DNA of 64,000 nucleotides, from positions 6,014,001-6,078,000 of the forward strand of contig CP158635.1 of assembly GCA_050273025.1 (NCBI GenBank), in the 5' to 3' direction. The position numbers and the translations under genes were made by a program. Under the pieces are notes generated by a model. It ran no database searches, was not told the DNA's origin, and saw only the letters and a program-made list of their open reading frames with translations. Source of the DNA: Cenococcum geophilum (Eukaryota). Numbering within the stretch: position 1 is the stretch's first letter; each line of letters opens with the position of its first letter. Below are positions 1 through 64,000 of the stretch, one piece after another.

Positions 1-3000
1 CCTACTTTTAAAGCTTCCTAGTTTAATATAAAGGCGAAGAAGATCTTAAGGGTGAGATTAATAAGGCTAAATAGCTCCTTATAGATATAGAAATTGAGGA
101 CTACTTTCCCAACTAATACTTTACCGAGTATAGTAAGGTAAATAGCGCATAAACCGTTGCTGTCCTTAATAACTAATCTATGCTCTATTCTGTTATAAGG
201 TTAGATATCTTTAATAAGCTAAAGGAAAGTTCCGCGTTCTTCTTTAACAATAAATACTTAGTAAACGTCTTTTATAGTATTATGCCAGATACTAGAGCCG
301 CAGGAGTATCTATAGTAGGAAAACCTTAAGTCTAAGCTCTTTAGTAGCTTAATAGTTCTATCTAGATTAACTAATTAATGGTAGGCTAATATATAATTCG
401 CTTTGGTAAGGGTACTGTAATTTCTTTTAGTATAATTAAGGTCTAAACCCCGTTAGGATATATTACTTTCTATATTATTCCTATAAATACCCTATTCCTA
501 TTCTGCATCTAAGATATAGATAAATTAGGCGTTAAGCTTAACAACCTTAAAAATATACTTATTTAAGGAGATAATTGGGTGCCCATTATACGCAAGTGGG
601 GTTACCCTTGGTTGCTCCTTTAATAGCCAGAAAGAAGCGTTACTTAGAGTTACTTAACTAAGTTAGAGCTACGTTAACTACATTATCGTTTTAGCTACCT
701 ATCCGTTTACCAACTGCTTAGGGTTCTTTAACAAGTAGGTTATAAAGTTAAGGTTAAAGCAATTAAATATCTTATAAAGTACTGCTATTACTGCCAAATG
801 AACTAGAAGTCCCCTAGCCAATTTAAGTTTACCCTTAAAGATAACTATAACTTTAACTTCTATATTATTATAGATATTATATATCTTAGCGGCAAGCTAG
901 TACTCTAAGTTGTTAACTTCTTAACCTCCTTCTAAGCCGCACGCTTTTTAAAAGATATATTAGCTAGGAACGTATAGGATACTCTTTAATTATACTAGAT
1001 TAATATCTACCTAGGACCCCCTAATTAAATTATTTATAATATAGAAAAGAACTTCTTATCTATAGAGTTTTAATAATAGGTAAAGGCAATAATAATTAAG
1101 GTTAAGGAAGTCCCCGTTAAGGTATATAATAGTATTAGAAAGGTAGAACGATACTATACGCTATTACGCCGCGTATATAAGATTATTTCTTTAGAACTAG
1201 AGGGTGCTAGCGAAGAGCTTATCCTATAGATGGCTGTTAAGGCTATTAATAATACCGCTAGCCTAGATGGGCTCGTACCTATATTACTAGTTTTTGGCGC
1301 CTACCCTTAAATAACTAATAATTCTTTACTATCTCCCTCTATTATATAATAAGCTAAGGCGATTTATAAGGCAATAAAGGAGGTGTAACGTCTCTACGCT
1401 ACGTGCTAGGTTAACGACGCACTAGGAATAAGAAATGGCCTAAATACCTTAACTATGCTCGATCTGCCACTCCAATCTAAGGTACGCGTATAGCGTAAAA
1501 AGGGAGGATAGTTAAGCCCATATAAACTTATTGCAATTAATAGTTAGACTTATACTCTTTAGATGCCCTATAGACCTACTTAATTCCGTTTAACTATTAT
1601 TAAGCCTTACTATAAAGATAACAGTTCCGAGCCTTTATAGGATACCCTAGAAGATACCCTAGGAGATACCCTAGAGGAGAACTATAATTAACGTGCCCTA
1701 GAAGGCAACTATAACCCCAATATAACTGTAGTAGATACGCCGCAACTATGACGCGGTAGAGGTTGCCTAAAGGGATTACGAAACCGCTAATACCTTATTA
1801 ATTTTAAAGAGCAACTTATTACCGCCATTAAGAATAGAGTTAAGCTATTAATGGCCTTTATAACAGCTAAAGAGAAGGCTAACTTTAAGCTCGCAAAACA
1901 GCTTTAAAAGGAAGGCCGTATTATAACTTTAGGAGCTCCTTTCCAAGCATCTAATAAGCAGGAGATTAACGGTCTTATTGCAAAAGGAGTCTTTAAGTTT
2001 AAGAAGTATAACCCTACTAAGTTTAATGGGGTTTATATATTTAGGTTAAGAATAGTTAATAAGATTAAAGGTAAAGCTACCGATACCCTATTTAAGAAGT
2101 TAAGGCTAGTTATTTAAGGTTATAACGATAACGGTAAGGAAGTGATTCTTACGTAATCCCCTATAATTTAATGAGCTAGTTAGTAAGTTATTATTACGCT
2201 AGCTCCCTCCTTAATAAAGAATAAAATGGCGGTTTATTTATAAGATATTACCTAAGCCTATACCTAATTAGAGATACGCCTTTAGCGCTTAATATTGGCA
2301 TACCTTCTAGAGCAAATTCGCCACTAATATCCTAAAGATATAATTATGGTTATGCTTAAGCCACTATATAGAATTATAGAGGTAGGAACTTATTAGTAGG
2401 CTACTTATAGCAAGCACTATAAAGAGAAGCTTTTAATAACTACTTCTATATTTAATCCCTGCTTCCTTATTACAGCTATAGAAACTCTATTTAGAATTGT
2501 TGGCATATAAACGGATAATATAATTATCTTAGGAGACGACTAATTCTTAGCTCTTAAAGAAGATAAGCTAGTAAAGGTAAACCTTATAGCAAAGCTAAAG
2601 GAAAGACTTAATTTAATAACACTATTACTCTTTAATAGATGCATTATTTCCCTAAATAAGGATTCCATTACCCTACGCCAGAAAGGTTAAGGTAAGAAGA
2701 TTAATATTATTAACGTTAATTCTTTAAAGTAAGAATATATAGAGCAACGCGCTTGCGGAACTTATATAGCTTTTATCTATTAACCCGAAGCTTCCTTTAA
2801 TCTTTCTGTTGCCGCCCAACACCAGAAACTAACTAAGGATAATATTTTTAACCTAAATAAGTGTCTTTTCTGGTAAATGAACTATCTTAATTAGGGACTA
2901 CTTTACGTGCCTATTAATCTTCCTACCGCTAAGCTATTTGTGTTTATTAATGGATTGTTTATAAATAATAAAGATTTTAGCTCCTAGCTAGGATATAAGA

Positions 3001-3937
3001 TTATTATAGCGAATAAATCTACCGGAGAGAATGACTTTATAATCTACGGTAATCTTATCTATTAGAGCTTAACTAAAAGTAAATATGTTACTCGAAGCGT
3101 TCTAGTGTTAGAGATATATAGAATAGTTAATAGAGTTAATATAGTAATTATAATTAAAACTACCCTTAAGATAATTATAGATTAACTTAAACTTTCTATT
3201 ATCCCTATAATCGTATACACTAACTTATATTCCCTTTACAAGTGTTTAGTTAAGCTTAGTACTATAAAGGAGAAGCGCCTTATAATTAATATTATAGCAC
3301 TTTAGTAGTCCTATAAGCGTTAAAAACTCTTTAAAATCTAATAGATTAATAGCTAAGATAACCCGGTAGATACGATAATAAAGGCAAACCTAAATAAGGC
3401 ACTAGAGACGTTCGTTAATATAAATACTCTATATATGCGAGTTAAAGGTTAGGTTAAGAGGGAAATTTAAAAAAGTTAAGATCTTATGGAACTTCGACCG
3501 CCAGTTAAAGTTATCTAATTGGTTAGATTCTTACTAAGAGCGCTACGCCTAATTAATTTGGGTGGCGGTGTGGAGTTCTACTAACGCTATTTATTAAGCT
3601 AGCTAATTAGGATTTTCTATCCCTAGGATAGAAAATCGCTATTGGCTTGGCTAAGAGCGGTAAGTGGAACTAATATCTTTACACGAACCCATACATCTAC
3701 CTACGCTACCTCTTCCCCTTTATTTCTTCTTCTTCTTCTCCTTAGCTTTATATCTTTATATAGTAGCAATCTATAAGTATATATAGATAGCAACTATAAA
3801 AGAAGAGTTGCTAGTGTTGGGAATAAGGCAAGCGGTTATCACGTATTATTATATATTACCACGGCACTAGCGTAGTAAGGAACCTTAGGTTCCTTACCTA
3901 CCCCCTAATTCTAAACAATAAGCTTTATTAACTAACA
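1..3937 (+). mobile_element. Ty1/Copia LTR retrotransposon A, RIP-inactivated; 5' part lies outside the window
   Basis: Degraded pol in Copia order: integrase about 700-1330, RT about 1950-2700 (KSRLVIQG-like and LKPLYG-like motifs), RNase H about 2920-3470 (KEKRL.I.I..L and NP.D...K motifs). Purine tract aaaagaagag precedes a 3' LTR running TGTTGG...TAACA at 3815-3937. Confidence 0.9.
3815..3937 (+). repeat. 3' LTR of Copia A
   Basis: TG...CA ends after a polypurine tract. Shares the core cggcactagcgtagtaaggaaccttaggtt with the inverted LTR at about 4818-4984. Confidence 0.8.
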
Positions 3938-4984
3938 TTCACTATGTCTACTTAAGTAGCATTAGTGAGTTACCCTATAACACTAATAGTTACCTTCCAA
4001 AGAATATAGGTTAGTTTTAGGTTTCTATAGTTAACGTATAATCTTAGCTTCCGTCTATACTAGTTCTTCTATACTAGTAAAAACGGCGTAAATATTACTA
4101 GTAATTAGGTTACCGTCCTTAGTAACGTACACCCTATTCCTTTAGAGGGAATCTTAAAAATCCTAAATAATATTAACATTACTAAGTGCCTAGGTGTTGG
4201 CGGTCTATCCTATAAAATCCTCCCTAAAGTATTCCTATAACTATAAATCGGCGTAGTAGCTATCTTAGTAGAATAGAATATAGTATAGGAGAAAGCCGTT
4301 AACTTATTTTGCGGTATAAGTTATTATATTAAAGGTAAATACGTCCCAATCTTTATCGATAAGTTTCGCGTATATAGCTACCCCTAGTAGTAAGGAGTCT
4401 CTCTAGTTGTTTAGAGTAGCTATAGTTATATCTTTAGAGAAAGGGAATATTGGTGGTATAGGGATTGTTGTTTAGTACGCGTTTGTAACATATATTTATA
4501 ATTATAGGGCTTAAGACTAGTTCTAGCCTTAAATTATAAAGACTTATAAAGTGTGTTATTCTGCGTAATAGATATAAGAATCTATAATCTAGGGAAGGCT
4601 TAGGACTAGTTCTAGCCTTTAAATCCTTAGATTTGTAGAAGAGTTCTATTTAAGGTTTAAAACCAGTTCTAACCTTAAAAAACAGCTTCCCTTAATACGA
4701 GTAGCACTAGTATAGTAGCTTATCTCTTCTTAGTAAATACCTAGCTGTTCTATAGTATAACTATAAAGTTAACTACTAATTAGTATTGGTTATATAAGGG
4801 GGATATCACGTAGCTATGGTTCGTAGATAGTATAATAATTATTATTATTTTTATTCCAAGAAAGGGGAAGGGTAAGAAACCTAAGGTTCCTTACTACGCT
4901 AGTGCCGCGGCAACACGTGACGGCAACTTGCCTTATATAACGGCAATTTGCCACATATAGCGGCAATTTGCCCTATTCCTAACA
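3938..4984 (-). mobile_element. 5' part (LTR plus gag) of related Copia element B, interrupted by Copia A
   Basis: Inverted LTR starting TGTTAGG at 4984 (inner boundary approximate, about 4818). The minus strand gives a fungal Copia gag-like EYFREDF.G.T motif near 4200-4250. Confidence 0.7.
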
Positions 4985-5520
4985 CTTACTATAGAAATAT
5001 AAGGATATATAGTACTTAATAGTATACTATAGTTAGAAAATAACGCCACTAGAGCTATTAGGAATAGTAATAGTACTTAAGGAATAAAGAGTATTTTTAT
5101 AAGGTATAGATAAACTATTTATAGTTAAAACGGACTATAAGAACCTTATAGAATTCCTAATAATAAAAGAACTTAATAGAAAATAAGTTAGATAGGTAGA
5201 AATACTTATAGAATACTATTTTAAAATTAAGTATACTAAAGGCACTAAGAATATACAAGCGGATATACTTAGTAGAAAGACAGAACTATAAAAATAATAA
5301 TAAAACTATTAGGAGTAATATTATAAAAAGATAAAGATAGAAAAATTAGGTATAATTATCTAAAAATCGTAATAACTTAAGAGGTATAGATCTATAAGGT
5401 ACTAAAGAGTAATTAAATATAGAGGATTTAGGAGGCGTAGCTTAAGGATTTAAATATAAAATAATAGAAGTACTAAAAGACTACGTATATACTAAGAAGA
5501 TATAAGTTTAAGGTACTTAT
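4985..5520 (+). mobile_element. RIPed Gypsy pol fragment (RNase H region)
   Basis: Degraded ELL.IV..LKE, KTD(H)KNL..F, ELNR.Q.R(W) and KG..N..AD.LSR motifs. Confidence 0.75.
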
Positions 5521-7564
5521 AAGGAGGTATTAAGCCTAGCCTTTAGCTAGGCCTTAGTTACCCCTAAATAGCCCTTAAGCAAGGCCTCGAGTAGTAGAGA
5601 TTTTATTCCTTATACGTAGTATTAGGTAATGTATTACCTCGCTTATTTATATTGTTATACGTAGCTTAACCAGCTAGTGTACTAAATACTCGCTTATCTT
5701 TTTAGTATGTTTGGCTCCGGTAGCGTAAAGCCTATCGCCTTATACGTAGCTATTAAGAAGCTCTAAATAGCCACTAGCTGCGCGCGAAGATAGCTTATAG
5801 GGTTTTTCCCTATATAATATATAATTTTCCTTTAGGTATAAAGTAGTCTATATAGACCTAAATAGGATTCGTCTTAGACGTTAATTAAAGATTAATATAT
5901 AATAATAATTCATTGCTTAACGTCCGATTTAGATCCCTATTGGGCCTACGCGGACTACTCCTTATTTATATATAGGGAGAAAACTCTATTTAAGAAAAAT
6001 GAGAAAACCCTGTGATCTATCTCCCTGCCTTTTGGGACTCGCCTACTTAGCGCCTATAAGTCGCCTATAGTGCTCTACTACCTTACTATTTAACCTCCTT
6101 AGGAACTACTACTGCCGTAATAAGCCTACGGACGCGCTAGTATTATAAACTATTACTCTACTACTATAGAGTTACTAGGGGGTACCTACTGCTCGCCCCC
6201 TTACCTTCTATTACTATTTCCCTTATAACCCAGAACTAATTTAGCATATTTTGACTAATAAGCCACTAGGTAACCGCCTTAAGGCCTTTTTATATTAAGA
6301 GTAGTGTATTATAGTTCTCTGTGCTAGCTGCTAAGAGTATTATTTTTTAATTAGTGCGTAGGGGGCATAGTAGTATTACGTGTTTTAGTGTCTGTTTTGG
6401 CTAGCTATATTTATATCTTAGGCTACCTACTAGAATACCCACCTAGTAAAGCCAATCTTTTAGTCCTATTATTCCTGTTCTTAAGAGTGTTACTATTATA
6501 TTTTCTACCTTTATTAGGCCTTCTTAGAGCCCTTAGGTATTTACCCCCTATAGCGTTAACCATACTATAGCTTAGGTTTGTCTTGCCTAAGTTAGCCTCT
6601 ATACCTTTAACTCCTATTTACCTCTTTAGCGTTGGTCTAACTAGTATTATATTGCGGTAGATAGTTTCCCGGCGTTCTTATATATTCTACTTTAGCTCCT
6701 TTCTCTATCTTACTGTCTTTACTAACCTCTTATACGTCTCCCTTTCTCCTCTATATAGGCCTGGGCCCTAAAGCGGCACTATTTTTCTTCTGCTTTCTTT
6801 ACCTATTTCTCTAATATCTCTTCCCTACTTTAGGGTTGTTAGTTTGTTCTTCTATAGGGCACCCTAGGGTCCCTCTATAGTTTACTTAGGCGTGTCTTAA
6901 TGTACTTTATAATATTAGAGTTGCGTTTATTTTATATCCTTTATATTATAGCGGCTTTAATATATAACTATAGGGGGGGAATATTAGATTCCTTCTTAAG
7001 CAGTGCTGTGGCCGTTTACTTATACCCGCCTATAATACTTTAAAGGTAGGCTATTTAGACCTTTTAAAGTGGTTTAAGGAGTAATTTAGGGGGGCCCTTT
7101 TTAGTTTCTCTAATGGCCCAAATATTAGATCTATATGTTATAGTTAGCCGGATAACTGCTATATATAGTAGGCGTGACCTTTAAAAGCATAGACCCTATA
7201 TAGAATTAATAATCCTAGATAAAGCGATAAACTGTGCTTGGCCTTTACGGGCCATTTACGCCGTATATGCGCTCTACTAAAGCTTACTATCTACCTATAC
7301 TCTTAATACCCTTAGGCCCTAAACTGGTTAACCCCTAAAGCCTTAAATATAAATTATATGCTAGAGATCTATAGATTGGTTGCATTTTCTTATAAAATAG
7401 ATTAGCTAGTATTTCTTTAGTAAGAATTGGACTTTATAACATTTTGCCTATTCTATATAAGTATTATAGGCTTTTTCTAGTGTTCTATAATTCTCTACGG
7501 CTATTAGCCTATATATAATTAGGTTTATATTATTAATAAAGCCTATCCCCTAGGTCGCCCCTTT

Positions 7565-7775
7565 TATAACGGCGCTATCGCACGTTACCTGCCAAATTCT
7601 GCCATATTCTACCGACCTGCGATTAGCCCGCCCAAAGCTAGCGCCTTGGCGGCTTACCCTATATATTTGTTTACATCGGTCCTAGAGACCCCTTTTCCTT
7701 CTCTTTAGCTTAGTATCTTTATAATACAGCATTCATTCAAGCTTCGGTTTAGAGGCATTTATTTAAGCCGTGACA
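7565..7775 (+). repeat. 5' LTR of Gypsy A
   Basis: Direct repeat of 26010-26220; starts TA (RIPed TG) and ends CA. Confidence 0.95.
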
Positions 7776-9125
7776 TTATACTAAGCTCTCCCTACCTTGC
7801 CTGGAAAGGCCTTAATAATATCCTACCCCAAAGAAACTTCATCTGCAACGACGTATTAACGCGCTATACTTAGACACCAAAACAACTTTATATTGCCTGG
7901 GAAGGCCTAGATAATATCCCACCTTATAAGCTAGACAGGACTGGACCTATACCCCCAGAATTAAAACTAAAGCGTATAATACCGACGAACCTTAGGAAGC
8001 TAATAATAGCACCTAAAGCAAGCTTATTTAAGAGAGCTGCCTCTACCCAAGAGGAACCTAAGATCCAATTAGGATTAGAAATTGAAGATAATGATGACGT
8101 TATAGACGTACGCGAGCAGATTCGTGCCCTTGCAGCTAGCCAGGAAGCCAATCGTCTTAAAGCGAGAAATATATAAGAGACCCTACAAGAGATCCTAGAA
8201 AGCCTTACAGCCCTATAAAATAGCCTAGCTTTCCCTTTTTAAAGCCCTAGCCGACCTGTTTACTTTACTAAATGTAATATACCAGGGAGTACGGATATAA
8301 TAACAAAGTAATTAAAGTCCATTAAGCTCTTTAACCCCCCACCACTATCTAACGGGATAGACCCTACCTTTAAGAATTAGAGGATTTAAGTATAAGGAAA
8401 GCTCCGCGTTAACTATAACTATTTCCTTTCTAAAGAAGCTAAAATACTTTACCTCTTTGGTTAAACTACTGGGGATACCTAACGGCACCTTTAAGCCAAG
8501 TTTAAGGATGACTTCCCTGTCTAATTTATATCCGTTAATAAGATAATATAGCACCTAGCGGCTATCTATATTAACCCGAATAAAGTACAGGATGCCCGTT
8601 ATAACTATAATCGCCTAATAATAAAACCGAACTAACCCTTTACTAAATTCTAGACTTAATTCCTATACCTTGCAGGAGAAGGCTAGGTCCCCCTTAAGAA
8701 CTACCGATTAGACCTATATAATAAGCTAATAATCCGGCTATAAGAAAAGATTGCTGTAACCTTAGATAACCTACTAACCTATAAAAGACTCGCAGCTTAT
8801 TGCCTATTATTAGACTTAGAACTAAAGTAGATTAACGCCCGCCCTAATTGGTAGAAGCAACTCTATAATAATTAGAACTCGCTAGCTATACCTATAGAAG
8901 CTAGAGTAGAAAAATAAGTTATAACTACTCTTTTACTAAAGGCGGTTATAACTACGCACCGGCGAGCCTCGCCTAACTAGTTATATACTATACTATTAAC
9001 TAGTATTCGCTGCAATACTCTAATTAACCCTACCTCGGCTACGTACTTTAACTATAATAAGTACATTAGGAAAATATTCGCAGGATAAGATTTAAGTAGA
9101 CTTTGGTTTTCGCGTTTCGCGTAAT

Positions 9126-9518
9126 TAACATACAATTTAACCAACTTAACACGTAATTAACTAACTTAATACGCAGTTGACCTACTTAATATATAATTTA
9201 ACTAACTCGATACGCAGTTAACCTACTTAACATGCAATTTAACTAACTTAACACGTAGTTAACCTACTTAACATACAATTTAACTAACTTAACACATAGT
9301 TAACCTACTTAACATATAATTTAACTAACTTAACACGCAGTTAACCTACTTAATATATAATTTAACTAACTTAATATGTAGTTGACCTACTTAATATATA
9401 ATTTAACTAACTTAACACGCAGTTAACCTACTTAATATGCAATTTAACTAACTTAACACGCAGTTAACTTACTTAACATATAATTTAACTAACTCAATAT
9501 GCAGTTAACCTACTTAAC
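9126..9518. repeat. 41-bp tandem array (20+21-bp subunits) in element X1
   Basis: Unit ttaacctacttaacatgcaatttaactaacttaacacgcag with RIP-type variants; counterpart at about 25335-25890. Confidence 0.9.
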
Positions 9519-9648
9519 AACTTTAAAAGCTAACTATATATTTCTTGACGTGCGATTAAGGTAAAGTTATATATTATATATTTAACTATTATATATAATC
9601 TTATACAATCTTATACAATCTCATACAATCTTATAGTCTTATTACTTG

Positions 9649-10001
9649 GAGGCTCTGCACGAGGCTCTACACGAAGCTCTGCGTACAGAGGCTCTGCACG
9701 AAGCTCTGCACGAAGCTCTGCACGAGGGTCTGCGCGAGGGTCTGCGCGAGGGTCTGCGCGAGGGTCTGCGCGAGGGTCTGCGCGAGGGTCTGCGCGAGGG
9801 TCTGCGCGAGGGTCTGCGCGAGGGTCTGCGCGAGGGTCTGCGCGAGGGTCTGCGCGAGGGTCTGCGCGAGGGTCTGCGCGAGGGTCTGCGCGAGGGTCTG
9901 CGCGAGGGTCTGCGCGAGGGTCTGCGCGAGGGTCTGCGCGAGGGTCTGCGCGAGGGTCTGCGCGAAGCTCTGCGTACAGAGGCTCTACACGAAGCTCTGC
10001 A
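9649..10001. repeat. 12-bp tandem array in X1, including 20 perfect GAGGGTCTGCGC units at 9724-9963
   Basis: Directly visible; counterpart at about 24677-25238 is dominated by GAAGCTCTGCAC. Confidence 0.95.
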
Positions 10002-10132
10002 TCGGGTCCCCGCTATATTCCCGATAGCCTCTACACGTGCCTCTACCGTATGTAGCCACCTTATTTTTTACCCTTCCTTCCTTCTTTATATCCTCCCTAC
10101 CTAGGGAGGCACCAGAACGGCAGCCAGCAGAG

Positions 10133-10555
10133 GACCGTTGCTAGAACTAGACGACCGTCGCCAGAACCAGATGACCGTTACCAGAACCAGACGACCATCG
10201 CCAGCCAGACGACCGTCGCCAGAACCAGACGACCGTTGCCAGAGCCAGACGATCGTCGCCAGAACCAGACGACCGTCGCCAGCCAGACGACCGTTACCAG
10301 AACCAGACGACCATTGCCAGAGCCAGACGATCATCGCCAGAACCAGACAACCGTCGCCAGCCAGACGACCGTTACCAGAACCAGACGACCGTCGCCAGAA
10401 CCAGACGACCGTCGCCAGCCAGACGACCGTTACCAGAACCAGACAACCGTCGCCAGAACCAGACGACCGTTACCAGAACTAGACGACCGTTGCCAGAGCC
10501 AGACGACCGTCGCCAGAACCAGACAACCGTCGCCAGAGCCAGACGACAACGACTA
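10133..10555. repeat. 20/21-bp tandem array (CCAGAACCAGACGACCGTCG-like) in X1
   Basis: Directly visible; counterpart at about 24185-24560. Confidence 0.9.
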
Positions 10556-10597
10556 GCCAGCCAACACTATAAACGATTCGATCAATCGATCAAATTA

Positions 10598-10877
10598 AGG
10601 TAGCACAGACAGGTAGGCACAAACAGGTAGATGCTGACGGGTAGGTAAATGTAGACAGGTAGGTAGATACAGACAGGTAAGCAGATATAGATAGGTAGGT
10701 AGATGCAGATAGGTAAGTAAATGCAGATAGGCAAGCAAATATAGATAGGTAGGTAGATGCTAACGGGTAAGTAGATATAGATAGGTAGGCAAATATAGAC
10801 AGGTAAATATAGATAGGTAGGCGATGCAAATAGGTAGGCGATGCAGGTAGGTAGGTAAGTCAATAGGTAGATAGGTA
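10598..10877. repeat. About 18-20-bp purine-rich tandem array (AGGTAGGCAGATGCAGAT-like) in X1
   Basis: Directly visible; longer counterpart at about 23750-24140. Confidence 0.85.
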
Positions 10878-13800
10878 AAAGAGAACCATTGCTATATTAT
10901 ATTAAATTATCTAAAATAATAATATTTATTTTGCTAGCCTTATAAATAGCTTTAAAATAGCTTTTATTTATTTAAAATATATTATTAGTATAAAAGAGGT
11001 AAATATAATTATAGTTGCCAAATGCGCAGATTGCTGGTAGGTTGCGCGTAGGTTACGCGTAGGTTGCGCGCAGGCTGCGCGTAGGCTGCGTGTTAAAAAA
11101 ACACGACATAGGCTAGTCGGTCAAGTTGCCAAATGCCCTCAACTGCGCGCCAATTGCGTTAACCACCAACCATTGAGGCTATTGAAAGGGTACCATATTT
11201 TGCCGATATAGGGTTACTTTGCCTCGTCCTGCCCAGAGCTAAAAGATATAGGCGATATTAAGGAGATAGAGGAAGGAGAAATGTTAGATAAGTTAGGAAA
11301 AGAGAAACCCTAGGGAAAGACTCCCCTTTAGGGTACCCTATCGATCTTAAAGAGATTAATCTTAGTTAGTTAATAGATGGAAAGCATTTTATATTTCTAT
11401 ATATAGTATCTTAAAATAGATATAGAGTTAATATAACCGCCCTTATTAACACTAGAGTAAATAGCTTTGCCTTTATAAATATTACCTATATAAATAATAT
11501 TACCAAGTTTCTAAATATAGAAGCCATCTAACTAGAGAAGCCTATTTAGGTAAAAGGCTATAACGGCTAAGCTGGTTGGCCTATTACCTACGTCTTAAAG
11601 TTACATATTGCTCTTAACGGACGACGCCAATACAGTATCCCCTTTTACATCCTAGACCTAGGGTCTTACGATATAATCCTTAGACAAAAATAGATATCCT
11701 ATTTTAATATCTAGTTAAATATACAATAAAGACGGTTTATCTAGCCGGAGGATAGACTAAAGTTGCCCTCCTTTATTAGGGAGATCCGAACTAACCGTAA
11801 GACACTAGCCGTAAGGGCTAACCCTATTTACTAGTAGGATATCTGGGCCCGTGACCTAGCCTTTACCTAAGAAGACGCCCGCCACGAAGCTAGAAAGAAC
11901 TCTATACTGATAAAGATACTCTCCTAAAGCGCTACGTTTAAAGAGGACTTTACGTACGGAAGCGGGACAAATAGTAACATAGACGACGTCTAAATTGCAC
12001 GGATTTAACTGGTATGGAAAAGAACATATTAATAGGATATAAGGGATAACCTCTAAAAGATATAATAGGAGCTAAAAGGGGTAATAATAACGCCAGTACC
12101 CCGGAAGTCCCTAAAGTCATATACACCCCTATTGTTAGGCAACCCCCCTACCGTAGATATCGCCGCAATTAGCGCTATAGCATTCCACTTTAATATATAC
12201 CGGAAGAACAATAAGGTCTTTACAACGAGCCTATATAAGATTAACCAAATTATTAATAATAGAGAGGAAAGGCTAGCTAAGGAAACTAACAAGGAACTAG
12301 TTAAATGCCTTCTTTTTACTATTTATACAAACTACAAGGATGCATTCTTAAAGGCGGCCTTAGATAAGTTACCCCCCTACCAAACATACGATTATAAGAT
12401 TCAATTAGAAGCCAATAACTCGCTAGGCTATAGCCCCCTCTACTATTAATTAACGGATAAGCTAAAAGTAATAAAGTAGTACTTAATTGATAACCTGGAT
12501 AAGGGGTTTATTAAGCCAAGTTAAGCCCCTTTTACTTCCCCTATCCTGTTCGTAAAAAAGCCTAATAGAGGCCTTCATTTTTATATTGACTATTAGAAGC
12601 TAAACGCTATTACTTAAAAGGACCAGTATCCTATTCCTTTAATTAATAAGACCCTTATACGTCTAAGCTAGGTAAAGATCTTTACTAAACTTAATATCCG
12701 TTAAGCTTTTTACTAAATTAGGATAAACCCTATATTTAAAGATTTAATAACATTCCGTACCCGTTATAGTTCCTATAAATATAAAGTTCTTCCTTTTAGA
12801 CTAATAAACGGACTAGCTACGTACTAAAGGTATATAAATAATATTCTTTTTAATTACCTTAACGAATTCTGCACGGTATACCTAAACGACATTCTTATAT
12901 ACTCGGATAATAAACTTAAGCATTAAGTTCATATTAAGAAGGTCCTGGAAAAACTACGGAACACGGGCTTATAAGTTGATATTAAGAAATACAAGTTTGG
13001 GGTAAAACGTATAAAATACCTTAGGTTTATCGTAACTATAGAAGGAATTAAGGTCAACCCTAAGAAGGTAGAGGTAATCTATAACTAGAAGCCCCCTTAT
13101 ATAGTAAAAGGAATCTAGTCCTTCTTTAGCTTTTATAACTTCTACTACTGGTTTATCTATAACTACGGAATTGCGGTAAAACCTCTTATATAACTAACTA
13201 GGAAGGATACGCCTTTTATCTTTAATAATAGCTATATAGAAGCCTTTAAAGAGATAAAGGATTAGCTTATCTTTTCCCTAATCCTTTATCACTATAACCC
13301 GGACCTTAAATTAATGCTAGAAATGGACGCCTCTAATAGGGTCGTAGCGGGAATCCTATTATAGTTATATCTAGACGGCGAATGGTACCCTATAGCTTTC
13401 TTCTTAAAGATAATAGACCCGGCTAAGTGTAACTATAAAGTATATAATAAAGAAATGCTAGCTATTATTTAATTACTTTTCTAATAGCGCGTAGAGCTCG
13501 AAGGTATATATTCCTAAATTAAGATATATATAGATTATAAAGCCCTAAAGTACTTTATAACTACAAAGCAGCTTACTAAATAATAGGCCTAATGGGCCGA
13601 AATACTCTCCTAATTCTTCTTTACAATTATATATTGTTCTAGTAAGTAAAACTTTAAGGCTAATGCCCTAACCTAAAGAGAATAAGATGTAGGCCCCTAG
13701 GATAAGCTAAAGACCTAATATTAGACGCATGCCCTTCTTTATCTAGAACAGCTTGACCCACAGATCATTAAGGAGCTAGACTCTTAGTAAAACGAGCTAG

Positions 13801-14280
13801 CACTAATAAAGGAGTCCTTAGATAAGCTAATAGGGCTAATTAACCGCCTCCTAACTATAAACTACACGGCTGACGCCTTAAGGGCCCTCCGTAAATAAGC
13901 TGTAAAAGAAGACCCTAATTTTAAGACGGAGGAAGGATTGCTCCTATACTAGGAGCGGCTTATAGTCCCTAACGTTAACAATTTATAAACTAAACTAATC
14001 CGCGAAGCTTATTACTAAGTCTCTACAGCACACCCTAGCAAGAATAAAACCTATAAAATCATTAACTGCCGCTACTACTGGCCGAAAATAGTTGCGAATA
14101 TTAATCGATATATACGGAACTGTGAAGACTATTAGAGAGCTATAATCCCACGGGATAAGACCCTAAGACTACTTAAGCCACTCCTAATACTAGAGCGCCC
14201 TTAGCAGTATATCTTTATAAACTTCCACAAACTACCTAGGGACTGTAATGGATACGATATGGTTATAGTTATAGTTAACC

Positions 14281-17200
14281 TGTAAGAGGCCAGCCTAACT
14301 AGAACATATAATTATCTAATTAACAGTGTCACCAGTAAGTAGAAGGTAAGTTAAAGGTAAATAGAAGGTAAGTTAAAGGTAGAATGAGTTTTACATATTA
14401 AAGGACAAATGCTTCTAACTACTTCTATTTAGAGACTAATCGCTAGTTCTTCTCTAGAGGAGAACTAGCTCCCTATATAATCTTTCTAAGACGCTAGCAA
14501 AACCCTTTACCCCTTATCTGTCTAACTATGTCTTTTGGGACGTAGATAGAATATAGGTAAGACCTCCTTTTAGAATATAGATGAGACCTCCTTCTAGAAT
14601 ATAGATAAGACCTTCTTTTGTCTTATCTAATATATACCTTCTAGGGAATTCCATTATAATTACCTCCCCTTTAAGGGTCTTAGTCCTCTAAGACTTCGCC
14701 TCTACTAAGCTTTTATAAAGTTCCGGCTAAAACCACTAAGGAAATTCTTAGTGGAAAGGTACTCTATAATACGGCTTATAGCTAGTTCTTTACTAGCGTA
14801 GAACCTTACTTTATTCTTAGTTCCTCTGCTTTTTTCCTACTATAGTTCCCTATAATGCCTTTATAATAGAACTAAAATAATAATAATAAAAATTAGATGG
14901 GATTCACCTTTCTTATTATAAGAGTTTGTTATAAGTTGATTTGGAGGTTATCCTATATAACGCGTCTATAAGCCACTATCCCTATTTACCTAAAATGGAT
15001 TCTAATAATAATATCTTTATTTTAATTTTCTTCCAGTTTATAAGCTATTGCCTCTTACACGTCTTTTCATCAATAACACCATTCGTCTCGTCTTTCAGCA
15101 AACTATTTCCTCTATATCTCCGCTTTTAGCTTTTATATCTTTAGCTATTCTTTTATAGCTGCTTTATTCTCTTCTTATAACATATCTATAAGTAATAGGA
15201 TCCCTACCTTATCTTTTTATAATAATGCTAACTTCTTAGAGTATTCTCTTATAATGGCTCGTGGTCCCCAGACCAGCGGTAGTGTTATTAATCTTCCGGT
15301 AACGCCTTAGACAGCGTCTGTTGCTCCTGCGGCAGTTTCCCTAAAATGCTGTCATCGCTACATTTATGCTCTTACGTAAGATCCTTCCTACGTTTATAAA
15401 ATACCTCGCTCCGGCGAAAACAAATCCAAGTGCTCTTATTATTGTAGTAGGAGAAAGACCTACGTCCTAGTATTTCCTATTCCGTCCTATTCTAAATTTC
15501 GCTAATTATACTAGATTTCCGCTATCTATGCGCATAAAACTTATAGGCTCTAACACGCTATCTAAGATTTCCGCTAATATCCTAATAGTAATAGGCGGAG
15601 ACAGAAGGTGTCTTCCCTCGCTCGCAGACTCTTTAATTTTATAAGGGTTTCCACTACTATAGAGACGCAACGTTTTCGGATATATAGTATCTAGGAGCAC
15701 ATATGCAAACAGCTCGTCCTTATTAATAATAACATTTATACTCTTACGCAGACTACTTTAGCTAGGTGAGTTTCTCTAGTGACTTACTTAGGAACTGTGC
15801 TAACTCCTTTAGCTAATATCTCTTTAATCCCTACTTAGACGCCAATTTAGAACCTAGGGATACTAAGGATAGCGATAAAGGTTAAGATAAACGTTCTCCT
15901 CGCCAGTCTCCCGCCTATGCTGGTCCTTCCAGTACCTATTGTTCTAAGAAGAATATTAGTGAAAGTGCTAATGCTTTTGGGGATGGAGGAGCTAATAATA
16001 CCGTTAATAATGACGTTAAGATAGAAGAGGAGGCTCCTATTGCTGCTGCTGGTATTTAAGTTATTACCTAGCTCTTTTCTTCTTATAGAATAGCTTTATA
16101 TAGTGCCTCTCGGGTGCCTTTAGGATGCCCTATTATTGGGAATTAACTTTATACTTTAGGGATGCCTTTATTTTAAGCTTTGGTGATAATTTATATAAAC
16201 GTAGTATACTACTATAATCCCCATATATAATAAACGGGTAGTGTTCCTATAGGTGCCTTATAATTCTTTAAAATTTCTAATTCTTTATAGGCTGTCCTTT
16301 TGCTCCTCTTCGTACTATTAACTCTACTATATATCTCCGGTGCCAGGCCAAATACTCTTCTTTTATCCCTAGGGGATCTTACTAAATCCCTAAGGCCACT
16401 TCTTATAGTGCTATTACTCCTTCTTATATAGCGTCTTCTTTAAATAGTATCCCTAGTGGTTCTCCTATAAATTTCTATAGGCTTCCTCTTATAAGATTCT
16501 AGGATCCCTATTATAATAGCGAAACGTTTCCGTTCTTAATGCCTATACTTAATCCTATGGTTTTAATTTACGGGGTTTTCCCTATTACTTTACCTGTAGC
16601 ATATCCAGAACCATTTTTAAGTCTTTACCTTTAGTTCTTAGGAAGGTTTTAATTACGGTGTTATATCCCGGCTAAAGGTACTTCTTAGGTTCCTAACTAT
16701 TATGTGCCTAGAAGTATCCTTCTTAATAAACTAAAAATTCGCGCTTCTTCTGGCGCCATCTTTAGTCTAAAATGTCTTCTATATTCTATTCTAGTTCCCT
16801 ATTAATTTCGCTAGGTAGGGGCGGTTCCGCACCATCTCTTTTTTAGTATAGCTTTAGTAAAGAAACATAAAATATAGGATATATTAGATAAGATTTCAGT
16901 AATTCTAATTCATAGGCTTGGTTTCCTTTAGTTTTTTTAACTATCTTAAAGGGTCTGAGTTACCGGTGATCTAGCTTCTTCTTAATGCGTTTTATTCAGA
17001 TATTTTTTATAAATAATAAGACTTCGTCTCCTATCTTAAATTCTTTCGGCATATATTTTTTGTTATAGTACCTTTTTTGCACAGCCTAGGCGTCTAGCAA
17101 GTGCTTTTTAAGTTCCTCTCTGCGAATTCTTATTTGCTTAATTCTTTTGAACGCCGCTAATGCCTCTCTTTTAGGAACGATGTCCTTAACGTTCTAGGGG

Positions 17201-20200
17201 TTATTTACTTTTACCCCAAATAATGCTTTATAAGGGGTCATTTTTATACTACTATAGATGCTTATGTTATACACGTGCTGCGCTAAAGCTAACTATAATG
17301 TCTAATTATCCTGTTAATAATTAATATAGTAGCGGAGGTAGTGTTCCAATAACGCATTTAGATGCTCTATTTGCCCGTCTATTTACAGGTAAAAGGTAGT
17401 GCTTATCCTTTGCCGTATTTTCAATAAGAGATAGAATAAAGACCAAAATGCACTATTAAATACGGTGCCTCTATTAGACACAATTCCCCTTAGCGTACTA
17501 AACGAGAGCCACCGTTCCAAAAATAGGTCTGCCAGTTCTGCTACTATAATCGTTGTTATAACAGCAAAGTATCCTAAAAACTTTGTATACCTGTTGACGA
17601 TTACTAGAATAGCGTCAGCAACCTCTTTAGTTCTTATCTTGGTAGGGGGTAAGCCTGTAATAAAATCCATTATTAATTCTAATATGGGTCCCTGCGGAAT
17701 AGGAAGCACTAATAACTCGCCGTATAGGCAATGCCTGGATATCTATATCCTTTGGCACGTATTATACCTCAATATATAGTCCTTAACCTCTTCAGACATT
17801 CCATCCTAAAAGTATTTCCTTTAAACGGCCTTAAGGGTTCTATTGGCACCGTAGTGACCCCTAAGAGGGTCATTATAGAAGACCTTTAGAATTTTATCTT
17901 AAATTGCTTGGTCCTTCAAGATATATACAGCACCCTTAAAGCGTAATAGACCCTTTTAGTCTTGCTACTATAGCTTTTTAGTGACTCTAGCTAAGTTGGT
18001 CTCCACTATATCTTTCCACCTCTCCCTAGAGGCGAAGGCGTCCCTTTATTAAGCTTAAAGAAGAAGATCCGGAAAGGTTTCGTGCAGATTACTTACTTCC
18101 ATTTCGCCTGCCGCTATTATAAACTTAAGGTGTAGTACGAGACGTTTTAAACTATTAGTGCTAGCAGATTCTCCTACCGTTATATAGTATACTATACTAC
18201 AGATAGGTATCTCGCCTATCCCCTTTAGATCCGAGAACTCGCAGCTAATGCGCCGTCAAGTTAAAGGTGCCGCGATACCTCTAGCACATCCTATAGAATT
18301 CTCGCTAATTCTAGGGTACGCCAACTTTATAACATCTGCTTAGTCTATAACCTAGTCTATAACTATATCCTACGGCTCTATAATTATATCGCTTTACAGC
18401 TGCATCGCTAGGACCTCTACCCTACCGCGAAATTCTATAGTTCTAAGGAAAGAGTCTTCTTTCTTCCTAAGCAAATTTTATAATGTGGGGATTATTTCCC
18501 CTGTGCTGTCTTAGATCCTCCCTATCTTATAATCCGGACGTCTTAATAACCCATTAGCAGGATTTATCTTTCCTAGGCGGTACGTAATCTTAAAATCATA
18601 CTGCGATAGTGCCTTTGCCTACCTAGCTTGTCGACCGCTTAACACCTTTATAGTCATAAAGTATTCTAGGTTGTTATAGTCTATAAGGACTTTAATGGGA
18701 TAATTGCTTCCTATACAATAATGTCGCCAGTACTTTATTACTATAATTATCGCGAGCAGCTCCTAGTTATACGTTATGTAACGCTACTCTATAAGGGTCA
18801 TTTTCCTTAACTAAAACGCCATAAAATGCTATTTTCCGTCTTTTAATTGAGATATAATTGCCCCTAGGGTAAAGCCAGATATATCCGTTTTAAGGTATAT
18901 ATATAGCTCCTAGCAGAAGTATATTAGGATAGGCGCCGATATAAACAAATCCTTTAACTGGTCTATAGCCTACTTAGCAGCTTCCCTAAATATAAAGGGT
19001 CCTAACTTCCTGCTATTCTTAAATCCTTTTAGTAGATCAGTAATTAGGAGTATTACTTATAAGTAGTAAACAATAAACGTTTAGTAGAAGTTCGCCGTAC
19101 CTAAGAAAACCTATACTTCTCTAAATGTCATAGGGTAGGGCTATTCCCTAATGGCGTCCACCCGACTTTTCTCTATTGACACTCCGTTAACGCTAACAAT
19201 AAAGCCTAAAAAATTAATGCTAGTAGTATAGAACGTGCACTTTTTTAGGTTTATATAGAGCTTATATTCCCATAGTCTTTCTAGTACTATTTACACGTGG
19301 TGTATATATACTTCGTAGTTATTAGAGTAGACTATAATATCATTAAGGTAGACTATATATATTATGTCTAATAGGCCCAACAATGCCTTATTAATATAGG
19401 CCTGAAATATTACTGGTACGTTAGTAAGCCTAAATGGCATTACTAGGTACTTAAAGTGGCGTACTATATTTAGAACGCCGTTTTCTATTTATCGCCAGCT
19501 TTAATCCGGATTTAATGGTATACATCTTTTAGATCCAATTTTATAAATATCTTTATGCCCAACAGCCTGTTAATAAGCTCCCCTATTAAGGGTAACGGGT
19601 AGCAATTCTTTATAGTAATCTTATTTAGCGCCCGATAGTTAATATAGAGGCAAAGGGTCCCGTTCTTCTTAGGTATAAATATAATCGGTGCCCCTACCAG
19701 GCTTATAAAGGGCCAAATCCATTCTCTTTAAAGATTGTCCACTATATATTAACATAGTACCGCTAGCTCATTTTCTAACAGGTTATACAGCGGTCTAAAA
19801 AGAGGTTATTTATTCCCTATATCTATCTTATACTTAACCAATATGGGGTTAAGTAAGGTTTGTGCAGCCTCTTTACTAGAAATATCCTCTAAGTCTATAT
19901 ATTCCTATAGAATCTCTAGTTCCTTAACTGCGCATAGCCGGACATCCAAAAATAAATATCCTGTGTCCCCGTTCTTGGTGTCAAAAGTAGCATATATAGT
20001 ATATACCCACCCTTCTTCTTACACATAGTTTAAGAAAGTCTCTTAATCTTCAACTATAATGCGCGGTTAAGACTTCCGATGTTAATATAAGGCTAAAGGC
20101 CAATCAATATCCGGATTAACTTGGTAAAGCTATAGGTATCCTAAAATAAGGTTATACCCCTTAATTTCTACAGCATAGAAGCATATCTCCTGCGTGTCCC

Positions 20201-22066
20201 ATAGACTATTACAGTCCTAGCTGGCCACAGAAAAAGCTTATTCCCTATAGTATAGAATCTAGTAGCCTCTAATGCTTTAAACAGTGCGCACCTACAAGCC
20301 GCTAAGGTCTAAATCTAATTCTTTTACTAGTAATTAAGAAATAAACCCTATACTCACGCCGCTGTCTATAAGGCAGTCTCGCGTTACCTATTTATTATTA
20401 ACTTAAATAGAGACAGGAATAACTATACGGCAGTTTACTCCCTCCTTCTCTTACTGGCCTAGTATAAGGGAGTAAAGATCTACTAGGCTATCTCTTTTTC
20501 TAATTAGGCTAACTCTTGCTTCTTTTACCGGCAGAAGCGGCTTATATGGCCCTTCTTACCGCAGTTATAACAGGTGCGTGTCTTTTAGTTCCCCTCCTAC
20601 GGATTAGGTCTCTACCCATTGTTATTTTAAGGTTAACTAGCGTTACTTTAGGGCTATAAGGCCTGCTTACGTTGTCCTTTTATAGAGCGGTTAGGTCAGA
20701 ATCTACCCCTATTATTAAAGCTAGGTCTAGTCTTACGCTCTTTATTATTGGCGTCTCGTTCCTTTCACTTACCTAGATAATCTCTTTTAGCACTTTTAAT
20801 CCGAGTAGCTTTAGAGATAAGCTTTTCTCAAAAGGTAGGAATTTCGCCCTTTTCTTATATAGCCTGTTAAATCTTAGGTTATAGCTTAGCAAGTAGCTGG
20901 TGAAGTTATATAGCGTTATCCTATAGATCTAAGTAGGGTATATTGTCTTCTAGTTTTTTTAAGTAGTTTATAAACTAGACCACAGTCTAACTATCCCGCT
21001 ATTTGGCGTTATGGTATTACTAGTTATAGTCTATCCTTTAATTAGTAGGGTCTTAAACCTAATTAACTAACTAGGTCCTAAGTTCGCTAAATTTAAGGGG
21101 TATAGTAAGTTTCTTCTCATAGCGTGTCTATGAACTCTTAACGGTGCCACGTAGGAAGGTAGAAGTAATTAGTGTCTAATTATACTCGTTAGAGTAATAT
21201 TTCAAATCTAGCTAAAACTTAGTTTCGTATTATTGGATAAAATAATTGTAGTTCTAAAGACTATTACTATAGTACTTATTAGGTTCCTTTATGCGGAATT
21301 TAGGTTTTTCTAACGTTACAGTATAGTGTGGCGTTACCCCTTTAAGTCCGCTTTGTGTCTAGGGTATCTATACTTCCCCTAATTATCCTTACAATTATTT
21401 TTAGTAGTCTTAATATACTTATCTTAATCGTATCTCTAACTCCTTTGTTTTTTATAGGGTCTTATATAGCAACCGCTCCAATAACTCCCTAGCGGTAATC
21501 GTTTTTAAAGGTCTTATAAGGTTAGACAGACTAGCCGTAGCTTCTTCATAGAAAGAGGGAATGCGCTCCTCTAGGGAGACTCTTTAAGCCTCTTGCGGTA
21601 AGGGCGTTGCTTTATAGGGTATAGGAGTATAATTCGTTATCGTTAATTAATAGCCGTACGTTCCTAACGGATTGTAAGTAATTAGAATTATAAGAGGCTA
21701 GCTTAACCGGAATGTATAATTATCTAATTAACAGTGTTACCGGTAAGTAGAAGGTAAGTTAAAGGTAAATAGAAGGTAAGTTAAAGGTAGAATAAGTTTT
21801 ATATATTAAAGGACAAATGCTTCTAACCACTTTTATTTAGAGACTAATTGCTAGTTTTTCTCTAGAGGAGAACTAGCTCCCTATATAATCTTTCTAAGAC
21901 GCCAGTAAAACCCTTTACCCCTTATCTATCTAACCGTGTCTTCTAGGACGTAGATAGAATATAGGTAAGACCTCCTTCTAGAATATAGATGAGACCTCCT
22001 TCTGGAACATAGATAAGACCTCCTTCTATCTCATCTAATATGTACCTTCTGGGGAATTCCGTTATA
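14281..22066 (-). mobile_element. Ty3/Gypsy chromovirus B, full length, RIPed, inserted in the integrase of Gypsy A
   Basis: 378-bp LTRs at 14281-14658 and 21689-22066, TSD TAACC, PPT complement attacctccccttt at 14659. Minus-strand gag with CCHC near 20550, RT, RNase H, integrase (MDFITGLP ORF 17383-17709) and chromodomain at about 16640-16800. Confidence 0.95.
15254..16059 (+). pseudogene. RIPed antisense accessory gene inside Gypsy B: three exons, Cys6 zinc-cluster-like N-terminus, acidic C-terminus
   Basis: ATG at 15254. Introns at 15470-15514 (GTATTT..GCTAAT..TAG) and 15766-15812 (GTGAGT..GCTAAC..TAG). Stops in exons 1-2 are TAA/TAG. Reverting RIP-type changes gives C-x2-C-x11-C-x11-C-x2-C-x6-C. 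Confidence 0.65.
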
Positions 22067-23418
22067 TAACCGCTTTAATAAACGCCCGTTTTTAATTCCC
22101 TATTATAAGAATATTAATGCTAAAGAGGCAGCCTGGCTATATATCTATTACGTCTACTAAATCTATAGACTACTAGATACTATTATATCTAATTATAGGC
22201 TATAGTTTATATCGGCCTTCTAGAATAAGTTTATCCAAATCTTAGGCATTAAGCTAAAGCTTTTTACGGCTTATTACCCCTAAATAGACGGTTAGATAGA
22301 GATTGTAAATTAGTACCTAGACTAGAGGCTTAGGCCCTTTATTAACTATTTTTAGGACAACTGGTCTAAACTACTACCCTTAATAGACTACGCGTAAGCA
22401 ACCTTACCCTATAACTCTATAGGGTTTACCCCAATTTAGCTAGAAATGGGATACTTACCCTATATAAGCTTTAACTAAAAAAGGCTAAAAGAACCCTAGA
22501 CTGTATAAGAGAAGCTATCCTATGCTAAGGCCTAATAGTACGCTAAACGATTAGAGGAGGCCTAGATGGTAGCCCGTAAGAACCTAAAAAAAGCTTAAAG
22601 GTTAATAGAACAGTAGGCAAATAAACACCGTTAAGAGCCCGATTTTACCCTTAGCGATATAGTCTAGGTTATAATAAGGAATTAGAAAACTAAACAACCT
22701 AGCTATAAGCTAGACTACTAAATAGTAGGACTATATAAGGTTTTTAAGAAAATAGGCAACTCGTATAAGATAAAGCTTCTAGATTTAATTAGGGTTTACC
22801 CTATCTTTTTACTAGATAAGTTACGGAAAGCTATAAATAACCTATTGCCTAGATAAAAGAATAAGCCTCTCCTACTAGTTTAAGTAAACGGTAATAGTAA
22901 ATGGGAGGTTAACAAAATATTGGCCTATAAGATAGTATAGGGAACGCTAAAATACTATATCTAATAGAAGGGCTACAATCCTAACCTAACCTAGTATCCT
23001 ACGTGGAACTTTATAGGCTGCCCTTAAAAGCTTAAAGAATTTTATAACTAATACCCTAATATGCCTAGGCCCCCAAAGTACCTAGATAAATAGATAAAAT
23101 GCTAGTATAATAAAGATAATAAGTTACTAGAAGAATATAAGGATAAAAACGCCCTAAAGCCCTAATATAGCTATCTGCCAAATTCTGCCATATTCTGCCG
23201 TTTTCTACCAGTACTATAAAATATTAGATATCCAGGAACTTTAACCGCCAGTTAAAGTTGTCTAATTAGTTAGATCCGTGCCAAGACTTTTAACGGCTAC
23301 TCTTTCTAGCCTAGTGCTTCCACTTAGCCTACAATCGCCCTTTATACTTAGTCTGGACGTACTCTTATCCCCTTTATCTCCTTATCTTATATTTTATAAT
23401 CCTATATTTATAAGCCTA

Positions 23419-25950
23419 TATCGGCAAAATATAGTACCCTATCAATGGCCTTAATAGTTAGTAGTTAACGCAATTGGCGCGCAGTTAAGGGCATTTAGCA
23501 ACTCGACCGACTAGCCTATATTATATTTTTTTAACACGCAGCCTGCGCGCAGTCTACGCGCAACCTGCGCGTAACCTACGCGAAACCTGCTAGCAATCTA
23601 CGCATTTGGCAACCACAATTATATTTACCTCTTTTATACTAATAGCATATTTTAAATAAATAAAAGCTACTTTAAGGCTATTTATAAGGCTAGCAAAATA
23701 AATATTATTTTAGATAATTTAATATAATATAGCAATGGTTCTCTTCTACCTATCTACCTATTAACTTACCTACCTACCTATCTACCTACCTACCTATATC
23801 GCCTACCTGTCTACATTACCTACCTATCTGCATCGCCTACCTATCTGCATTGCCTACCTGTCTACATCGCCTACCTATCTGCATCGCCTACCTGTTTACA
23901 TTGCCTACCTATCTATATCGCCTACCTATCTGCATTGCCTACCTGTCTGCATCGCCTACCTATCTGCATCGCCTACCTATTTGCATCTGCCTACCTATCT
24001 ATATCTGCCTACCCATCAGCATTTACTTACCTGTCTGCATCTGCTTGCCTGTCTGCATCTGATTACCAGTCTGCATCTGCCTACCTGTTAGCATCTGCCT
24101 ACCCGTCAGCATCTCCCTATTTGTGCCTACCTGTCTGTGCTGCCTTGATTCGATCGATCGATTGAATCGTTTATAGTGTTCGCTGGCTAGTCGTTGTCGT
24201 CTGGCTCTGGCGACGGTCGTCTGGTTCTGGCGACGGTCGTCTAGTTCTGGTAACGGTCGTCTGGTTCTGGCGACGGTCGTCTAGTTCTGGTAACGGTCGT
24301 CTGGTTCTGGCGACGGTCGTCTAGCTCTGGCGACGGTCGTCTGGCGACGGTCGTGTGGTTCTGGTAACGGTCGTCTGGCGACGGCGACGGTCGTCTGGTT
24401 CTGGTAACGGTCGTCTAGTTCTAGCGATGGTCGTCTGGTTCTGGCGACGGTCGTCTCATTCTGGCGACGGTCGTCTGGTTCTAGTAACGGTGTTCTAGTT
24501 CTGGCGACGGCGACGGTCGTCTGGTTCTGGTAACGGTCGTCTAGTTCTGGCGACGGTCCTCTGCTAGCTGCCGTTCTGGTGCCTCCCTAGGTAGGGAGGA
24601 TGTAAGGAAGGATGGATGGATAAAAAAAATAAGGTGGCTACATAGGAGAGGCTATCGGAAATATAGCGGGGACCCGATGCAGAGCTTCGTGTAGAGCCTC
24701 TGTACGCAGAGCTTCGCGCAGAGCCTCGTGCAGAGCTTCGTGCAGAGCCTCGTGCAGAGCCTCCGTACGCAGAGCTTCGCGCAGAGCCTCTGTACGTAGA
24801 GCTTCGGGCAGAGCCTCTGTACGCAGAGCTTCGTGCAGAGCCTCTGTACGCAGAGCTTCGTGTAGAGCCTCGTGTAGAGCCTTATGCAAAGCTTCGTGTA
24901 GAGCTTCGTGCAGAACTTCGTGCAGAGCTTCGTGCAGAGCTTCGTGCAGAGCTTCGTGCAGAGCTTCGTGCAGAGCTTCGTGCAGAGCTTCGTGCAGAGC
25001 TTCGTGCAGAGCTTCGTGCAGAGCCTCTGTACGCAGAGCTTCGTGTAGAGCCTCGTGTAGAGCCTTATGCAAAGCTTCGTGTAGAGCTTCGTGCAGAACT
25101 TCGTGCAGAGCTTCGTGCAGAGCTTCGTGCAGAGCTTCGTGCAGAGCTTCGTGCAGAGCTTCGTGCAGAGCTTCGTGCAGAGCCTCTGTACGCAGAGCTT
25201 CGTGTAGAGCTTCGTGTAGAGCCTTGTGCAGAGCCTCTAAGTAATAAAACTGTGTAAAAATTTATTTGCGTAATTAGCATATAACTTTACCTTAATTGCA
25301 TGTTAAGGAATATACAGTTAGCTTTTAAAGTTGTTAAGTAGGTTAACTGCGTGTTATTTAACTTTTAAATATATTAAGTAGGTTAACTACGTATTAAGTT
25401 AGTTAAATTATATATTAAGTAGGTTAACTACGTGTTAAGTTAGTTAAATTACATATTAAGTAGGTTAACTGCGTATTAAGTTAGTTAAATTGCATATTAA
25501 GTAGGTTAACTGCATATTAAGTTAATTAAATTATATATTAAGTAGGTTAACTGCGTATTAAGTTAGTTAAATTATATGTTAAGTAGGTTAACTGCGTATT
25601 AAGTTAGTTAAATTATATATTAAGTAGGTTAACTGCATGTTAAGTTAGTTAAATTATATATTAAGTAGGTTAACTGCGTATTAAGTTAATTAAATTATAT
25701 ATTAAGTAGGTTAACTACGTGTTAAGTTAGTTAAATTGCATATTAAGTAGGTTAACTGCGTGTTAAGTTAGTTAAATTGCATGTTAAGTAGGTTAACTGC
25801 GTATTAAGTTAGTTAAATTGCGTGTTAAGTTAGTTAATTACGTGTTAAGTTAGTTAATTGCGTGTTAAGTTAGTTAAATTATATGTTAATTACGCGAAAC
25901 GCGAACACCAAAGTCAACTTAAATCTCATCCTGCGAATATTTTCCCGATG
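23419..25950 (-). mobile_element. Non-autonomous TIR element X, copy 2 (inverted), in the 3' UTR of Gypsy A
   Basis: TA flanks at 23417-18 and 25951-52; ends tatcggcaaaatat / atattttcccgatg; same five arrays in reverse order with different copy numbers. Confidence 0.88.
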
Positions 25951-26009
25951 TAGTACTACCCTATTTCTAACTAAGCCTAAAGGCAGGCTTTCTTTAAAGA
26001 GGGGGGTAA

Positions 26010-26220
26010 TATAACGGCGCTATCGCACATTACCTGCCAAATTCTGCTATATTCTGCCGACCTGTAATTAGCCCGCCCAAAGCTAGCGCCTTGGCGGCTC
26101 ACCCTATATATTTATTTACATCGGTCCTAGCGACCCCTTTTCCTTCTCTTTAGCTTAGTATCTTCGTAATATAGTATTTATTCAAGCTTCGGTTTAGAGG
26201 CATTTATTTAAGCCATAACA
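26010..26220 (+). repeat. 3' LTR of Gypsy A
   Basis: Direct repeat of 7565-7775, preceded by the PPT and followed by TSD CCTTT. Confidence 0.95.
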
Positions 26221-29200
26221 CCTTTCTTAAAGGAGTTAAGTAGGTTGCTTATAAAGAAAAGGAAGAGTATAGGTAAGAGGGGTAATCCTTATAGTATTCC
26301 TGTTATAACTATAATAGGGGGGCTCTAGTATTTATTAAAGACTAGTAATATTTCTTTCTAGCCTATAAACCCTTAGATAAATTATATAATTTATTCTAAA
26401 AAGCCCTTTACCCTAAGGATATATAGGAGACGCTTATAGGGTATATTATTATAGGCACTACTAATATCTAGGCTAAGTATTAATACTATAAAGTTCTTTC
26501 GCATCGCCTATATAGATTTAATAGTGGTAGCAAGTAGCGTAAGTGCTAATAGTGTTAAGCGGTTCTTTCTTGCCCCTATTTAGCTTTATAGTAGTAGGGC
26601 GTATTTCTTTACCATATCTGCTATATATTCCGCTATTACCCTTTCTAAGATCTTACTAAGGGTGTTTTCTAAGGCAATAGGGCGGTAGCTTCCTGGGATT
26701 AAGTAATCTACTTTACCTTCTTTTTATAGGATAACCGTCGTTATAGATCTTCTAAGTTATAGGTAGTAGCCTATAGTAAAGCATGCTTTAGCTATATCTG
26801 TAAGCTAAGGTGCTATAAGTGGCCTATAGGTTTTTAGGGCCTTATTTAGAATCTTATCTAGTCCTAGTACTATATTATTTAAAAGGCGGCTAATAGTTCT
26901 AGCTATTTCCTCTATTATTATATTGCTGTTAACCCGTAGGTAAGTTACTGGTGTTTCGCTTATAATATTACTAAGGTCTGCTAAAGCTGGTTAGGGGAAG
27001 AACCTTTCTATAAGGATCTTTGCCTTTTTATTATTGTTATTTATAGCCTATAATTCTCCTACTCTTCGTAAGGGTAGTAGGTATAGGTCTTTTGCTAGGC
27101 GCCCTGCCTTTTTTTTTTACCTATTTTGCTATAGCCTAAAGGCCCTTATTATGGGGGAGGCTTAGGTTAGAAGTATACTCATTTATAAACCATCTCTAGT
27201 TATTTCTTACTTTTTTTTTAGGGTATTCTTTAGCTGGTTTCTTGTGTCTTTATATTATCTCTTGTCTTTAGGGTTATAGCTACTTATATATTTCCTTCTT
27301 GCTTATTATTAGCTGGTAACTAGAACTACGTATTATATAGACTATATATATCGCGTATAGGGGCCCGGTTTTAAGATTAGGCAGTACTCTTTTAGCCTAT
27401 TTTTAATTACTGCCTAGATCCTTTCTAGTCTTTAGTTAATTTCCTTAGGGGTGGCTAATAAGCCTCGCTTATTTAGTATTAGGTGGATTTCTTCTAGGTT
27501 TTAGAGTTATTATTTAACTACATTAAGGAAACTATTTATCTTAAGCTTCCTTATTACATATCTTTTTCTATTTAATTGCGCTTTAATATCTAGGTCTAGC
27601 TATATCTAAATAGGGATATAGTTTAGGGTAAGTGCCCATTTTTCTTTAAGGTTGTACCTTTTAAGTCTCTAGTATAGGCCTTTATCCATAAATATGAGGT
27701 TAATTATGCTTCTGGCGGTGCCTTATTACCATATAATTGCTTCTAGGGGGGTGGCTAGCTTAAGGCCCTAGATATCTATAGCTCTTAGTAAGCACTCTAA
27801 CTGTTAATCTACAGCAATATGGATACCCCCCTACCGCGGGTAGTAGAGGTTTATGTCTCCTAGTAGGATAAACTCTATACCTTCGGTTTCTAGTAAGCTT
27901 ATTACTGATATAATATTCTCTATTTATGGGACCCCTTTAACCCTAGGGTTATATACATTAATAATTTATACCGGTCCCCTATATGTTTAGATTATTATAA
28001 CTACAATATCTAGGTTAACTGCCTGCTATAACTATAAGAATAGGCTGATAGCCTTGCTGATTATAAAGCACACGCGTATAGCTGCTTTTGGTTCATATAG
28101 GAGCTAGAATCCTTGGGGGCAGTATGTCGATTATGTGAAGGTATTATAATACGGTTCTTGTATAGCAAGGATATGGTGTTTCTCTGGGTCTAGACTGTCT
28201 AGTAGGGGCCTTGCAAGGCGGTGGTTTGTGTTGCCGCAGTTATACTGTATAATGGATAGGTGGCGGACCCCCGGCGAGGGTCCTTCGACTCTCCTTCATT
28301 CCTCGCTTCTTCTGTTTCCACTTTCTCTAGGATATTCGGAGCTAAGATTAATATATATACTTTAATAATAAAAATTAAAGTTTAAAAATTAAAGTTTAAA
28401 AATTATAATAATATTTAGCTATAAGGGGGTAAGGTGTTTTGAGGCAGCTTTAAGGAAATAAGATTTTATTGAAAGCTAAACTATATAGACCTTGCAAGTG
28501 ATAAGACGTTCGGACAAGGAACAGAATAGATTCGGGTCGACGTGGTCAAGATATAGGGGTAGCTGTGGTACGTGCGCGTGCTTCGAGAGGCTTCGACAGA
28601 ATTCCACTGTCGTCGAGTGTTTCACCGAGACGTCCTTACTGTAACGAGACAGTCCTGTTACATTAGCCTAAGCACGTATAGCGTAAAAGTCTTAGCACAC
28701 TATAAGGCCAAAAAGACAGTAGTGTTTACGACTCTTATATCAAGACTGTTACTTTTAAGGTTTAAATATTTACTTCTGCTTAATCCTAAGATTTGGCTAT
28801 ACCTCCTCTTCCCAGTTGCATACAAGATTATATCACTGGCTAATATTGCTATATCTCTTATATAGAAGGCCCTAATGTCTTAGAAAATTTACGGGATCGG
28901 CACCTGCGGCCCTTCCACCACCCTCCGACACTTTAACGACTTCATTTCGAGCTCAGTCCATCTTAAGACTCTATATTGCGAGTCAGAAGAAATAAATTAA
29001 TCTGGCCAGTATTAGAACTGATCTCTTGAGCTTCTGAGACGTTGATAAATATTACTTTGCAGATATAAGAAATATATTAGCTCCCAAGTGTAGCGCTCAA
29101 GCTTCCTGGATCTAATTATGTACATTTAAGGTACTGTCTGAAATATCGTGTTTGGCCCATGCTAGCCTCATGGGGTGGTGTTTTACCTGAGCGATCTCAA

Positions 29201-29555
29201 CTTTCCAGCCTTCATCTTCATATTAAACGCACGTCTCTCGCCTGACCCGACGACTTGTTGCGGCGCTGTGAAGGAAAGTGTCCATACTTCCAGATTCCAA
29301 GTTGTGCTCCATTACTAGTGTTTCTTTTGACTCCATACTGGATCGCTGAACTCGGAAATTGCGGAAATCATGCCCACTTAAAAAAGAACCGTTCACTGTG
29401 CTGATACATGGCCGATAGTCCACGCACCGAGCCGTGACTAGCTTGTATACGTCTCTCCAAATGGTTGCGATTACTTCTTGCAGCAAAGATAGGCTGTCAT
29501 TAGGGTAAATATTGATGCCCACGGAAATGTTTTTAGACTTTCAGCTTACCCCTAC

Positions 29556-31156
29556 TCAGACACAACTGTCCAAAGCATCAATCCTAGCTTTCCAATTCTT
29601 AACTATTTCTCCAATACGGCGCACCTTGTTGAGCTCAGCCTGGAGCTCATCCATCTCGCTTAGAATCATTTTGAACCTCCGAATCTGTTCGTCTGCTGTT
29701 TGAGCTGGGGTGTCGCCGGTATCATAGCGAACAACCACTGCAAGTCGAGCTTCTTCTGACAACTGCCCATTCGCAATAATTATTAGCTTTCAGTTTTTAT
29801 GCTTTCTAGGAAAATATGGCTCACCACTTGCCATCGTGCTTGGATACTATTTAGCAAGCAGTTAAATCGTGACTTCAGTTCTTGAAGTCCTGCAGGATCC
29901 AAATGAATTTGGCCGTAAGTATCCATGTTCTGTGGCAAGTTGTACAAGCTCTGATTCAACAAGAGGCTCATCGAGTGAGTGTTGTATACGTTCTCATTGA
30001 GCCGCAGGACGTCCGTCCGTCCGTCCATTTCAATAGCCAGTCTTGTCTCTGATTCGATGAAGCTGTTAGAGGAGCATAACTTTAAGCCCTGCTGAAGTAG
30101 CTTGCTGAATTTCTTCTTGTCTTGGGTAGTTTCAAGATCTCCTAATCGAATCACGGCTCGTAGGACATCCACATAAACCTCCTCTGACTTTTTTGAGTAA
30201 TCGGCAATTACATGCTGTTGATCGCTTAAGTCGCCCCTTCTTGTCAGGCCTAATAACGCATATACCTTGTCTCTAATGTCAGAGCATTCTAGGTTCTGAA
30301 ACATCTCCAAAAGTTTTTCAAGGGGAACCACTCTGAATGCAGCTGGTAGATTCTCCCATATAGTCTTGTGTTCGAACATCTGACCAGCATAGCTTTCGAG
30401 AACCGCTGCAGCATACGGGTGGTGTTCGATACGGCCATTGGCCGCAACACGTTGGAGCTTTTTAATCACTTGATCCATGCATCGCCACTCGACACTCTTC
30501 TGGCCGCACATAACCTCAATCCTCTCGGCAGCCATGATCTCCTGGACGACCCAGATACGTCTCCAGTACCGTCTTTCGCAGAGTGCTAAAACAGCTTTGC
30601 CTTCATTGGACTTCCAGATATTTCGCAAGCCACTTCCCTTCCGTTTTATGGGTCTAGGCCCCTTTTCGCGGATGTAGTCCATAGCAATATCGCTATTGTC
30701 AGCCGCTTGGCCAAGCCAAACTGCTACTAACGCTGCCTTTTGAAATGTCAGCTAAAAGTAAGCGCCATTGTACGGGTGCTCTTATACATTGCTGTATATT
30801 TGCCTCATCAAATTAACTTGATGATTCCTTTCCAATATGTTGGACTGATCAATGCAAAGAGCATCAATCCAAAACAGCTTCCGCCGGTTGCGGAGACGCA
30901 TATGGTGGAGAAACCACCATAGGTTCTCTCGAGTCATGAACCGGCAATTATTAATTTGGATCTCTTTGAGGTGATTGGCTGGACCCCATGTGTATGACAG
31001 TGCAACGTAAGGCGGACATTTTGAGAGAGGAAAGCATTGAAAGTTACATTTGATCGTGGATGAGTCGGACTCGGAGGCCGGCTGAAGCTCAACGAGTCTG
31101 ATATTTTGATAGGCTAAGTCGAGAGCTGTGGTTTCGTAAACCGAAGACAAGGACAT
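29556..31156 (-). CDS. HET-domain (heterokaryon incompatibility, HET-6-like) protein, three exons
   Basis: Motifs IRLVEL, YVALSYTWG, FWIDALCIDQ..ERNHQV.LM..IYS.A..V.VWLG, YWRRIWVVQE and DKVYALLGL. Intron 30737-30787; a second intron at about 29763-29824 joins a short helical C-terminal exon. Confidence 0.9.
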
Positions 31157-32852
31157 TTTGGCGCCTCTCAACGGATACCCCTAGAGGTGCGAACGGATAA
31201 ACATATCTAAAATACATAGCCGGAAATAAAAAAACTGGAAATGTGAAGCAAAAGCAATCGGACAAGGGGTTCTAGACCCGAATGTGACCACTAACGTCAG
31301 GTGAACCTAAGGGGCTAGCACGAGACTGCTGATAGACATGGAAAATGAGACATGAAGCACCCTTCTTCGTGCCACACCATGAAGCGTCTAGATAGCAGCA
31401 TATCGGGTCAATGCGATAAAATCTATCCAGCTTTTAAACGATAAATTCCTTTTAGAAGTTTATCTACTATAAGTTGCGTATGATAGAGAGCGCGCAGTGT
31501 AGTTAGTGCCATGCATATAAATACGCAGAGACAGATGGGAAATGTGGTTTAATTCTCTTTGCCTGTTCTGCCAAATATTGGTGTGCTTCCCAAAGACTAA
31601 GCAATTTTCTTCTAGGTAATGAGCGACGGATCGGCTGACCAACCAGGGTGATTCGATATCAGCGGTCCAGACAGAGTGGCCCACCAAAAAAAGCGGTCGG
31701 GGCACACCTCAATAGAGGTTGCCAAACCCTCCCGCATAATTTATTATTTCTCTCCTATGTAGGTGCGCATTGCACGTCCAGTTGAAGGTGCACGGATCAC
31801 CAGGTGGTAGGACGCTACCAGGGGAAGGGATATTTTGGGGCTCACTTAGGTATCCACGGGTTTTCCGTAACTGCTTGTAAGAATCCCTTTCACGCTCGCG
31901 CGAGCCGAAGCGAGTTCCAAGTAAGCGTGGGTTGAGAAATGAATGGCCCCCATCCCCCGAGTATTTGATAATCTATACTAATCTTTCCAACACTCTGATG
32001 CGTATGCACTACTATTGCCTAACCTATTTGAGCTCTGACCGCATTTCTTCTTCCTGCAGCAATGAAGAGTGCCCCACGAAACGCTACTTTCAGTATGCTT
32101 TCACGTCATATGCAAGTAGATTTCCGTGACAATGGTGAACAAGGAGTACGGTCTTTGATTTTCTCACCACTGCTTGATTTAATAAGACTACTACCAGTTC
32201 AGGGCTTGAAAACATTCGCTATTGGCGGTCTTGTCTCAACGGTTAAATAAAACATCGAAAGAGAGTTCTTTTTGGACTTTTCGCATATAAAACACTCTTG
32301 AAAGTCTGTATGCGTTCTAGTCAAGGCGTTACGTAAACGACTACACAAGAGTCTTCTTCTTAGAGGCGTCTCCTACAGCGATTAAGTTCATATATACACC
32401 CAACGCGACTCTAGATTTATCTATATTCTAGGTGTTTCTACCCGTATATTAGCCCCCCTTTATACCCTCTCATAAAAGTTATAAGATCCAGGACTCCGTA
32501 AAAATGGCGGTTCAAGTTGAATTCAATTTATCGGTCGTGGAAGGCCACCTCTATTGGCCCATGGACAGGATCTGTAAAAGCATTTAACCTGTTATGGTAG
32601 ACAAGGAAACTCGAGATAGGTGCCTAGTGAGCGGACAGCCGGAATACGTGTATCGTACGACGAACTCGCGCATAAAGCAGCAATCAGTGAGACTCTTCTG
32701 AGTGCACTGCAGAAGGAGTTGAAATCATCCTCTGCCTTATGGGTCCGCCAAACACTCTTAAACCCTCAACTAGGTAACGTAATGCGCAGCCTCAACTGGT
32801 GAATTTCAATAAAAATGTGGCTAACAAATATATTTTTGTTTAACATTCTCTA

Positions 32853-33203
32853 ACGTAGGTGATAGGGTTATGACGGTCGGCATGGTTATGACAGTCGGCT
32901 ACTACCGTCTTCTTGGTTGGGCTTACCTGCGCAGCTCCGCCCCTAAGCTTCGTTCGGCGCTCCGTGCACGTCTCCCCCTGAGCTTCGTTCCGCAGCTCCA
33001 GGCAGATGACTTGTCTATTAGCCTCCACAACGGCTTGCAGACGCAATAGATATATCGCATCTACAATTCTATAGATCGATTTTTATAATAACGTAGGTAA
33101 TAGAATTATGACGGTCGGCATACTAACAAATTTCGTCTGTGCGCAGTTTTTTAATGTTCCAAACCGTCTACCATACCGACCGTCATAACCCTATCACCTA
33201 CGT
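32853..33203. mobile_element. Pogo/Fot1-type MITE with an extra internal left TIR at 33091
   Basis: TA-flanked TIRs acgtaggtgatagggttatgacggtcgg and ccgaccgtcataaccctatcacctacgt. Confidence 0.85.
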
Positions 33204-33290
33204 TATGGTAATCTCGGTTTCTCATCTCACAGTAAATAGATTACCTAGCAGAATAGGCAGAAAAGGAATCAGAAGCCAAAAAAAGAATGT

Positions 33291-33384
33291 TGCATTGGAC
33301 AAGGTTCGAACTTGCGCGGGTCTCCCCAACAGAGATTGTGCATAAACTTAAATCTGCCGCCTTGGACCACTCGGCCACCAATGC
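33291..33384 (-). tRNA. tRNA-Leu(TAA) with a short intron
   Basis: Acceptor stem GCATTGG/CCAATGC, D arm tggccgagtggtccaaggc, anticodon TAA followed by an intron, long variable arm, T loop GTTCGAACC, downstream T7 terminator. Confidence 0.92.
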
Positions 33385-33914
33385 CGGATTAACAAAATTT
33401 GAAACTTCATATGATATATATAATAATTCTTAATAGTGCGTTTGTCAATACTAACCCTCCTTACCAGAAAGAGATCCCAGTCGTGCGAGAAAACCCCCCC
33501 CCCCTTTCCTATGACTTACCTACCTAACGTATATATAGCCCTTCTTTCCTGACCTGGTTTCTACGATTTACTCTATTGTCAATCCAATGCATATCAGAAG
33601 AAGTTGAGTAAGACTCTGTCTATCCAAACTATAAAGAAAAGAAACTATATATACATAAGGAAGTGTAATGACAAAGGGGGGTACAAGGGGGGTACAGGCA
33701 ACAAGAACAAGGTAGTGAGTCATAGGGTAGTAGGCATCTGGAACAGGAACGGGGTAGTCGACCTTGATCGGCATCTATCGTCGAATAACTTCAAGAGCTG
33801 TATGGTAAAGATGAGAAGAGCTTACATAAACGATAACATGGAATGATTTGATGGGTTTTGAGAGGTTGTGGCTGTGGTCGTTGGGTGGATGGGGGCGGAG
33901 AGTTTGGGGAGGAG

Positions 33915-34513
33915 CAGACTTGCTGATAAGCAAAACCCTGCTTGCTTGCTTGCTTGCTTGTCTTGGCAGTAAGCAAGCAATCAAGCAAGAGGCCTCATTT
34001 TGGGCAATCAAGCAAGCAAAGGAAGCGCTTGCTTGCTTGTTTATTGCTTGTATATAGTTAATTTAGTAGTAGCGGTGGTTGATAGACCTTTCAGCGTTTT
34101 TAGAGTTAATTTCTAATGGCCAAGGCAATGCAAATAGTGTAAACAAGTCCTTTTAGGCAACCGCTAAGCCTATTTAAAAACGGTTTTCCGCGCCGACCTA
34201 AAGTCTCGGGCAACTTACTTCTTCGATCCTCTACACCACGCCAAGATCGCGATATACGCGCTGCCTTTACCGCGTCTGCCTCATAAACTGCCTCCGAGTC
34301 GCGCGAACGAGCTTATTGATTGGTGGTGGAGGAGTTTAGTGGGCAATATACTGCTGCTGGGCGAAGCCATAGCGGATTTTCTATACAACTTCAGATTCTA
34401 TACTGTCTTGGCAAGCAATTAACAAGCAAGCAAGCAAGCGGAGGGCCTCCAAATCGGGCAATCAAGCAAGCAGAGGGGTGTTTTGCTTGCTTGCTTGCTT
34501 ATCAGCAAGTCTG
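33915..34513. mobile_element. Non-autonomous hAT element (599 bp)
   Basis: TIRs cagacttgctgataagcaa / ttgcttatcagcaagtctg, 8-bp TSD GGGAGGAG at 33907-33914 and 34514-34521, subterminal (GCAA)n/(TTGC)n repeats. Confidence 0.9.
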
Positions 34514-35088
34514 GGGAGGAGAGAGAGTAACAATATATAAGGAGGCGGTGGTGAAGCGAGAAAGTCGGTTGCAAACAAACAAACATAAGCAAGGGAGCAG
34601 GTGTAGAGGCCGCACTAGGAATTCAATTATTTGATCCAGCAAAATCTTTGATATTGAAGCTTTTCTGGCTATGTAAGATGCATGCTAATATACCACAGGC
34701 TATCGTTAACAAAAGTAATTATGCAGGCAGCTTATCATAACGGCGAGTCAAGCGAATAGACCCATCGAGGTGGTAGTCTCTAAGAAAGGTCAGATTCCGC
34801 CGAAAACAATCTCGAGTTTTAGGGCCATACCTCACTACATATCACAGCACCGTATTTCCATCCTCAGATGTACGGGCGCATCTAATCCTGCAAATAATAC
34901 ACCACATAAAAAGATATAACGTGTCTCTCGCGATCGTAAAGAGCGGCGTCCCTGTCGGATGTCTATGCGTATTGGGCAGCAAGATAAAGGGGGCGTAGGC
35001 GCCAGCAATTTCGCTCTGTGCGTAATAACTACTGAAGTTTAAGCTCCTGAGAGAAGCGAAGGTTGTAACGTTCATCTAAAGGAAATCG

Positions 35089-38000
35089 TCAGTAACATAT
35101 TGGATTACGACAAGGTTGATGTTTACTCTTTGTAGGTTTCTTCGGCTTACCCCCTCCACCGGAACTCACCCTTGATACCTGGGTTGAAGAACGAATACGA
35201 CTCTGCGAACTGGAAGGAATGTTCGACAAAGATTGAGTTTGCGGCCGGGACGCCTCGATCGGAAGTTCCCGAGGTTGCGATTGAGATGCCTTGATAGACA
35301 CCGATTGAGATTCGTCAGGTTTGAGACGAAATTCCTGTGATTGGGTCTCGGGGATGGTTGACTTGGTGATGCGGCTCCTTGATCCTTCCACAGCCTGGGA
35401 ATATTTTTCTCTGGCCTTCTTATATTCTAGCGCACCTTCGTCCTGATTTGTCGAACTACGCCTTTTAATACTGCTGGAGCCCGGAGTTGATTTAGCAATA
35501 CTAGGTTCCGCATGTTGGCTGGTGCCAGAGGGTGGTCGACTAGATGAATGCCGATACGTTGTGACTCTATGAAACCCAGAGAGACCTCCGTAGATATGAT
35601 CTGGAGAGCTCATGTTGTTCAATGGCACCGTTGTCTCTTTCTGTAAAGATAAATGCAACCGACTCACCGGATTACGGTCACTAGTCTCAAACTTTTGAGG
35701 CTCAGCGCCGTTTGGTACTGAAGGTGGCCGCTGACTATGATAGGCTAAAGGCTGGCTCGAGCCAAAGCCTGAAGCCCTAAAAGTCGAGCCAGAGTGATGC
35801 ATACTGGGTGCCATACGGGAAGCAGTATTGGCCTGGGACTTCGGACGATCGATATTGGCAAAGAATGGGTTATCTACGGAAGGCAAAGAACCGAACGTGT
35901 TCTGATCCTCTCTCGGCTCATAGGCAGGTTTAAGAGGCACCTTGCTGGGCGTCCTGGAGCCAACAGATGGTTTCTGGACTCCACAGGTAGAGGCCAGATC
36001 AGGGACATGCGTAGGCGTACTCCCAATCCCGTACTCTTCTAGAATACTGACGGTCTCAAGATTAGATAGAATGGATGATGACCGCTTGTGTTGAGGAGTC
36101 GATGCACGACCTAGACTTTGGTTGAACTGGGAAAAGCTCATCATCGGTCGAGACTTCAACAAGGGTTCTCGAATAGCCTCGTTCAAGGACGCCAAAGGCT
36201 GAATAGCCGATACACCGTATTCATCGAGCCACTCATATACGCCAAGATCATTCTCTCTTAGGCCTGGATTGTCATCACTAGTTTCATTAAACTCCTTGGC
36301 TTCTGGAGTCTGAGTGTGGCTATCGCTCGAGGACTCTGAACGTTTTGGCTACTCTCTGAACCCATTTGGCTAGATGCTTCTTGTTGTTCAAAGTGTTGCA
36401 TTGATTCCTGATTGAGATGAATCCGAAGATCATTCTTGAGTGACTGAAGCCTAGACTCAGCCTGCAAAGCTCGTTTCTCTAGGTCGGTGCATTTTTTCTC
36501 TCTTGCGATCTGTTTCTGGAGCATGACCTCGTTATCAGAATTAATACGCTGGATCGTTGCCTCAGCTTCGTCACTCAATGCTTGGGACTCGTTCAGGCGG
36601 CGCTGAATCTCCCCAAGATCACTTCTGTTCCTATCTTGCTGGTGTTTGATCGCGTTTTCCGCATCCGTGCGAATCTTTTCTATCTCCGATTCTAAGCGTT
36701 TCTCTGCTGCCTCAGCCTTAGCAAACTGTCGCTGTAGATCCTCTTTCTCACGATTCGACTTATCTTGGATCTCTCGGATTTGAGCCTCCGCTCTCTTTCG
36801 TGAATGGTCCAAAGCTGATTCTAGTTCTCGTTTCGCATTCTCGGTTGCTATGATTTGGTCCTGAGCCTGGCGAAGTTCTTCTTTGCTACTGCTCTGCTTT
36901 CCTAGCAACTCGGAGTTAAAATACTCGCGCAGTTGTCTCATCTTCTCCTGGTACTCTATTGCATTGGCTTTCGCTTGAACTAAGGACTGTTCAAGGGTTT
37001 CAATTTTGCTTGTACTAGTCGCTTGCCCAGTGTTGAGTTTGTTGATCTCGTCACTCTTTATCTGCGATGCCTTTATTTCTGCAACGAGCCGATCCTTAAT
37101 GGTCTCAATTTCCTTGGAGACATTCTCGGTTTCTCGCAAGGACTGTTGTACCTTTTTAAGCATTATTTCATTTTCGCCCCTCTCTTGCTCAAGCCGATTG
37201 ATTGTCGAGTCCTTGGTGCGGAGTTGTTCTTCAACGGCCTGCAAACTCTGTTTCAGCCTTACAAGCTCTCCAAATGTCACCTCTAACGACTTCTCCTTCT
37301 CCATTTTTGCCTGATTTGCTTGGTGTAGGGCGTTCTCAAATTCAGCCTGTTGCTCATGTCGAAGTCTGTTGGCGTCTTTGTTCAACTTGTTCCGAACCTC
37401 GTTAATGCGATTAGAAGCCTGGAACTCTAGGTCAGTAAACATGGAGCTAGGCATAGCAGTTAATTCCTTCACATTTTTTTCGGTCTCCTCCTTCTCAAAG
37501 ATTGCTTTCTTAAGGTGGGTCGCACTCCCTTCAACATGCTCCTATTTAGCGGTTAGAACTGAATTGTCCATTAAGGAGGCTATGCCAACTTACCCTTAGC
37601 TCTGAAATCTCATCACGAAGGGCCTGCTCGGAGACGCTGGCGCTGCTCAGCTTATTCATAGAACTAATGAGTTCACCTTTCGCATTATCTAGCTCCCCTC
37701 TAAGGCTGGAGTTCTCCGCTTGGAGGTCGTTGAGGTGATACTGTTCCCGCTCACTCGGGGCTGGCATGCTCTTAAGATTAATGAGTTCCCCTTCTAAGAG
37801 AGCAATCTGGCTTTTCAAGCACAATTCGTTTTCTTTCGCGGTTTCAAGGTTTTCTTGGAGTTCAGAAACCTTCTGCTCCTGGGCCAAAGAGTGCTCGCTG
37901 AGAGTGGCATTAGACTCGCGGATAGAGGCTAACGACGTTTGCAACGTCTCATTCTGCAAAACTTCGTCCTTCAGAGCCTTGAGCTTGTCACCCAGCTCTC

Positions 38001-40694
38001 TCTCAAAAGATTCCTTGGGAAATTGGCATGACGTAACTTGGTCGGTGAGTTTCCTAAAATGCGAATTCATGCTGTACACATAGTTAGCTTCTCTAATCTG
38101 AAAATGCATTCATAGAACTCACGTCTGGAGCAGATACTGAAGCATGGCTTCCGCTTTCTCGATATCCTTCGGTGTAACACTTTCTCTAGATTGGAGAGAC
38201 CGAACAACCTCGATGCACTCATCCACCGCTGTCTGCGATTTACTGTTATCTTGCGATCGCTTCATGATCGATTGGAGCTCTGATAACTTCTCAATTAGAA
38301 TCTGGTTGTTTTCATCAAGTCGTTTCTTAATGGCTCCTTGGTCAGCTGAAGATGCTTGGAGATGCTTTTCAAGGTTTGAACGCAGACTACGTTCCTCAAC
38401 AAGGAGGCCGACTTTCTCGCTCAGCTGCTGCTCAAGGTAATCCTTGCTTCGGTGCAGCTCTTTAGTCTGAGCGTATGTCTCAGAAAAAGCCTCTTTGGCA
38501 TGATCCTGAACACGTCTGGACTGAAGAATGGCGGCACTGAACTCAGTTCTCATAGTCGCACGGTCTTGTTCATATTCGTCCCGCTGTTCAGAGAGCGTAT
38601 TGCAGCATTCGTTATAGAAAGCTTTACTCTCCGCTCGGACCTTTTGCAAATCGTTACCAAGTCCGTTAACATACTTCTGAAGACCTGTCAACTTTTCTTT
38701 CTGGTATATCAGCTTCTTGGAAAGCTCCTCATTTTCCTTTTTAACTGACTGCAGTTTGCCTTGCATAAGTCGTTCCGATAAAATTAACTCGTTGATTTCG
38801 TTATCTTTTAATTTACTCTTTTCTACTTCTGCTCGAACGGCGCGGCCTTGTTCATGCTGTAGAGTCCAGCCAAGAACCTGTAGCACGTCCGGAACGGAAG
38901 GAAGAGAGGCCAGACCACCTTGAGTAGTAGCGGTTAGATGGTTTGGTGGCATTAACTTGGGCTTCAGTGTCTTTTCCTTCTTCTTTGGTTTCACAACTTT
39001 CCCCGCAATGGTATGAGAAGAAGCTACATGTAGCACACTATCATCCAGGGTATTTGTTGGGCTACCTGCTCGATGCTGAAGACCACCGGATACCTTGCTC
39101 TTGACTTGCTGAATTTCATGCTGAGGGTGAGCTCGTGAATGAGCATTTTGAGAGGACTGTTCTAGAATAAACGCTGCGGCATGTCTAGGAGAGTGTTGGT
39201 TTTGGATATGCACACCGAATGGGATCTCGGAGTCTAGTACATCTTGGCCATCGTTAACAGGCTGATCTATTTCAACAATAGTTAAGTCATCATCCAGCAT
39301 GGAACCTGTTCGGGTCTTTTTATTTTCGCAGTACACTAATTTTTCAGAGTGGATTTCGCCTTTCGATGGCTGAGAAAATGTCGGAATACTGTACCCCTTG
39401 ACAGGCATAAGAGACTTTTCGGGATCTAACGGATATGGAGTGGATTTCAAATGCATGTTATGCTGGGTTATCTGGGCCATCTGAGGGATGAGCACGTTGG
39501 ATTTCGAAGTTTGAAAGACATCTATGATATCCTCGCTAGTTCCAGCAGGAGATTTTCGACTCTGGACAGGATCCCGCGGTCCCTCAAGAGGAAGAGGCAG
39601 TCCAGATGGCGTATCTTGCGTTGCCTGTGTCAGTGTACGCTTCGTTTTATTAATCGGCTTCCTCGGTTTGCGCCTGGAGGTATCCGTTCTTGGGATAGTG
39701 GCATATGATTGCACGCTTGCCTCCCTCTGCGAGAGTCCCGTAGTAACTGTCGGACTTTCTCCACCAGTCCAATACTCATTCGTGGCCACTTCATTATCCA
39801 CCGGGAGTTTCTGTGATGGCTTGTGAGAGAGAGTATTATTTGATGATGCATTGTCGTAACCCTCAAGTACGATCGATTGATCGGCTGTCCGAGAAGGGGC
39901 GTTGTCACCCTGGAGGGATCTGGTAGATATGATTAACAAATGTATGGATGGGTTTGAGAGGGGGGGTATTGAGGGCGAGAAAGAAGGTAGGACTATTATG
40001 TGTGCGATACAAAAAATAACTTACTCCTCATTTCTATGATCAATAATAGCGTCAACTTTTGATCTAGCGTGTTCAAGCGAGGGGGCCGGCCGGCCTTCCT
40101 TTTGTCCTCTCGGCTTGTCCGACCCGCTCGAGTCAGACCGCTGACCAGCAGGAAGAGGAACAAGCGTGGTAGTACATGCTTGGAAGGAAGCAGCATCGAT
40201 ACGCTGGTCTTTTCCACCTATATCAATCATCTTTGTCAGTAAGACTAGGATACTACGCGAGGCTTAGTCACAGATACCAGTGACTGGTGGGACTCACTTG
40301 GCCTACGGTCCCCTTGGGAAGCTGAATGTGGATCACTGGGACCCCCGCTGATATTTGTTCCAGGCCTTTTGGGTATTGTAAACTTGAACGTTATGACAGG
40401 GTCGTCTTCTGCCGAAGCAGGTCTCTTCAGCAAGCTTAGCGATTTCGAAAATGAGGCGCTAGTCAAAGAAGTTGCCTGAGACGAGTTAATGCTCAAATCC
40501 CGAATGGTTGCTACCGAAGTAGGGCTGAGCGGTGTCTCGCCTCGCCCATTGTGATTGAAATGGTGAATGAAAGGATCATCAAACTGTGTCTCCGGGATCA
40601 CTGCATCGCTGTCTAAAAGAATGACATGGTCTTGTAATGCCTCATCGTCTGCACCCTCAGAAAGGGCTTCATGTTCCAGGTGAGGTAACGGCAT
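35089..40694 (-). CDS. Large multi-exon protein with a long central coiled coil and low-complexity S/P/Q-rich ends; apparent frameshift near 36345
   Basis: Chain of minus-strand ORFs (40245-40778, 40021-40230, 38119-39939, 37546-38109, 36258-37472, 35089-36195), mostly joined by GT-AG introns with branch sites; E/K/Q/L heptad-rich middle. Start and end are approximate. Confidence 0.75.
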
Positions 40695-42214
40695 TATGGC
40701 CAACGGTATTGAAAGCAGCTTTGTCAACAGGCAACGAGCGGGAGTGAAGGCCGTGAGACAGACGTTGAATGATGCCACGGCGTCAATACATCCAGCACGG
40801 AACGTGAGTGCAAAGTTGGTTAAACATCAGACTATGCAGAACAGAGGAGCGGAGAAATGTGGAGGTTGAGGAGTGGTAAGGAGAAAGGTTTGTTTGCTTC
40901 AGATGAAGGGCAAAATTCCAGCGGTGCGGGTTCTCGAAGGGATCTCGACAACGTCATTTCCGACCTCATAAGACCTCCAAGAATATCGCATATCTAATAA
41001 GTTATGACTACGAAAGCGGGAAATACAACGAAAAGGCTTATTGAACCCTTGTCCTCCCATATTGACAGGCCAAGGAGATATCATGAAATCACGTGACATA
41101 TTTTCTGAGAGGATGAAAAGTTGAAATGGCGATAGGATATGGATTGTGGAGCGGTTGCTTGTCAAAGATACCAGCCCAAATATAGCATAGCTTCATGCTT
41201 ACGGTAGGCGTGATCTTCTAGTGTCCCTCAGTCAGCAGGCATGGCCACATCTCAGCAGCTCGAAAATGGACTCTCTAAACCGGGAGAAGACCACCACGAG
41301 CATTTCCAGAGTATCAGCTAAGCATGAAACTTAACGACAGCCTTGAGATGACTCCAACATCGCGGTGCCACTGCATCGTTGCCCTACATCCGCAGGCTAA
41401 TATCTGCGCATGCTTCATGCACTTCGGCCTCGCCTCCAACCCATCGTTGTTGCTCCATCGTCTTCGTCTATCTAGCAGTCGTCATTTTCTACCAATTTAA
41501 ACATCCCTCTCCGTCGGCGTACGGCTCCAAGCGGACATGTTGTTTGACTGGGCAGTTTCGAGCGGCAAGACGGCTTTTTATACCTGGAGGTCGACAAAAC
41601 AACGCGATTGTGGCAGGAGGATCTAGAAGGCACCTATCAGGTTCAAGCCGCCATCGTCTTTGGCGGGATTCGCTTGTGCCTCGATGTTGTTCGTGCCCAG
41701 CGCCATCGCATGAAGTCTGGAGAAACTGCGTTTTACATACCCCTGGAGCCAAAAATAAGCATTGCTGGCGCTGGCATCAGTCCAGCCAATTGCCGCCAAG
41801 AACGCCCTGATTGTGATCAGCTTGCATCTACCCACACACATCCATTTCTCTTTAACCGCCCGCCAAGCTCAGACAACATTGCCAATCAGGAATACCGAAT
41901 TGCCCAAGACGTTCAAGCACCGAGTGTTTTCGACGCTGACTGGTTCAAAATAGCAAGCCTAAGACCTTCGTCCCGCACAATCCATGCCCGTCACAACGAT
42001 AAGCCCCATGATTTGGTAGCCGCCGGGTTTCGTTGCCCGGGGCTCTCTGGCGACGAGAATGGACATTCAAATATAGAGGGCATCCGCCGCGATGGAGGCG
42101 AGCATTCTTCTGAGCGAGTTGATCTCATCCAGGTTCATACCCTTCCGCGACTGTGCCTCACTACCCCAGAGTTAACTCACTGTACGACCCGAGCGAATTT
42201 TCCTTCACGACATC

Positions 42215-42870
42215 ATGAAGCGAAGCTTTGTACTTCTCGCCATGTGCGCATTGCTACCCCTCTTCGTCCTCGCCCAGGAAACCTCAACGGAGACAGCTCA
42301 AGTCACCCACAAAGCTACGTTGACGGCTACTTCATCTGCTGCGGCCGCAACTCAACCTGCAGACCAGGGCTACAATGGAGGGTCGGACAATCCCGTGGAT
42401 CCCAGCACAGCAGGAGCATCAGGAAGCTCATCGGGTGCTTTTTCGCTTTCTAAGGGCGCTCTAGCTGCCATCATTACTGTTGTAGTCATCGTTGCAGTTG
42501 GAGGCAGTAAGTTTGAACATATTTGGTCAAGTTCCGAAGCGCAGAGACTGAATTTATCGCAGTTGCCTCCGTTACTCTCTTCTACCTTGCCAAAAAGCGT
42601 CAATGGGACGTCCGTCAATCCCTCCGCCGCGCTTCCCGCCGTCTTACAGGTCGCCCCGACGTATCTAAAGTCAACCGCCAAACACGTCGCACTGGCGTCC
42701 GCATGGCATCGCCTCCACCATCAGCTAAGAATATGCTTCGAGATTTAGAGAAGGGCACGCCAGCTGGCGGCGAGAAAGGCAGGACAACGACTACGATTAC
42801 AAGTACATTTGAGGTGGAAACGCCTGTGGCGAAATCTTGGACTTCGAAATTTTTCGGTAGCAAGAAGTAA
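42215..42870 (+). CDS. Signal-peptide, single-pass membrane protein of unknown function, two exons
   Basis: Hydrophobic N-terminus, S/T/A-rich ectodomain, TM segment GALAAIITVVVIVAVGG/IASVTLFYLA followed by basic KKRQW..RRASRR; intron 42507-42562. Confidence 0.85.
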
Positions 42871-44107
42871 AGAGCAACTACTGGCAGGCAAGCGGCACTG
42901 CAACGAGGCATAGTCCGGAGGAAAGGTGGGCTTAGGGAAAGGGAAGGGTAGAGCGGGACTCGTCACGATGGAATGCACTTTCGGATTTCTTTGTCATTAC
43001 TTCTTTACACCATTTCTTCCCTGTTAGGCGCATTACCAGAGGTCAGGCGATGGGCTATGATTCCACTTACTGCATGGACCGGTGGTTCTTGAAGATATTC
43101 AGGAGGTCCTTGGCGTTCATATGTGATCTTTCGTTTCCTATGCATGTAAAACAGGACGATAACTATTATTTTTAACTTCTGTTGGGAGCTCGTTGATCTT
43201 GTTTCGTGCAGGGTCAACACCATCTTCTGCGAGAAGTGCTAGATGGGGACCTATACACATGTTTTCCTTGCGCACTTGAAACATCAGTTTTCAATCAGGT
43301 ATCTAGCCATTTCTCCTCCCCCCGGGATTCCAAAAACCAATGATTCAGCACTCATTCTTCAACTAATTACTTTATCAATTCTATATATATATCTATATCT
43401 CCGAGCCGAAACCTCATCTGCACGCCACAGCGCCAAAGCATCGAATCTACTCCGCCAATCAGAAGCTGTTCCAACTCCCCTAAGCGCTTTTTATCTGATT
43501 TTTTGCCGACCTTATCTTTCCTATAATATCTTCTCACGTGCCGTGCAAAGCGTGCCCAGGTCCTCTCTTCTTTGGCTTTAATAGCACTGTAAGCGACCTA
43601 CTCCGCAAGACTACAGACTAAAGCACAAGGGGCCGTGCGGGTTTTTTCCACGACATGTGGGAACAGCTGTATTTGCTAGAGAAAATCTGATTATCCAACA
43701 GCCTGAGCTTCAATGGCCTATTTCTCCAGACAAGAACTCGTCACTACCAATGCTGACAACGTCAGCTAACTATCAAGCGAAATGGGACGGCCAGGATTAG
43801 AGAGAAACTCTGCCTCCACCAAGGCATCAGCCTCGACGATGCTGTAGCACACTTAAATCAGTGCGAAAGTCTCGCACGAGCAACAATGAACCCTTATGGC
43901 CAGTGTGTCCAACAGTCAGCTTAGCTGCGAGCTCGAGAAAAATAGCTGACTGACTGCGTCAATTGGATCGCTCGCTGTCGCTGACTGTTGGATAACGTAC
44001 GCTGACTGTCACGCTGTCAGCTAGCTGTCCTAATTAGGAAATTAGTATAAACTTTATAGTATTTTATTGCGGATTTTTAGTAGCACCCCTCTATATATAA
44101 ATATAAA

Positions 44108-47100
44108 GAGGGAAAAAGGAGCTCTTGCTGCACCCGGCCCAAAAAGACCAAAACCAACCAAAAGAACCCTGAAAAACACCCAGAGAATCCCCCTGAGATG
44201 CATGCATCGCAGGGGAGGCACACGTTGAACGACGGTGGCTCGCACTCGCGCGCGACCGCTAGAACTACGCCCAGCAATGGCCCTCCATAACAAAGACGGG
44301 TGAATACCACACTATAAAGCGGAAATACCTCTATTAAGAAGGCATCTAATAAAATATAAAGCCTATTAGATACGTCTAGTATCTAAAATTATAGGGGAGT
44401 AACCGTTAGCTATAACAAACTAATGTAGCTAGTAGAATGGCTCCGCTAGTCTAGCGAACCTTAGGCGCCCCTCTAGTAAACCCTTAATTAAATCCTCTAA
44501 TAGCTAAGTAAAATTAAAAATAAGTATAATCCCCCTTTACCAGCGAACCGTACCTAGGCCACTATAGCTATACTTTTATAGCATAGGGAACCTACTCCCC
44601 TTAAGTTAATAACTGGGTATATAATTATAATATAACTAAATATAGAATAAGCAAAGGGGCTTAAGGGATAATTAGAAATAGAAGTCCTTATAAAGATATA
44701 TAAAGAGGTTTATAACGCTGTTATAGTCTAATACCTTAAGAGTGGAGATATTAGAGTTACCCTAAAGGACTAATAGGTAAAGGAATGAGCCGTAAGGGTA
44801 GGGAATAGGCTAGGAGAACGTATTAGTATAAAAGTATTCTATAAGGATTACCTAGTTAAAGTCCTAGCGGTTCCTATAAGCCTTAAGGTAGAAAAGGGAC
44901 GCTAGGTAGACAATATAGTAATTATATAGGAGATAGTAAGATAAATAGAACGCCTTATATTAGGACTTAAAATCACCTAAATCTAATAGCTTTAATAGGA
45001 AAATATAAACTAAGTATATAATAAAAATAATAAGAGGATATAAGGGTCGCTAGAGACTTACTAAAGAGATACTAGACGAACGTATAGCTCCCTTATTGTT
45101 AGCATATATATATTAGGAATATAAAAACTCCTTATTTAAAAAGGAATAATTATAAATGGCCTTATATATAACATAAGGCTTTATAACTACAGACTACGCC
45201 TAGAATAATGCTATTGCTATATATAATAGAGACACACCTAATCTATATACGTAGTATAGGTGTGCTGCGGCCACTATATAGGCCCCTATAATATAAGACA
45301 TTACTTAAATTAAGACTAAATAAAATGCGTGAACTGCCACTAAAGTATATATAAGGCGTAGGAGAGAGAAGACTGCATTAAATATAGGAGATGGAAGGTA
45401 AGGGCTTAATAGCTACGGGAATAACTACACGCTAGGTTATATAAATAGAAACAATAAGCGATAAGCTAGGGGGATATAAGCGCCTTCCTAGCGTTTCCTA
45501 CCTTTAATACTAGAGGGCTAGGCTAGCCATCCTAAGCCTTAATGGGCTAAAAGCGACGCCATGCGATATTACTAGACTAATTAGGGACATAAGGGTTATA
45601 GGGGATATAAGGGAAAGGACGCCCTGTAGAAAGACCCCTATAAACAGTAATAGCAGGCTTAAGACTAGGATAATTAAGAATTAGACTTAATACGGCAAAT
45701 ATAATATTTATAGCCGACCTATAAAGGGTATATAGCCAACTAGTAAGAATAGGGGAAGAACTAGTAATAATAATAGATTTAGATATAAAAGCGCTAATAG
45801 AAACATAAAATATAGGAATAGAAAGCTCTATATAAAATAAGTAGTAACTAGGGTGTAGATATAAGAGATAGAAGCTCTAAATATTCTAAAGAAAGTGGAA
45901 ATAGAAGAAGCGAGAAATAAAGGAGAGTTAAAAGACCCTTACTGGGGGTCCGCCACCTATCCATTATATAGTATAACTATAGCAACACAAACCACCGCCT
46001 TATAAGGCCCCTACTAAATAGTCTAGACCTAGAGAAATATTATATCCTTGCTATATAAGAACCGTATTATAATACCTTTATATAATTAATATACTACCCC
46101 TAAGGATTCCAGCTCCTATATAAACTAAAAGCAGCTATACGCGTGTACTTTATAATTAGTAAGGCTATTAGCCTATCCTTATAGTTATAGCAGGCAGTTA
46201 ACCTAGATACTATAGTTATAACAATCCAAATATATAGGGGACCGGTATAAATTATTAATGTATATAACCCTAGGGTTAAAGGGGTCCCATAAATAGAAAA
46301 TATTATATTAGTAATAAGCTTACTAGAAACTAAAGGTATAGAGTTTATCCTACTAGGAGATATAAACCTCTACCACCCGCGGTAAAGGGGTATCTATATT
46401 ACTGTAGATTAATAGTTAGAGTGCCTACTAAGAGCTATAGATATCTGGGGCCTTAAGCTAGCTACCCCCCTAGGAGCAATTATATGGTAATAAGGCACCG
46501 CTAAAAGTATAATTAACTTTATATTTATAGACGAAGGCCTATACCAGAGACTTAAAAGGTGCAACCCTAAAGAAGAATAGGCACTTACCCTAGACTATAT
46601 CCCTATCTAGATATAGCTAGACTTAAATACTAAAGCGTAACTAAATAGAAAAAGATACGTAATAAGGAAGCTTAAAATAGACAGTTTCCTTAATATAGTT
46701 AAATAATAACTTTAAGACCTAGAAGAAATCTACCTAATACTAAATAAGCGAGGCTTATTGGCCACCCCTAAGAAAATTAACTAAAGACTAGAAAGGATCT
46801 AGGCAGCAATTAAAAATAGGCTGGAAGAGTACTACCTAATCTTAAAACCGGGCCCCTATGCGTAATATATATGGTCTATATAATACATAGTTCTAGTTAC
46901 TAGCTAATAATAAGTAAGAAGGAAATATATAAGTAGCTATAACCCTAAAAATAAGAGATAATACAAAGATATAAGAAACCAGCTAAAGAATACCCTAAAA
47001 AAAGAAGTAAGGAATAACTAGAGACGGTTTATAAACGAGTATACTTCTAACCTAAGCCTTCCCTATAATAAGGGCCTTTAGGCTATAGCGAAATAAATAA

Positions 47101-49656
47101 AAAAAAAGGTAGGGTGTTTAGCAGAAGACCTATACCTACTACCTCTACAAAGAGTAGGAGAATTATAGGCTATAAACGACAATAATAAGAAGGTAAAGAT
47201 CCTTATAGAAAGGTTCTTCCCCTAACTAGCTCTAGTAGACCTTAGTAATATTACGGGCGAAATACCGGTGACTCGCCTGCGGGTTAATAGCGATATAACA
47301 ACAGAGGAAATGGCTAGGACTATTAGCCGCCTTTTAAACAATATAGCACTAGGACTAGATAGGATTCTAAATAAGGCCCTAAAAACCTATAGGCTACTTA
47401 TAGCACCTTAGCTTATAGATATAGCTAAAGCATACTTTGCTATAGGCTACTACCCGTAACTCGGAAGATCTATAACGACGGTTATCCTATAAAAAGAAGG
47501 TAAAGCAGATTACTTAATCCTAGGAAGCTACCGCCCTATTGCCTTAAAAAACACCCTTAGCAAGATCTTAAAAAGGGTAATAGCGGAATATATAGTAGAC
47601 ATAGTAGAGAAACACGCCCTACTACTATAAAGCTAAATAGGGGTAAGAAAGAACTGCTTAACACTATTAGCACTTACGCTACTCGCTACCACCATTAAAT
47701 CTATATAAGCGATGCGAAAGGACTTTATAGTATTAATACTTAGCCTAGACATTAGTGGTGCCTATAATAATATACCCCATAAGCGTCTCCTATATATCCT
47801 TAGGGTAAAGGGCTTCCTAAAATAGATTATATAATTTATCTAAGGGTTTATAGGCTAGAAAGAAATATTACTAGTCTTTAGCGGATACTAGAGCCCCCCT
47901 ATCGCAGTTATAATAGGAATACCATAAGGATTACCCCTCTCGCCTATACTCTTCCTTTTCTTTATAAGCAACCTACTTAACTCCTTTAAGGAAGGGGCGA
48001 CCTAGGGGATAGGCTTTGTTAATAATACAAACCTAATTATATATGGGCTAATAGCCGTAAAGAATTACAGAACACTAGAGAAAGCCTATAACACTTATAT
48101 AGAATAGGCAAAACGTTATAGAGTTTAATTCTTACTAGAGAAATACCAGCTAATCTATTTTATAAGAAAACGTAACTAATCTACAGATCTCCAGTATATA
48201 ATTCGCATTTAAGGCTTTAAAGGTTAACTAGTTTAGGGCCTAAGGGTATTAGGAGTATAGATAGACAGCAAGCTCCGGTAGAGCATATATACAGCGTAAG
48301 CGGCCTATAAAGGCTAAGCATAGTTTATTGCTTTATCTAGGATTATTAATTCTATATAGGGTCCATACTTCTAGAGGTCACGCCTACTATATATAGCAGT
48401 CGTCTAGCTAACTATAACATATAGATCTAGTATTTGGGCCATTAAAGAAACTAAGAAGGGCCCCCCTAAATTACTCCTTAAACCACTTTAAAAGGTCTAG
48501 ACAGCCTGCCTTTAGAGTATTATAGGTGGGTATAAGCGAACGGCCACAGCACTGCTTAAGAAGAAATCCAATATTCCCCCCCTATAGTTATATATTAAAG
48601 CCGCTATAATATAAAGGACGTAAAATAAACGTAACTCTAATATTATAAAGTATATTAAGATACGCCTAAGTAAACTATAGAGGGACCCTAGGGTGCCCTA
48701 TAGGAGAATAAACCAACAACCCTAAAGTAGGGAAGAGATATTAGAGAAATAGGTAAAGAAAGTAGAAGAAAAATAGTGCTGCTTTAGGGCCCAGGCCTAT
48801 ATAGAGGAGGAAAGGAGACGCGTAAGAGGTTAGTAAAAATAATAGCAAGATAGAGAAAGGAGCTAAAGTAGAATATATAAGAATGCTGGGAAACTATCTA
48901 CCGTAATATAATACTAGTTAGACTAACGCTAGAGAGGTAAATAGGAGTTAAAGGTATAAAGGCTAACTTAGGTAAGACAAACCTAAGCTATAGTATAGTT
49001 AACGCTATAGGGGGTAAATACCTAAGGGCTCTAAGAAGGCCTAATAAAGGTAGAAAATATAATAGTAACACTTTTAAGAATAGGAATAATAGGACTAAAA
49101 GATTGGCTTTACTAGGTGGGTATTCTAGTAGGTAGCCCAAGATACAAATATGGCTAGCTAAGACAGACACCAAAACACGTAATACTACTATGCCCCTTAT
49201 ACACCAATTAAGAAATAATGCTCTTAGTAGCTAGCATAGAGAACTATAATACACTGCTCTTAATATAAAAAGGCCTTAAGGCGGTTACCTAGTGGCTTAT
49301 TAATTAAAATATACTAAATTAGTTTTGGGTTGTAAGGGAAATAGTAATAGAAGGCAAGGGGGCGAGCAGCAGGTGCCCCCTAGTAACTCTATAGTAGTAG
49401 AGTAATAGTTTATAATACTAGCGCGTCCGTAGGCTTGTTACGGCAGCAGTGGTTCCTAAGGAGGTTAAATAGTAAGGTAGTAGAGCACTATAGGCAACTC
49501 GCAGGCGTTAAGCAGGCGAGTCCCAAAAGGCGGGGAGATAGATCACGGGGTTTTCTTATTTTTCTTAAATAGAGTTTTCTCCCTATATGTAAATAAGGAG
49601 TAGTTCGCGTGGGCCTAATAGGGATCCAAATCGGACGTTAAGCAATGAATTATTAT
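44108..49656 (+). mobile_element. Full-length Tad1-like LINE, RIPed
   Basis: 14-bp TSD tatataaatataaa at 44094-44107 and 49657-49670. ORF1 with Cys/His knuckle remnants at about 45200-45350; ORF2 with endonuclease (GD.NL.HP) and RT (YRPIAL, G.P.G.PLSP.LF); (ATT)n tail. Confidence 0.93.
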
Positions 49657-49743
49657 TATATAAATATAAATATTACCAAATTAAAATTTAGCTCTAATCT
49701 ACCTAATATAGTATTTAAATATAGCTAAACTCGTCCTATTATT

Positions 49744-51745
49744 ATGCCTAAGCCCAACCCACTTAACCACACAAACCACCAAAAAGGTAGCAGCAGTGTC
49801 CCGCGACTAGACGGACCGCCGGTTAGAATGCCTTATAAGCTCTCTAGCGCAAGGTCTAATAACCTCGCCTGCGCTAAGCTGGTTATGGCAGGTGCGTCTA
49901 TACGGCCTGACACTTATATACCTATAGAGGCTTAAAAGGTAAGTAGAATAATTAGTAGTAAAGGCTCCGGAGGCTCTATTTCTATATTAGATTTAATTAA
50001 ATATAAAGTTCTTTTTAATATATCTTACTAAACTGGCTTTTCTGCCTCTATAGTTAGCTTATAGCTAGTAAGATTAATATTTAAGCTTATTAACTAGGGT
50101 ATAGTTTAAGCTCTACTAGAGTTAATATAGTTAATTAAACTACTAGATTATCCTAATTAATAGGAAATATATAGCTATAGTTCTAATTAGCTAGAGGCTC
50201 TTATAATATAGAATTATCTTCATCGTCTAATCTAGTATTATTATTAATTAGAAGAGGGGAGGAAGTAGTTAATTTATAAACCCTATACGGTACTAAAGGA
50301 GTTAAGTAATATATAGATTATAAATTTAATAAGAAGTAGAGGAAGAAACTCTACTACTTAGCTAATATATTTTATATAGGTAATAAAATAGTAAAATTTT
50401 ATATAAAAGATTTGGTTTATAGCGCGTAATAGAGATATTAAGGGAAATCTTTTATTTATATACTAGGAAATATCTTAGTACACGCCCTTATTAAAATTAA
50501 TAAGTATTACTACTTATATTTTAACTAGATATTTCTTAGAGAGGTAGTAGTTACTATAAATAGGATATTCTTAACTTAAGAAGTCTTAATTACTTATTAT
50601 TATAGAGTAAGTTATACCTTAGCTCTAGGTAGTAGATAAGGCTCTATAATAAAACCTATAAAGATTTCCCTTAAATCTTAAACCCTAAATACCCTTCTAC
50701 TACTCTACTATAATATAACTAAACTACTAGCCATTTATATAGATTATAGATAGCTATATAACCCTTTATTTTTATATTATTATAATATATAAGTATATCT
50801 AGGATTAATATATATATTTTTGCGAGCCATTACGGAAGCGAATGCAAGAGTTGAGACATTTATAAGTCCATTGAAGGAGTTAAAGTGCCAGAGTTTGCGA
50901 GGCCTAATGTTGATTTTCAGGATACCAGCAACGTGTACGAGGGAGCAACTCCTGCACGGTGGACGGATGTGAATTCTAGGAAGCATACCGACGAAGATGG
51001 AGAGCGTGAGGATGGAGCATTGGCGAGACGCTTGCAGGAGGAAGAATGGGCTGAACAACCACCGGCCGCGGAGGCGTCGAAAGGGAGTGCGAACAAGACG
51101 TGGGTGCTCCAGTCAACAGCGGTAGTGCCTGTGGGGCAATCTCCACCCTTGAAGCCAGCGCGCCTTGTTCAAGGCCTGCCGCATGGACCGCGGTCGATAC
51201 AATATCAATTCTCTGACACCAAACAGATGGACGACTTCATTCGTGAGCTAGAACGGGGGGTGACCGGGGGTGGCGGGTTGTCGCCGATATTGCCGGGGCG
51301 CTATACGCGAGATCCATCCATTAGGCCGCAAGTCGATATATGTAACATCGGCGAGCCCAGCCACTTACAATTGGAAGACCAACAGGGAAACCCGCTAGTT
51401 GTCAACTTCGAGCAATCAGCATCTAACGTTATACGCGGATAGATGATATATGACGCATTTGCAAGGGTCGGAAAGGAGGTGGTCAAGAGAATGTACCGAA
51501 ACGGGGCTGAGGCGATGGGTATGGAGCATATTATCAACCCACTACTCGATCAGCTCGGTAAGGAACAGGAGAAACAGGACGTTGGGGTAGGGAATCTGGA
51601 TTGGGAAGGACAAGAAGAGGCGGAGTTGCCGCGAGTCTTTTGTCTTTTTGACAAGGACTGGGAAGGACCAAAGGAGGCCGAGCTACCGCGTGATTTTTAT
51701 CTTGACAAAGTCAGAAACCGAAAGGAAAACAGCGAACAGGAGTAG
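49744..51745 (+). pseudogene. Unknown gene: 5' part heavily RIPed (to about 50820), 3' part intact apart from an in-frame TAG at 51440-51442
   Basis: ORFs 50885-51442 and 51443-51745 are in the same frame, separated by one TAG. The frame extends upstream toward RIPed DNA, and a plausible ATG ORF at 49744 is followed by a GTAAGT donor. Confidence 0.5.
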
Positions 51746-52118
51746 AGATTAGACAAGATTCACTAGCGACCTTACAATATAAAGGTCGCACACTATTCCA
51801 TGGCTGGGGTTGCGTATTGATGCTTTCTAGGGCTATGTATTAGCTCCATAACCATTAATGATCATAAGCTGGGTTGAGGTGACGTAGCTAGAAACCTGGG
51901 CATGAAACCTGAGCAATATCCTCCAGACTGAGGAATAAACTCAACTCCAGCTCTGCCTTCCAAAGAATTGACTGCGTCGTGACTTGCAAATCTCTTTCCA
52001 CAGCATACCCATATCCAGCTCAAAAAGGACGAGCTAACGGACCTAGAACCTTGATTTTTGTCCAACCAGAATTATTTCCTACCCATTTCGCCCCCCATGT
52101 CGCTCTTTCACTCGCCAC

Positions 52119-54727
52119 CTAACCTTCAAGCTCCCTTACCATCCTAAGGAATTCAAGCCGTTCTTCGCAACCACCCCAGCCACCCCAGCCATGCTTTTCT
52201 TCAACCCGCTTAATCCCTCTTCCGTCACCACCCTCTAAATCGTGGTCGTCTTGCTTTGTCCAAACGCCTCTCTGGTCCTTCAACCGTGCGCCGGAACTAA
52301 GCGTAGGGATAATAAGACTAGCGAGATGCCCGCGCGTGGACGTCATGCGTAAAGCACTAATGACATTATCCTCAATGTAGCCCTTGGAGACCATGCGAGT
52401 GAGAAAGGCGGAGATAGACGGCCCGTCGAGCGGGGGATCAGGGTCTGCTTCTTCTTCATCTTCCTCCGTTTCTTCTAGGCTATATGTTGCCGGGGGCAGG
52501 GGTGCAGCTGAACGCTGTTGACGTTCTCGTTCTAGAGAGCGGATTTCCCGTATTGAGTATGATGTAGAGTTTGATTCTGCCGGGAGCGGTGGCGAGGAAG
52601 GCGGTGCGGCGGAAAGGCTACGGCTTTGGGTAAATCCGCCTTCAGGCTCAGGGAGGGACAGGTCAAGAGGCTGAGTTTCCACCGAGAGGATCGCTTGTGT
52701 ATCTAGAGAGGTAGGTGCCTGGTGACGGCGGGCGCGTGGAGTCGGAGTAGGTGACATAGTGTTGTCCCAACCACCTTCCGGAGGTGCGAGATCGAAGTCC
52801 ATATTCAGTATGGCGTCTAGAGATGCTGAGAGTTGTGGATTTTCATGCTCCAATTCGTTTTGAGGAATTTGGGGTTGCTGTGGCTGGGGAAGAGACTGAG
52901 CAAGGTACTCTTCTTCCCCACCTCCATCATTGATGACATCTTCGTAGGCGGTGTACTGCGTTTGAAGTTTTTCAGGGAGATAGTCATCATCCTGCTTCTC
53001 CTGCTCCTCCCCCTCCTCCTCGTCACATTCCTTGTCATCCGACACCTCAATATATCCAGGACTAGGCTTTGTCACAGACGCAATTTCATCTTCTTCTGTG
53101 TCATTGTCTTGAACAAATAATGGACTTTCATGCCGTTGCTTCTTCTTTCTGTGTAATACGTCGACTTGTTGTTGGGCATCTGAGATTTCGTCATCCCGAT
53201 ATCGTTTCTTGGACTAAATTGGTCAGTTTCGGGAGGAAAGCACGTTCTGTATTTACACATACTGCGTTTTCTAGGTCCTTCTCTAATTCATATCGTTCTC
53301 TATCAGCTTGTTCCATAGCATTATAAGATGCTTGGTCTTCTTCAGACATAGCATTCCACTTAGGAAGAAGCACCTTATGGCGAGCAGCTGTAAGTATAAA
53401 AGTCAGTTAGAAGGTTCACATGGCCTGCTGTGACAAATAACTCACTAAAATCACTTGAGTCTACACCCATCACTATATCCATGTTGTTCTCGACAAAAAA
53501 CTTATATGCCTTCATCGGTGGTTTCCCTTGGCGCTCCTTTGCTAATTTTTCAACGAGAAAAGCGTGAGATTTGGAACTTTCAGTTTCTACATTCTCAGAA
53601 GAAACAGCCTTGCCATCTTCTATAGCGTCCACTGCGCGTAGGAAGTTCGGAGAGGGAGGCGTTCTGAATCCACTTTTCTTTAGCGGTGTTGCATTTTCGA
53701 CTTGTGGCACCTCTGATCGTGTGGATTTTTGAGCTTCTGGCCTTGTAGATGGTTCCCCAGTGGAAGTAGTAGCCGTTTGCTCATGATTCCCATCCCGCTT
53801 ATCTTCCTTCGCCTTACGATCCTTTCCCCACTGGGGCAAGACTTTCTTCTCATAATATGTCCGCCACTGTTCCGCGCTGTGGGAGGTTTCTTTCGCCCAC
53901 AGGTCCCAAGCCTGGAGATATGTTGCAACTCTGCAATCCAGGATTGAGGGAACGTTTTCATAGAGGTCGTCCCAGTCCTGCTTCGTGAATTTGGGCGACT
54001 CAACTGGGTTCGTCGCTTCTCCCATCCTAACATTCTCTCCCGCACGTATAGACCCAAATTTCTTTTTGGCTTTGGGTAGGTTCGCGGTTACTCGTTCAAC
54101 GGGTTGATCGGAGGGGGGTGAAGGAGGATTCGTGGACACAAATGCAGAAGATGGCTTATTCATGAGTTGCTTGATATAGCGGTCGCGCCATGACTGCCAC
54201 GGGTGCCGTGGATTCTGCAGTCGTCAATTATAATATAAGAGATAGCTAAGGTGATGAGCCCATACCTCTGTCTCCAACTGCTTATAGATCTCATTACCAG
54301 ATATAGCGCCACTCTTCCGTTCATGATCTTTAACCCAATTGTACAACTGCCTGTCATCCTCGGCTGTATACGGCACCCGGCTGCTCTTCGCAGATATGGA
54401 TGAACCAATGTCTCGAACAGTGCCTTCTGGGGGTCCAGCACGGTAATTTTCGGGATTTTCTCGTTCTCCCCTACGAATTGATTGCTCTATGAACTCGTAT
54501 GATATGCCACCAGGAGGAACATTCTTACGTACGTGATCAACAATTAGATAGTCTGCCTGCTTCTCGAGAGGCACAATTTGGCCGCCGTTACTCTTAACCT
54601 TGTCGATAAAGCTGGAGCGCATGGGACACCGCTGGGAGATCCAGAATTTCAAACCATCAAACAGTTGGCCTTGTATATCGGAGTCCTTAGCAACATTGTT
54701 GTAGACTATTCGCGCGTGTTCTGTCAT
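52119..54727 (-). CDS. RAP1: Telomere-associated protein Rap1 (BRCT, Myb, C-terminal RCT domain) with an internal HMG-box-like segment, four exons
   Basis: BRCT LFDGLKFWISQRCPMRSSFIDKVKSNGG; Myb YTAEDDRQL..SGNEIYKQLE..NPRHPWQSWRDRYIK; RCT ALRMTS..GVWTKQDD..L..KHG..RLEFL. Introns 54215-54265, 53388-53445 and about 53214-53262 keep one frame. Confidence 0.9.
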
Positions 54728-54998
54728 CGTGTTACGTACGGTACCGATGCGGAGGCCGACTTTCGGTTGACGCGTTTTCACGCGACATCAACGGTCTTGG
54801 CGAAGATGGGTCGGACTGGGTTGTGCTTCACTACAGTGGCCTCAAGTCAGACGGTAGAGGAGGAAGAACACCAAAGGGCACACGGATCATACCATCAACC
54901 AGCAGAAACTAAGCTTGCTTGCAACAAAAATCTGGATATCTCCACACACGAAGTCTTACCCCGCTATGCCGGCCTAAAGAACCGTCACAGCTCCGGAG
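54728..54998. promoter_or_regulatory. Probable bidirectional promoter between RAP1 and SWF1
   Basis: Only 271 bp separate the two divergent ATGs; function is inferred. Confidence 0.5.
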
Positions 54999-56448
54999 AT
55001 GGCTCTCATACGAGACATTACCATATTTACACTCTCCATCTCCTTCGTCACCTTCGTCGCCTTCTTTGGGAGATTGCCAACCCTCAGGTACTTCTCCAAG
55101 GATTCTGAAATTGATCGCTAAACTGACATGCCCCCCAGAAATACCCCCATTGGCTTCCTTCATCGTCTATTATGTATCCACATGCCGAAGCTTCTCTTCA
55201 GAATCGATTTACTCCTTACGAATGGTCGTATCGCAAGTGGTGGTTTTCGACTTGGGAACCACCTTATGTATGAAAAGCATCCAGCTGTAATAGTATGCTC
55301 TATAGGCCTCCTTAAGCCTTGTCGAACAACTGACCTTCCAGATCTTCTTTCTCGGCCTTATCACAGGGAGCGTTGTTCTCTTTGTACCAGCTGTATGGTC
55401 AAGCCTCCCCACAAAACAACGCCTACCTATACCGCTCCTGATACCTCTACCTTATCTTTTTACTTATCTCTGCGCCCGTCGCAACACCCAAACCCACATC
55501 ACAAATTCAAACCATGCGGAACAAATGCGATACTACACATACGACCGCATATTATACTACCCAGGCCACCACTGCCGGACCTGCCGCTTCTTGAAGCCTG
55601 CAAGGAGCAAACACTGTAGTATCTGCAAAACGTGCGTCGCGCGGGCCGATCACCACTGCGTATGGGTAAATAATTGCGTAGGTCGAGGAAATTACAGATG
55701 GTTTCTCTCCTTACTTCTTTCAACCGGCATACTTCTAGCATATGGCGCTTATCTGGCTTACTTTGTTCTCGCGCCGCAAGTCCAAGCTCATTATACAAAG
55801 TACGAATACTACTACAAGTTCCCCGACCCGATCCCCAGATCTACGCCGCCGAGCGGCTTTAGCAAACTCACAACGCACTTCACAATATTCTTTCATTATC
55901 TTACAACTTACCTTAGTATCGCGCTTAATCTCGGCTCGCTCGAAGTCTCTGGCGTTGGTCTTCTAGCTCTTCTGACATGGCCTATGCCACTCGGGCTCCT
56001 CGGCTATCATGTCTACCTAATATGGGCAGGCATGACGACAAACGAGAGCAGCAAATGGGCCGATTGGAGAGATGATATGGATGATGGTGTGGTATTCCTT
56101 GGCTTGCGGGAACCGGAGTCCGATTTAGGGCTCCCCCAGCTTGGTAGTGCACAGGAAAATGATTTGGAGTACAGGAATAGTATGAGTTTAAACGAAACAT
56201 ATCATCATGTTACTCCAGTCATTGTTGCGCCAATGGAAGATGAAGTTGTAGAGCCACCCACCACCTGGCCTTTGCAGAGTCGCCATATTCTCGTAAGAAC
56301 GATGGATGGTCAACCACCGCAAAACTTACCAAAGCATTTGAAAGACGTGGTACAAGAGAAGAGTTGGAAGAAATGCTGGAAATTGGGACAAGTAGAAAAC
56401 GTTTATGACTTAGGATTTTGGGACAACTTTGCAGAGGCCATGAAATAG
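54999..56448 (+). CDS. SWF1: DHHC palmitoyltransferase, Swf1-like
   Basis: N-terminus [15 protein letters not shown] / [51 protein letters not shown] motif; C-terminal [10 protein letters not shown]; two 5' introns. Confidence 0.9.
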
Positions 56449-57200
56449 ACATAGGAAAGTGCAATTATCCTACAAATGAGGCGCGCTGCTCGATGAATTT
56501 TATTGTGCTATACACTGTTTCTCAAACAACGCCACAAAATCTATCTCGTGCCATTGCGGACTTTCAGATGAATTCCCATTCCTAACCTTCATCTTGGGGG
56601 TTTTGCTCATATTTATTCCGTCCTATGGTTATCGATAAGACCCAACCTAATAGCCAATCGGATTAAGTTGGAATGCCCAATTGCTATTTTGCCAGTGCAC
56701 GGATCGTTAACTAAAGGCGCCTAAGCCAAATAGATTCGCGGAGTTAGGATAGCATTTGTCCGCGTATACAATTTTTTTTGGGATCTACCCGGCGCTTTCA
56801 ACCCCCCTCCTGCGGAGGGGGGCCGCCACCTCAAACGCTTTTGTGGCGTTGTGGTGGCAGACATTTCCAGTGTCGATTAAGAGCGTCCGTCGAAATCGTC
56901 GGAGAAAATGAAAACAGAGACATGAGGGAACGCAGGGTATGCAATATTCAAAGCTGAGATGTGCATGGATGTCATTGGAGAGAGTCTGCCTTGTGGACAA
57001 TCCCCACCTACTTAGGCGACCCAATCCTTCATCATTATACTCTTGAGAAGACATAGCTCCACATAGAATACAGATATAATGCTTATACGAAAAATTTCTG
57101 CTGCTTCAGTGATAACTCTAAAATAAACAACGATGCTCCCCCTCATTTCATCCCCTACTAGACACTTATCCTTAGACAACACTAGCAACACCTCTTTATA

Positions 57201-57994
57201 ATGAAAATCATTCTCACAGGTAGTGCCGGCTTCACTGGCGGCGAAGTTTTGGCACAATGCCTTAAGAATCCAGCTATTACATTTGCCGTCGTGCTATCGC
57301 GGCGAGAGCTATCAAAAGAGATCAGTGATCCTAGACTGAAAGTGATAATTATGAAGAGCTTTACCCAGTATCCTGATTCGGTGCTAGAAGAGCTGGCTGG
57401 AGCCGATGCTTGTATATAGTACATCAACCTCGTCCTTTTAGCAGCTAGTTTTTTTAGTATCTTCTTGAAAATTAACCTATTTACAGGGCTATGGGTTCGA
57501 CTGTGGGCAACCCAGTGCTTGAGATCGACTACCCCCTCGCTTTTTCCAAAGCCTTTGCGAAGACTCTCCCGGCACATAAAAAGAAATTCCGCTATCTGCA
57601 TGTAAGCGGTGCTGTGGTAGAGACGGACCAGGAGAAGCTGTTATGGTTTTTCTGAGACGCACGAAGGGTCAGGATAAGGGATTGATCTGAATTACCCTTT
57701 CATGGCTGATGACGTTTCGTATATGCAGGGCAGGGCACAGACTCTCCTCGTAGACTTTTCAAAGCAAAATGATACTGAGGGTCTCTGGAGACCTTTATTG
57801 CCAGACCCGGGTCTGTTCAGCCAAAGAGCGGTGCTACGGGAGCTATCTTAACGTATGTCCTAGGCACGACTTTATCTATCCGCGTTGGTGAGTTGGCTAT
57901 TGCCATGATAGATACGGTGTTGAATGGGACAGGCTCGAAAATACAGAGTAATCCTGAACTGCTTGAAAGAGGCAGAGCATTGTTGAAGGGGTGA
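57201..57994 (+). pseudogene. NAD(P)-binding Rossmann (epimerase-like) pseudogene
   Basis: MKIILTGSAGFTGGEVL N-terminus. Lesions: spliced Trp codon now TAG (57417), in-frame TGA near 57652, second donor reads AT instead of GT (about 57673), frameshift near 57790. Confidence 0.75.
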
Positions 57995-58231
57995 TTCATA
58001 AGAGAGTATGTGTTTGGATCAAAGAGAGCTGTATGCTTGCTATTTATAAGGGCTGATTGGGCCCTCCAAAATGCCCTTTTGTCCATTATCTACTTTGCGA
58101 AATTATTGATTAATACATGCCGTCGCATATATCCTCACTCTTTAGCCAAATCACCACTAGAAGAACACCTAATTATTTAATCTCACGAAGCCTAAACATC
58201 GACAGAGGAAAAACTAGGGAAAACTAGGGGG

Positions 58232-59464
58232 TTACAGGTGTGGCTTCGCCTGCTCCTCGCTCCAAGCCCAGAACTTCTCTGCAGTCCCGCTTCCGCCTTC
58301 TTCCTTCGATTTCGCCGCTTCTGCAATATCCTTTCGAATGTCTGCGAGTCGACCCCAAGGGATCACTATGAATACCATTAGTACCAACTATTTGGAGAAC
58401 GGGATTAATTGTATACGACACACCTCATCCGCCAGACTGGCCCATTGAAATTTCCGGAGAAAGTCCAGCATATAGCTCGGTATATGCGCCATAAATCGGG
58501 GTATATGAAATCCGGTGCCCAAGCCATTTTGCCGGGCTGGATAGGTGACGCTGAAGTTCTGTTATCAAGTTTCCGGGATTCAAGCTCTGAGATTCTAATT
58601 AGGATAGCTTTTCGGCGAGATGAAGGTTAACGCACTAAACTGACGATCCTATCCTCCTTATGTAACCTGGAATACTGCTGAGAATGTAGCACATTACCTG
58701 CTTTGCTAACAGTATATTTTGTCGATGGTGATTGATCTTTCTTGTAATCTAGATTATTCATATCCAGACCACCTTTAGGAGATGCAAGTCCGGCCGCTAA
58801 GGAGGATACCCAAATGACCCTAACAGACCCGAGAGGAGCAGTCTGTGCAGTATGTGTGAGTATTGGCGTTAGAAGTTTGGTGAATAAGAATGGCGCCACG
58901 TTGTTCGTCCCCAGCTGAAGTTCGTAGCCTTGCTTAGTCTTCGAGCCTTGCGGTGGCATCATTACGCCAGCGTTGTTCCAGAGAACGTCGAGCTTGTCTT
59001 CTTTACTTAAGAACTCTTCCGCGGATTTCTTGATAGTGGTAAGATCGTTAAGGTCGAGGTGTAAGAATATAAGCTCGCCTTTCGACTTTGGGAGATTGGA
59101 TTTAATCTGCTGAATGGCCTTCGAACCTTTGTCCTTTGAGCGACCTGCTACGTAAACCTTTGCATTGCGAGAGTAGAGGATCTGCGCAATCTCTTTGCCT
59201 ACACCGGAAGTGGCACCAGTAACGATGAAAACCTACAGATATTAGCCCCTCTTTCCAGGATACAGTGACATACGAAGAATAAGGCAAGCCATGGGAAGCA
59301 GGCATGGGTGTTATCTCGAGGAGATAAACGAGACTTATGTTCCGACTAGAATGCTGTCTAGGGCACAAGAAGTCTTAGCAGCTTACCTTGCCAGCTTGAT
59401 CTGTGACATCATTCTCAGAAAACTGCGGAGATGGTGGAAACATTTGACTGAGTGTGTTGCCCAT
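58232..59464 (-). pseudogene. Short-chain dehydrogenase/reductase (retinol dehydrogenase-like) with a premature TGA at 58425-58427
   Basis: Motifs VFIVTGATSGVG, LDLNDL, LWNNAGVM, Y.VSK and SLNPG; three introns. TGA stands where Trp is expected just before the last intron and removes the VIPWGR...FWAWSEEQ exon. Confidence 0.75.
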
Positions 59465-59912
59465 ATTGACGGTTAAAGAAAAGATCAAGGGGGTAAGTAT
59501 GAGTAATTGTGTGTTACAGCAAATTACGAGGAGCACTCTTAAGTTAAATATTTTGGTTTCTCCGACGCTCGGCGGATGAGAGATTGTGTTAAAAGGGGCT
59601 GCACATGGACGTGATACCTATGCATACCGCGTTGGTACGCAGCATGGGTAGACCGATATTAGTCGACATTGTTATCAGATATTGAATTGTTCGCTGGGGC
59701 TTGTCCGCTGAGACTTCAGCCGTTTTGGCTATGTTCGGGATCGGAATCAGTCCTTGGAATCCAACAGACCTTAACTGTTAGTTGTAGACCTAAGAAAATC
59801 TTGTATAATTGAAGTGGTGAATACATCGAGCCTCTACTGAATTTCTTGAAATAGTGTGTATCGCGGGCACCTATTTAGTGAGGCGTAGAAGGACAGCGAC
59901 TGGGTGTCTGTA

Positions 59913-60151
59913 CAGCGTAGAAATAAGCGGCCGATATTGGCACATGCGCAACCACTAAAAATCGATTCCCGAAGATATATTACTACTCTAATACTTTGTC
60001 ATTTGCTCATTACGTCTTTTATAATCGTGTAGACGCTTTATATAGTACTTGTATATATTCTAAATCATCTTCTAGTCCATCTCCTCCTCAAACAATCGTC
60101 GATTTTTGGTGGTTGCGCACGTGCCAATATCGGCCGCTTATTTCTACGCTG
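59913..60151. mobile_element. Tc1/mariner-type MITE (239 bp)
   Basis: 53-bp TIRs cagcgtagaaataagcggccgatattggcac... with 2 mismatches; TA on both sides. Confidence 0.9.
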
Positions 60152-60153
60152 TA

Positions 60154-61265
60154 CAGGGTGTTTATCTCATGAATCAGACGCTCCGCAGAAGATTTGTTCC
60201 GTGACATGGGATAACGCATAGACCCTCTTCTGGACCAATTAGAACAGCGCACTAATTTCAGCCCCCTGCGCACCCCTGTCACCTGACAAAATCTTCTGCG
60301 GAGCGTCTGAGAGCTTATGGGCGTCGCTTTGGTGAGAATTGAATGTTTTAAAAATCAAATTTTGTATATTTTTACGAGCGACGTCCTAACCACAAGACTT
60401 ATTATATATTTTATTGATGCAATAGATTCTTTAGATAATTATATCTATATATTTATAAATTATAACCCCCTACTAAGAACACTAGGGGGCGAGATACATC
60501 GTTGTAAAACGTAAGTTAGATATTGGATTTAAATGTTTACTAAAACCAACTAACTACCTATATCTAACTTCTCATAAAATAGAGCTAGAATATTACTATA
60601 ATATAGAGGCGATAGAGGAGACAAAGGGCTTTTAGCTCGTACTATTTTAGAAGTAATTAGACATAGAGAAGTATGTAAGTTTTAGCAGTAAGGCAAGATT
60701 GCGATAAAATGGACTAAAACGACCGACTACCTATATCTAACTTCTCATAGAATAGAGCTACGATATTGCTATAATATAGAGGCGATAGAGAAGAAAAAGA
60801 GCTTTTAGCTCGTATTATTTTAGAGATAATTAGACGTAGAGAAGTATATAAGGCATAGCAGTAAGGCAAAATTGCGACGAGAAAATGCGACCGACAAGAA
60901 AACACAACCAATAAGAAAAAATTGCAACTGATATAACTAACTATATAATATAGCTACAACGTTATTATTTAATGCAATAGATAGAGAAATTAAAGAGCTC
61001 CTATCTTATAGTATTTTTATAATAACTAGACGTTATAAAAGGGTTAAGATACGCGTTATAGTGGAAGAGTTATCGCCTAACAAAAAACATTGAGTTCTCA
61101 TACAAAGGGCGCCCATAAGCTCTCAGACCCTCGGGGAGAAATTCCTCTTAGTGTGATCTGATTGGTCCAGGAGTCCACAGGACTAGGGTAAGGTCCACAA
61201 GCGTAGCGCTAGTCTTTCCACGTCGTAGCGCAATTTCTCCCCGGGGGTCTGATTTATGAGATAAC
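60154..61265. mobile_element. Degenerate mariner-like non-autonomous element with a RIPed core
   Basis: Starts TA|CAGGGTGTTTATCTCATGAATCAGAC; partial inverted match gtctgatttatgagataa at about 61247-61264; inner inverted repeat gtctgagagcttatgggcg (about 60305) / cgcccataagctctcagac (about 61110); AT-rich interior with a direct duplication. Confidence 0.65.
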
Positions 61266-61414
61266 AGGGTGTGTCGGATGGAGGTCGGATCAAGGCGCTC
61301 GGACGCGGAGTTTAGCCAGGCACGACCCAATGACGACTCCTCCACGAGAAATAAATACACAACATTAGAGAGCTACCAATACACAATATTCTCTAACTTT
61401 GGCCCATCCTAGCA

Positions 61415-62121
61415 ATGTCTGGCTACGAAGGCATGTAGCGACTACTATTCTAACCAGAAGAACATTCTAACTCGCCACAGTCGAGCATAACATCCCCGCG
61501 AACGAACCCAGGCCTGCCCGTCGCCCCGACCTATCCACCTTCTTCTCCACCCTCGAGCTTATCGATACGTCCGACGAGCAAGGTCATCACAATGTGCACG
61601 CACTACCTCAGCCCGACGATATGACCGCAGCGTACCGGCTGCTTGCGAACGCATTCGAGATGATGCGAGGTGGAGATTCTGGGCAGGAACAGCAGGATGG
61701 CGGAAACGATCTACTGGCGACTATGGTCCAAAGCTTAATGGAGAGTGCCAATGACCCGCCGCGCGAGCTGCAGGGCGTGCCAAATAGCTTTCTCGATGAG
61801 CTAGAAAGGGTGCCGAAGAAGGCGTTGAAGAAGACGGATACCTGTCCAATATGCTGCAACCCATTCCTTGATGGTAATACTCTAAGACTTGAACAAGGAT
61901 ATAAGATAATACAGAAGCTAATGGTGTCGCATGCAGATGAGTACCCACTTGTAGTTCAGTTACCTTGTCACAAAGATCACCGCTTCGATCTTGATTGCAT
62001 ACGGCCTTGGCTGAAGCTTAACTCTACTTGCCCGCTCGATCGCAAGGTTTTGACCAAGAAGGAGCCACCTGTGCTGGAGAAGGATGATGATGATGGCGAG
62101 TGGGACGATATGTATGCCTGA
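61415..62121 (+). CDS. Small RING-H2 finger protein (putative E3 ligase), three exons
   Basis: MSGYE/VEHN start, RRPDLSTFF, CPIC..FLDDEYPLVVQLPCHKDHRFDLDCIRPWLKLNSTCPLDR. GC-AG intron 61431-61480 and GT-AG intron 61874-61936. Confidence 0.9.
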
Positions 62122-63168
62122 TTTGAGGTGATAGAATTTACGAGTTGGCATTGCTTTGGAGTTTGGGGGTTGATTTTGGTCTGCATGATGATACTCACCA
62201 TCTTGGCTCGTGAACAGATCTTTGGAGGTCTTGCGATGGAGAGTTGGGTTGTTTTGTATTTTGAAAACAAGAAAAAATACTCCTCCTTTACAGAGAGAAC
62301 ACTTTTCAACATGGCAAATTCGCATTGTCACAAATGATGTATGCTCCCTGACTCTCACTATTGATACTATCAGCCTGGCCTTTTTTTGCTAATGTTGCTA
62401 TGACTAAATTTTCGCCCTTTCTCGTTTCATACCCTTTTCGTATGAGCAAACGGTATATCTGGCTGTTTAACTGTTGTGGAGAGACTTAAATGTTTTGATA
62501 TCTTCTGGGCATTATCTGGGGGTAAGTATTTGAGTGTTGGAAGTTTTGAGGTTTACTAAATTAAGAAGCTGCCGGCGTCAATTTCAATATTAATATGTCT
62601 GCTGGAAGCGCGGCTTCTCCCAGGAGCAACACCCCGCTTGTCAGAGAATCTTACCTACTTTCTTGATGCGGAGGCAGTGGCCTTCTGTGCCTTCATTGTG
62701 CGATATTGTGAAACAGTTCCCCCCGGGCGAGCATAATCAACTAATAGATTTATTTGAGTATACTGCTGCCACTGGAAGGCCCAACAGTCACACCGACCTT
62801 TGGTTCGCCTCCGAAACTTGCCTATCTTTGGATGAATGCCAAACGCATTGCGTACATTTTGTGCTCCAAATGTCCAATGAAGACGCGGCGTCAGGCGGGC
62901 GTCCGAGACTCCCAGCATCCGAGTCATCGGCAGCCATGCTCGCTTAAAATGGCCGCTCTCTTACCTTGTTAGGCGGCTGCTGCGACGCGACGACGCCGCC
63001 CCCTTGCAGCAATTGGCGAGAGGGTCGTTGGCTTGTCCCATATGAGACTCACGAATCTGCTCGGTTTCCTACTTCCCAGCTTTTGGTCTTTCAGATTATC
63101 GGCTCAATTATAGCGGCACTTCCATATCTGGATTACTTCAAGAACAACCGAGAGCACATTCCTTAAAC

Positions 63169-63919
63169 ATGTTTGCAACAACCCATTTTTCGAAACCTAT
63201 CTCCTTCTCTCGCTTTCAGCGCTTCTTCCTTATCGTCGCATTAATCCTCAACGGCATCGTCCTTCTCTACAAATTCGGCCCGAGAGGCTGGCTGCTACCG
63301 ACTTCAGTAAGTAAAGCAACTCTTCGCCTCGCTAAATCACGTGCGCTAAACGGTTCCAAAAGCAATTCGAAGCCTTCGTGCCAGCCGCGAGAGTTGTGGC
63401 CTGGGAGCAGTGATGGAATGATGTGCTTGCTCCGAGGAGTTGCTACTTTAGCTTAACTCCTCCTGTACCTAGAGCCGCATGAGTGACGGCTCGTAGGTCT
63501 GAGGCGTGTTGAGCGCCTATGGATCCAAGTGATGGAAAACTGAGAATATCAGATTCTCAATTGGGGTGGTTGACCGTTTGGCCCACCCCGCGCTTCGATC
63601 CATGGAGTTGTCTTTTATATCATCATTCCATCTGTCAACTGCGAAATCCACGATCTCTACCGCAAGTTCCTCGCAGTTACGCGTGTTGGACCGGAATTTG
63701 TCGCAGATCGGATTGGTCGCCTTGGAAGAAAGGAGTTGGGCCACGTTGGATGTTGTCCTGGAGGTTCGATTGCCGAATCTTTACCAGGAGATAAGCGGTT
63801 GGGCAGGGAATCCTAGTCGAAGTTTGAGGGCCTCCAGACTAGGATACAGGGAATTGTATGCTATTGGACTGAGTAAAACGTACTCGCTGATTCAGGAGCT
63901 GATAAATGAGTTAGAATAG
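63169..63919 (+). other. Possible gene or gene relic with an N-terminal membrane anchor
   Basis: ATG ORF with hydrophobic FFLIVALILNGIVLLY followed by a GTAAGT donor; downstream frames are fragmentary and no family was recognised. Confidence 0.3.
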
Positions 63920-64000
63920 CAATTCTTTTGCCATTGTGTATGTCTAGAAGAGGCAATCAACCCACAGGTACTGCTCCCCAAAAGCCTCAACAAAATCCAT

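Follow-up and report, generated by a model that had tools for sequence, protein, structure and literature searches.

Host elements in the window

The window, by which we mean the whole stretch of 64,000 nucleotides analyzed here, sits in a 178-Mb genome in which the repeats show the excess of TpA that RIP leaves behind. Two LTR retrotransposons, both on the plus strand, are at the center of this study. Copia A is represented by a pol frame (positions 3 to 3479) in the order protease, integrase, RT, and RNase H, which is broken by many RIP stops, and by a 3' LTR with approximate boundaries at 3815 and 3988; its 5' LTR was located in another locus, L091. Pfam gave no RT match for this heavily mutated frame, and the class of Copia A rests on the domain order together with the marks of GalEa Copia elements, that is, CHSeq1 after the 5' LTR (near position 8070 of L091), a length of ∼6.1 kb, and RIP-altered motifs resembling KSRLVI, QTDD, and CQPEA. 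An LTR of a Copia A subfamily lies in reverse orientation at 4793 to 4986.

Gypsy A begins with a 5' LTR (7565 to 7775), continues with RT, RNase H, and the integrase zinc finger (11208 to 14280; RVT_1, 1.4e-18) and with a RIP-broken region holding the integrase end, SH3, and chromodomain (22061 to 23165), and closes with a purine run and a 3' LTR (26010 to 26220). The copy is split by three nested insertions. The stretches 9062 to 11216 and 23418 to 25951, both inside this Gypsy A, are inverted copies of one satellite-rich element with arrays of 12, 17, 20, and 41 nt, and a further nested element with 376-bp direct repeats, which lacks the module described below, occupies 14283 to 22066. A tRNA gene is found on the minus strand at 33291 to 33384.

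A block shared by Copia A and Gypsy A

Between the pol end and the 3' LTR, on the coding strand of each element, we found copies of one sequence module, at 3488 to 3539 in the 3' UTR of Copia A and at 23235 to 23286 in that of Gypsy A. The two copies are identical at 44 of 52 positions and differ by seven transitions and one transversion; self-BLAST of the window returns the pair at an E value of 7e-9, the 60-nt flanks agree at 22/60 and 17/60 positions, and the window contains no third copy at 30 or more of the 52 positions. This bears out an earlier note on this DNA, made from the sequence alone, which had described a 52-nt match with mostly transitional differences and unrelated flanks, placed in sense just after pol in both elements and holding two adjacent inverted repeats (stems 1 and 2 below). 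The motif is indeed common to the two elements, but its extent of 52 nt does not stand, in that the shared block spans ∼65 to 80 nt between most family pairs and starts ∼10 nt earlier in the Copia A copy. Discounting the 2.5-kb insertion at 23418 to 25951, which parts the Gypsy A module from its LTR, copies in Copia A and Gypsy A lie 190 to 280 nt before the 3' LTR.

The module has three parts. In Copia A, a RIP-mutated palindrome of 23 bp, with 11-bp arms around one center base and a CCG-N-CGG core, occupies 3490 to 3512; a CCAAT box follows on the minus strand at 3518 to 3522, the core CCG beginning 13 nt after the box; and a conserved tail, TTGCCAAGA in little-mutated copies, lies on the plus strand at 3531 to 3539. 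We take this tail to resemble a PacC site, as a candidate only. The Gypsy A copy has its palindrome at 23237 to 23259 and a RIP-mutated CCAAT box at 23265 to 23269. Little-mutated copies elsewhere (for example, L079 and L300) give the plan in full, with the palindrome followed by GTCTGATTGG (CCAATCAGAC on the opposite strand) and then by the tail; a CACGTG E-box and a GCCAAG tail are often close by. The 11-bp arms are perfect in most families, and the center base is C or G within several of them (14:9 in Gypsy B, 10:8 in Gypsy C2); two Copia E LTR variants, L105 and L107, have a two-base center. The two bases preceding the CCAAT remain purines despite subfamily changes in stem 2. In little-mutated copies of Copia E, families F and G, Gypsy A, A2/A3, and B, and Copia A4, the box reads CCAATCA, in line with the consensus CCAATVR that the available part of PMC7144946 gives for the CCAAT-binding complex (CBC).

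A second palindrome (3611 to 3637) lies between two CCAAT-like boxes (3603 to 3645) and is common to Gypsy B, C1, and C2 in either orientation. Between subfamilies it has undergone a genuine two-sided G/C swap, and together with the C/G center of the first palindrome this shows that the dyads are symmetrized or flipped, whether by selection or by template switching.

Copy number and host families

A genome search with a 34-nt RIP-tolerant pattern recovered 2,938 copies (1,480 and 1,458 on the two strands), compared to none for the reversed pattern used as the control. Because the patterns used to gather most copies fix the letters of the core, part of its invariance is built in. We could place the module in about ten families, namely, two Copia, six Gypsy, a gag-only LTR element (family G), and a 17-kb helicase-bearing DNA transposon (family F). 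Sharing between Copia and Gypsy, as noted earlier, is therefore real, but it is not limited to one element of each. The first 30 matches on contig 1 were distributed over Gypsy A (6), Gypsy D (6), Gypsy C2 (5), Gypsy A2 (5), Copia A (3), Copia A4 (2), DNA transposon F (2), and Gypsy B (1), and Gypsy C1, Copia E, and family G emerged from further searches, the last being the sole divergent context in a permissive scan of the collected loci. These hosts are distant from each other: the pol proteins of the Gypsy lineages are 33 to 52% identical (A2 and A3 form one lineage at 78%), figures that RIP lowers, and BLASTP of Copia A against Copia E gave no match. None of the 46 little-mutated places examined was a host-gene copy.

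Metagenomes contributed at least 133 matching stretches in five data sets, whose contexts, among the matches listed, are RIP-mutated members of the same or sister families. The flanks of one of them, L253, are those of loci L070 and L093 from the genome itself, so these data are no evidence for the module in distant species. Searches of viral contigs and prokaryotic genomes gave no matches, and public runs containing the Copia E LTR come from 13 studies, covering two organisms as well as root, soil, or fungal metagenomes.

Placement and orientation

In 27 of the 30 sampled genomic copies, the module stands in the 3' UTR, in sense and 3' of pol, with its CCAAT pointing back into pol. This placement is not invariable, given four families in which the module is reversed and may lie inside an LTR, a 5' leader, or a DNA transposon. 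In Gypsy B (L128), it is reversed within the 3' UTR. In Copia E (L122 and L123), it is reversed in both 180-bp LTRs, where the CCAAT precedes a TATATAG by 55 nt. Family G, an LTR element of ∼5 to 6 kb with a gag-like frame (L348 to L369 and L373 to L376) in which no RT was found, carries it reversed in the 5' leader, with 53 or 63 nt between the module and the gag ATG; the frame differs between subfamilies, which makes the module noncoding, and the leader contains a second CCAAT box besides the divergent module. One lone family G copy, L370 (G000:C4:6266409), has a rearranged dyad core, and a Helitron-like PIF1 helicase element lies beside another (L369:5100-8500).

The fourth family, F, is a multicopy DNA transposon with terminal inverted repeats and a DUF6589 plus DEAD/Helicase_C frame (L346/L164/L165, G000:C1:485582-502043, and L337 to L345), for which we read 8-bp target duplications in three of four copies. 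It carries the module twice, in both cases reversed and ∼260 nt before one of two paralogous passenger ORFs that have no Pfam match; the 40 candidates scored yielded 41 module matches among those listed. When retrotransposon proteins served as probes, F showed similarity to none of them, and a role in reverse transcription or packaging therefore cannot explain its copies. F may be Academ- or Kolobok-like: AcademH has a DEAD/Helicase_C helicase, which F matches weakly (E value of 3e-4), but its target duplications are 9 to 10 bp compared to the 8 bp of F, and KolobokH has the same helicase as AcademH. The left end of F contains several TTGCCAAG repeats resembling the module tail.

For the 3' UTR families, the least mutated copies examined have no TATA box behind the reversed-CCAAT side, and the families examined have no antisense ORF of at least 40 amino acids within 500 nt. 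Two candidate regularities were discarded. A TATA-like run 56 nt behind the Gypsy B copy is absent from a sister subfamily, and a constant distance of 260 to 270 nt between module and ATG fails in family G, whose ATG at +272 is replaced by GTG in a little-mutated copy and whose reading frame opens at +53 or +63.

Exchange between elements

The 3' UTRs are mosaics, from which it follows that exchange between families has happened. The closest 3' UTR partner of Copia A is Gypsy C1, with which it shares 222 nt at 78% identity, and Copia A4 (L139 and L176) carries ∼100 nt of the Gypsy A2 (L063) 3' UTR, including a T/G run like a Gypsy polypurine tract; as judged from the sequences, the latter is a recent Gypsy-to-Copia exchange. 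The proposal of the earlier note that a cis module had passed between superfamilies is thus supported. Of 24 copies of Gypsy D, 22 have, at ∼55 nt from the box, an inverted purine run together with an LTR-like start; a complete inverted LTR was considered for this element and rejected, as only the purine run and the start are supported. We propose that pieces of LTRs were captured into 3' UTRs and then swapped by template switching or ectopic recombination. Capture would be mostly inverted because an LTR in sense would presumably bring its own termination signals.

Folding and covariation

The inverted repeats had been interpreted as a cis-acting RNA with two stems closed by a GGA/TCC bracket. 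We assessed covariation in 309 of 322 instances, a sample biased to conserved cores from which 13 self-matches or indel copies were dropped, and found that two-sided stem changes are solely C-G to T-A. Association between partner sites (odds ratios of 7 to 21) is no stronger than that between nonpartner mutable sites (odds ratios of up to 48), which indicates that the stem changes reflect RIP load; RIP strikes both arms of a palindrome alike and so mimics covariation, a trap for analyses of this kind. Changes in stem 2 break its inner pair in 19 and its outer pair in 8 of the 309 instances. Family G, found without a pattern through a weak match and a loose end of RNA, has neither the GGA/TCC bracket nor a 3' arm for stem 2 in any of its 19 alignable copies (of 20), and stem 1 contains two mismatches in those copies that are little mutated, but the family retains the CCAAT box, the dyad core, and the spacing between them.

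Compared to shuffled sequences, little-mutated copies of seven families fold at z scores of −1.0 to −3.6, those of an eighth at −1.3 and −0.1, and those of family G at +0.4 to −1.0. The two strands are predicted to fold about equally well; of the stems, only stem 1 is found repeatedly, and few copies form the two-stem junction. Searches of Rfam returned one tRNA only for the window at the gathering threshold and, for six little-mutated loci at E values of up to 1, a single chance-level match (E value of 0.83), and so no RNA family corresponding to the module. Taken together, the structured-RNA reading of the module is not supported.

A putative regulatory module and its rivals

On the evidence of motif content and placement, we consider it probable that the module is a DNA-level promoter or enhancer module of ∼65 to 80 bp, recognized by the CCAAT-binding complex and a dyad-binding factor and spread by capture and recombination. 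The placements that decide for this reading are the exceptions found in Gypsy B, Copia E, and families G and F. The box would be bound by the fungal CCAAT-binding complex, and the CCG-N-CGG dyad, of the kind used by Zn2Cys6-type dimers, would lie directly beyond its footprint; the 13-nt distance between CCAAT and dyad is close to the edge of CBC-covered DNA as placed by the available text of PMC7144946. Where CCAAT faces a TATA box or a start codon, as in the Copia E LTR, the family G leader, and F, the module would serve as an upstream element, whereas the 3' UTR copies might act as enhancers that work in either orientation close to the 3' LTR, or else as antisense promoters. The core shows no transversion between families whose pol proteins have diverged to the degree given above, and the flanks carry many. 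We also advance, more tentatively, the possibility that a portable cassette read by host factors was adopted by Copia, Gypsy, nonautonomous LTR, and DNA transposons alike, so that one host signal would govern much of the mobile genome, with the 3' UTR copies in use as distal enhancers or antisense promoters.

Several observations count against these ideas. The prevalence of 3' UTR copies whose CCAAT points back into pol, with neither a TATA box nor an antisense ORF behind, argues against a promoter; an enhancer 6 kb away from the 5' LTR would be oddly placed for a fungus; CCAAT boxes and CGG dyads are short motifs; and the G/C swap shows that the second palindrome is kept symmetrical, as would also be expected of a hairpin. 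As to expression, three RNA libraries, among the rows listed, have exact contigs over the unique flank beside a solo LTR (L115, 1173 to 1448). Two of these contigs end at 1448, and the DNA run continues to 1486. With depths of 4 to 9, contigs only, possible carry-over of DNA, and runs chosen by this very stretch, we regard this as at most a weak hint.

For the reversed 3' UTR copies, the main rival is neutral carriage. The module would then have arisen as a promoter piece, and the 3' UTR copies, both window copies included, would be neutral remains of captured LTRs that recent recombination has dispersed. The inverted relic of an LTR start in Gypsy D, the mosaic borders, and the lack of a TATA box or ORF behind reversed copies are all consistent with this account. 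We nevertheless hold it to be rather unlikely, given that the core is kept in the six divergent Gypsy lineages and in both F units while the flanks gain indels and transversions. Relics would be expected to have ragged cores, a point that the bias of the search pattern weakens. Alternatively, the palindrome could be a pairing site for dimerization of genomic RNA or for template switching by RT, independent of orientation and itself driving exchange. The perfect arms, the two-sided change in the second palindrome, and the variable center base, which is expected if the dyad flips, speak for such a site, but two copies are present in DNA transposon F, the palindrome has decayed in family G whereas the nonpalindromic CCAAT side is preserved, and the crossover borders fall outside the core, making this explanation quite unlikely.

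An RNA structure serving export, packaging, termination, or self-cleavage draws on the predominance of sense copies 3' of pol and on folding below shuffles in seven families; set against folding that is about equal on both strands and weak in family G, covariation that does not exceed RIP, the empty Rfam searches, and placements that are reversed or outside retrotransposons, we find it improbable. Finally, ∼2,900 copies on both strands might suggest a tiny independent mobile element, MITE- or SINE-like, with a preference for transposon 3' ends, as had also been suggested. Yet every copy read in context (30 of 30, and further sets of 30 and 16) occupies a fixed place in a host family, the borders vary between family pairs, and inspection by eye found no target duplication of its own, so that this last alternative appears highly improbable.

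To our knowledge, it is usual to regard a regulatory module as the property of a single transposon family. The one described here occurs in two retrotransposon superfamilies and in both classes of transposons, and traces of the exchanges are preserved in the 3' UTRs. Should it prove functional, it would offer a small, testable handle on the joint switching-on of unrelated elements in a repeat-bloated fungal genome, and neighboring genes could be affected by the ∼2,900 dispersed copies.

Relation to known systems

Promoters with CCAAT and TATA boxes in U3 are known from the LTRs of retroviruses and retrotransposons. The Copia E LTR, with its CCAAT ∼55 nt before the TATA box, resembles them, whereas most module copies lie outside LTRs and are reversed. 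The composite CBC:HapX site described in the accessible part of PMC7144946, CSAAT-N12-RWT, likewise pairs a CCAAT-type box with a neighboring signature; in the module, the triplet after N12 is ACC rather than the HapX signature, and the neighbor is a CGG dyad. The seven-base core equals the PrtT motif of Aspergillus niger, CCGHCGG, as reported in the available portions of PMC8419926 and PMC10781853, and the center variants C, G, and A all fit it on one strand or the other. According to the same portions, the motif was deduced by MEME only and PrtT is restricted to Aspergillus and Penicillium, and we take the identity of the motifs as a lead to a putative Zn2Cys6-type binder, not as an identification.

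Among transposon signals, the GalEa CHS is, like the module, a palindromic noncoding signal common to families of one species (PMC5445492, as far as its available text goes). It stands directly after the 5' LTR, where it replaces the primer site, and reads CTGATCAGT or CTAATTAGT, whereas the module is a different sequence located elsewhere. In a literature search covering mostly open-access papers, we found no account of a fungal module of this kind crossing transposon classes, and the module belongs to no described family. Its closest counterparts are the LTR CCAAT-TATA promoters and, going by the accessible text of PMC2829016, the RM boxes of Sireviruses, a genus of plant Copia elements. Both RM boxes and the module are short palindromes with CGG/CCG cores, both occur in LTRs upstream of TATA and after pol, and both are conserved between divergent elements and have been proposed to be regulatory. 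The RM boxes number 8 to 32 copies per element, are confined to one Copia genus, and have CGG..CCG polarity, and the module shares neither this high copy number per element, nor the CGG..CCG core, nor a Sirevirus host. Instead, it stands as one copy per site with a CCG-N-CGG core, is tied to a CCAAT box, and is found in fungal Copia, Gypsy, and DNA transposons.

Follow-up and report, generated by a model that had tools for sequence, protein, structure and literature searches.

Structure of the locus

The window, a 64,000-nucleotide stretch of contig CP158635.1 of Cenococcum geophilum, holds two copies of a short element with terminal inverted repeats (TIRs), here named N1, of which copy 1 occupies exactly 9064-11208 on the forward strand (Table 1). 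A reading made earlier from the letters alone (the sequence-only reading) had placed both copies to the base, and the element is real. The arrays of both copies were called by TRF, which returned the five that this reading had listed; a 10-bp array (9592-9635) had escaped it. In copy 1, TRF itself bounded the 12-bp array at 9649-9974 and the 18/17-bp array at 10625-10855. Copy 2 carries the arrays of copy 1 in mirror order, minus the 10-bp array. The TIR is 14 bp long and identical at 13 of 14 positions (one mismatch), and both window copies have RIP changes within it.

Table 1. Positions of N1 modules in the window.
Feature	Position	Strand	Remarks
Left TSD copy, TA	9062-9063		empty paralogous site in L154 with a single TA
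Left TIR, 14 bp	9064-9077	+	RIP-changed
Left arm, ~580 bp	9064-9642	+	from the 20-kb Plavaka parent P1
41-bp subterminal array	9137-9519	+	dimer of a 20/21-bp unit; shorter version in P1
10-bp array	9592-9635	+	also in P1; in 41/68 short copies
GC-rich foreign core, ~1.2 kb	9649-10893	+	common to N2-N5; not in P1
12-bp array	9649-10000	+	relative is an internal minisatellite of Plavaka family P3
Core spacer sp2	9999-10127	+	26-bp motif, CT-rich run, 8-bp inverted repeat
20-bp array	10128-10547	+	variant units of 17-21 bp
Core spacer sp3	10548-10600	+	includes the 22-bp palindrome 10575-10596
18/17-bp GGTAGG-rich array	10601-10860	+	ends in 4-bp repeats
Right arm, ~315 bp	10894-11208	+	from P1; ~29 bp deleted relative to P1
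11-bp subterminal array	11037-11090	+	also in P1; RCGCAR motif in common with the left array
Right TIR	11195-11208	-	
Right TSD copy, TA	11209-11210		
Second N1 copy, 2,532 bp	23419-25950	-	TA TSD; empty site in L007
Copy 2, 11-bp array	23537-23603		
Copy 2, 17/18-bp array	23746-24119		
Copy 2, 20-bp array	24196-24563		
Copy 2, 12-bp array	24678-25234		
Copy 2, 41-bp array	25334-25857		

Copies, ends and target sites of N1

Searching the genome with end motifs yielded 442 left-end and 383 right-end matches, corresponding to several hundred copies; the reversed patterns used as a control gave 0 matches, so the end matches are not due to chance. We compiled 68 copies: copy 2, 27 selected for their similarity to copy 1, and 40 for which only the ends served as the criterion. 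The order of modules is maintained in 67 of them; array lengths are variable (CV 0.19-0.45), whereas the ends and the two inner spacers are constant (CV 0.02-0.06), as had been read from the two window copies. The CGAT-rich palindromic junction, also noticed then, is a degenerate form of a 22-bp perfect palindrome present in 58/68 copies, 54 of which differ from it only by C>T/G>A. RCGCAR motifs occur in the left arm 4.6 times per arm on the + strand and 0 times on the - strand, and in the right arm 4.5 times on the - strand and 2.3 times on the + strand (39 copies).

An exact target site duplication (TSD) of 2 bp flanks 62/68 copies and one of 3 bp flanks 2/68, against a background of 37.6% agreement between mismatched flank pairs. 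At empty paralogous sites exactly 2 bp are missing in 42/47 cases, and 2 or 3 bp in 44/47. The earlier view of a mobile, non-autonomous TIR element is borne out. The TA flanks hold for both window copies but are not a family trait: 38 of the 62 two-base TSDs are TA and 24 are not, and for several TA sites the empty paralogue has CG, TG or CA instead, a caution that in genomes subject to RIP an apparent TA target may be an artefact. The termini, CATCG..CGATG, are a variant of CATCA..TGATG.

End pairs lying 5-17 kb apart were considered as intermediate deletion forms and discarded, as all nine that were read are N1 copies with other elements inserted. None of 13 insertions inside N1 copies is a whole Plavaka-ended element, and capture by nesting has no direct support from them. 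On contig C1 the left ends (n=82) are evenly spread (KS p=0.92), and the longest array seen, ~1.85 kb, still lies within an element; neither the satellite seeding once suggested for the element nor a centromeric role finds backing here.

A Plavaka parent for the arms

Five elements of 19.8-20.0 kb with N1 ends, ~91% alike along their whole length, define the parent family P1. The Plavaka transposase domain PF18759 was found in all six long P1 copies fetched (E 1e-43 to 3e-30, with 17-26 stops), so that long copies with a transposase between the same ends, which the earlier reading had envisaged, do exist. Because the 2-bp TSD is variable and the same ends bound a Plavaka-encoding parent, we assign N1 to the PlavakaB type and not to Tc1/mariner: it is with good probability a non-autonomous PlavakaB-type (CACTA-related, CMCT) cut-and-paste transposon with a chimeric body. 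A Tc1/mariner-type MITE with a TA target, a lead that the TA majority among the two-base TSDs had favoured, is refuted by the non-TA duplications, by the CG, TG or CA found at some empty sites and by the partner found, which encodes Plavaka where a DD34D/E transposase would be expected; the CMC-type hint that had been drawn from the CA start and the 2-bp TSD was the right one.

Only the arms of N1, with their 41-, 10- and 11-bp arrays, derive from P1, so that the proposal of fused subterminal regions of a larger autonomous element is correct for the arms and fails for the core. Candidate acidic motifs for the DDE triad, with putative catalytic residues, and a C(2)C motif were spotted by eye in P1 copy B and in P3; in both, each H motif, of the H(3-4)H kind expected for PlavakaB, shows a Y in place of one H, consistent with RIP. 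A P3 fragment finds its best database relatives exclusively among PF18759 proteins, with identities of up to 40% over 89% of the query. P1 and P3 have an 860-bp piece in common, 82-86% identical at the DNA level; in P3 it contains a ZNFX1 domain. A helicase in P1, suggested by motifs seen by eye, was rejected, as Pfam returned 0 families on three 1.3-kb frames. We scored 123 of 266 Plavaka candidates and read 1-6 copies per parent family, and an unsampled large element could carry the core natively. Since every copy scored is broken by RIP-type stops, N1 is probably idle in this genome.

A foreign core

Three of the arrays belong to a core common to four other families, a point that the sequence-only reading had missed. 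Neither blastn nor a purine/pyrimidine scan detects the core in P1, and its origin as a RIP-degraded P1 interior was rejected, the best 40-mer matches in the latter scan being at background. Its GC content is 0.54, against 0.30 and 0.40 in the arms, and the 26-bp motif of sp2 has 1,265 genome matches, far above the number of N1 ends. The spacers sp2 and sp3 and the 20-bp and 18-bp arrays are absent from six P1, three P2, two P3 and one P4 copies and from 10 kb of a second P4. Apart from a 12-bp-like array in P3, no part of the core was met in P2, in P4 or in either P3 copy. The most likely source of the 12-bp array is an internal P3 minisatellite. The borders of the core vary from family to family, and neither terminal repeats nor a TSD belonging to the core were seen there.

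Several other identities for the core were set aside. An rDNA origin gave no match below E 0.04 against one 10-kb unit. For a structured RNA, Rfam returned one chance match (E 4.9) and the spacers fold no better than shuffled sequences (z -1.2 and -0.6). Coding by the 12-bp array was discarded because the repeat unit by itself generates open frames and the Pfam matches are repeat-driven; in one N2 subfamily the frame is shifted by 8 inserted bases. Neither comparison of the 12-bp frames with Pfam nor Rfam revealed a host gene fragment in the core.

Sister families and probable transfer of the core

Among 40 core loci checked outside N1 ends, 38 fall in four short families, N2 (19), N3 (12), N4 (4) and N5 (3), with ends different from those of N1 and from each other; where both ends were found, 22/24 such loci have a 2-3-bp TSD. 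The ends of N4 and N5 start CGTCA, not CATCA. Three of these families have a Plavaka-type parent of their own, and parents measure 20-29 kb; the parent of N5 was not found, its candidate having proved to be an N5 copy beside a truncated P2. The identity of sp2 between families is 84-94%, whereas the parent transposases are 26-48% identical in protein, values that RIP has lowered. All five families are present in metagenome contigs, and no sixth appeared among nine longer metagenome loci without recognised ends: other insertions interrupt three or four of these, and the remainder belong to known families.

N4 contains P1 right-arm sequence with the N1-specific deletion, which P4 does not contain, and N5 contains P3 left-arm repeats. 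As these are relics of earlier arms, the sequences indicate that the core would have passed from N1 to N4 and from N3 to N5. The sp2 of N4 equals that of an N2 subfamily (6/18 N2 rows), so the history of the core is a mosaic and not a simple chain. Core-less elements of ~450 bp with N4 ends also exist. Swapping of the ends around one core among five families is well supported.

RNA reads and RIP load

In one raw-read RNA run, of which 12% was read and which had no control stretch, reads over the core are stranded (11.9:1), come from several haplotypes and are mostly 90-95% alike (sister families), and 19 molecules start within the CT-rich run of sp2. Arms and core are also covered in three RNA runs of contig type, a kind of data that cannot show transcription. 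Protection of N1 from RIP was not significant: the load in the common ends has a median of 5 in 39 N1 copies, against 4-14 in six P1 copies (p=0.13).

Proposed explanation and alternatives

We propose that the P1 transposase moved N1 in trans, presumably through contacts with the TIRs and with the 41- and 11-bp subterminal arrays, and that array lengths shift by slippage or unequal exchange, for instance during gap repair. The core would have changed carrier several times, once the ends of another Plavaka family flanked it, either through adjacent insertions whose inner ends were lost or through template switching in gap repair, and each swap would leave short relics of the former arms. Our tentative first choice for the five-fold uptake of the same core is passive recapture of an abundant, recombination-prone template.

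Our second choice, doubtful as it is, gives the core an advantage in cis: a promoter, enhancer or open-chromatin island under selection that would increase transposition, let its carriers out-compete others and hop to whichever transposase is active. The presence of one core in five families agrees with this, as do its higher GC content, the stranded reads with their starts in sp2, and the observation that all 68 short or interrupted P1-ended copies contain core sequence and none is a plain P1 deletion. However, the core-less N4-ended elements imply that the core is not required, the RIP load of N1 is not clearly below that of P1, neither Rfam nor folding lends support, and the RNA basis is the single partly read run described above. 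An extended version, offered as speculation and held unlikely, makes the core a superfamily-wide parasite, a transcribed cassette that would improve its own mobility, swap onto the ends of whichever Plavaka family became active next and outlive the RIP death of each transposase family.

It is improbable that the short families are deletion products or relatives of an unsampled autonomous Plavaka holding the whole core, with modules exchanged among large elements. The piece common to P1 and P3 does imply that large elements swap modules, the 12-bp array has its relative inside P3, and P5 was not found; but 12 large copies of four families lack sp2, sp3 and the 20-bp and 18-bp arrays, the deletion in the N4 relic is private to the short N1 family, and 38/40 extra core loci are short families. 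More improbable still is that each family separately acquired a core that was a mobile element in its own right or came from the host, as an rDNA spacer or a centromeric or other functional repeat: the excess of sp2 matches over N1 ends would suit it, whereas the family-variable borders without terminal repeats or TSDs, the lack of homology to one whole rDNA unit, the even spread along C1 and the relics of other families' arms that travel with the core all speak against it.

Short DNA transposons are commonly regarded as deletion derivatives of a single parent. In this case one cassette of ~1,200 copies appears to have switched parents several times and to have retained a record of the order, which provides a dated and testable example of non-autonomous elements that acquire foreign interiors and survive their transposases; the core also allows any gain in mobility from internal sequence to be tested directly. 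The work yields the first short derivatives that we could find for Plavaka transposons in a RIP-active ascomycete and defines, by ends and TSDs, four parent families of 20-29 kb. It also carries a warning that clustering repeat libraries by internal similarity will lump together families that different transposases mobilise.

Relation to known systems

Non-autonomous CACTA/EnSpm elements have short TIRs, subterminal repeats at both ends and variable internal arrays, and move in trans. N1 matches them in its TIR, subterminal repeats and variable arrays; unlike these derivatives, it carries three non-parental arrays common to five families with unrelated ends. Within the CMCT clade, the available part of PMC12730594 describes PlavakaB with a 2-3-bp TSD and CATCA..TGATG ends, including families of 24 kb and 21 kb and one that starts CATCGGGG. 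The parents described here agree in Plavaka transposase, CATC-type ends, 2-3-bp TSD and a size of 20-29 kb, and the N2 and N3 ends resemble families published there over the first 10-12 bases (PMC12730594). In contrast, N4 and N5 start CGTCA, no multi-array short derivative or shared core was seen in the available part of that paper, and the 14-base N1 end has 0 matches in its supplement text, in which long cells are truncated. The main text of PMC12910237, on a large RIP-affected fungal genome, does not contain the terms Plavaka, CACTA, CMC, MITE, minisatellite or non-autonomous. The literature searched describes no comparable core common to several DNA transposon families; a family deposited in Repbase or Dfam but not described may exist.

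Pack-CACTA elements hold foreign DNA between CACTA-type ends, captured between neighbouring insertions after one end is lost (PMC6379663, as far as available). This capture model fits the end swaps of N1-N5, but here one cargo was retaken by several families, whereas in Pack-CACTA many cargos are taken by one. A parallel for a conserved middle that borrows its mobilisation signals from different autonomous partners lies in SINE superfamilies with a common central domain and in MER6, a MITE carrying the V domain (PMC6887750, as far as available). Core-domain SINEs are deeply conserved retroposons that have Pol III heads, derived from tRNA, 5S or 7SL, and a LINE-type tail, whereas N1 is a cut-and-paste element with a mostly minisatellite core; N1 has no Rfam match and has TIRs and a 2-bp TSD instead, and the core of N1-N5 is confined to one fungal lineage as far as tested. 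If the core did prove to be a parasite of the superfamily, it would be the DNA-transposon counterpart of the central domains shared among SINEs.

N1 copies, target sites and parental elements

Both window copies of N1, the short TIR element, were borne out on re-examination with their arrays, 14-bp TIR and palindromic junction as described in the sequence-only reading, and an additional 10-bp array was found. A search of the 178-Mb genome (7 contigs) using degenerate end patterns yielded 442 left and 383 right matches (reversed controls: 0). On contig C1, 82 left ends gave 71 end pairs under 60 kb. Of these, 57 span less than 8 kb (median 2,419 bp), and a second size cluster lies at 19.8-20.0 kb. 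For TSD scoring, 71 loci were examined, resulting in 68 copies with both ends present. Module order was kept in 67 of these 68, and array length varied while ends and inner spacers were constant, as the two window copies had suggested. An exact 2-bp TSD was found in 62 copies (38 TA, 8 AA, 6 TT, 10 others), a 3-bp TSD in two, a RIP-altered TSD in one and none in three, against 37.6% agreement for mismatched flank pairs. The TA flanks noted at first thus hold for many copies but not as a general rule. We identified an empty paralogous site for 47 of the 68 insertions (in two cases the match was to the insertion's own repetitive flank), with a commonest gap of 2 bp in 42, 3 bp in 2 and 0 or 1 bp in 3; such a site exists for each window copy. 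Several TA sites are CG, TG or CA in the empty paralogue, so TA is partly a product of RIP (C>T-type repeat mutation). Some N1 copies (L060, L071, L088, L049 and mid-size pairs) harbour many foreign insertions; several of these are bounded by clean TIRs that belong to unrelated families.

Long copies with a transposase between the same ends, a possibility raised by the sequence-only reading, do exist. They form family P1: five measure 19.8-20.0 kb and share ~91% identity over their full length; the sixth, 21.2 kb long, is 80-89% alike. In each of the six, a Plavaka domain bearing 17-26 stops lies 2-3 kb in from the left end. Variation among the five comprised 3,586 transition columns versus 14 with a transversion. 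PlavakaB, within the CMCT clade, is described as having 2-3-bp TSDs and CATCA..TGATG ends, and a family beginning CATCGGGG is among those tabulated (PMC12730594). Since the P1 domain, TSDs and ends match published PlavakaB, N1 is almost certainly, by the features tested, a non-autonomous PlavakaB element. Large elements bounded by the ends of the short families N2, N3 and N4 also exist (P2, P3 and P4, respectively).

Features of the window and of the genome (G000, assembly; C1-C7, contigs)
Feature	Location	Strand	Description
HET-domain gene	window 29783-31180		
Host Rap1 gene	window 52119-54787	-	BRCT, Myb and C-terminal domains
DHHC gene	window 55306-56448		
SDR gene	window 58627-59232		
RING gene	window 61471-62121		
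RIP-changed repeat	window 5896-7563, 26221-28343, 45873-49662		fragments of one element
RIP-changed direct repeat	window 14283-14658, 21691-22066		376 bp, 7.4 kb apart; resembles LTR pair
rDNA array	G000:C7:578899-628897		six 5.8S matches, spacing 9,969 bp
P2, 21.0 kb	G000:C4:8666928-8687921, G000:C2:28137412-28158414		3 copies read; Plavaka or Plavaka-like sequence; internal duplication of ~5 kb and 74-bp repeat; additional inward-facing TIR copy near left end
P3, 29 kb			2 copies read; Plavaka or Plavaka-like sequence; large internal duplications, 81-bp and 10-bp arrays
P4, 23 kb			1 copy and part of another read; weak Plavaka match, E 2e-10
Least damaged Plavaka domain among 123 scored genome matches	G000:C7:7211547-7212527		family P3; 5 stops
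P1 element with 860-bp piece	G000:C1:19465181-19485174		piece 13.2-14.0 kb from left end; adjoined by helicase-like motifs
P3 element with 860-bp piece	G000:C7:7205932-7235201		piece holds ZNFX1 domain (PF25396, E 3.8e-32)
Core-less elements	G000:C1:12832308-12832785, G000:C1:16006002-16006453		palindromic, N4/P4 TIRs; at least 5 such pairs on C1
Recombinant L118	G000:C1:14799701-14806700		core, longer P1 relic, N3-like arm repeats; outside assigned families

In the window (G000:C1:6014001-6078000), RIP-type dinucleotide skews mark the repeat blocks at 1-29 kb and 44-51 kb, and fungal genes occupy the remainder. The 860-bp piece common to P1 and P3 shows 82-86% DNA identity (their transposases are ~64% alike in DNA); a fragment of a ZNFX1-type RNA-silencing gene may have been captured and exchanged.

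A core shared by families with different ends

N1 matches P1 only in its two arms, the left one including the 41- and 10-bp arrays and the right one the 11-bp array; the GC-rich core in the middle (12-bp array, spacer sp2, 20-bp array, spacer sp3, 18-bp array) has no P1 counterpart, even in purine/pyrimidine code. N2, N3 and N4 each overlap their own parent by only ~100-470 bp per end, and sp2, the 20-bp array, sp3 and the 18-bp array are absent from every P1-P4 copy read. A native minisatellite of near-exact 12-bp units occurs in P3 alone (10 and 6 units in two copies; 0 in P1, P2 and P4), and the P3-type minisatellite region lies 8-10 kb from Plavaka matches at about ten genome places.

Core spacer motifs outnumber N1 ends (652 and 1,265 genome matches). 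On C1 we read 40 core loci that are not part of N1 pairs, half of them drawn from each of the two spacer-motif lists, and assigned 19 to N2, 12 to N3, 4 to N4 and 3 to N5, some by one recognised end; the other two were an N1 fragment and a rearranged locus. A 2-3-bp TSD was present in 22 of the 24 with both ends identified. The five end types recur in 120 metagenome loci (11, 13, 10, 10 and 4; 72, mostly short, unclassified), none of which mixes the ends of two families.

Between families, sp2 sequences show 84-94% identity; the figure within N1 is 92% (53 rows). For the transposase frames, identity is 39-48% (P1-P3) and 26-32% (P1-P2), values lowered by RIP. On this basis, descent of the short families in parallel with their parents is unlikely. 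N4 carries, behind its core, 30-75 bp of P1 right arm with an N1-private deletion, absent from P4; N5 has P3 left-arm repeats in front of its core; and the sp2 of N4 is that of an N2 subfamily. In an N4 copy on metagenome contig L175, the 12-bp array is partly inverted and the P1 relic is longer than in the assembly's copies. The core has been passed on more than once and recombined, probably by end-swapping among transposon families. For Pack-CACTA, capture of DNA between neighbouring insertions after one end is lost has been described (PMC6379663). Such capture would leave arm relics like those of N4 and N5. Template switching in gap repair is a second route that would do so. No whole Plavaka-ended element was found among 13 insertions inside N1 copies; one N1 copy is located inside a P1 element.

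RNA evidence and function of the core

About half of the N1 element's words were present in 20 of 24 listed runs. Using one raw RNA run, 5,097 of 9.29 million records were placed on a shorter copy, L080, within which core depth was 11.9x higher in one mate direction (RNA strand (+) by the usual library convention), the arms were nearly bare (mean depth 0.6 and 6.8 versus 95 in sp2) and 19 molecules started at one sp2 position. This pattern is no more than a lead towards a possible promoter in the core. At 90-95% likeness for most of these reads, and with loose ends of N3 type, they stem from sister families, an origin that alone may explain the bare arms. A special function is disfavoured because there was no clear RIP protection of N1 and no Rfam signal, fold signal or rDNA homology for the core, the spread on C1 is even, and core-less elements of ~450 bp with N4 ends exist. 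We consider a selected function of the core less likely than not.

Comparison with known systems

In non-autonomous CACTA-type elements, both subterminal repeats and internal arrays are already known. Plavaka elements are likewise of a known kind (PMC12730594). The literature searched, outside Repbase, Dfam and most subscription journals, held no report of a single core common to several DNA-transposon families. As for the core of N1-N5, SINE families share a middle domain joined to different partners, and a domain of this type was once passed to a MITE (PMC6887750).

Follow-up and report, generated by a model that had tools for sequence, protein, structure and literature searches.

LTR retrotransposons are usually taken to require gag and pol alone. 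Extra antisense genes in the interval from pol to the 3′ LTR are known from a few plant families and from the fungal element Boty, and to our knowledge no function has been assigned to any of them. Among retroviruses, HBZ of HTLV-1 is a spliced bZIP nuclear factor. The fungal example, brtn, is an antisense gene of the Gypsy element Boty, in which it follows pol and precedes the 3′ LTR (PMC8365987, PMC7264820); it was reported from Botrytis in 2011 (Virology 417:248, as cited in PMC8365987, PMC7264820, and PMC4227169). Plant counterparts in the same position include gene23 of Grande and the antisense ORFs of RIRE2, Retand, and PvRetro13 (PMC7264820). According to that review, the plant ORFs occur in most family copies, lack similarity to known proteins, and have been proposed to play a nuclear or regulatory role, with gene23 having its own promoter. 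The same review places the retroviral antisense promoter in the 3′ LTR, as for HBZ of HTLV-1 (PMC7264820).

Here we describe a gene of this kind from Cenococcum geophilum, in a 64,000-nt stretch of contig CP158635.1 (positions 6,014,001 to 6,078,000; hereafter the window). At a probability of roughly 80%, positions 15254–16059 on the plus strand hold a dead copy, mutated by RIP (repeat-induced C-to-T and G-to-A changes), of a real antisense accessory gene with three exons and two introns. The gene ancestrally encoded approximately 240 residues and belongs to a high-copy Ty3/Gypsy chromovirus family. As far as the cited texts describe Boty, both cases involve a fungal chromodomain Gypsy element with an extra gene opposite gag-pol, between pol and the 3′ LTR, that is present across family copies and has no assigned function; this likeness is one of position and orientation by description. 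The plant ORFs, as summarized in PMC7264820, share the position and orientation, the presence in most family copies, and the lack of similarity to known proteins. They differ in that the host here is a fungus, some plant carriers are not chromoviruses, and no sequence relation is shown. Set against the plant ORFs, the present gene has two spliceosomal introns backed by comparative evidence. Three of the features by which brtn and the plant genes are grouped are seen here: a position past the pol stop and short of the polypurine tract or 3′ LTR, the opposite strand, and occurrence in most copies, the last in a sample of loci collected through the gene itself. HBZ likewise lies antisense near the 3′ LTR, is spliced, and encodes a small, basic protein of nuclear type that regulates the element, although it is not homologous, HTLV-1 is a vertebrate retrovirus, and for the fungal gene a function is only proposed. 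An earlier note on this DNA placed the gene outside the standard chromovirus set. It is indeed an extra gene, but its novelty was overstated, as brtn, in the accounts cited above, is of the same kind. The kind of gene is therefore already known, and the present one is a solid but modest addition.

The carrier element occupies 14283–22066, with gag-pol on the minus strand (Table 1). Its LTRs are 376-nt direct repeats that are 91.8% identical, and the 3′ LTR contains a 24-nt sequence repeated three times in tandem (14547–14619). Pfam matches on the minus strand comprise zf-CCHC, RVT_1, RT_RNaseH, Integrase_H2C2, and SH3_Tf2-1, with a weak match to Chromo (E 0.03); no protease family was matched by Pfam in the element. 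The chromodomain of the window copy lies at approximately 16639–16782 on the minus strand, ending near 16639. In less mutated copies, Chromo scored above the Pfam cut-off in two of the three tested (L059, 29.3 bits; L075, 25.7; L036, 19.7). The LTRs, the gag zinc knuckle, the order reverse transcriptase, RNase H, integrase, and the C-terminal chromodomain identify the element as a Ty3/Gypsy chromovirus. Its pol ends at 16555–16557, the first pol-frame stop fixed in 51/51 copies. Approximately 1.9 kb of extra DNA separates this stop from the polypurine tract, in agreement with the insert of about 2 kb previously claimed between chromodomain and polypurine tract. The promoter of the antisense gene is presumably located in the non-coding stretch upstream of exon 1.

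Table 1. Features of the carrier element and its antisense gene (window positions)
Feature	Position	Strand	Basis or content
3′ LTR	14283..14658	-	direct repeat with 21691-22066
Polypurine tract, AAAGGGGAGG on element sense strand	~14663..14672	-	read from sequence, window and family consensus
Non-coding stretch upstream of antisense gene	14673..15253	+	shared indels, no codon periodicity in subfamily differences
Exon 1	15254..15469	+	start codon; N-terminus rich in Pro, Ala, and Gly; clustered cysteines at 15347-15463; basic tract begins
Intron 1, 45 nt	15470..15514	+	GTATTT donor, CTAAT/CTAAC branch, TAG acceptor
Exon 2	15515..15765	+	basic tract, then low-confidence predicted helical region; open in consensus
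Intron 2	15766..15812	+	GT(A/G)AGT donor (GTGAGT in window), CTAAC branch, TAG acceptor
Exon 3	15813..16059	+	Ser/Asn/Asp-rich tail, acidic end, terminal TAA 16057-16059
Spacer on which the two genes converge, presumably their 3′ untranslated regions	16060..16554	.	0/4 shared indels multiples of 3; subfamily differences without periodicity
gag-pol of chromovirus, RIP-mutated	16555..21690	-	Pfam domains, fixed stop
5′ LTR	21691..22066	-	direct repeat

The plus-strand translation given earlier from 15254 was reproduced, including its tail ending EEEAPIAAAGI before the stop, as were the two short introns of 45 and 47 nt, each with a CTAAY branch site and a TAG acceptor. When spliced, the window copy reads as a single frame of 237 codons interrupted by 8 internal stops, each a TAA or a TAG (two premature stops in exon 1, four in exon 2, and two in exon 3). 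Across 51 aligned copies, the start codon has A in 51, T in 51, and G in 29, and the third-base A of the other 22 is a RIP product. The GTATTT donor of intron 1 is weak and non-consensus, lacking G at +5. The consensus exon 2 contains no Met codon and must therefore be spliced to exon 1. Intron 2, 47 nt long in the window, measures 46 nt in 28/51 copies owing to a 1-nt indel (split 28 to 23). Its donor positions are kept in 47–51 of 51 copies, its TAG acceptor is kept in 48/51, and its removal corrects the frame by exactly the required shift. The terminal TAA is present in 51/51 copies, and five database ORFs share it. Taken alone, the window copy does not stand out: its ORF lengths and its one canonical-looking intron fall within chance, introns of this sort numbering 11 in 70 kb of RIP-mutated strand. 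The significance of the coding signal emerges only once the family copies are included. The single-copy figures would suit a non-coding reading, in which the spliced ORF is an artifact of intron choice and of a RIP reversal that removes stops, and the additional 2 kb either serves as an extended 3′ untranslated or regulatory stretch or is transcribed into an antisense non-coding RNA; as developed below, we regard this as improbable.

From metagenome contigs we retrieved 80 related loci, 50 of which span 14600–16700 at 74–90% identity, and contigs from two DNA runs cover 30/30 bins of 14283–16900. A collinear LTR-to-LTR alignment was obtained for 28 loci. The antisense gene is present in all 28 of these full-length copies, which represent two subfamilies; the loci were found via the tail of the gene, so this count is biased. 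These 28 copies and the 50 region-spanning loci, from the same gene-based search, rule out a one-off insertion, the outcome named in the earlier note as fatal to its proposal. The same distribution bears on whether a host gene or gene fragment was captured by one element copy through transduction and is carried as a passenger with no role for the element. Retroelements are known to pick up cellular sequences (PMC7264820), and both the introns and the codon usage here are host-like (+45 bits with host training). Occurrence in 28/28 full-length copies of two subfamilies, with the same gene-based bias, argues against such a passenger, as do the absence from the window of a second place encoding the consensus protein and the purifying selection described below. 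Among the retrieved loci, only three interrupted copies show a second place.

All 50 region-spanning copies are RIP-mutated and none has an intact frame. Of 51 aligned rows, 46 have a spliced length divisible by three; none of these is stop-free, and the minimum is five stops. All copies seen are probably silent. In one RNA run, of which about 12% was read, depth was 0 over 14723–15866 and 0.27–0.55 over 15867–16042; the lack of reads over the first interval is in keeping with the non-coding reading. The same portion of this run, whose organism label differs from the best DNA-run matches, yielded no splice joints.

Reversing RIP in the family consensus and splicing at both introns gives 240 codons with 0 stops, whether a 5% or an 8% rule is applied; in the remaining five frames the stops number 1–3, 4–5, 4–5, 11, and 19–20. 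RIP reversal opens all frames, and at the 25% rule the plus frame has five stops and its mirror frame six. An open consensus frame could thus arise in non-coding DNA as well, and the density of shared transversions, which RIP cannot cause, also resembles that of the LTRs (12–26 per 300 nt in the gene region; 22 in the LTRs; 4–6 times the pol density). By codon position these transversions number 16/9/19 or 12/7/15, which is not significant and too few to decide.

Against a non-coding origin stand four properties of the family alignment. First, comparing the subfamily A consensus (22 rows) with its subfamily B counterpart (27 rows) gives a plus-frame dN/dS of 0.18 (0.11, 0.30, and 0.17 for exons 1, 2, and 3), as against 0.46–0.91 in the flanks, read in arbitrary frames. 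As a reference, the true pol frame gives 0.25 (16641–19482) and other pol frames give 0.6–1.18. Second, transitions outside the TpA context are distributed 9/10/42 over plus-strand codon positions 1/2/3 (p = 3e-8), whereas the flanks are flat. Third, four of five shared indels in the exons are multiples of three (12 and 6 nt in exon 1; 3 and 6 nt in exon 3), versus one of 21 outside (Fisher p = 0.0016), with 15/16 in 14600–15253 not multiples of three. The zone without frame-breaking indels, approximately 15220–16075, coincides with the ATG and the TAA, and intron 2 is the sole place where a 1-nt indel is tolerated. Fourth, plus-frame stops found in at least 50/51 copies are limited to the introns and the terminal codon: 15503 (TAA in 51/51) and 15512 (a stop in 50/51) in intron 1, 15767 in the intron 2 donor, and 16057. 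As a control, stop columns shared by all copies make up 4/946 codon columns in the true pol frame and 21–47 in the other five frames.

The remaining question is one of strand. The coding strand could be the element sense strand (minus in the window), the region being a third ORF or an extension of pol beyond the chromodomain and the plus frame its codon-aligned shadow. A RIP-proof purine/pyrimidine codon model trained on pol ranks minus frames highest over 14883–16082, and purine content at the first minus-frame codon position is 0.66. Mirror-frame and plus-frame stop counts move together, and within the exons the mirror frame has no stop that is shared by 97% or more of the copies. The codon-usage log-likelihood ratio of sense versus codon-aligned antisense favors the minus frame when trained on pol alone (−27 bits), whereas training on host genes favors the plus frame, as given above. 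We rejected the model's indication for three reasons: the non-coding 5′ flank scores as well, the RNY codon pattern (purine, any base, pyrimidine) is self-reverse-complementary, and dN/dS contradicts it. Its score reflects a purine-rich sense strand rather than coding, since it is also high in 14883–15253, where 15/16 shared indels break the frame. The codon-aligned minus frame has a dN/dS of 1.11 (1.76, 0.80, and 1.03 per exon) against the plus-frame value, and subfamily differences accumulate at its position 1, not position 3. Minus-frame stops occur in 96–100% of copies at 15506, 15776, 15800, and 15809. The minus frame cannot be read through because of these stops and of the frame change across 15766–15812, a segment that is 46 nt long in some copies and 47 nt in others. 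A sense-strand gene is thus disfavored, and we rate it very unlikely.

Given the open consensus frame, the dN/dS values, the indel lengths, and the positions of fixed stops, we conclude that this was a real, selected, and spliced antisense gene. The frame was under purifying selection while the family diversified, and both introns are needed to obtain a single frame. The earlier note had proposed an intron-containing gene opposite gag-pol, to be judged by a RIP-reversed consensus and by dN/dS. The consensus is open over the whole spliced frame, and selection, indels, and fixed stops agree with the proposal on strand and exon borders.

The assignment to the Zn(II)2Cys6 zinc-cluster family did not hold up. 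The ancestral cysteine pattern in the RIP-reversed consensus is CC-x2-C-x23-C-x2-C-x6-C. Of four proposed Tyr-to-Cys reversions, three are borne out by copies retaining TGY (15359, 30/51; 15440, 10/51; 15461, 14/51). The middle one is not: position 15395 reads TAT in 50/51 copies and TGT in one, indicating an ancestral Tyr. Six clustered cysteines are thus present in the consensus, but not in the proposed arrangement C-x2-C-x11-C-x11-C-x2-C-x6-C, and the Zn(II)2Cys6 spacing C-x2-C-x6-C-x5-12-C-x2-C-x6-8-C is also absent; neither the family pattern nor the proposed variant matches. As in Gal4-type Zn(II)2Cys6 proteins (PF00172), the six cysteines lie in a basic N-terminal stretch, and the second half, C-x2-C-x6-C, fits. 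Unlike in PF00172, the first C-x2-C-x6-C is missing, its place being taken by CC-x2-C and then 23 residues. Pfam Zn_clus (PF00172) matched 0/33 natural copies at E up to 1, these copies having lost cysteines to RIP. The consensus protein, approximately 240 residues long, has a calculated pI of approximately 10.8. Residues 34–107 carry a net charge of +18, and the six cysteines and two histidines lie within this tract. AlphaFold2, given the 174-residue read-through of copy L059 and a 33-row alignment, returned a poor model (mean pLDDT 40, pTM 0.21), with predicted helices in the exon 2 region at pLDDT 50–61. A probably helical segment followed by an acidic C-terminus is also seen in many fungal activators.

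Relatives were sought by several routes. A profile search of 1.84 billion representative proteins gave six matches and no relative outside the element family. Five of the six are short ORF fragments from the same mutated family. The sixth, a 3015-aa repeat protein aligned in 11 stretches, was judged spurious on reading. This result suits the non-coding reading, and for captured host DNA it counts in the opposite direction, as no cellular homologue was found among these proteins. On balance capture is most improbable, and an ancient capture followed by co-option, which is conceivable, would merge with the accessory-gene reading. A profile of the 33 natural copies had no match in the Protein Data Bank at E up to 10, and a Pfam search with these copies gave four single weak matches (E 0.038–0.22), taken as chance. 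No usable match was obtained in the ESM Atlas with exon 1 of L075. A word-indexed protein search with the read-through of exons 1 and 2 from the window yielded 19 candidates among proteins of 94–300 aa, but no match at E up to 0.01. Scanning viral contigs with the C-terminal part of pol gave four pattern matches, none confirmed, and a scan of the loci for ORFs with the six-cysteine pattern returned only two low-complexity repeats. DUF3716 (PF12511) is a cysteine-rich module that also occurs in genes carried by REP9, a DNA transposon of Zymoseptoria (PMC8232023). The two resemble each other as cysteine-rich modules in transposon-borne fungal genes; in contrast, PF12511 matched 0/33 natural copies at E up to 1, RIP having removed cysteines from these copies, and the profile search found only proteins of our own family. 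We treat this likeness as a lead only. The gene thus defines a protein family, without detectable relatives, that combines clustered cysteines with a strongly basic tract.

Antisense introns are not recognized in the genomic RNA of an element and therefore survive reverse transcription; splicing and translation occur only from an antisense transcript with its own promoter. This survival, cited as established in the earlier note, is established knowledge and is consistent with the gene described here. In the proposed mechanism, an antisense transcript from its own promoter would be spliced at both introns and yield a small protein. The layout of a basic Cys/His tract, helical segment, and acidic tail suggests a small, zinc-binding nuclear protein that could bind nucleic acid. 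Such a protein would regulate the transcription, RNA handling, or silencing of its own element, in a role that may be comparable to that of retroviral antisense and accessory factors. From the sequence, the odds that the consensus protein binds zinc appear even, and we put forward only tentatively that it may act as a regulator, a role that the earlier note had framed as a DNA-binding regulator or anti-silencing factor; the functional proposal derives from composition only.

In the window itself, where the gene is dead, the direct biological consequence is nil. The finding adds a family of proteins with a cysteine cluster and basic tract, and it demonstrates that dead copies by themselves can suffice to prove an antisense gene, by way of dN/dS between subfamilies, shared indel lengths, and the positions at which stops are fixed. 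A broader proposal is that the gene belongs to a widespread and largely unannotated class of antisense Cys-rich genes in fungal Gypsy elements, whose products would be small, element-encoded, zinc-binding nuclear regulators that are translated from spliced antisense transcripts and switch on the LTR or blunt host silencing. We consider this generalization doubtful. Under it, the class would be hidden by RIP and by gene callers because almost all copies are mutated, and if it held, the accessory genes of retroviruses would have a counterpart in fungi. Should genes of this kind control the elements that carry them, they would bear on how transposons escape, or provoke, fungal genome defence.

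The antisense gene is carried by a minus-strand LTR retrotransposon within the first 28 kb of the window, a region heavily mutated by repeat-induced C-to-T and G-to-A changes (RIP; TA/AT 1.46–1.96 in 2-kb bins). The element spans 7784 bp between the outer ends of its direct repeats. With stops translated as X, its minus strand matches the Pfam families zf-CCHC, RVT_1, RT_RNaseH, Integrase_H2C2 and SH3_Tf2-1, plus a weak Chromo match, while its three plus-strand frames contain no Pfam family. Because of these domains, and because Chromo exceeds the Pfam cut-off in two of three less mutated copies tested from elsewhere, the carrier is a chromovirus. The extra DNA that the earlier note had described beyond the chromodomain was confirmed, extending for about 1.9 kb from the fixed pol stop to the polypurine tract.

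Features of the carrier element and its surroundings in the window
Feature	Position	Strand	Remark
Inverted-repeat arms	9062–11216 and 23411–25952		arms ~2.2 kb, 87–91% complementary
LTRs	14283–14658 and 21691–22066		direct repeat, 376 nt, 91.8% identical
LTR-internal tandem repeat	14547–14619 and 21955–22028		24-nt unit x3, 87–88% matches
Polypurine tract	~14663–14672	minus
Antisense gene	15254–16059	plus
Intron 1	15470–15514	plus	45 nt
Intron 2	15766–15812	plus	47 nt
pol stop	16555–16557	minus	first pol-frame stop fixed in 51/51 aligned copies
HET-domain gene	29786–30751
ORF series	35092–40020	minus	long ORFs without clear Pfam family
Rap1-like telomere protein gene	52122–54787		BRCT, Myb_Rap1 and Rap1_C across three ORF pieces
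DHHC palmitoyltransferase gene	55306–56445
Short-chain dehydrogenase gene	58630–59232
RING-finger gene	61471–62118

Four tandem arrays, with units of 41, 12, 20 and 17–18 nt, make up each arm of the large inverted repeat, their order in one arm mirroring that in the other; the arms enclose a 12-kb interior with the Gypsy element inside. The structure is reminiscent of a foldback-type element, or of an inverted duplication, that received the Gypsy insertion. The host genes listed in the table, which flank this repeat island, are unmutated.

The plus-strand translation from 15254 in the earlier note matches the sequence exactly, and both introns it proposed were located. Splicing leaves the window copy with a single frame of 237 codons and eight internal stops, each TAA or TAG; this copy of the gene is dead. 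Taken alone, its gene signal is within chance, because ORFs of 57–83 residues are present on both strands, short canonical-looking introns number 11 per 70 kb of RIP-mutated strand, and the codon-aligned minus-strand frame (the mirror frame) is about equally open.

Significance is reached only with the family copies. Contigs from two DNA sequencing runs cover 30 of the 30 bins of 14283–16900, in thousands of pieces of 80–99% likeness that differ almost wholly by transitions (406 vs 8 transversions among the kinds listed for one run, X1). This full coverage and near-exclusive excess of transitions place the extra DNA in a RIP-mutated family of high copy number. When the tail was used as query in a word-indexed protein search, five ORFs of 71–78 residues with a common terminal stop were returned, and their alignment was the seed for a scan of metagenome contigs that yielded 80 loci. 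Twenty-eight are collinear with the whole element, and 50 span 14600–16700, all of them RIP-mutated (TA/AT 1.28–1.71). Among the 51 rows formed by these 50 loci and the window copy, 46 have a spliced length that is a multiple of three; none of the 46 has a stop-free spliced frame, the fewest stops being five, in locus L059. Many of the fetched contigs (L004, L014, L021, L025, L028 and others; e.g., L004:2765-3994) also carry another Gypsy family, only 56–63% identical to the present element in the RT region.

A RIP-reversed consensus was built by restoring C or G where it was kept by at least two copies and 5–8% of the column. With the proposed introns removed, it reads through 240 codons without a stop; its mirror frame has 1–3 stops and the remaining frames 4–20. 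This test is weak taken alone, since stricter reversal rules bring stops back in every frame (under a 25% rule, five in the plus frame vs six in the mirror). Fixed stops are a separate measure: because stops are never removed by RIP, those of the ancestor should persist in nearly all copies. As a control, the true pol frame has fixed stops in 4 of 946 columns and the five other pol frames in 21–47. None of the 235 exon codons in the proposed frame carries stops in at least 90% of copies, and plus-frame stops are shared by 50 or more of the 51 copies at four sites only: the terminal TAA at 16057, the intron 1 branch site (15503), the intron 1 acceptor (15512) and the intron 2 donor (15767). Minus-strand stops at 15506, 15776, 15800 and 15809 occur in 96–100% of copies. 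Four of the shared exon indels measure 12, 6, 3 and 6 nt, and a fifth, present in two copies, 2 nt; a 1-nt indel in intron 2 divides the copies 28 vs 23, and only 1 of 20 shared flank indels is a multiple of three (exons versus the rest, Fisher p = 0.0016). The zone free of frame-breaking indels, ~15220–16075, agrees with the ATG and TAA. Signals conserved across copies comprise the ATG start codon, whose last base is G or the A that RIP makes of it, the terminal TAA, the donor GTAAGT and, for each intron, a CTAAC branch site and a TAG acceptor. Exon 2 of the consensus has no Met codon and so is translatable only once spliced to exon 1.

Selection was assessed between the consensus sequences of subfamily A (the window copy and 21 loci of one contig set) and subfamily B (27 loci of another), with L007 and L015 omitted. 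The plus frame of the gene gave a dN/dS of 0.18 (73 synonymous and 55 non-synonymous differences; 0.11, 0.30 and 0.17 for exons 1, 2 and 3) and the mirror frame 1.11. The corresponding values were 0.25 for the true pol frame, 0.6–1.18 for other pol frames and 0.46–0.91 for the flanks in arbitrary frames. Subfamily differences were also divided by type, against the noise of incomplete RIP reversal. Transitions outside TpA were distributed over codon positions 1/2/3 as 9/10/42 in the plus frame (p = 3e-8) and 22/13/48 in the true pol frame, and transversions as 12/7/15 (p = 0.24) and 5/2/11; differences in the flanks were flat across positions. A codon-usage log-likelihood ratio of sense versus mirror frame, with host training genes oriented by Pfam, was positive (24–145 bits) in all 20 control segments, each of 240 codons, taken from known genes. 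For the plus frame, training on all data gave +31 bits; training restricted to host genes gave +45, and training restricted to pol gave −27. Together, the open frame, stops, indels, dN/dS, codon positions, signals and codon usage show a real plus-strand gene with two introns that was under purifying selection during family diversification. The strand, exons and introns of the original gene model are well supported.

Some observations cut the other way. Shared transversions per 300 nt number 12–26 in the extra region, 22 in the LTRs and 2–5 in pol, and this density, 4–6 times that of pol, means that the antisense-gene protein evolved fast. Synonymous divergence between A and B is 0.43 in the gene versus 0.18 in pol (16641–19482) of the same elements, and is also higher than the ~17% divergence of the non-coding flanks. 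Shared transversions are sparser in the two introns (1 in 92 nt) than in the exons (44 in 714 nt), the reverse of what is expected for unconstrained introns; the introns may be rich in signals or overlap a sense-RNA signal. Intron 1 has a weak donor, GTATTT, and its retention would terminate the product at 15503. In the ~12% of the single RNA run that was read, no read over the region crossed a splice joint, so the gene gains no RNA support. Reads mapped only to 14371–14722 (the 3' LTR and just beyond), at a depth of at most ~10 with the first mate on the minus strand, and derive from other copies or related LTRs because all are less than 95% alike.

The cysteine pattern departs from the one first proposed. 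Codon counts over the 51 copies give an ancestral cluster of K-CC-RR-C, 23 residues including a His, C-S-H-C, six residues and C, with Cys codons surviving in 35 copies at 15347, 26 at 15350, 30 at 15359, 27 at 15431, 10 at 15440 and 14 at 15461. At 15395, the site of the middle Cys in the earlier note, all but one of the 51 copies read TAT; for an ancestral Cys, so few survivors have P ~1.6e-4 at the lowest retention of the other Cys sites. Neither the Zn2Cys6 spacing nor the variant spacing proposed from the window copy fits the RIP-reversed consensus; a generic C-x2-C...C-x2-C pattern does. The Zn2Cys6 label also found no support in Pfam: 33 natural, RIP-damaged copies matched no family, PF00172 and PF12511 included at E up to 1 (the latter is DUF3716, also encoded by a DNA transposon of Zymoseptoria according to passages of PMC8232023). 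No relatives were found among solved structures with a profile of damaged natural copies, in the ESM Atlas with exon 1 of one such copy as query, or, outside the family, when a profile was run against 1.84 billion representative proteins. Each of these searches was less sensitive than it would have been with the consensus, because the queries were damaged copies. The consensus protein has a calculated pI of ~10.8, a net charge of +18 across residues 34–107 and a Ser/Asn/Asp-rich tail with an acidic end; a helical segment is predicted with low confidence from the L059 read-through.

Passages of PMC7264820 describe additional antisense ORFs, located between pol and the 3' LTR, in the plant elements Grande, RIRE2, Retand and PvRetro13. 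One such ORF, brtn, is known from the Boty element in Botrytis and Sclerotinia (Zhao et al. 2011, as cited in passages of PMC7264820, PMC8365987 and PMC4227169). The present gene shares its position and strand with brtn and the plant ORFs. By composition and analogy, its product may be a regulator that binds both zinc and nucleic acid. As a retrotransposon accessory gene it is of a known kind; the protein family is new.
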